Of a stretch of 64,000 nucleotides of DNA, positions 1 to 64,000 are shown piece by piece (the stretch's first letter is position 1; each line of letters opens with the position of its first letter). Both the position numbers and the translations under genes were made by a program. Origin of the DNA: Hormiphora californensis (Eukaryota > Animalia > Ctenophora); the NCBI GenBank assembly GCA_020137815.1, contig CM035359.1, forward strand, positions 3,348,001 through 3,412,000, given 5' to 3'. Below the pieces are notes generated by a model, which worked only from the letters and a program-made list of their open reading frames with translations, did not search any database and had not been told where the DNA came from.

Positions 1-180
1 ATTAGGGAATGGTTCTGAGCTGGAGTTTGCTGGGGGTGGAGGGGGAGTTAATTAGGGAATACTACTGAGCTGGATTTTGCTGGTGGGGTGGAGGGGGAGT
101 TAATTAGGGAATGGTTCTGAGCTGGAGTTTGCTGGGGGTGGAGGGGGAGTTAATTTACTGGGGGAGTTAATTAGGGAGTT
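1..180. repeat. ~50-bp tandem repeat
   Basis: TTAATTAGGGAATGGTTCTGAGCTGGAGTTTGCTGGGGGTGGAGGGGGAG, about 3 copies. Confidence 0.8.
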
Positions 181-244
181 ATTCTACTGGGTACTACGAA
201 TAAACCTACTGGGGAGTGGGGCATGCCTTGTACTACTTTTAATA

Positions 245-414
245 CAGTCGGACCCCGATTTAGGGGCCCCCGATTTAGTGGCACCCCGATTTAGGGAAAG
301 GATTTTCCCCCCGATATAGGAAATTTACCTTATTTGACCCCGATTTAGTGGACACCCCGATTTAGTGGACAAGAGCCTTTCCCCCGAGGGTGTCCCTAAA
401 TCGGGGTCCGACTG
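245..414. mobile_element. pogo/Tc1-mariner-type MITE (family A)
   Basis: TIR CAGTCGGACCCCGATTTA...TAAATCGGGGTCCGACTG flanked by TA. Confidence 0.85.
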
Positions 415-419
415 TAATA

Positions 420-3400
420 TTAAAACAATGAATTTAAGATGTTTGTACAACCTGTACAAACTTGTACACATGCCGGGTTACCTGCTATTAGATAGTAGAA
501 AATCCTGATGGCCTCATTGATTGTAGATACAGTCCATCCCTGGAGAGAGGAGAACAAATCCAACAGATTCATCAACTCCTGGTTATCATCTTCGGGGCTA
601 GAGGGGGCAGATTGTGTAGTAAAGAAATAGGTAGGCGTCCTCCCTTCTTTCGTTGTGTAAAGGTATGTTCCAGTAGGTGTGGTATCTTCCTGAGCTTCTT
701 CCTCTTCTTGTTCTTCTTCTTCATCTTCTTCTTCATCTTCCTCTACTTCTTCTTCCTCTTCTTCTTCCTCTTCCTCTTCCTCACCTTCCTCTACTTCCTC
801 TTCTTCTCCCTCTTCCTCTATACCGAGATGAGCGCTACCCTCACTGATTTCTGATTTGTTTTCAGCTAGGTCACCTTCCTCTTCCTCTTTAGTTATCTGT
901 GTAGGGGGCTGGGTGGTCTCCTCCCCACCATCCTCGGATCCCTCACCCTCAGTGGGACCAACCATCAGAGGAGGTGGTGTCTCCGTTGATCCTTCTAACG
1001 GCATCTTCAGGTGTTTCTTCCGTCCTCCCACACCACTCATTGGGCCCCCTTGAACACCCTCTCCCTCTAGATATCCAACCTGATAAAATAAGAAATAAAA
1101 ACGTAGTAAAAAAAATAAAATACGTAGTAAGAAAACATTTAATGATCTTATTAGTTTTGGAAAGTAAGTTTTTGAGAGAATGTCCTTTTACCTGACTTCC
1201 CCTCTGGAAATAAAATATCGATTTGGCGTGTTTCCTGGCCGGACTTCGCTTCTTGATGTTCAGGGCCTTGCCAATTTTAACTTTTCCATTGGGAAGACTC
1301 CTAAGGTAAAATAGAGAGCCAGGTCCGGAGCCTGTCCGGTGCCGTCTGATCTTGCTTTGGTGAAGACTTCGTTCTGAGAGGTTCAGTGTATCTTTTCCTG
1401 CGTCCTCGGCTGCAAGGCGATATAGGGGTGATATAGGGGTGATGGAGGGGTGATAGAGGGGTGATAGAAGGGTGATAGAGGGTGATGGAGGGGTGATAGA
1501 AGGGTGATAGAGGGTGATGGAGGGGTGATGGAGGGGTGATAAAGGGGTGATAAAGGGGTGATAAAGGGGTGATAGAGGGGTGATAGAGGGGTGATAGAGG
1601 GGTGATAGAGGGTGATAAAGGGGTGATAAAGGGGTGATAAAGGGGTGATAGAAGGGTGATGGAGGGGTGATGGAGGTGTGATAAATGGTTGATAAAGGGG
1701 TGATAGAGGGGTGATAGAGGGGTGATAGAGGCCCCCATAAAAAAGTCGCTTGGCAAATTCCCTCGTCGCTCGGCAATTGGTTCGGCAACAACAGGTGGTT
1801 TGCCGAGCCAGTCGCTCGGCTAATCAAGGAAGTCTCCGTGATTTCACCGCGTTCTTACAGAAAAAGCACATTTTTTCTGCACTTTGTATTTTTCAGCAGG
1901 AGATTTTGAAAAAAAGTGCTGAAAAAATGTACTTTTTCTGTAAGAACGCGGTGAAAACACGGCGACTTCCTTGATTAGCCGAGCGACTGGCTCGGCAAAC
2001 CACCTGTTGTTGCCGAACCAATTGCCGAGCGACGAGGGAATTTGCCAAGCGACTTTTTTATGGGGGGGGTGATAAAGGGGTGATAAAGGGGTGATAGAGG
2101 GGTGATAGAGATGTGATAAAGGGGTGATAAAGGGTGATAAAGGGGTAATAAAGGGGTGATAGAGGGGTTATAGAGGGGTGATGGAGGGGTGATAGAGGGG
2201 TGATAGAGGGTGATGGAGGGGTGATAGAGGGGTGATAAAGGGGTGATAGAGGGGTGACAAAGGGGTGATAGAGGGGTGATAAAGGGGTGATAGAGGGGTG
2301 ATGTGTAGTCGACGGCCGACGCGAGTAGGGAAGTAGAAGATGGGAACGGGCGGGAACGAAGTGAAGTGAAGTGAAGTGAAGTGAAGTGAAGTGAAGTGAA
2401 GTGAAGTGAAGTGAAGTGAAGTGAAGTGAAGTGAAGTGAAGTGAAGTGAAGTGAAGTGAAGTGAAGTGAAGTGAAGTGAAGTGAAGTGAAGTGAAGTGAA
2501 GTGAAGTGAAGTGAAGTGAAGTGAAGTGAAGTGAAGTGAAGTGAAGTGAAGTGAAGTGAAGTGAAGTGAAGTGAAGTGAAGTGAAGTGAAGTGAAGTGAA
2601 GTGAAGTGAAGTGAAGTGAAGTGAAGTGAAGTGACTCCCTCTAAGGGACGCGACCCAGAAGGGGCTTAATTCCATAAACGCCTGGTGTAAGACAGTAGGG
2701 CTCAAACTAAGTGCCCTGAAATCGCATGTAGTCATATTCACCCATCGAAAAAATGTGAAAATTGGAAACCCGATCAAAATTCAGGGTAACCCTATCAAAA
2801 TGTCCGAATCCACGAAGTTTCTAGGGATTACCCTTGACAGCAAACTGAACTGGAACGAGCACGTAAACAAACAAATAAAAAAAGCAAAAAATATCCTGAT
2901 GCAGTGCCGTAAAGTGGTGGGACCCACGTGGGGACTAAACCCTAAAACGGCCCTATGGATATACACTGCAATAGTGAGACCCACCTTATGCTACGGGGCA
3001 ATGGTCTGGGCTAATGCAATGCGAACCAAAACAAACAAAGAAAACATGATAAGGGTACAGAGGCTAGCACTCAAGATGGTAACTGGGGCCATGCCCTCGA
3101 CGCCATCAACAGCCCTAGACACAATCACAAACACCGCCCCGATCACCGACCATCTGAGGTACTGTGCAGCCAAAACTGCATACACCCTTATGGCAACGGG
3201 AGAATGGGAAGGGCCAATAAAATCAGACCTAAAGACCCCAAAAGTGTTCACTTCGCATGCCAACACGGTATCACGTGATCTCAGAACTCTGGAAGCAGAG
3301 GGCAGATGTCACGATCTCACAACCCCGGAACTCACCCTAGACAGGGAATTCTCGTTAGAGATCCCAGAAAGGGAGACGTTTTTGGAGGATGGAGACAAGT

Positions 3401-4969
3401 ACACGATAGTTGCACACACTGATGGGTCAAAAATTAACAACAATGCCGGTGCAGGATACATTATCCACTCTGGCGAAACAGAGCTAGCTCGAAATTCGTA
3501 TAACCTAGGCCCCGAAGGAACTGTCCCGGCGGCAGAAATGTATGCCATACAACAGACGGCTCAATATCTCCTGGATAGGGGAACAGCTAACGAGCGAATA
3601 CTCATAAACTGTGACAGTCAAGGGACAATAAAGACCCTAGACTCCACGACATGTAGATCAAAAACCACGATAAAGACTATCAAAAATCTGAACACCCTAG
3701 CCATATTCAACGATGTCATGATTAGATGGATCCCGGCCCATCAAGGGTACGATGGAAACGAAATAGCAGACATCTTGGCAAAAAGGGGTGCTCAGGAAAT
3801 CGAAGAAGTTACTCTCATACCAATTCCCAAAGCGGCAGCCTATGCAGCCCTCAGGGAGAAGGTTAAAACCGGACCCATCAAAAAAACCAAACATATGGAC
3901 ATGATGTGGACCGAAAGATATGAGAGACCTCTTCAAAAACTTAATAGAACAGACCTAAGGGCGGCGACACACCTACACACAGGGCACTGCCACCTTAACT
4001 ACCACATGAAAAAATTTAAAAAAGTCGAGACCACAACCTGTGCAGCATGTGGGATGGAAGACGAGACAATAAAGCATGTACTTACTGAATGCCCCGCCCT
4101 TTGGAAACTCCGACAGGAATCCTTTGACAGGCTGGGCCTCAGCATGTACGAAATTAGACACCATCAACCCCTTAGAAAAACGATCTCGTTCTATAAGAAG
4201 GCGATGGAGATACTTCACCCCCCTGAAACCACCCCTTAAAGGGAGGTTTCCCCTGTGACCTGGTATGGCACCAGCTCCCCAAGTCTCCTTGGGCCGAAGC
4301 AGTTGGCAACATACCAGCCACACCACCCAGGACGGGGAACGGGAGCCCCATGGCACCCACCCCTTACTGGCTAGTGCTCCGCACTAGCCAGCGTTCTCCC
4401 AGAAGAAGAAGAAGAAGAAGTGAAGTGAAGTGAAGTGAAGTGAAGTGAAGTGAAGTGAAGTGAAGTGAAGTGAAGTGAAGTGAAGTGAAGTGAAGTGAAG
4501 TGAAGTGAAGTGAAGTGAAGTGAAGTGAAGTGAAGTGAAGTGAAGTGAAGTGAAGTGAAGTGAAGTGAAGTGAAGTGACAAGGGACAAGGGACAAGGGAC
4601 AAGGGACAGGGGACAAGGGACAAGGGACATGAGGGGACAAGGGACAAGGGACAAGGGACAGGATCAATTAGGGTCAATTATGGGCCAATTAGGGACAATT
4701 AGGGACAAGGAAATTTTACCTATTCCTTCTGCTTCAGCACTTCGTTTATTCATTGTCAGGGGTGCTTCTCTTTCAAGTTCGCTTCTCATGAAGAAAATGG
4801 CATTATTGTCCGGCATCGACCTCTTTCCCAGTTTATCAGAACCGATTTGATCGGACCGTTTTGACCGGACAAGATATACCGTCTTACCACTATCAGCACG
4901 GTCTACTGGGGAGAAGATTGTTAGAAACAGAAAGGCCAGGACAATTAATTGTTTGGTGACGTAGTAGAC
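420..4969 (-). CDS. Secreted prohormone/neuropeptide-like or granin-like precursor, >=375 aa, 3 exons; start codon unresolved
   Basis: Exons 4969-4720, 1409-1192, 1079-420 join in frame through GT-AG introns (phases 1/1 and 0/0). Translation: VYYVTKQLIVLAFLFLTIFSPVDRADS GKTVYLVRSKR SDQIGSDKLGKR SMPDNNAIFFMRS...NKR...RRHR TGSGPGSLFYLRS...KKR SPARKHAKSIFYFQRG...GGRKK, then a poly-Glu tract and a Cys-containing C-terminus. An in-frame TGA at 4970-4972 means a small upstream exon is needed. Confidence 0.75.
1420..2302. repeat. 11-bp minisatellite (GGGGTGATAGA)n interrupted by the foldback element
   Basis: Visible directly in the sequence. Confidence 0.9.
1732..2066. mobile_element. 335-bp foldback (near-perfect palindrome) MITE-like element
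   Basis: Arms CCCCCATAAAAAAGTCGCTTGGCAAATTCCC... are complementary over ~150 bp; it sits inside the GGGGTGATAGA minisatellite. Confidence 0.75.
2358..2632. repeat. (GTGAA)n microsatellite, left of the retrotransposon
   Basis: Perfect pentamer array. Confidence 0.95.
2633..4420 (+). mobile_element. 5'-truncated non-LTR retrotransposon (I-group, Loa/R1-like) with RT C-terminus, RNase H and C-terminal zinc knuckle
   Basis: Frame open from ~2635 to 4239: KFLGITLDSKLNW, WGLNPK..IYTAIVRP, RNase H HTDGS...AEMYA...CDSQ...WIPAH..GNEIAD, and CAAC...H..C. 3' UTR hairpin at 4367-4391 and a (GAA)n tail; flanked by (GTGAA)n on both sides. Confidence 0.9.
4420..4710. repeat. (GTGAA)n followed by (GGGACAA)n
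   Basis: Visible directly in the sequence. Confidence 0.92.
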
Positions 4970-5444
4970 TCAGTCTTAATGCTGACAAACAGACAAGCAG
5001 GGCGCTCAGTTCGGGTCTGTCTGAGACTGTCATGCCAATGCTCGGACAGGTCTGAGACAGGTTGAACAATTCCACGCCACAGTTTTTAAAGAACATGTAC
5101 GGCGGTGCTATAGAACCCGTTTTGACCTGTCTGGCGCCGCGACCCCATCTGAGCGCACTGTTGAGAATCAAATGGGGTATGGCGCCGCCATACAGGTTTT
5201 GACAGGATGCTCAAATCGGACGTGGATGCCACCAGATAGCATACAACCTACCATGTCGAACTGAGCTCTCCCCCAGAGAAGCTAGTGCGAGAACTATCAT
5301 GACCGGAATTAGAACCATGTTAGTGATGAGCGGACCAAAATTACTAACGTTACCAAAATGAAACTGATTAGAATTGTTTAGGCGAACCCAGTGTTTTGAC
5401 TATCCCAATTTAAACATATGGGGTGTGATGCAAGCGAGAGGGAG

Positions 5445-5514
<70 letters not shown>

Positions 5515-5539
5515 TGAGAGAGAGAGAAAGAGAGAGAGT

Positions 5540-5617
<78 letters not shown>

Positions 5618-6901
5618 ATCACGCCACGTCAATGGATCAAGGTTAAATTTAAAACAAGCATCAGGTTTAAGATGTCATGATGTCAGATGAATGGAATTCG
5701 TTGGGCAAAGAGATCAGAAGGTTGTTAGACTGTCAGATCAGTTCTGTCAGCACGTGTTGCCTGAACTCTAGATCACTTATCGCTTCGTTCAAGAGAGAAT
5801 TAAGGCCTTATAAGGCCATAAAAAGACCTGTCGCAGACCCCATCTGAGCGCACTGTCAAATCGGGGTCTGGACAGCGGCTGACAGGGTTGGCTCGAGAGT
5901 TTTCCAAATCAAACTATGAAAAAATCTCGAACCGCCGTTCTGATGACAATGCTTCTTCAGACCCTCTGATCCCTGCCCAACGAACACCATGTTGATACCA
6001 CACACGCATCTGCTCCACTGATTCTTTCAATTAACGTTTTATTGATTATTGAATGGATCGGAGAGCCAGACACGGAGCTCAAAACCTGATGCTTGTGGTT
6101 AAAAACAAATTTAAACACGGATATTTTTTTAAATTCTCGCTTCATCATTTATTACATAAGTTAATAATTGGAATGAACACACACACACTCACTCGGGGTT
6201 ATATCAATATCATCTCATTAGCACAAGAGGGGAGCTGAAAAAGAGACACTCTGTATATAAATATCCTGTACTCAACTATAATATACTCCATTATCGAATA
6301 AACTTAATTCTTATGGTCCTTTTTAACTTGGTTTATATATTAATTTTTCAAAAGACGTCACACCCCTTATTTTACATTAGTTAGTCGAACAAAATAACTT
6401 TCTATCTGGCAACATGAATAATCGAATAATAAATAATTTGTCTTTCTGATTTTAATAAATTTCATTTTTAATAAAATATTCAGCTCTAAAAGTCATAAAT
6501 GATTTTTCAGGACTTCTTTCTCTCTCTTTCCGGTTTATAATTCCCACACATATAAATATTCAGGAAATCAAAACTCAGCCTAGTAACCATGGTAACCATA
6601 TAAATCTGATAGTTTAACACGGTTGTTTATAAATGATACATATAATATGTAGCCGGTGATGACATCACACTGTTTACGAAAAATAAAGATTGATTTTTCA
6701 CAATTCTCAGGATTATTTTAAAACAGAATTGCACTATCCTCTAAATCTCTAATTTTCGTAAACAGTTTCAGCATTCTGTCACGTGTTGAGTAAGTCGAGT
6801 ACTACCCAAAAAGATTTAACCTAGGTAATTGTCCCGCATCCTAGGGATCACTATGAACATTGTCCTACAAGCAGACATATATCTGAGAGATATAATATAG
6901 A

Positions 6902-6985
6902 CAGTCGGACACCGATTTACCGGGATGATCGGGGGAAAGGGTTTTGCCCGGTAAATCGGGGTTCTGGTAAATCGGGGTCCAACCG
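6902..6985. mobile_element. Family A MITE, short degenerate copy
   Basis: Same TIR with mismatches. Confidence 0.7.
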
Positions 6986-7176
6986 TATAGTTATATCGAG
7001 TTAGAAAACGGTACAAACGAAATGAATGGAGTGAAAAGAAATGGAAAATGTATATATTCGAGGCTCCATTTAATCAACCTAGGAAAATATTAGGGCCTTT
7101 ATCAACCCAGTTTCACCACGCCCCGCGTGAATACATTTAACAAGGCTTACCCGTGTGCTATACCAAGTTTATGAGG

Positions 7177-7285
7177 CAGGAACCGACCGAAACAAGTAAA
7201 CAACCAATCAGAACTCGTTATTTAGGTCACGTGACTGGTTATCAGACAATCAGCGACCAGTATTTCCTGATTCGGTCGGTTCCTG
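7177..7285. mobile_element. hAT-type MITE (family B)
   Basis: TIR CAGGAACCGACCGAA, near-perfect 8-bp TSD (t/g)tatgagg; further copies at 20834-20950 and 49906-50014. Confidence 0.8.
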
Positions 7286-7720
7286 GTATGAGGGTTCAAG
7301 ATCTCAGGCCAGGTATAATTTGAACTGTTTGTCCCGTCGCAGAAACAGTACGAACAGTTCAATATAAAACTAGCCTAGAATTAGTATCATCGAGACCAAG
7401 TAATGTTCAGTAGCAGACTATAATAGCTGATAGGTTAAAAAAGGGGGCTCATAGTCATTTGAAAGTTTCAAAATAGTCCTTATTAAATGGTTTGAAAGTT
7501 CTGAAATAAATTAGGCCAGAGAAATTATAGAACAGGGTGTTGTTCTTGAATGATTTGAGGAATTACATAACCGGGTATAGTACAGGTGTATACAGTAGGG
7601 TAGATGTGAGGTGTTGGTGTACGAACAGACACTCTAAGAAGGATGATCCATGTATTAACAACGCTAGTTAATATCAACTAACACACGCATACATTTTATC
7701 TAGATTAAATCTGAAAACTA

Positions 7721-10700
7721 TCATTTATAGAACCCACCGTCCATCTCTAATAATCGATCGATCTCTTCGTTACTTAAATTACTGTCCAAAATATCTAACT
7801 CAGATTGTTTTGTCGACGGTGATTCCTTCTCCGCTGTTTCGTTCAGATTAGGGATCGATAAGGGGGGCATGATCTGCTGGTGACTCGCTGATGACGTCAT
7901 CTGCTGTTGTTGTGACGTCATTATATGTTGTTGCTGTTGTGCAGCCAGGTGGTGGTACATAGAGGGATGGTAGGGTTGGGAGGAAGCGGGCATGTAACGA
8001 CCGTTAGTGCCACCAGGCCCACCAGGTCCTGATGCTGAAGCGGCGGCCGGGGCGCACATCTGAGAGGGGAGGGAGAGTTAGCAGGAGGTTTGGAGGAAGA
8101 GAAAATAGAGGGAGAGTTAGCAGGGGTTTGGAGGGAGAGAAAAGAGAGAGGGAGAGTTTTTTATAGAATACGATTGAGCAATACAAGGCTAACTTTAGAG
8201 GGAACATTATCTGATAGAAGGTTGAACGGGTGGGGGGTTGAACTTACATTGGGACGTCCCATGTGGTCCATTGGATATCCTCCCGGCTCTGATTTAGTTA
8301 CGTGTCCCTCAGTTTTTATCTCTGGAGAAAGAGAGAGATAATGTTATCATAGAGAGAGAGAATAGCGACGTTATGTTAAGTTATGTAACAACTAACAAAG
8401 CTCGAAGAACGGGGTAATGAGAAACGTCACCATTATAGCGACCTTTATTGATCTACAAAAAACACTACCATGATATCACACCCACCGGCCACCTCACACT
8501 ATAACTCACTTTGTTGTTGCTGCTGTTGCTGGAACAATTGTTGCTGCTGTTGTAGTGCCATCTGTTGCTGTTGCTGCTGATAATACTGTTGGTGGATGAA
8601 GTGTTGTTGTTGCTGAGGGGTCATGGGTTGCCCTGCTCGCGCTGCTGCAGCCCACATTTGTTGCATCATCTGGAGAATGGGGAGGGGGGTTTTAGATCTT
8701 GGAGACGGGGAAAGGGGTGTTAGAAAAGGGGGAGGAGGACGGAGGAAGTTGTTAGAGTAGATGTTAGGGGAGGTGGAGGAGGGTGTTAGAAAACAGGTTA
8801 GAGAAGGGTTAGATCATGGAGACGGGGGAATAGAGGTGTTAGGGAAGGGTTAGAGAAGGCCGAAGGGGATCACTCACATGAGGATCGTTACTGTTTGGGT
8901 GTCGCTGTTGTTGCTGTTGCATCTGGTAATACATTTGCTGCATGTGTTGCTGTTGCTGCTGCTGGAACAGCATGTAGTTCCTCTGTTGCAACTGTTGCTG
9001 GGTTATCTGGTGTTGGTGGTCGGCGCTAATGTAGTGCCCACTGGCCGTCATGTACTGGGGACCAGCCGCCTGAGAGGGGAGGGTGTTAGAAAGGGTGGGA
9101 ACTGGGAACTGAGGGAAGGGAGCTGGAGAGTGGCGAGGGAATTTTAGAAGGGGTGTGAGTAACTTCAGTAGGGACGAATCTCTCAAGACAGGATTCACTT
9201 ATCAATTGTGGAAATAGTTATGGTGGAACTAGAGTCAAATCATTTAGAGGCGTCGCTAGTAAGACCGGTGAGAGTGCTACAGAAATATATAGATAAGATC
9301 AACAGAAAGGAATCTTGCGGAGAGTGCCCTATCCAATATATTGTGGAGAGCTATACAACAGTAACAAAAGAAACGATCAATTTGAAAAAGAAACGATCAA
9401 TTTCTTGAAAAATTGCTCGTCTCATTTGTTAGATATCAGATCAACATGCACATGCTGGAAACATGCTCTGAGTGTAATGTGTAATGTACGGTATTTCGAG
9501 TGTTGCAGGTAGCATTTCGAGCAGCTCCAGCAGCAGGGGGGACGCGTTGTTGCTGTCCTGTTGTCTGTCTTGGTTTCTGTCTCCCTGCATTAACCTGCTG
9601 CGGTCCTCCACCGGGTGGGTGGGTCTGAGGTGGTGGACCTCCTCCTGGTCCCGGGGGGTGTGCCAGTTGGGTCCTCTGGTATTCCAAATCGGCTTGTTTC
9701 TGTCGCTTTTCAGACTGAAAAGAGGGAGGGGTTTTAGTTGGTGAGACACCGACTAGTAATTACCCAGTAACCATGGTAACCATTCAGTAACCATGGTAAC
9801 CATTCAGTTACCATGGCTACCATTCAGTAACCATGGCACTACTAAATTACCTGTCTGGCATGTTCCTTCAACTTTTTGTTCAGGATCTGTTTGCTAATTT
9901 TCTGATCCTCCGGGGGAGCTGCCGATGGAGGAGGCTGGGGAGGGGGTCCCGTTCTGAATCCTCCACTTGCTCCTATTTTGGAGAAAACTTGGGTTAGATA
10001 ATAACTCCATATCTTACCTTCCCTAGTATTTGGTAGGTGCTATACAATGCCACAATTCCAATTCTTGAGTTTCAGACCAAACTAATTGTGATTTGTGTGC
10101 TACCAACTTACCCATAGGTGTAGGTCCATAACCAGGTGACACTGTCACGTTGGGTACTTGTGGTCGAGATAACATGGTATCAGCACAAGATGTGCTCATC
10201 TTGGACCCTGTGTAGTGAACAATTTGAGAAATAGTATCTTTAGTGTAGAGATTATAATTAGTAGGAGTGTTAATAAGTAGGGATGCTAATTAGGCTACAG
10301 ATCTAGGAGAGTGTACTATATGATTATCATTTTTCAAGATCTGAATATGAGGGCTACCATTGTAACCATTGGTAACCATGGTAACCATGGTAACCAGGGT
10401 GGGGGAAGGTTCGTTACCTGATTGCGCCATCTGAAGGTGAGGGGATGAGGGCTGAAGGTTAGGGAACTGGGAGGATGGAATTCCTGAATTCTTTAATCCA
10501 GCAACACTCATGTGGTAGGACGTTCCTGAAAATTGTGTGCCCGTTTAGGAAAAGGGAGAGCGAAAGGGGGGGGGTGAGACAGAGAGAGGAAACGAGAGTG
10601 AAAGGAAGGGGAAACGAGAGTGAAAGGAAGAGGGAGGTAGAGGGTCCATAGATTGCCCTATATTCATAAAATGGATTCTAGAATTGAATTATAAAATTAT

Positions 10701-12516
10701 ATTCTAAAATTATCTGCGACATAGTTTCTAAAATTATCTGCCATATGCAGGAGTGAGCTCTTCAGGGTGACCAAGCGGTCTGGAACAAAACGCTGCCCGC
10801 GTGATCACGAAAACAGCAGGCGTTTTTAAACCGCTGTCGATGACAACACTTCCACATACCTTAGCAGGTAACCATGGTAACCATTGTTACTACATTGGTA
10901 ACCTTTGTTACTGCATTGGTAACCATGGTAACCATTGTTACTGCATTGGTAACCATGGTAACCATGGTAACTACTAACTAATTACCTGGCTGCATTGGTA
11001 CTGGTTGTCCATTGCTCATCATCAGAATGCCACTTGGCTGAGGACCGCCCATTCCCGGTGGAAGGGTCGGAACCCTGCCGGGTGGGTTCTGGGTATAAGG
11101 AGGGGGCGGTCGAGGTGAACCCCCCGTTGTAGGGATAGATGTCACAACCGCAGCAGGGGTAACTGTCTCGGGAGCTGCTGCTGTAGAGGTAGCTGTGGTA
11201 GCGGAGATGGTGATATTGGGTGGAGGTACCTGGGGGAGTGGGGGTGTTAGCCGCAAAGTTATTGTGTAGAATGGGGGAGTGGGGGTGTTACTTGTTAGCC
11301 GCAAAGTTATTGTGCGGAATGGGGGAGTGGGGGTGTTACTTGTTAGCCGCAAAGTTATTGTGCGGAATGGGGGAGTGGGGGTGTTAGCCGCAAAGTTATT
11401 GTGCGGAATGGGGGTACCTGAGGGAGTGGGGGTGTTAGCCGCAAAGTTATTGTGCGGAATGGGGGTACCTGAGGGAGTGGGGGTGTTAGCCGCAAAGTTA
11501 TTGTGCGGAATGGGGGTGTTACGCTGGCAAGAAAATATATACGATTGAGCTAGTTCCATACTAATTTGATTTCAATCGATATGATCCCTAAAATCTGCAC
11601 CTTGTTGAGTGGGGAAGGTTGCAGTCGAGGTTTTATATCCCCATTCTGGGGAGGTATACAGGGAGCCTGTGATTGAGGGGGTACACCGCCAACACCAACT
11701 GGCGGCTTCTGATCCTCCCCTTTGTCCCAGTCCTCTCCTCCGCCAAGAAATGACAAATCTAAGAAGAAATTGCATAATTAATTGATGAATTAATAAATTA
11801 ATTAGCTTTGTATTCAAAGACTAGTTAAACTACCTCCGTTTTCCATGATGAGGTCACAGTTTGTGAATATATCATCAAGATCATCGCCGTTCACGTCTTC
11901 AATACCATAATTAGGCTTCTTAGACGCACTTTCCAGCTTTGTAGGTGACGGGGACCTCTTGGCCTAGAAAAAGAGAGAAGGTGGTGGATTAGAGTGGGGG
12001 GGGGGGTAAAGAAGTAGCACCGCAAATACATGGCACCTGGCCAGCTGTGTGTCTTGCAAGTGATTAGTCACTAAGCACCTTGTGCAAAGAAGACTTTTTA
12101 TTTTGTCTTTGTTGCAAACTGGTATGTGGTCTAACATTGAGTAACTTATTGAGTTTTCTAAAATTCCCCGAGGACCGAGGTGGGCCCTAAGATCATGTTT
12201 TTGTCTTCTGACAAGACAAACTACAAAGTACTAAAATCTACAAGGTATCCGACAAGTAAAGATCTTTCTACGCTCAAAAGATCGAGTCTCTTTTTTATCT
12301 CACCAGAGGGTGGAGCTTTAACCAAGACAATCATTGTTTTTGTATTCCTTTTATGTACATTTAATTAATTAATTAATTAATTGATTTTATGACAGATATT
12401 CTTTACCCTTCCTATTGACACCATGAGTGTAAAATGAACAATGATTTATTGTGAATTGCGGCGTGAGTTTGTGTACTCTGTGGTAGAGACAGAAAAATAG
12501 AGAGAGAGCGAGAGAG

Positions 12517-12554
<38 letters not shown>

Positions 12555-14829
12555 GGAGAGAGAGATAGAGAGATTCTTTGGGTACAGGCTGTACCGTACA
12601 GCCAATGCTAGCTAACTAAATCACACTACAGACACCCACACGTTGTGTCTGTGTGTAGGGCGAGATACACAATATAACAAACAATATATTCGAACAATCT
12701 ACCATTAGATTGTATATATTAGAACAATCTACCAATATACAAGAATGGGAGAGTGAATAGTGGTATGAGAATAACCGATATTTATGAGGGGGTAGGAGAA
12801 GGTAGGGCAAATTATAGGGAGATATAAGTTAGAACATTATCGATTTTTAGGGGGTAGTACAGGGTAAGGTGGGGTTGTAGAAAGAATTATTGGGGAAAAT
12901 AATTACCGATATCTTAGGCTTCACATCTGCCTGTCCGAGGTCTTTGATGGCAGGTTTCTGCTCCATCATTGTTGTTGGTTGCATCTTTACATGTTGCACT
13001 GGTCCGAGCTGAGGGGGGAGTGGGATTAGAATTATAGGAGCTGAGGGAGAGGGAATTGTTGGGACTGGGGAGAGAGGGGTGGGGTTGTCGGTTGCATCTT
13101 TACATGTTGAACTGGTCCGAGCTGAGGGGGGAGTGGGGATTAGAAGTATAGGAGCTGAGGGAATTGTTGGGACTGGGGAGAGAGGGGTGGGGTTGTCGGT
13201 TGCATCTTTACATGTTGCACTGGCCCGAGCTGAGGGGGGAGTGGGGAAAGAGGGTGGGGAGAGAGGACTAAAATAAAATGCATCCAACAATACACAGACA
13301 AGTGATCGCAGACAATTAGTGATATATATCGCACCAACTTGGGGGGGGGGGGATATTTTTCACCTGTTGGTTCAGTTGGTGAAGATGGGGAGGGGGTTGT
13401 TGTTGTTGATGGGCCTGTTGGTGAGGTGGTAACTGCTGACCCTGTAATTAATTATTTAATGTTAATTGGGAGATGTAGTTGTAACGATATATGATCCAAT
13501 ATTATTGGAAGCCCATAAATGGCAACAATCACGTATATCAATAACATGCCCAAATATGGTCATTATATCCATATTTGGACACACACTAGTTACCTGAGGT
13601 GGTTTCTGGTGTAACTGTTGTTGGGGAATGATATGTCTCTGTTGGAGCTGATGTGGGTTCTGTTGTTGTTGAGCTTGGAGATGGGGTTGCTGCTGAGGGT
13701 TTCCTGCTTGTGATAAATGAGGTTGTTGAGGATTTCCCGGGGGTTGTAAATGAGGTTGTTGGGGATTCCCCGGGGCTTGTAAATGAGGTTGTTGAGGATT
13801 TCCCGGGGCTTGCAAATGAGGTTGTTGGGGATTTCCCGGGGCTTGTAAATGAGGTTGTTGAGGATTGCCTTGTTGCTGGAGGTGAGGTTGTGGTAGATGG
13901 GGTTGTTGTTGTTGTTGTTGTTGTTGAGGATTTCCTGGGATGCCCCCTGGATAATAACCTGGGGGGAAAATAATTGGTAAAAACTATGATATCTCTCTAT
14001 CTATCTCACTTTCTTTCTATATAATGTCTCTCTCTCTCTCTCTCCCTCTCTCTCCCTAGTTAAAGTAACGATCTTACCTGGGTGGTGCTGTTGATACTGT
14101 TGAGGGGTCTGTTGCTGTTGGGCTTGTTGCTGTTCCGGGTGGTGGACGTTATAGTACCCTCCCTAAATGAGAGTATAATTAGTACAGTTATGTGTTAACT
14201 AATTATTGTATTGTACTTCTGCAATACAGTACAATCATTAGTACAGTGGGTTAATAACAGTAATGAAGGGTGTGAACAGGGCAAGAGTGGCCAAAATCCC
14301 CCCAAGCTCCGCTGGATCCACCAGCCCTAGGGTATGGGCGGGCAGTGGTCACACATTACTGTGTGCAGAATGGAACACGAATTTTCAACACCACAGGCGC
14401 CGAAAAAAACGGTCTAAGAAGTAAAGAAACGCAAAAAATAAGGGGCACAGTAAAAGAAGGAGGTACGAACATTAGGGATTCACAGTCGCTGAAGTTGTTT
14501 TGTTAGGCGTGGTTTCAATGACAACTTTTTTATTTGATTCTTCCCCTCTCTCTCTATCTATCTTTCGTTGTTTTCCGGCTCTGAACATCTCTCTCTCTCT
14601 CTCTCTTTGCTCTTTCTCTCTAGTTTCTCTTTCTCTCGCATGTCTCTTTTTCTTTCTCTCTCTTTTTCCCTCTAAATCTAAATTGTCCTTTTTTTTAATC
14701 AAACCCCACTGTCCCTTACAATAATTCTAAAGACGAAAGAAATTAAAATGTAAATTTCAATGTATCAAATTTACGCTCGAAACTAAACCAAATCTTACAT
14801 CAGCAAAAAAGAGACACCCGTGCAGACAC

Positions 14830-14900
<71 letters not shown>

Positions 14901-15081
14901 AGAGAGAGAGGGAGAGAGAGAGAGAGAAAGCACAAACACAAATACACTTGACTGGTTCACACGATGCCACGTGACTCAAATACTCCACTTTTATTGGCTG
15001 ACACAGCACCACGTGGACTGGAAGATTTGCACCGATTGGTTGAAGAGCGTGCTGTGTGGATGTATGAGTTCAATTAACATG

Positions 15082-15163
<82 letters not shown>

Positions 15164-15226
15164 GTGCGCTTCCTTGTACATTTGTGAGTGTTCCATACCT
15201 CAAATCACACCACATACATGTAGGAG

Positions 15227-15302
<76 letters not shown>

Positions 15303-16259
15303 GGGGAGGAGAAGAGAGACGTTGCAACAGGTGTAACTGTATGTATTTCTTTCTCTCACATATGCTATCTCTCTCCCCATCTTTACCTCCTTATTTGTTT
15401 CTCTCACTAACAAATCACCAGGGAAAGGATTCTAAGGAATAACTCTTTTAAATTATCTGATCAAAGATAGATTATCCGAACTATGATATTTAGCACGCAG
15501 AATTCATGAAAAGACTTCCTCTCTTTAGTGATATAGTGGGTAAAGGGTCGCCGCCGAGAAGTGTCAGAGACACAGGTAAGAGTCGTTCATTTGTTCAAGC
15601 CTTACGGTTTCACGAGGAAACTAAGAATGAATAACATGGATTATAAAAAGAACAGTGAACATTAGCATGTTATGATCATGATTCAAAGATAGGACAAGTT
15701 AAAAGCGATCAGGGGGAACTGGGAATAAGCAGCTGGGACAAGAAGAGAGAACTTAACGAAGACAGTTTAAACCACTGTTAACCGGTAATAAACATATCCC
15801 CTAATAAGGATTTAGGTCTCTCACTCACACTATACTCATACTATAGCCATGGAGAAATTTCAATTAACGGGAGAAAGAGGCATCTCGTACTATATTCAAA
15901 TGATACCATTTTCACAATTTAGTTATCAGTTTCCCGAGACACCGGATTTAAAGATAAAAGACAGAAGGTGGTGCTTGTAGCAGAGCTGAGAAGACCGAAG
16001 AAGCGACAACCGATAAGGTTTCACGTGTGCGCGCGGTGAGGCTGAGCCGCGCAAAGATCGTGCTCACAATCCCCACTTTCATAGTTTTACACATCCCGCC
16101 AAGTCCTCTCTCTTACTCTCCCTCCCCTTTCTCTATTTTCTCCTTGTCTCTGTTGAAGTGTCTTCCCTCAATCGCCCTCTCTCTCTCAACCTCGAAAGCG
16201 CATCGTATGCAAAAGGAGAGATGAATAGACAGATACATAAATCGAGAGGGAGAGAAAAA

Positions 16260-16341
<82 letters not shown>

Positions 16342-16650
16342 GAGAGAGAATGGGAGCAAGAAGGGAGAGCAAAAAGATAATAATCCATCCGTTGCTGTTA
16401 GAGAGAAAGAGAGAGGGAGAAAGAGAGAGAAAGAAAGAACTAAAGAGAGAGAAAGATATAGATAGAGAGAGAGGGGGGAGAGAGAGAGTGAGGGGATTAA
16501 AAAGACAACTAGCAGGAGAGACGGAGAGAGAGCACCTCTGTTACGTCAGACGTACACATACGTATAATTCTCTCTCTCTCCATCTCCCTCTAAGGGCCGG
16601 AAACTTACAGCAACAGCTAATAATTGAAGCAGACGATTGGTCCAGAGGAC

Positions 16651-16717
<67 letters not shown>

Positions 16718-16731
16718 GAGGAGAGAGAGGG

Positions 16732-16770
<39 letters not shown>

Positions 16771-19615
16771 GTGTATGCATGTAGTATTAACTACACACAC
16801 ACACACATACACACACACATAAGATAGGACAGAGAGAGGGTATATGCCACTACTCTATTATTACACTGAAGAGACAAATGAACGCTAGTGCTTATATTAC
16901 AAGATAACTACCTTAAAGTAAAACATATAGAAGTAAAACTTAAGAAGTAAAATAAGAAGTTAAGAATGGGATAACTAAAACCCACGTGTAACAAAATTAG
17001 GACTAATTTTGGACAACAGAGAAGAGTCAAAGAGTTAACCACGGGACTCTGTTTTTCTTTGTTTGTTTTAGAATTAACAAATCTAGACTCCAAAGGGGGG
17101 GGGGGCCTGCCGCAAGAATCTCATGCCTCATTGGTGATTTTCAGGGTAGCTGGGATTTTTGAGATTTTCGATTTTTGGCTAAAAAACGTGGGATTTTTGA
17201 GATTTTTGAGGCAAATTTGCGATTTTTCGGGGAAAACCCCGCAAATTTTTCTCAAAAATCTCATAGAAAGGAAAATTTCCATTTGAAAATTTGGAATAGA
17301 AACAATCCTTGTGTTTTTCTACCAAAAATCAAAATTCTGGATAGAAATTTTCCTTGTGTTCTAGTACAAAAGTTAATGTGAAGCTAAAACATGAAATCTG
17401 CCTATTTAAATTACTAAACTGCTATTATGATTCAGTTTTAAGCTAAAACATATGTCGAAAAACTGAGTATTTGGCAGCCAAAATTGTGCCAATTTAACAC
17501 AAAAATCTCAAAAATCTCAAACGTAATTGAGCAAATTTTCCCAAAAATCTCAAAAATCTCATCGGCCGAAAAGAGGGTAGCTGAGATTTTTGCGGCAGGC
17601 CCCCCCCCTCCAAATCAATATGTACTCTAGCCAGACCCAATGACAGTCCCCCTATTCGGGGGGGGGGGGGGGGGATAAGGTCAGGGCGGGTTTGGCTTTT
17701 TTGACCCTAATTATTTAGGTAAAAAAGCGGCCCAAAAAACGCCAAAAAGGGCCAAAAAAGTCAGATTTATTGTACCTGGAAGTTGTTTGGCACCATGAAC
17801 GCCTCAGGCGGGAAGTCCTTAGTTTTAGAGTGCATTTGTGGAGGAGGTTTCTTCTGTTTGTTGCTTAGAATCCTCTGATGTAGACTCTGTGGAGGGGAGA
17901 GGGAGTTAGTCTATATTGATCATTTTGATACAAGGGGAGAGGGAGTTAGTTTATATTGATCATTTTGATACAAGCCCTAGTAAACGCGAGAGAGAGTGAG
18001 AGAGATGGAGAGGGGATGGGGAGGAGAACGATAGATGCAACAGGTGTAACTGTATGTATTTCTTTCTCGCACATACGCTATCTCTCTCGAGAGCTCTCTC
18101 TCCCCATCTTTACCTCCGTATTTGTTTCTCTCACTAACAAATTACCAGGAGGAACGATTCTAAAGAAGAAATATTTTAAATTATCGGATCAGAGAAAGAG
18201 TTAATTCATACTGTTCATTTTGATACAAGGGGAGAGGGTACTGGGTAGCATGAACCTTTTCGAGGTATCAAATATTATGATGACGTCATCAAATACAGTA
18301 TGGGGAAATGACGTCATCTCACACAAATACAGTATGGGGAAATGACGTCATCTCACATAAATACAGTATGGGGAAATGACGTCATCTCACACAAATACAG
18401 TATGGGGAAATGACGTCATCTCACACAAATACAGTATGGGGAAATGACGTCATCTCACACAAATACAGTATGGGGAAATAACATCATCTCACACAAATAC
18501 AGTATGGTGAAATGACGTCATCTCACACAAATACAGTATGGGGAAATGACGTCATCTCACACAAATACAGTATGGGGAAATGATATCATCTCACACAAAT
18601 ACAGTATGGGGAAATGACGTCATCTCACACAAATACAGTATGGGGAAATGACGTCATCTCACACAAATACAGTATGGGGAAATGACGTCATCTCACACAA
18701 ATACAGTATGGGGAAATGACGTCATCTCACACAAATACAGTATGGGGAAATGACGTCATCTCACACAAATACAGTATGGGGAAATGACGTCATCTCACAC
18801 AAATACAGTATGGGGAAATGACGTCATCTCACACAAATACAGTATGGGGAAATGACGTCATCTCACACAAATACAGTATGGGGAAATGACGTCATCTCAC
18901 ACAAATACAGTATGGGGAAATGACGTCATCTCACACAAATACAGTATGGGGAAATGACGTCATCTCACACAAATACAGTATGGGGAAATGACGTCATCTC
19001 ACACAAATACAGTATGGGGAAATGACGTCATCTCACACAAATACAGTATGGGGAAATGACGTCATCTCACACAAATACAGTATGGGGAAATGACGTCATC
19101 TCACACAAATACAGTATGGGGAAATGACGTCATCTCACACAAATACAGTATGGGAAAATGACGTCATCTCACACAAATACAGTGTCGGGAAATGACGTCA
19201 TCTCACACAAATACAGTATGGGGAAATGACGTCATCTCACACAAATACAGTATGGGGAAATGACGTCATCTCACACAAATACAGTATGGGGAAATGACGT
19301 CATCTCACACAAATACAGTATGGGGAAATGACATCATCTCATACAAGTTTGTAATTGTGATGATAATGAATCGTCTATAATTTGTTTAGCTTGTATTGAG
19401 AGGGCCACCGAGAATCGAGATGTCAAGATTGTGTGAAATTCAGGGGTAAAAGAGATAACAATTACCTTTTATTTCACTGTCATTTTCAATCTGACATGAT
19501 TTATTGACTGACATCATTGACAGCTGAGATCGAATGATCTCAACTCCAAATATGATGTGGTGAGGTAAACAGTGTTCCTTGCATGGAGGTGCGAGATGAA
19601 GAGAGAGATAGAGAG

Positions 19616-19652
<37 letters not shown>

Positions 19653-20545
19653 TAGGGAGAGAGAGAGAGAAAGATGGATATGTCTTTCTAGCATATACGA
19701 CATACATAGGCGAAGAAAATAGTAAGGGATAATAAACTAATAAACTCACTTTACTAGAGGAAAAAGATCAGCCCGGGGCTGATAACGCTATAATTCAGTC
19801 TTAAACTTACTCAATCTTAATAACTTTGCGGTGGAGGGAAACTCACCTTACTCTGATCTTCCTCAAGTCTAACTTGCTTGTTCTCGTACTTTTCATATCT
19901 GGAGAGATGGGTTATTATATTAGTAACGAGGTCGCAACCAGACATTTTAGGGGGCGGCTAAACAAGCTACAATTTGCTGGAACTTTCCCAACTATTTTGG
20001 GATAGAAAGTGTTATGTTTCTTTCTCAGTTTCACTTTCTCTTTCTCTTTCTGTTTCACTTTCTCTTTCTGTTTTACTTTCACTTTCTCTTTCTGTTTTAC
20101 TTTCTCTTTCTCTTTCTCTTTCTCTTTCTCTTTCTCTTTCTCTTTCTCTTTCTCTTTCTCTTTCTCTTTCTCTTTCTCTTTCTCTTTCTCTTTCTCTTTC
20201 TCTTTCTCTTTCTCTTTCTCTTTCTCTTTCTCTTTCTGTTTTACTTTCACTTTCTCTTTCTGTTTTACTTTCTCTTTCTCTTTCTGTTTCACTTTCTCTT
20301 TCTGCTTTACTTTCACTTTCGTCTTTTCATTCTCCCTTTTTCTTAAAATTTCACGCCGTCATTTGATTTGGTATCAGTGACGATTGTCACATTGTGTAGT
20401 ACAGTCAGTATTTCTAGCACTGTGTAATCACTGTCTGTCCGTCACTGATTTTACAGACAAACATACATCTTAGGCATAGGTACAAATCTCATGTCACGTT
20501 AGTTTCCGGTAGGGTAAGAAAGTGAGAGACGCATAATTAAAAGGA

Positions 20546-20625
<80 letters not shown>

Positions 20626-21056
20626 TCGAGAGGGAGAGAACTATAGATAGGGTAAGTTTTAAGTTTTAGTCGTGTACAATTGACATCGGATAGAAATACC
20701 CAAAAAATAAAATAGAAAACCGGGAGTAGTAACCGGGAGTAAGACAAATAAATTATCTTCTATTTGCTATATTCTGTTTTTCTACTGTGACTGTTAGTCT
20801 TCTAAGTGTGCCCGAAACAATGTTAAATAAAAGCAGGAACCAAACGAATCAGGAAATACTGGTCCCTGATTGGCTGATAACCAGTCACATGACCTAAATA
20901 ACGAGTTGTTTGTTTACGATTGGTTGTTTACTTGTTTCGGTCGGTTCCTGGTTAAAAGTTACATTACCTGAGTCTAGATTCAAGATGCTGCGGTTGAAGG
21001 TACTCTCTGAAGTGACTATCTAGGGGAGATTCCACAGCTGGGGCACTTTTCATCAT
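7721..21056 (-). CDS. Mastermind-like (MAML) Gln/Pro-rich transcriptional co-activator candidate, ~870-910 aa, 18 coding exons
   Basis: Exons 21056-20968, 19898-19847, 17886-17776, 14162-14078, 13958-13594, 13441-13364, 13008-12907, 11963-11834, 11758-11601, 11229-10986, 10525-10418, 10207-10112, 9972-9851, 9714-9595 (or 9490), 9069-8878, 8669-8510, 8321-8248, 8059-7721. All junctions are GT-AG with matching phase. N-terminal QHLESRLRYEKYENKQVRLEEDQSKSLHQRILSNKQKK resembles the Mastermind helix; central acidic patch EDVNGDDLDDIF, polyQ, and C-terminal acidic ELDILDSNLSNEEIDRLLE. Gene structure is more certain than family identity. Confidence 0.72.
17095..17607. mobile_element. Non-autonomous TIR element with G-run termini
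   Basis: GGG..GCCTGCCGCAAGAATCTCA / TGAGATTTTTGCGGCAGGC..CCC, with direct repeat CTCCAAA on both flanks. Confidence 0.75.
18280..19345. repeat. 34-bp minisatellite, ~31 copies, each with ATGACGTCAT
   Basis: Unit TGGGGAAATGACGTCATCTCACACAAATACAGTA, highly homogeneous, no spacers. Confidence 0.95.
20030..20320. repeat. (TTTCTC)n microsatellite
   Basis: Visible directly in the sequence. Confidence 0.9.
20834..20950. mobile_element. hAT-type MITE (family B)
   Basis: Same body as 7177-7285 in the opposite orientation, 17 bp from a donor site of the Mastermind-like gene. Confidence 0.8.
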
Positions 21057-21558
21057 GTTTAACCTGCCATTAACCTATAATAAGATTTTATAAGTTATTT
21101 TCTAGCTCTCCATTTGTTTGGTGGGGCATGGAGAAAGAGGGTCGAACAAGGTAAGATGTTGCGATTTAAATCATCTTGTGGACGGTAAGGGTTGCCTAGC
21201 TCGACCCCCTTTTCGCGAGGAAAGTTAGAACAAGGTAAGAGAGGGTTGACTGTCGAACAAGATAGCAGTAAGACTTATTTACTAATTTATTGTTTGGATA
21301 ACGAAGATGATTTAAACTCAAATTGACGCTACGAAACGGCGTACTTGGTAACACGAACTCGAGTGCTGTAATTTGGTAGTAAGTTTAAACTTTGGAAGGG
21401 CTCTTGTGGTCATGTTTCTGACAGTTATTCAGGTCACGTAATCGCTATTGAACTATGGATCGATAAAGGCCGACAAATCAGGTATCGAGGCCGCTAATTA
21501 GGAATTCATATCGCGAAACGACATGTGATTCGAGAGGATTAGTGATATTTACCATATA

Positions 21559-21724
21559 CAGTCGGACCCCGATTTACCGGGCCCTGATTTACCGGAACCT
21601 CGATTTACCGGGAGGGTAAACCGATATAGAAAAGTAACGGTATTTGACCCAGATATACCGGGCACACCGATTAACCGGGCAAAACACTTTCCCCCGAGCA
21701 TCCCGGTAAATCGGGGTCCGACTG
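21559..21724. mobile_element. Family A MITE
   Basis: CAGTCGGACCCCGATTTACCGGG TIRs with TA on both sides. Confidence 0.85.
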
Positions 21725-22542
21725 TAATGTGTTTTCCTGATTCCTATTATCTTTACAGCTACGGCATTTGCACTTGCACTAACAAGAGTTACTTGAATAT
21801 CCAGTTCCTGAATACCCAGTACCTGAATACCCTTCATTGGTACTTTCAAGAGATCCAGTAAATTCAGACGGTCACTTTCGGTTAGGTTTTTATTTCAAGT
21901 GCTTTATCAAGGGTAAACAATTACGGTAATTGTTTAACCTTGATAATTGAATTGGTAATTGAATTGGTAATTGAATTGGTAATTGAATTACCAAAGGGAT
22001 CAGTGATGCCAATCGGTGTTGGGGTTAGTGAATTTTCAAGAAAAAGGAAAGATCATACATATGAAATACAGTCTCCCTTGCCAGGTTAGACTGTTTTTTC
22101 GCGTACAAAACAAAGTCTCCCCTGAATATTATTCTGCTAGCTGCTTAAATAGTTAAGTGAGTTCTTCCCCGGAGAGTGGTGGAGTTGTCAATTGTCGAAT
22201 CATTTTCAATGCCTTCTGAGAGGTCCTTGGAAACTGTTACGTAAAAGCGATTTCCGCGATAAATACCATTCATTGAATGGGTGGGGGTGCATGTCAAGTG
22301 ACAATAACGCCTTTTCCAATCTTTCAAAGTACCACTTGAATGTGCATCATAGAAATACGCTTCCAATGAAAATCATATCCTGTGCCCAGACCTCTTTTAC
22401 AAATGTAAAGGAGGGTTCGAACATAACAGCAGTTTCGTTGAGAGTGAGGTACGGAATATACGATTTCCAATAGGTGAGTCAACAAGTTGTTGGTAAGGCG
22501 GGATTCACAGGGTGTTTGTTCAGAGTCAAGAACCCATGATCT

Positions 22543-22791
22543 GAGGGGCCTCGGAAATGTTCAAGTCATGCACATTCAAGTCACGCCCACCAATCACAGT
22601 GCAGAACAGCTATTGTGATCTTATAGATGGTGGCGGGGGTGATATAACATCGTCATGATTTACAGAACCTCCTCTACTAACATGTTAAAGTTGCAGCCTT
22701 CTTGATGGTGGGAGGGGTAGGTGAGGAGGCTGCATTGGGACTATTATCTACTGCACGTGTTGTAGCACTACTTGCATTTCCGAGGCCCCTC
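22543..22791. mobile_element. AT-TSD MITE (family C), degenerate
   Basis: Termini GAGG(G/C)(G/C)CCTCGGAAATG match the copies at 63253 and 63481. Confidence 0.7.
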
Positions 22792-23234
22792 ATAACAGAA
22801 ATAATAAGGGGAGCTGTTATAGGTAGTGGTGGTGAAAACAGCCACCGTAGATTCACAGGAGATTAGCTTATATGGGAATCCGGCTTGTAACATTTCAAAG
22901 CTTCGTCCTACCTCATTCTTCACAATGAAAACTAACTTGTCGACAATATGTTTTGGTTACTGATCACATTTACCACATTCACTCTCTTCATTCTTCAGGT
23001 TCCCTGCGTCTGGAAAGGTGTTCACTTTTTGACGCAGTATGGGAACTGGGAAGAGAGATGACCTCTCTTCCCAGTTCCCATACCTCTCAGAGGTCCTCAG
23101 TCCGCTCAAACGAACACTCGTAGCCTGCACTCGATTAAATGCAATGTAAATTATGCATTTAGTATAGTATACCACTCAATAATTTTCGATCACACGGTTG
23201 TGCCGGCAGACGGCAGCCGTCTGCAAACCGTGAG

Positions 23235-24385
23235 GATTTACAGATTTACAAGATTTACAAATAAGTTTCAGTTACAATACACTATCATAACAACGCACTC
23301 AGCAAAAGCATCCGCGTGGGCATTGATGTGGCATGGAAAGGTGAAGGAGTGAGGTGAGGGATGAAACCTAACTACCTTCCGTGAGTAGGGCCACAAGAGA
23401 GTTGTCCCGGGGGCTGGAGTATCCTCTTACTGGTGGTAGATCAGGGATAGTCGCAAGGAACTCCCCAAGCTTAATCTTCACGATCTCGACAGATTTGGCA
23501 AGTCGAACTTCAGCGGGCATTCTGTTAAATAACTGTGCTGCCCGGATACCAAATGAAGATTCACGTAGAGTCTGGACGGATTTCTGTGCTGGATTAATCA
23601 TCCGTGGTATCCTAGCTTTTGGCCCGTGACGAAGATGGTCGTAGAAGGATATCCCGGTACTGTTCGGTGCTAGTCCAACGTATACTTTCCACAAGTGGAT
23701 TATCATGTATCTCTCGCGTCTCCGTTGAAGAGATAAAATTCCCAGCTGTGTCAGCCTTTCCCAGTAGTTAAGGCCTTGACATTCCGCAATTCTCCTGGTA
23801 AAGAATCTCTGTATAGTTTCGATCTTGATAACATCTCCGATCTTGGTTGGAGACCATAAGGGAGAACAGTATTCAAGTTTGGGTCTTAGCAGTGACTTGA
23901 GGAGAGTTACCAGTCTTCTCGGAGCGGTCTCTGAACACCCCAAGAATCCATCCTGCTAGACGTTTTGCTTCACCGGTGATGGTGTTAATGTGGGTAGACC
24001 ATGATCCATCGTTTGTCATGTTGACTCCGAGATCTCTCACACATGTAGTAGGTTCGATAGCTTCGCCTGATGGGGTGTAATACCTGTAATACTCCGAGTT
24101 GAAGGGCATCTCCCGGAGTTCTCTGGTCTTGTTGAGGGTGTAGTTTAGGACTTCAAACTTCTGCTCATGCAGCAGCATATTGTTTCTTCTCGACCATTCC
24201 GCCATCTGTTCCAGATTTTCTTGTAGGGCATCCCTGTCTTCCAATCCAGTAATTGCTTGGCGGCTTTTGGTGTCGTCCGCGAAGGTAAGCGTACCTCCAG
24301 TCGTCCGGGATGCCAAGTCACACACAATATGATGAATAGAAGGGGTCCAAGCACAGATCCCTGGATGACACTACTGGTGACACTC
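23235..24385 (-). mobile_element. Degenerate 5'-truncated CR1/L2-type LINE (RT C-terminal half)
   Basis: QGSVLGPLLF, FADDTK, VRDLGV, RPKLEYCSPLWSP and LSLQRRRER spread over frameshifted ORFs; short tandem (GATTTACA) tail at ~23235-23260. Confidence 0.88.
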
Positions 24386-24484
24386 TCGGCCCTGGAGGAT
24401 GTGGAAATTTTGGAGGCTTTTTTGTTTGAAAAACGCTACAGACCCCTTTAACGGGGCGGGGCACGATGGGACTGTAGCACATAC

Positions 24485-25034
24485 CGGAATCCGGACTTAG
24501 GACTACAGAGCCTGAAAGTTGGTCTCGATGGCCAGCAGAAAATCTTGGCAAACGTTGCTGGCCCCCGATAGCGCGGGATAAGGCAGCGCTTTTCAACAGA
24601 AAATCTTGAAAAGAAAAACTGAACTCAGCTCCGACTCAGACTTTTTTCAGATCATTTTATAAATTGAACGCGCGCGACTGCGCTGCGCTGTTGCGTGTTT
24701 TGCGCGTAATCCACCGAAAGCCGCGCATTATCGCGGTCGCGTCGTTTGAATTTTAACAGAATTTAACGCTGCCTCAGCCGATCAACTTCGCTTCACTTTT
24801 TAACTTCATCACCACTGTCGTTGGCTCCTAAGCTAACTTTATTGAAATATTTCTTGCTGTGCTTACTGCTGAATTGACTACTGAACTAAATTTTGTATCA
24901 TATCCGGTTATTCCTTTTACCATATCCAGTCTACACCGATTACACAAACTTCCCAGCAATGTTAGGGCGGTGTGATGTCTGTTGATCGGTAGTGTACGTT
25001 GTTCTTTGGACAAAGGGTCCGTTAAATACTTTAT
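24485..25034. promoter_or_regulatory. Putative bidirectional promoter between the Mastermind-like gene and TTBK
   Basis: Head-to-head genes, a CpG/GCGC-rich stretch at ~24540-24790, and a candidate non-coding first-exon donor (CCG|gtatgt, minus strand) at 24485/24484. Confidence 0.5.
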
Positions 25035-48955
<23,921 letters not shown>

Positions 48956-49905
48956 CCCTCCTCTTTCCATCGACCAATAACCCGGCCCAACATACCCTGC
49001 TTCATCAGACGATAACATCAGAGAGTGAGAGGTCCAGTGTCATATCGCTTCGTCCCAATGTTCTCAGTTTTTGAGATCGGACAGAGAGAGAGACGGGAAC
49101 ATTTAGCTGTGATGTGTGTTGAGAGATAACTTTTGTACAAATGTGTTTGGACTGGCATTGTAAATACTCTAGGTGGCCAATCGAGGCCCACATGTCTTGA
49201 TAGAGATCTCCATCAGAGAGAGAGAATTGTTTGCCTAAATTGTTGTTTGTTTTCAGACATGATATGTATCTGTTGTGTACCCTCCCTTGTTCACCCAGAG
49301 AGCTATAAGAGATGTCTCGAGGGCACGAGAGAGCTGTTTATGTGTGTTCCCTTGCAAATGTGTGTCCGACGGAGAGAAAGAGAGAGATACTTTTTCTCCG
49401 GCCCCATTTTAGATATTAGTTAATTGATGGGATCACTTTTTCAATGATTAGAGAGCTATTGTTGGGTTAAGATTCATGATGTTAGAATTGAAAAGAAAAC
49501 ATATCAAAGTAGAGTACATCATGTTTAACCCTGGGTGATATGTAAAAAGCTGAAAGATTTTTATTTTATGTGTTTCTCCAGTCTTTGGAGATGTGAATTG
49601 ATGAAGAAGAAGTGTTATTGGCCTCGCAATATAATAATCCATTAAGTTTCTCAAAAAGAGATTCGTTCACATTTATTTTGACCCACACAGTCAACCGAAG
49701 AGTAATTAAAACTTATGTAATTAAAACCGATGTATTAATTTGAAGAGAGACGTGTATTTATTAGAACAGAACGTATATTTTTACAGCCAAAACCTAAAAG
49801 TAAAACACTGAGAGAGAAAGTTATGATCCTAGTCAATTTGTAAATACTAATATAATTACTACTCCTTTATTGAAAATGCTCACCACCAGGGAACTAGTTG
49901 GAATG

Positions 49906-50014
49906 CAGGAACCGACCGAATCAGGAAATACTGGTCCCTGATTGGCTGATAACCAGTCACGTGACCTAAATAACGAGTTTTGATTGGTTGTTTACTTAAT
50001 CCGGTCGGTTCCTG
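49906..50014. mobile_element. hAT-type MITE (family B)
   Basis: CAGGAACCGACCG TIRs and a perfect 8-bp TSD TTGGAATG. Confidence 0.88.
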
Positions 50015-51642
50015 TTGGAATGATAGTGAGATGAGAAGATTGAGAGAGAAAGTTTTTTGTTTGTGTATTTGTTTAAGAAATTGTCTTTCCAATACAATGT
50101 TGCAATTTTAACTAAAAAATGATCTTGTTTCGTTTTGTTCCAAAGCAGCATAATTTAACTTGTCAGTCGACCCACAGTGAGCTGTCAGCTGCGTCGTGAT
50201 GGGCGATGGTCTCGCTCCGCTCATATGATCAGAGCGATAAGAGTGGCTTTGCAATGACAGCATCTGTCACATATTTGCCATGCTACGCAGTCTGTCTATC
50301 GGCACTTAAGCGCCTCGCTTACGCTCGCCCTTCGGGCTCGCGTAAGCTCGCACCGGGCCTTCGGCCCGGTGTGAGAGCTGACAGACAAGGAACATGTCAA
50401 TCACATATTAGATGGGAAGCTAGGTTCAGCGAGGAAATGCACTGAATCATGCAGAATATAATTATATAGAGAGAGACTAGAGAGAGAGAGAGACACTGGT
50501 ATAAATCAGTGATAAGATGGTCTGTCATTTCGATCCAAAGTTGCATTTCCTCGCAGGACACTAAGTGTGCTGTCAGTGTGAAGTCTTCATACTGACAAGA
50601 ACGAAGCTGCATATTGCATAACAGAGCACTCTTATCTTGATGAGAAAAGTACTTTGTTATGCAGGCAGGCGTTCTTCGATTTGACAAGATAAACTATGTT
50701 GCTTCAATACGGCCCACTACCCTAATTAGTCAACACTCGGTAGTTGGTCAGTTGGAGGGCGAAATCATAAATAATGTTGCCCACCCTACAGCCATGTACT
50801 ACTTCCCAGTACAGATCCTAGTGCCATACTCACCCAATTGGCCTCACAAACCCAACGGCCAACAAACCCACCCCGGCCCCCCGCTAATAAGCGGAACACC
50901 CTATTGCCCCACCCAGTTAGTGGTGAAGGGGAAGGCGGCGCAGGACAGAGTGTACTTGAGGATGTTACCTCTCCACACATGGCCATGTTCTGTCTGGCGC
51001 CGCGACCCATCTGAGCGCACTGTCGAGAATCAAATTGGGGTCTGGCGCCGCCAGACAGGCCATGTTGCATGACCGGGACAGCCTGATAGGCAAAATGCTC
51101 TGACCACGGTTCTCGCGCTGAGAATAGTGTCAGGCCAATTTGCTTTGACACACTGACAGAGCATGACGGGGACAGTCACGTCTTGGAGTCGGTGTCATTG
51201 ATACTGTCAATTAACAGGGCAAACTCGAACCCCCTCCCTCCCCTGTCTTCCCCCGAACAGTCTGCGGCATGTAGACTACAATACAGTGAGATACAAATTG
51301 GACCAGCCTTCTTCCGGCGCTACTAATTAACCCACCTCCCCCTGCATTATTTACCCAGTTTGTGCGAGTGTTTTTGTTTTCTATCACGGCCCATATATAA
51401 TGGGATTTAAGTTTTTCCTATCTCTGGTTCTTATATTCAAGAACGTTTTCTATAAAGCGTCGGCACCCGGAAATGATAGGTTGGAGTTGATTAAGGTATG
51501 AAGTGGTGATCCTTTCTAGCCGGCCTCCTGGACATGAACTGTTTACATTCACATTCGTGATTGGAAATGAATTGGTCCTGCCAATTGGTCTTGCAGGGTC
51601 CCACAATTGCATTTTTTGAAATTTCCTTCAATATATTTTCAG

Positions 51643-53989
51643 GAGGGAAACTCTACCAATGACACCCCAGCTGCTGTTCTTCCCCTAAAATGGAGAGATG
51701 TCAAGTGTACTTGTTCAGCTTCAAACTGTCCATGTCCACTAGAAATAACAGCGTGAGTGGATAAATAGATTGACCTAGGAAACCCTGTCTGGCGGCGCTG
51801 ACCCTATTTGATTGTCATGCTAGTAGCATTGCTACGCAGTCTCTCCATTCGGCCCGGTGTGAGAGCTGACAGACCCGGTGTGAGAGCTGACAGACAAGGA
51901 ACATGTCAACTATTTGAGCGAGAATCAAAACGGCCAACTGGGTCTGGCGTATATGGGATCTTTACAAGCGTTGGGGTTCACCCAGAAAGCTTGTCAACTT
52001 TTTTCTGGGTGACATGACATGAAGCCCAACGCTTGTAAAGATCCCATATGTCATATGAACACCCTGTACAACACTTACAGGCCAGATACGATATGGGTTC
52101 AGCACATCCCATCACGGACCCACCTGAGCCACGGAGTGGTATTCTACACTGAGAAAATGGAGTGGGCCTTCACACTCTACATACGACGGTAGGTACACAC
52201 ACAATCTAGTTGGGTAACTCGGCAAACAAAATCCATAAACATACACTGACCAGTAGGGTGTGCTAAGTGAAAATTTTGTCGACTTGGCCAATAAGTTAAG
52301 GGTAGATATGAAACTATGGACAATTGTCTACTAAATCCTGAAATCGGAATCGGGGTAGTGTATGTCAATTACGTGGGCCAGGCGATTAAAAAAGTTTACT
52401 TTTTTACCGAAAAAAGGTAAATATGTGTGTTTTACACCAGTGTTTGGCATGTTCTTTATATCAACTTTTTATAGACAGGGTCGTGTTCAGCGGTTTCATA
52501 CCGATCAGAATGGATGTGTATCATGAAAGTTAGCCAAAGTTCATTTTTGACCTGAAAATGTTCATTTTGGACCAAAAATGTTCATTTTTGACGAAAAATG
52601 TTCATTTTGGTCATTTTCTTCTATTTTGAGAGCTTTTTCATGAACGGGATCGTGTTCAGCAGGTCAAAATTAGTCGGTTACAACCGGAATTTGCATTCCG
52701 ACAAATAAAATCTTAAAAAGTTAAAATTCGTCTCCACTAATACTGCAAAGTAGGAGAATGTGCAAGAAAAAAAAGATGAAACAAAAAAATATTTCATTAT
52801 AAAATGGAGTTCTGAAGGTGCAGACTGGAAAAAATGGTGGTACTGAGTCTCATGAGGCGATTCATATGTGTGGTTTTTTCGAAATAACGCCCCAAAAAAC
52901 ATTTTTTGATATGAATATGCCCATATATGGGCATACATCGGCCCACGTAATTGGGCCAGGGTAGGACTAAAATTTTTTTACCAAATGTTTTAGAATGATC
53001 GTAGGAACTCATTCTAGGGGTAAACTATGTGAAAATTGGATTTTATTTATGAGTTGGGAAAAATAGCACACCCTACTGACCAGTGACCACTCCTCCTTCA
53101 CAACTATTCACTAGGTGAAATGTGTCCCCACGGCCTATATCTGTAATGCATTGGGCACGTCGCGCCCCCCATGTTCGCGCGCCCGTAGGGCGATCCCCTA
53201 CGGGGCTTGCCTGCTTCGCAGGCAATGTAATGCAGTGCATTGGCCTGATCAGGCCTGACAGGCATATCTCCATCTAACTTCCAACTCTGTTCTAGGTACG
53301 GTTCAGCGGCAGATGTTGCATGTTCAGGGGGAGTTCACTCGGTTACCGAGTTACCCCTTTCATCTTCCCTCGGCAATAAATCCACCACAGTTTGGAAAGT
53401 CAGTGTCTCAAATGATAGTGTAACGATAGGAAATGACACAACATGGTCCCTCCCTGCCCAGTCTTGTGATTATGGAACGGACGATTTAAAGTTTATCGGT
53501 TTTGAGCACCTTCTAGACAGTAAATTTTCAATCACACTCCAAGGTGATAACAGTATGACAGTACTAAATATGACTGTCATTACCGTGACCGCCACATGTA
53601 TCCTACTCCTCTCCCTCTGTCTTCTACTCGGGTGTATAGGTGTTAAAACCCGACTGGTATACAAGGTTAGACAGCTGGTTTGGTGTAACTGTCTTGATTC
53701 TGTACCCGCAACCCTACCCCTTGACTACCAAATGTTATCGGTGAAGAGTGAGGGGATGCAGTACGAGGTGACACATCCTGCTCCCGGGAATTATGCGATC
53801 AATTCCTTGGGAAGGGTACTGCTGCAGAGTCACAGGGTGATAAATAAGGTGAGTGTGAGTGGGGAGTTGGGCATAGGGGAAGAGGAGGAGGGGTGTTGTA
53901 AGGATTTGGAGGAGGGATGTTGTAGTGACCATCTGGTGTGGAAGGAAGAGGGAAACAACACGGATGTGGAAGCTGCCCCTGAGAGGTGA
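51643..53989 (+). CDS. Orphan single-pass (type I) membrane glycoprotein, 5' exon(s) not found
   Basis: Phase-consistent exons 51643-51752 (EGNSTNDTP...KCTCSASNCPCPLEITA), 52081-52188 and 53297-53989. Several N-x-S/T sequons, one hydrophobic helix VITVTATCILLLSLCLLLGCIGV followed by KTR, and an acidic cytoplasmic tail. Confidence 0.65.
52254..53075. mobile_element. Non-autonomous hAT element (822 bp) in an intron of the membrane-protein gene
   Basis: TIR TAGGGTGTGCTA / TAGCACACCCTA and a perfect 8-bp TSD CTGACCAG. Confidence 0.82.
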
Positions 53990-54103
53990 AGTTAAATGGT
54001 AGTGATTTGAAAACTTGATGTGATATGAGAACTTGTAGATAATGATATGATTCGATTTATTTTTCAGTTCTACCAAAAAAGACCTTATTTCATTTGATAC
54101 TAA

Positions 54104-54132
54104 CTAGTAGGCCCGTTCGCCCTACGGGCGAA
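54104..54132 (-). mobile_element. Helitron-like 3' terminus
   Basis: Minus strand reads TTCGCCC-GTA-GGGCGAA hairpin, 8 nt, then CTAG|T; the 5' end was not located. Confidence 0.5.
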
Positions 54133-55554
54133 TTTCGGGGAAATGGTAGCTGGATTAGGGAACGCTGACATCACATGCACCATCCGTTCCTAGCCTATCT
54201 CTCACTTTCTCCCTACCCATGTTGTTGTACGCTCTGGGCTTCCTGACAATTTCAAGGTGCGAATTTAAGAGATCAATGTCATGGAGGTGCAGTGCTGTTC
54301 CAGAAACTCATCACGTGAAAACTTCGCCGCTATGTAGCCGATTCGGATATTTCTATATTCGACTGGAGTAATCACCCTTGGGCGACGTTGGGTAAAGCTA
54401 TCCGTAGTCGTTGTCCGTTGATTGGCTCGCTTGAACACGTTGGCGTAATCTGTCATATTCTCTAGCCTGCTCCCTGACAGCAGCAGATCTTCTGGACCTA
54501 TATAACCGTTGCCGAATAGCGCTTGGGGTGGAAGAGCTAGACATCAGGACAGAAGTAAAAGAATGCACGTGCAGAATTGAATTGGCCCTTGGTACCCAAA
54601 ACTGCATCTGGGAGTGAGGTTTCTAAGTTGCTCTAATAATTGCACGTGCAGGTGTAGTTGCTAGGTGATGTAGCACTGACAATTTGAATAGTAAGTAGTA
54701 TGATGTCCTTCAAGAGTCCAGTCCACTTCTCCCTGTGCTTGCTCAGTATTATTGTGTGGCTCACACCTCGCTCTGTGAGGGTTCAGTAGATCAACAATTT
54801 TATTGCAAGCAAAAGTCCGTTCATTTTTGTGTTCCTTCCCTTTCCAAAAAACTCCCACGCTCTGCGCCACGTGGCGAGATATCTTCTTTCAAAAGAGAAA
54901 TGTCGCCGCGCGCTACAGATAGTCACATGAAATAGTGGGTCAGACACGGGACCGCGACAAGTGAGGCCAGAGGGATCGAGATGGAGAGAAAAAAATATGA
55001 GACCGCAGTATTATGCATAATTATACATTTATACTCCGAAAAGAAGGGTAGAGAAAGAGAGATAGAGAACTGAAGAAATTATTCGGATAGTAAGGGATGG
55101 TGCCGGGTGGGAGTATTCTGCACACAGTCACTTGTTATGTGGACATATTTAAAAGAAGAGGGTCATCTTGTATCCTGTAATGTAATACCAAACACCCGTA
55201 ATGGATATCATTGTCATCTTTTGTGTGGCGGACCAGGACAATAGTGTAGTACTGTACTGTACTACTAGTACACAATATCATTCTTTTCCCCTTTTGATCT
55301 GTCCTAGTGTCATACATATATCCAAAGACCCCGGTCACGAATGAATAAACATCATATTTAAAATGTTTAAGTAGCTTCGCTCAACAACAAAACATACATA
55401 ACTCTACACACACATTGTGCACTCCAAGGTTTTAGATATAACATTCTGATGGGATAAAAACAGTCCCCGGCCCCCATCTTTCTCGTTCCCCGGAACATAA
55501 TTCACTTTCAGGGAGGAATTGGAGTATATATCAGGACCGGGATCTCTTGGGCGA

Positions 55555-58703
<3,149 letters not shown>

Positions 58704-58844
58704 TTTGACTAGACACAAGAAATTGTAATTTATCTGAGAAATAAGAGTGTGTACGAGTAAAAAAGAGGGGTTCAAAAGTGTGAAGACTGGCGAGGCCAGC
58801 GTTAAAATCTGGGTGTTTCGTGAGTGCTGACAAACAGTTTTTCA

Positions 58845-58898
58845 GGGTTAGGGCTAAAGTAGGGTTAGGGTTAGGGTTGGGGTTTGGGTTGGGGTTAG
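58845..58898 (+). repeat. Short interstitial telomere-like (TTAGGG)n tract upstream of AK2
   Basis: GGGTTAGGGTTAGGGTTGGGGTTTGGGTTGGGGTTAG. Confidence 0.6.
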
Positions 58899-59394
58899 AT
58901 CTTGACATTTCCTACCAGATAAACTTTCAATAGGGATCCCTAAAAAAGTTCAGAAGTTACACAGCGTTTACACAGTCTTTACTCAGTCATTACACCCAGA
59001 GCGGCGCGTGCTGCGCGTTTCTTGATTTTCGCGCGGGTTCTTTTTGCGCGTACCAAATACTCCCGCGCAACTAGCAAGTACTGGTTTTAACAATTTGGTT
59101 ACCGCGCGCTACATGAACGTACAGAGCGAGTGTTGAGATACAACTCCCGTTGGCGGCCGTTGTTGTTTCTCTCGCACCAAAGATTGAAGCGACAATTGAT
59201 CATCGCTATTTGCTACCGTCCCAGGCCACTGCACTGTGTAACCACCGATAAATCAATGTTTGTAACAAATTTAAATACGAGTAATTTTGTCGAGTTAATA
59301 GAATTATGCTCATAACAACAATATTAATCACATTACTAAAAGAAAGAGATGTCAGATGGGCGAAGAAGTATTAGTTTTTTATCGTTGTCAACAT

Positions 59395-59626
59395 TTAAAA
59401 TGAGTACGGAAAACAATGAAAGTTCAAATATTTCAAACACTCATTCAAGGGCTTCGCCAGCACAGGAATAATCCCGTTATGACAGGCGACACCCAGAGTC
59501 CTACACACACGGGTGTTCTCTCCTTGTGCCACATTGAACTGTTGCCGTCCACCCCACAGGCCAGTTGGCATCTGCATCGTTACACCTGGAGAAGAAACTT
59601 ATTAGCCAGGCACGGTCAGCAGTCCG

Positions 59627-59721
<95 letters not shown>

Positions 59722-60191
59722 CTCTCTCTCTCTCACTCATTTTCTCTCTCTCACTCTCTCCTCTCTCTCTCCTTCTCTCTCTCACTCTCTGTATGATGTA
59801 ATGTACATCTGTTTATTACCTGGAGGTAGAATATCTGTTATAAGGAACCCTTTATCCACAAGTATTTGATCTCCAGATTGGAACTGCGTTAAAATTCCTG
59901 TCGCCTCCACTATCTGTTTATCGGTTGACCCCCAGGGTTAGTCGGACTGATATAGGTAATTGCACCGCATGGTGCTATTACTATCAAGAATTTCATCGTG
60001 TGATGACCTGCAGAGGGGGTGAACGATTAATTTTTTAACCGTAGCTCCACCCATAACATAACAATTGGATAGGGATTTCAATGTCATTTTTGAAGAAGGG
60101 GTCTTGCAAAAATATGTGACCCTAGTTTTACAACTAAAATACAAAGAGATTCGCTCACCGTCCCTTCAGCCCTTCCCACCCCCCCCCCTAC

Positions 60192-60233
<42 letters not shown>

Positions 60234-60414
60234 CGAACGCGTGGATAAGTAAGGAAATTAGAGATTAGAAGAGTTTAATCTCTTATCAGTGCACTACAGT
60301 AGAAAGATTTGCGGGAATCGCCCTACCCAACCCCCCCCCCCCCCAAGATGTTAAACTCGGAAGATAAGATAAAGGATAAAAAGGAACAGATTAGATTGAG
60401 ATAACAAAGCAAGG

Positions 60415-60506
<92 letters not shown>

Positions 60507-61133
60507 AGACGATGCTGGCGGGGAGGGAAGATAACAGTTGAGTGATTAAACAGTTGCAACAAACTCCAAGTTAGCACACGCCACAAAGTGATACTGATAA
60601 TAATATGGGGACCTATGAAGAACGATCCGTAACCCAATTGTACAGAACCCAGACCCCACATAGGATCGGTCAAACGTTTCAGGGTTTTACCCCTTCTTCA
60701 GCTCAAATTAATTTGATTAAGTGGCGTTGAAACGTTTGAAAAAGTGCTGAAAAGTTTGAAACTTTTTAACACTAAACAAACTAATTTGGGCTGAAGAAGG
60801 GGCAAAACCCTGAAACCCTCAACCAAATCAGTGTTTCGACCTGTCTGAACTCAGAACTGTAATGACCTGTCCCCCGCTAGAAAAATCAATAAACACAACT
60901 AAATAGTATCAGCAGGAACATACCACCCATTTGCTCGTACAGATCTTCATAAAGATAAATTTAAGTATAAGTATAAGTGTACGTAGTAAGATAGTACCAA
61001 GGCTTACCTTTGTACTCCGACCAGAATTGATTTCTTTCTCCATGACGGCCGATTGGTTGTATATTTGCCTGCAAAGAGGGATAGGGAGATAGGGAGAGGG
61101 ACAGAGAGAGGGACAGGGAGAGAGAGAGAGAGG

Positions 61134-61180
<47 letters not shown>

Positions 61181-62500
61181 TAGAGAGAGAGGAGAAGAGA
61201 GAGTTCTAGCTCATCTTTCTGCCGATCTCTATAGTAGCTATAGATTGAACTATCTCTCTCTCTCTCTGAATATCTACTCGAGAACTTATCTCTGGCTCTC
61301 TCTCGATTCTTTACACTTCTCTTTGGGTAGCTTCTCTGTGATCTTTCTCCTTCTCTTCCTTAATTTTGCTCCTCCGCTACATCGGATCTTTCTGCTTCTC
61401 GGTTACCTTACATTTGTTCTGTTCCTCTATTTCAATCTTCTACCTTCGTCTCTACTTCTCTCCTTTCCTCGTCCTCTCTCTCTCTTACTTTCACTTCTCT
61501 TTCTCTCTATCTCTCTTCCTCCAAAATCCCTCTTCCTCTCTTCTCTCTCTCTCTGCTTCTCTCTCTCTCTCTCTCTCTCTCTCGCTCTCTCTCCTCTCGC
61601 TCGCTTTGCTCTCTCCCCTTTTCGCTCGCGTGGGCGTCACTCCTCTCTCTCGTTCTCTCTCTCTTCTCTTTCCTCCTTTTCTCTCCTGTCCGAAACGTTG
61701 TCACTCTTTCTTAAGATAGAAGGAGAAAGAGAAGAGATGATGACTAAGTATTCCGTAGGTGCAAAATAATGAGCTTTGTGCTTCCGTATTTCTTCTAATA
61801 AACCGGGCGAGTTCTTCTTTACCAGTGGCAATGCTAGGATAGGGTTCCAGAACAAAATAGATGACACAACTTCCTAGTCAAGGATCAGAATTGAATTTCT
61901 TTGTCTTCATTAGACGGCGAGGTTGTATACTTTCCTTCCTGGTTGTTGGAGTGTGCTCCGACTATTTTGCATCAGCCTCGCGAGTACTTCGCTCTCTCGC
62001 TATTGTCTTTTTACCTCCAATCATTATATTATGAGGGCATACTGATCTACGTCTATATCGGTATAGAAGAGAGACCTTTATATGCTTTTCCTTTCTCCTT
62101 CTTACCCAATTACTTCTTCTTTCTCTATCTTCTCCCTCTCATCCTCTTTCTTTGCTCCTTCTTCTCTCTATTAAATCTCTGCTTCTCTCCTCTCTCTTCG
62201 ATCTCCATAGTGCCTTCGTCGTTTACCATCTCTCTCTCCCCTCATCATCTCCTCCTTACTGCCTCTCATCTGAGACGAGAGGATGCTGCATCCCGTCTCC
62301 TGATAAACATTGGGCCCCTATTTTTGCTATCGTTTCCTCTCGCTGAATATTACCGTAGCTTATCTTCTTCTCTGTTAACTCCAGCTAACTGGCGAAGTGC
62401 TAGGTTCCAGAAAAATAGATGACAACTTCCAGTCAAGGATTTGGAGCCAGGTTTGCCAAGTGCTCGCTATTTGTGCATCTGACACCAATTACAATGGCAA
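59395..62500 (-). pseudogene. Intron-containing DDE_Tnp_4 (ISL2EU/Harbinger-type) transposase, disrupted or truncated
   Basis: HTH-like VSDAQIASTWQTWLQILDWKL (~62400-62485); exon ~61008-61068 ANIQPIGRHGERNQFWSEYK; exon 60007-59820 GHHTMKFLIVIAPCGAITYISP..STDKQIVEATGILTQFQSGDQILVDKGF; exon from 59585 GVTMQMP..GRQQF..NTR. Two 1-nt frameshifts lie in homopolymers; no RIHVER-like catalytic Glu segment found. Confidence 0.78.
60677..60816. mobile_element. Small MITE nested in an intron of the ISL2EU-like transposase
   Basis: Imperfect ~35-bp inverted repeats TTTCAGGGTTTTACCCCTTCTTCAGC / GCTGAAGAAGGGGCAAAACCCTGAAA. Confidence 0.55.
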
Positions 62501-63252
62501 CAACATCGATAACTAAGAAAACTGGGTTATTATTTATTGTCTCCCGGTAAATCAGGGTCCAACTGTAGCATCCGGAGAACACCTGTCGCCCAATATCATG
62601 ATAATATCTTTCGCTTTCCTTCAAAACCGGGCCGTTTGAAAATTACAGTCGAAGTACATCTTTGATGGGCTATATCTTACTATCATAGGTAGGCTATATA
62701 TACTTATAGCTGTGTATGTACCCAGATTGTAGTCTATCTAGCTAGGGCCTAGGCCTGAGGCCTTGAGAGTTTGAATTGAACGCTTTTCTCAAATCTTTAG
62801 TAGCTTTTCCACAAAAAAATTTAAAAAACCCTATTTTTAGAGCGCACTGAATATTAAAAATTTAGCAGCGTTGTTACCATATTTTTTAGCCGCAGCGCGT
62901 AAAACACTCATGATTGCAGTGAAAACACCAAAACGCGCAGCACGCGCCGCTCTGGGTGTAATGACTGAGTAAAGACTGTGTAAACGCTGTGTAACTTCTG
63001 AACTTTTTTAGGGATCCCTATTAGCCAAAACGGTTGAGTGGTTTGGCGGTTAGAGCCGATTTAGTGAATCAACTTTTTTGGCAGCGCGCACCTGTAAACA
63101 GGCCACCAATCACCCAGATCGTAACGACGCCCGACTGGCGGCTGCAGGATTGGCAAACGTTGCTGGCCCCCAGCGCGGGATAAGGCAGCGCTTTTCAAGC
63201 TGCAGGGTTTCCAGACTCGAATTTTGAATTTTTCAAAACCTTTTTTGAAAAT

Positions 63253-63410
63253 GAGGCCCCTCGGAAATGTTCAAGTCATGCACAATCAAGTCACGCCCAC
63301 CACACTGCACCAATCACAGCTCAGAACGCGCGGAGTGCTTCGCGCGTTCTGAGCTGTGATTGGTGGGCGTGACTTGATTGTGCATGACTTGAACATTTCC
63401 GAGGGGCCTC
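63253..63410. mobile_element. AT-TSD palindromic MITE (family C)
   Basis: Near-perfect palindrome GAGGCCCCTCGGAAATGTTCAAGTCATG..., with AT on both flanks. Confidence 0.82.
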
Positions 63411-63480
63411 ATGGAAAAAATGAGCGTTGGCAGACGTTGCTGGCCCCCGCAGCGCGGGATAAGGCAGCGCTTTCAAAAAT

Positions 63481-63628
63481 GAGGCCCCTCGGAAATGTTC
63501 AAGTCATGCACAATCAAGTCACGCCCACCAATCACAGCTCAGAACGCGCGAAGCACTCCGCGCGTTCTGAGCTGTGATTGGTGGGCGTGACTTGATTGTG
63601 CATGACTTGAACATTTCCGAGGGGCCTC
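63481..63628. mobile_element. AT-TSD palindromic MITE (family C)
   Basis: Second copy with an inverted central loop, AT on both flanks. Confidence 0.82.
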
Positions 63629-64000
63629 ATGAGCGTTGCAGTTTTGAATTTTTTTTGGAGTGGAAAATAAATTTGTTTGCGCTGCAAACCCAACGCGCGC
63701 GAACTTTTAGCGCCGCGCAGCGCGATTGTCTCGATCTCGTTGAAATTTGCAAGCAAGTTGCCAAAAAGTTTGTCGTTTTTTGCAGAAAAAAACTGAAACT
63801 GGAAAAAGTGTAATAAAAGAAGCCACATGCATCTGGCCTAACAATGTCAATAATAGTATATATAAATTGTTTTTGCCTGACTGGCTACACGAAGAAAATC
63901 ACATAAAATACATGCAACAGTTAAAGACTAGTATGTATGGTACAGATCTGATGAAGAGCCATCGTTCTTGTTCCTTCCTCTGTAACCCCGAATAGAACAA

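Follow-up and report, generated by a model that had tools for sequence, protein, structure and literature searches.

The window, by which we mean the whole 64,000-nucleotide stretch of DNA analysed here, contains a minus-strand gene for which we obtained an 18-exon model encoding an 874-amino acid, glutamine- and proline-rich protein (18.6% Q, 14.4% P). As Table 1 shows, the model opens with three small predicted exons that join in frame to one N-terminal peptide. All 17 introns of the gene (17/17) are bordered by GT-AG, and the reading frame is closed. The sequence-only reading had assembled a Mastermind-like helix from these three exons, and their coordinates are confirmed in the gene model, where the splice itself is a prediction. 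The 5′ end of exon 1 is uncertain, with a possible in-frame acceptor at 21074 (score 5.8). The ctenophore origin of the DNA, which that reading had entertained, is supported by AK2 in the window, where 98 of 100 residues are identical to Pleurobrachia bachei. AK2 and a TTBK-like gene are the neighbours of the Mastermind-like gene. A GPCR-like reading of the open reading frame at 15958-16224 was not supported.

Table 1. Exons of the Mastermind-like gene model (positions are those of the window)
Exon	Position	Strand	Splice sites and content
1	21056-20968	-	89 nt, aa 1-30; starts ATG, donor gtaatg (donor score 10.3); corresponds, in degenerate form, to the first part of the Mastermind helix; last codon is the split Arg of RYE
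2	19898-19847	-	52 nt, aa 30-47; acceptor ..tctctccag, donor gtgagt; middle of the Mastermind-like helix (YE, LE)
3	17886-17776	-	111 nt, aa 48-84; acceptor ..cctccacag, donor gtac; end of the helix with LHQR and K-x-K, then Pro-rich linker
4	14078..14162	-	Q-rich
5	13594..13958	-	Q/P-rich; 11-aa tandem repeat (33 bp x 4.6)
6	13364..13441	-	Q/P/H-rich
7	12907..13008	-	
8	11834..11963	-	aa 295-338: basic patch, then central acidic patch
9	11601..11758	-	end of central acidic patch, then Pro-rich
10	10986..11229	-	P/T-rich
11	10418..10525	-	
12	10112..10207	-	
13	9851..9972	-	first half of second Pro/Gly-free basic stretch (aa 561-599)
14	9595..9714	-	second half of basic stretch aa 561-599, then G/P-rich
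15	8878..9069	-	polyQ
16	8510..8669	-	polyQ
17	8248..8321	-	
18	7721..8059	-	aa 763-874 and stop: Q-rich, then acidic/hydrophobic C-terminus

With exon 1 closing in phase 2 and exon 3 opening in phase 0, the frame calls for an exon between them. By a splice score for which only exons 4-18 served as the training set, exon 2 ranks first among 71 frame-keeping candidates (19.9), and it also ranks first among them by MAML score (67). This signal is absent from any single exon, the separate exons scoring 16, 24, and 35. Were the three-exon splice wrong, with exon 2 skipped or other exons used, the helix would be missing from the real protein. We found no RNA showing the exon 1-3 junctions for this gene, and intron 2 contains one further phase-0 candidate of fair quality (112 nt at 19577-19466, with a splice score of 15.0); its use, however, shifts the frame, and the phases of the flanking exons and the top score of exon 2 likewise stand against a wrong splice, which we consider very improbable. 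When the sequencing runs X1 and X2 were compared with positions 7600-14300, the matches fell mostly on polyQ and repeat pieces; one X2 contig matches exon 18 at 41 of 50 bases, a weak hint. No read or contig from the sequencing runs matched exon 2.

The spliced N-terminus aligns without gaps to a fish MAML1, L010, with 15 of 43 residues identical and a Smith-Waterman score of 67. L010 is a true MamL-1 member (PF09596, 98 bits, E 3.5e-28) that also matches human MAML1 (PDB 2F8X chain M); because the motif used to retrieve it was derived from the shared residues, its score is biased upward, and the comparison set is vertebrate MAML1 only. The human MAML1 stretch given in the earlier reading agrees with 2F8X chain M, and a by-eye count against that chain reproduces the ungapped 12/38 identities reported there (H, RYE, LE, LHQR, and K-x-K). 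In 20,000 shuffles per scheme, the score of 67 was never equalled when the full sequence or the helix only was shuffled; it was equalled twice by heptad-class shuffles and three times by shuffles of 5-residue blocks. The reversed sequence scores 24 against L010, and the best other window of the same protein scores 31. In phmmer, L010 against residues 1-70 gives 18.7 bits (E 0.018 at Z 177,635), and the best of 4,504 local decoy pieces reaches 7.9 bits. With L010 as query against 177,635 PDB sequences at E <= 10, only human MAML1 and one chain with a MAML1 piece are returned. Finally, the match sits N-terminally, within a 38-residue stretch that is free of Pro and Gly.

Searches with individual exons and with the whole protein behaved differently from those with the spliced N-terminus. 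Single-exon frames give no BLASTP alignment to L010, and none of nine single-exon frames of the gene matched Pfam, a set of unspliced inputs that includes the three N-terminal exons and both acidic regions. The exon-2 and exon-3 frames each returned 0 matches in a PDB sequence search and no usable match in the ESM Atlas. The full-length protein scores -1.5 bits overall in phmmer, with a domain E of 2.5, and such signal loss may be behind earlier misses. Indeed, with the motif split over three short exons and polyQ bias swamping the full-length signal, the gene would fail a BLAST cut-off of 1e-5 as applied in the 2025 survey.

The protein could instead have no relation to Mastermind and be some other polyQ/Pro-rich nuclear co-activator or scaffold, with a charged N-terminal helix that is MAML1-like by chance. 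Many co-activators are Q/P-rich and have acidic ends, and this reading is also favored by the absence of the Arg-rich third of the helix, of an orthologue, and of Pfam support. Had the implicit search spanned thousands of families, a shuffle P between 1e-5 and 5e-4 would be less than overwhelming, and a search that wide could meet the 2-3 events per 20,000 seen with the shuffles that keep periodicity. On the other hand, no unrelated chain among the 177,635 PDB sequences appears even at E 10, as compared with E 0.018 for the N-terminus; the ungapped match spans two splice junctions and uses the top exon of 71; and both its position and the layout of the protein are consistent with Mastermind. 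Taken together, we regard a chance likeness as unlikely, though as a rival to be taken seriously. We also considered SS18/SSXT, a Q/P/G/Y-rich co-activator in which the N-terminal SNH helix closes with a hydrophobic Y-L-A motif; in the unspliced exon-3 frame, no motif of this kind follows LH, and Pfam gives no match.

The rest of the protein had been described in the sequence-only reading as having a central acidic patch, polyQ, and an acidic C-terminus, and charge and composition counts bear this out. The central patch carries a net charge of -9 at residues 314-340, the most acidic 25-residue window beginning at residue 314-316, and the extreme C-terminus forms a second acidic stretch (net -7 at 847-873). 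In MAML1, the acidic domains lie at 263-276 and 990-1016 of 1016 residues (PMC7787167). The ctenophore protein thus agrees by composition only with the Mastermind-type layout of central and C-terminal acidic domains with a polyglutamine tail (PMC7787167).

The main departure from Mastermind concerns the first third of the helix. Whichever of the two registers is used, exon 1 scores no more than 1-5 against the ERLRRRIE segment of L010. Residues 6-29 contain two K/R and four D/E, and prolines at positions 6, 11, and 22 interrupt this first part. Residues 23-60, by comparison, are the 38 residues without Pro or Gly and have good helix propensity. Shifted by one residue, V8, L12, F16, and Y19 still have the hydrophobic spacing of V, L, I, and F in L010. 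Among 138 combinations with upstream exons out to 29.6 kb, none restores the Arg-rich segment; the best alternative exon scores 76 versus 67, but it has weak acceptors and its gain is a single junction residue, and it was rejected. An AlphaFold fold of the exon-2 frame was uninformative, as half of the input is intron. The proposal of a Mastermind helix therefore stands in part: the resemblance to MAML1 beats shuffles and real-protein backgrounds, whereas the Arg-rich first third has no counterpart. Because that third is missing, we file the gene as a Mastermind-like variant and not as a canonical member.

In structures from 2006, the Arg-rich part of the helix reportedly packs on the Notch ANK repeats and the distal part on the CSL NTD. 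This division bears on a further possibility, namely that the gene is a true Mastermind homologue whose retained distal helix makes direct contact with CSL or another partner, so that it acts as a constitutive or Notch-independent co-activator. Conservation limited to the stretch from the His before RYE through K-x-K, with the Arg-rich part lost, would fit such a role, as would the lack of a true Delta ligand in ctenophores (Foster et al., 10.1101/2025.09.30.679519) and the ability of MAML1 to co-activate other factors (PMC7787167). However, the surface bound by human MAML is a composite of ANK and CSL (PMC9825171; 10.1101/2023.09.15.557970), RAM-like and ANK regions are retained in ctenophore Notch, and, given the spacing of V8, L12, F16, and Y19, the first segment may yet fit into the cleft. 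We therefore hold Notch independence to be improbable.

Orthologues were sought with several approaches. Neither the exon-3 frame nor the C-terminal 55 residues found a homologue in word-index and metagenome-contig searches, and those 55 residues gave 0 matches against 1.84 billion representatives, though that collection includes Mnemiopsis and Bolinopsis proteins. Exact sequence look-ups found 0 of 3 and 0 of 4. A motif scan of metagenome contigs yielded 11 loci, of which ten are unrelated to the model and one is a vertebrate MAML1, with no ctenophore locus among them; viral and prokaryote contigs contributed no further Mastermind loci.

From the sequence data, we conclude that the gene is probably a divergent ctenophore Mastermind that acts as a CSL co-activator. 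The predicted spliced helix (about residues 23-60) would dock, along with the Notch intracellular domain, on DNA-bound CSL/Su(H), and the long glutamine/proline-rich tail with its two acidic patches would recruit transcriptional co-activators. By analogy with known Mastermind, the helix would lie across the ANK-CTD cleft and the CSL NTD (PMC9825171), and the tail may recruit p300 and CDK8 (PMC9825171, PMC7787167). Because a proline-interrupted segment replaces the Arg-rich first third, the ctenophore helix is probably shorter than that of bilaterian Mastermind and makes a weaker or different reading of the Notch ANK surface. In Mnemiopsis, Notch has ANK repeats and a PhiWPhiP motif whose W and P are conserved, and Su(H) is present and shares expression domains with Notch (Foster et al., 10.1101/2025.09.30.679519).

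Surveys have scored MAML absent in ctenophores, sponges, and placozoans (PMC12166595, PMC2770060), in agreement with the earlier statement that Mastermind is often scored absent in early-branching animals. Its absence outside cnidarians and bilaterians forms part of the argument on canonical Notch signalling at the base of the animals (PMC2770060, PMC4335385, PMC12166595), and with a named ctenophore candidate that question can be tested directly. A Mastermind in a ctenophore would make the co-activator older than the cnidarian-bilaterian ancestor. A broader scenario, which we regard as evenly poised, is that ctenophores carry a Mastermind that keeps only the distal, CSL-gripping two-thirds of the helix, and that the CSL-Notch-Mastermind activator was in place before ctenophores split from all other animals. 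Sponges and placozoans would then have lost it or hide equally divergent copies, and strict Notch dependence of co-activator recruitment would have come with the Arg-rich, Notch-reading segment, either gained later or lost in ctenophores.

Among known systems, vertebrate MAML1 (PF09596; 2F8X chain M) shares with the ctenophore protein the distal two-thirds of the helix without gaps (12/38 identities by eye with human, 14/39 with fish), the N-terminal position of the domain, the long Q/P-rich tail, and the central and terminal acidic patches. It differs in that the ctenophore Arg-rich first third is unconserved and proline-interrupted, that the ctenophore domain is split by two introns whereas that of L010 lies in one exon, that no similarity was detected in the ctenophore acidic regions (Pfam, single-exon frames), and that the ctenophore protein has 874 residues versus 1016. 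The L010 search of the 177,635 PDB sequences did not match the C. elegans Mastermind chain of 2FO1. That chain is named in PMC9825171. Nematostella Mastermind, the earliest-branching accepted member, is described as only weakly conserved with its bilaterian homologues (PMC4335385), but standard searches find it (PMC2770060). Mastermind in general is described as prone to escaping similarity searches (PMC2770060). The C. elegans protein SEL-8/LAG-3 is described as similar in function to Drosophila Mam but distinct from it in structure (PMC7787167). Its ternary complex has been shown genetically and structurally, whereas the ctenophore protein is known here from sequence alone. As a distinct yet functional co-activator, SEL-8/LAG-3 provides a precedent for a Mastermind that similarity searches miss.

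The three small exons claimed from the sequence alone were recovered on the minus strand with the same lengths, and the frame is kept across them (see the table). Together with 15 more exons and a stop at 7721, they encode a predicted protein of 874 aa; GT-AG is present at 17 of 17 introns, and the frame is closed with its sole stop terminal. The 5′ end of the model is uncertain, with an in-frame acceptor (score 5.8) 18 nt upstream of the ATG. With exon 1 closing in phase 2 and exon 3 opening in phase 0, a middle exon is required. Exon 2 has the top splice-site score among 71 frame-keeping AG..GT candidates (19.9, runner-up 14.3) with matrices trained on exons 4–18 alone. The MAML1 score, which is independent of the splice score, also places exon 2 first of the 71 (67), and the runner-up (56) is a sub-piece of it. 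Beside these two rankings, an incorrect splice of exons 1–3 is very improbable.

Features in and around the Mastermind-like gene (window coordinates)
Feature	Position	Strand	Description
Exon 1	21056-20968	-	89 nt
Exon 2	19898-19847	-	52 nt
Exon 3	17886-17776	-	111 nt
Exon with long poly-Glu run	about 460-1080	-	part of next gene downstream of Mastermind-like gene
Kinase gene	about 30500-45500	+	multi-exon; transcribed away from Mastermind-like gene
LINE-like element	30675-33041	+	open reverse transcriptase frame of 788 aa (RVT_1 E 2.8e-27); inside kinase gene
Open frame	53249-53989	+	245 aa; hydrophobic Cys-containing segment, acidic tail; Pfam: no match
Adenylate kinase 2 (AK2) gene	55555-58703	-	seven exons, 235 aa

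The layout attributed to the protein, a central acidic patch, polyQ and an acidic C-terminus, is borne out: Gln makes up 18.6% and Pro 14.4%, acidity in 25-residue windows peaks at starts 314–316 (net −9), and C-terminal windows reach net −7. Just one further likely helix lies outside polyQ: a second 39-residue Pro/Gly-free stretch, basic, at aa 561–599 (9595–9972, exons 13 and 14), which scores 31 against MAML1; Pfam on either exon singly gave no match. Tandem duplications lie at or just upstream of four acceptors, at 12971–13247 (exon 7), 11231–11516 (exon 10), 17893–17974 (exon 3) and 8069–8158 (exon 18); one of them, 108 bp long, repeats the first part of exon 7, and the donor is reached by the last copy only. 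Intron 2 holds a minisatellite at 18290–19346 (34-bp unit, 31 copies, 98% matches). The neighboring kinase gene, presumably of the tau-tubulin kinase type by its motifs, gave no Pfam match on one exon frame and is useful for synteny searches. Decayed LINE-like pieces occur at 23368–24635 and about 2700–4200, and a 100-base N gap near 29 kb.

The AK2 gene identifies the organism as a ctenophore, as the sequence-only reading had allowed, and places it at Pleurobrachia bachei or very near it. One AK2 exon is 100% identical to EukProt EP00116_Pleurobrachia_bachei_P007772. In a comparison of 9 of the 91 stored proteins, the spliced product matches the P. bachei model at 98/100 residues over the common part, Mnemiopsis leidyi KAL5271011.1 at 191/235 and Bolinopsis microptera XP_063689493.1 at 189/235, against 124/215 for fish AK2. 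The public P. bachei model P0001 has about 100 residues in common with it; both its ends are unrelated, and one matches a repeat recurring in the window.

The Mastermind reference used here is vertebrate MAML1 only. Our reference locus, L010, came from a nine-codon spaced motif scan of metagenome contigs that gave 11 loci, 10 of them unrelated. It represents the opening exon of a vertebrate MAML1 (Pfam MamL-1, PF09596, 98 bits; human MAML1, PDB 2F8X chain M, E 2.8e-27), which we read as fish; L010:3-323 is this exon on contig MDSQ01112015.1, presumably host DNA. The human stretch given in the sequence-only reading agrees with 2F8X chain M, and the same 12/38 identities are counted by eye against it; that first comparison implicitly ranged over an uncounted set of protein families. 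Residues 17–60 align ungapped with L010 at 15/43 identities, all but one within the 38-residue Pro/Gly-free stretch 23–60, and the score of 67 is biased upward because L010 was fetched using the shared residues. This score was reached by 0/20,000 shuffles of the whole 70 aa (maximum 64), 0/20,000 of the helix only, 2/20,000 within heptad classes and 3/20,000 within 5-residue blocks; the reversed N-terminus scores 24 and the next-best window of the protein 31. At Z 177,635, phmmer gives 18.7 bits (E 0.018) for residues 1–70 and 15.8 bits (E 0.15) for residues 1–150. The top local decoy among 4,504 pieces, itself a motif-selected locus, reaches 7.9 bits, and of 177,635 PDB sequences searched with the same 68-aa MAML1 query just two, the human MAML1 chain and another carrying a MAML1 piece, fall at E ≤ 10.

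The claimed likeness to the Mastermind helix stands in its distal part, where the match beats shuffles and decoys, but not in the Arg-rich first third (ERLRRRIE in L010), against which exon 1 scores just 1–5 in either register. This third is reportedly the ANK-facing part in the 2006 structures. Residues 6–29 hold 2 basic and 4 acidic residues, with prolines at 6, 11 and 22; hydrophobic spacing alone is kept (V8, L12, F16 and Y19 correspond to V, L, I and F of L010 after a one-residue shift). No upstream exon supplying the segment was found within 21100–29600 (138 combinations). As the Arg-rich segment was looked for and is missing, we file the protein as a Mastermind-like variant, not a canonical member. 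Word-index searches and metagenome contig scans found no orthologue, and full phmmer with the C-terminal 55 aa gave 0 matches among 1.84 billion representatives, though the collection includes proteins of Mnemiopsis and Bolinopsis; these negatives are weak evidence because the queries were short single exons. That an unrelated polyQ protein resembles Mastermind by chance, with which the missing third would agree and the shuffles and decoys would not, is unlikely though appreciable. On sequence grounds, the gene is probably a true Mastermind homologue.

Mastermind has often been scored absent in early-branching animals, as the sequence-only reading stated. The excerpts available report MAML absent in ctenophores (4 taxa sampled), sponges, placozoans, hydrozoans and myxozoans by BLAST at E 1e-5 (PMC12166595); restrict Mastermind to eumetazoans, with no conclusion from ctenophore ESTs and a warning that divergence may hide it (PMC2770060); and place its origin in the cnidarian–bilaterian ancestor (PMC4335385). 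Mnemiopsis has Notch and Su(H) (Foster et al. 2025, 10.1101/2025.09.30.679519), and a search of the text available from that source returned no mention of Mastermind. No ctenophore Mastermind report was found by title and abstract start in a search that did not reach most of the subscription literature or the genome papers on Mnemiopsis and Pleurobrachia, which may be relevant. Other literature, also seen as excerpts, includes 10.1101/2023.09.15.557970, PMC8166818, PMC10970066, PMC4557054, PMC6507302, PMC2991368 and PMC5037638. Routine searches would miss the gene, perhaps because its signal drops in the context of the 874-aa protein and is absent in single exons: phmmer with the entire protein scores −1.5 bits and does not pass the default filter, BLASTP of single exons against L010 gave no alignment, and Pfam on single exons gave no match. 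What we describe is a real predicted gene with statistically supported, partial Mastermind likeness, in a lineage reported without Mastermind.

In solved complexes, according to the excerpts available, the Mastermind helix is long and kinked and binds both the ANK–CTD surface and the CSL NTD (PMC9825171), and the tail recruits p300 and CycC:CDK8 (PMC7787167, PMC9825171). The MAML1 tail carries acidic domains at 263–276 and 990–1016 plus polyglutamine (PMC7787167); another source labels the charges of the domains the opposite way (PMC4520489). We somewhat favor a role in which the ctenophore protein would act as a CSL co-activator, its shortened helix altering the contact with Notch ANK. A Mastermind homologue independent of Notch, which the missing first third might suit, is improbable. 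Compared with MAML1, the ctenophore predicted protein is missing the Arg-rich first third, whereas the distal putative helix (23–60) is alike and the tail layout of acidic patches and polyQ is common to both.
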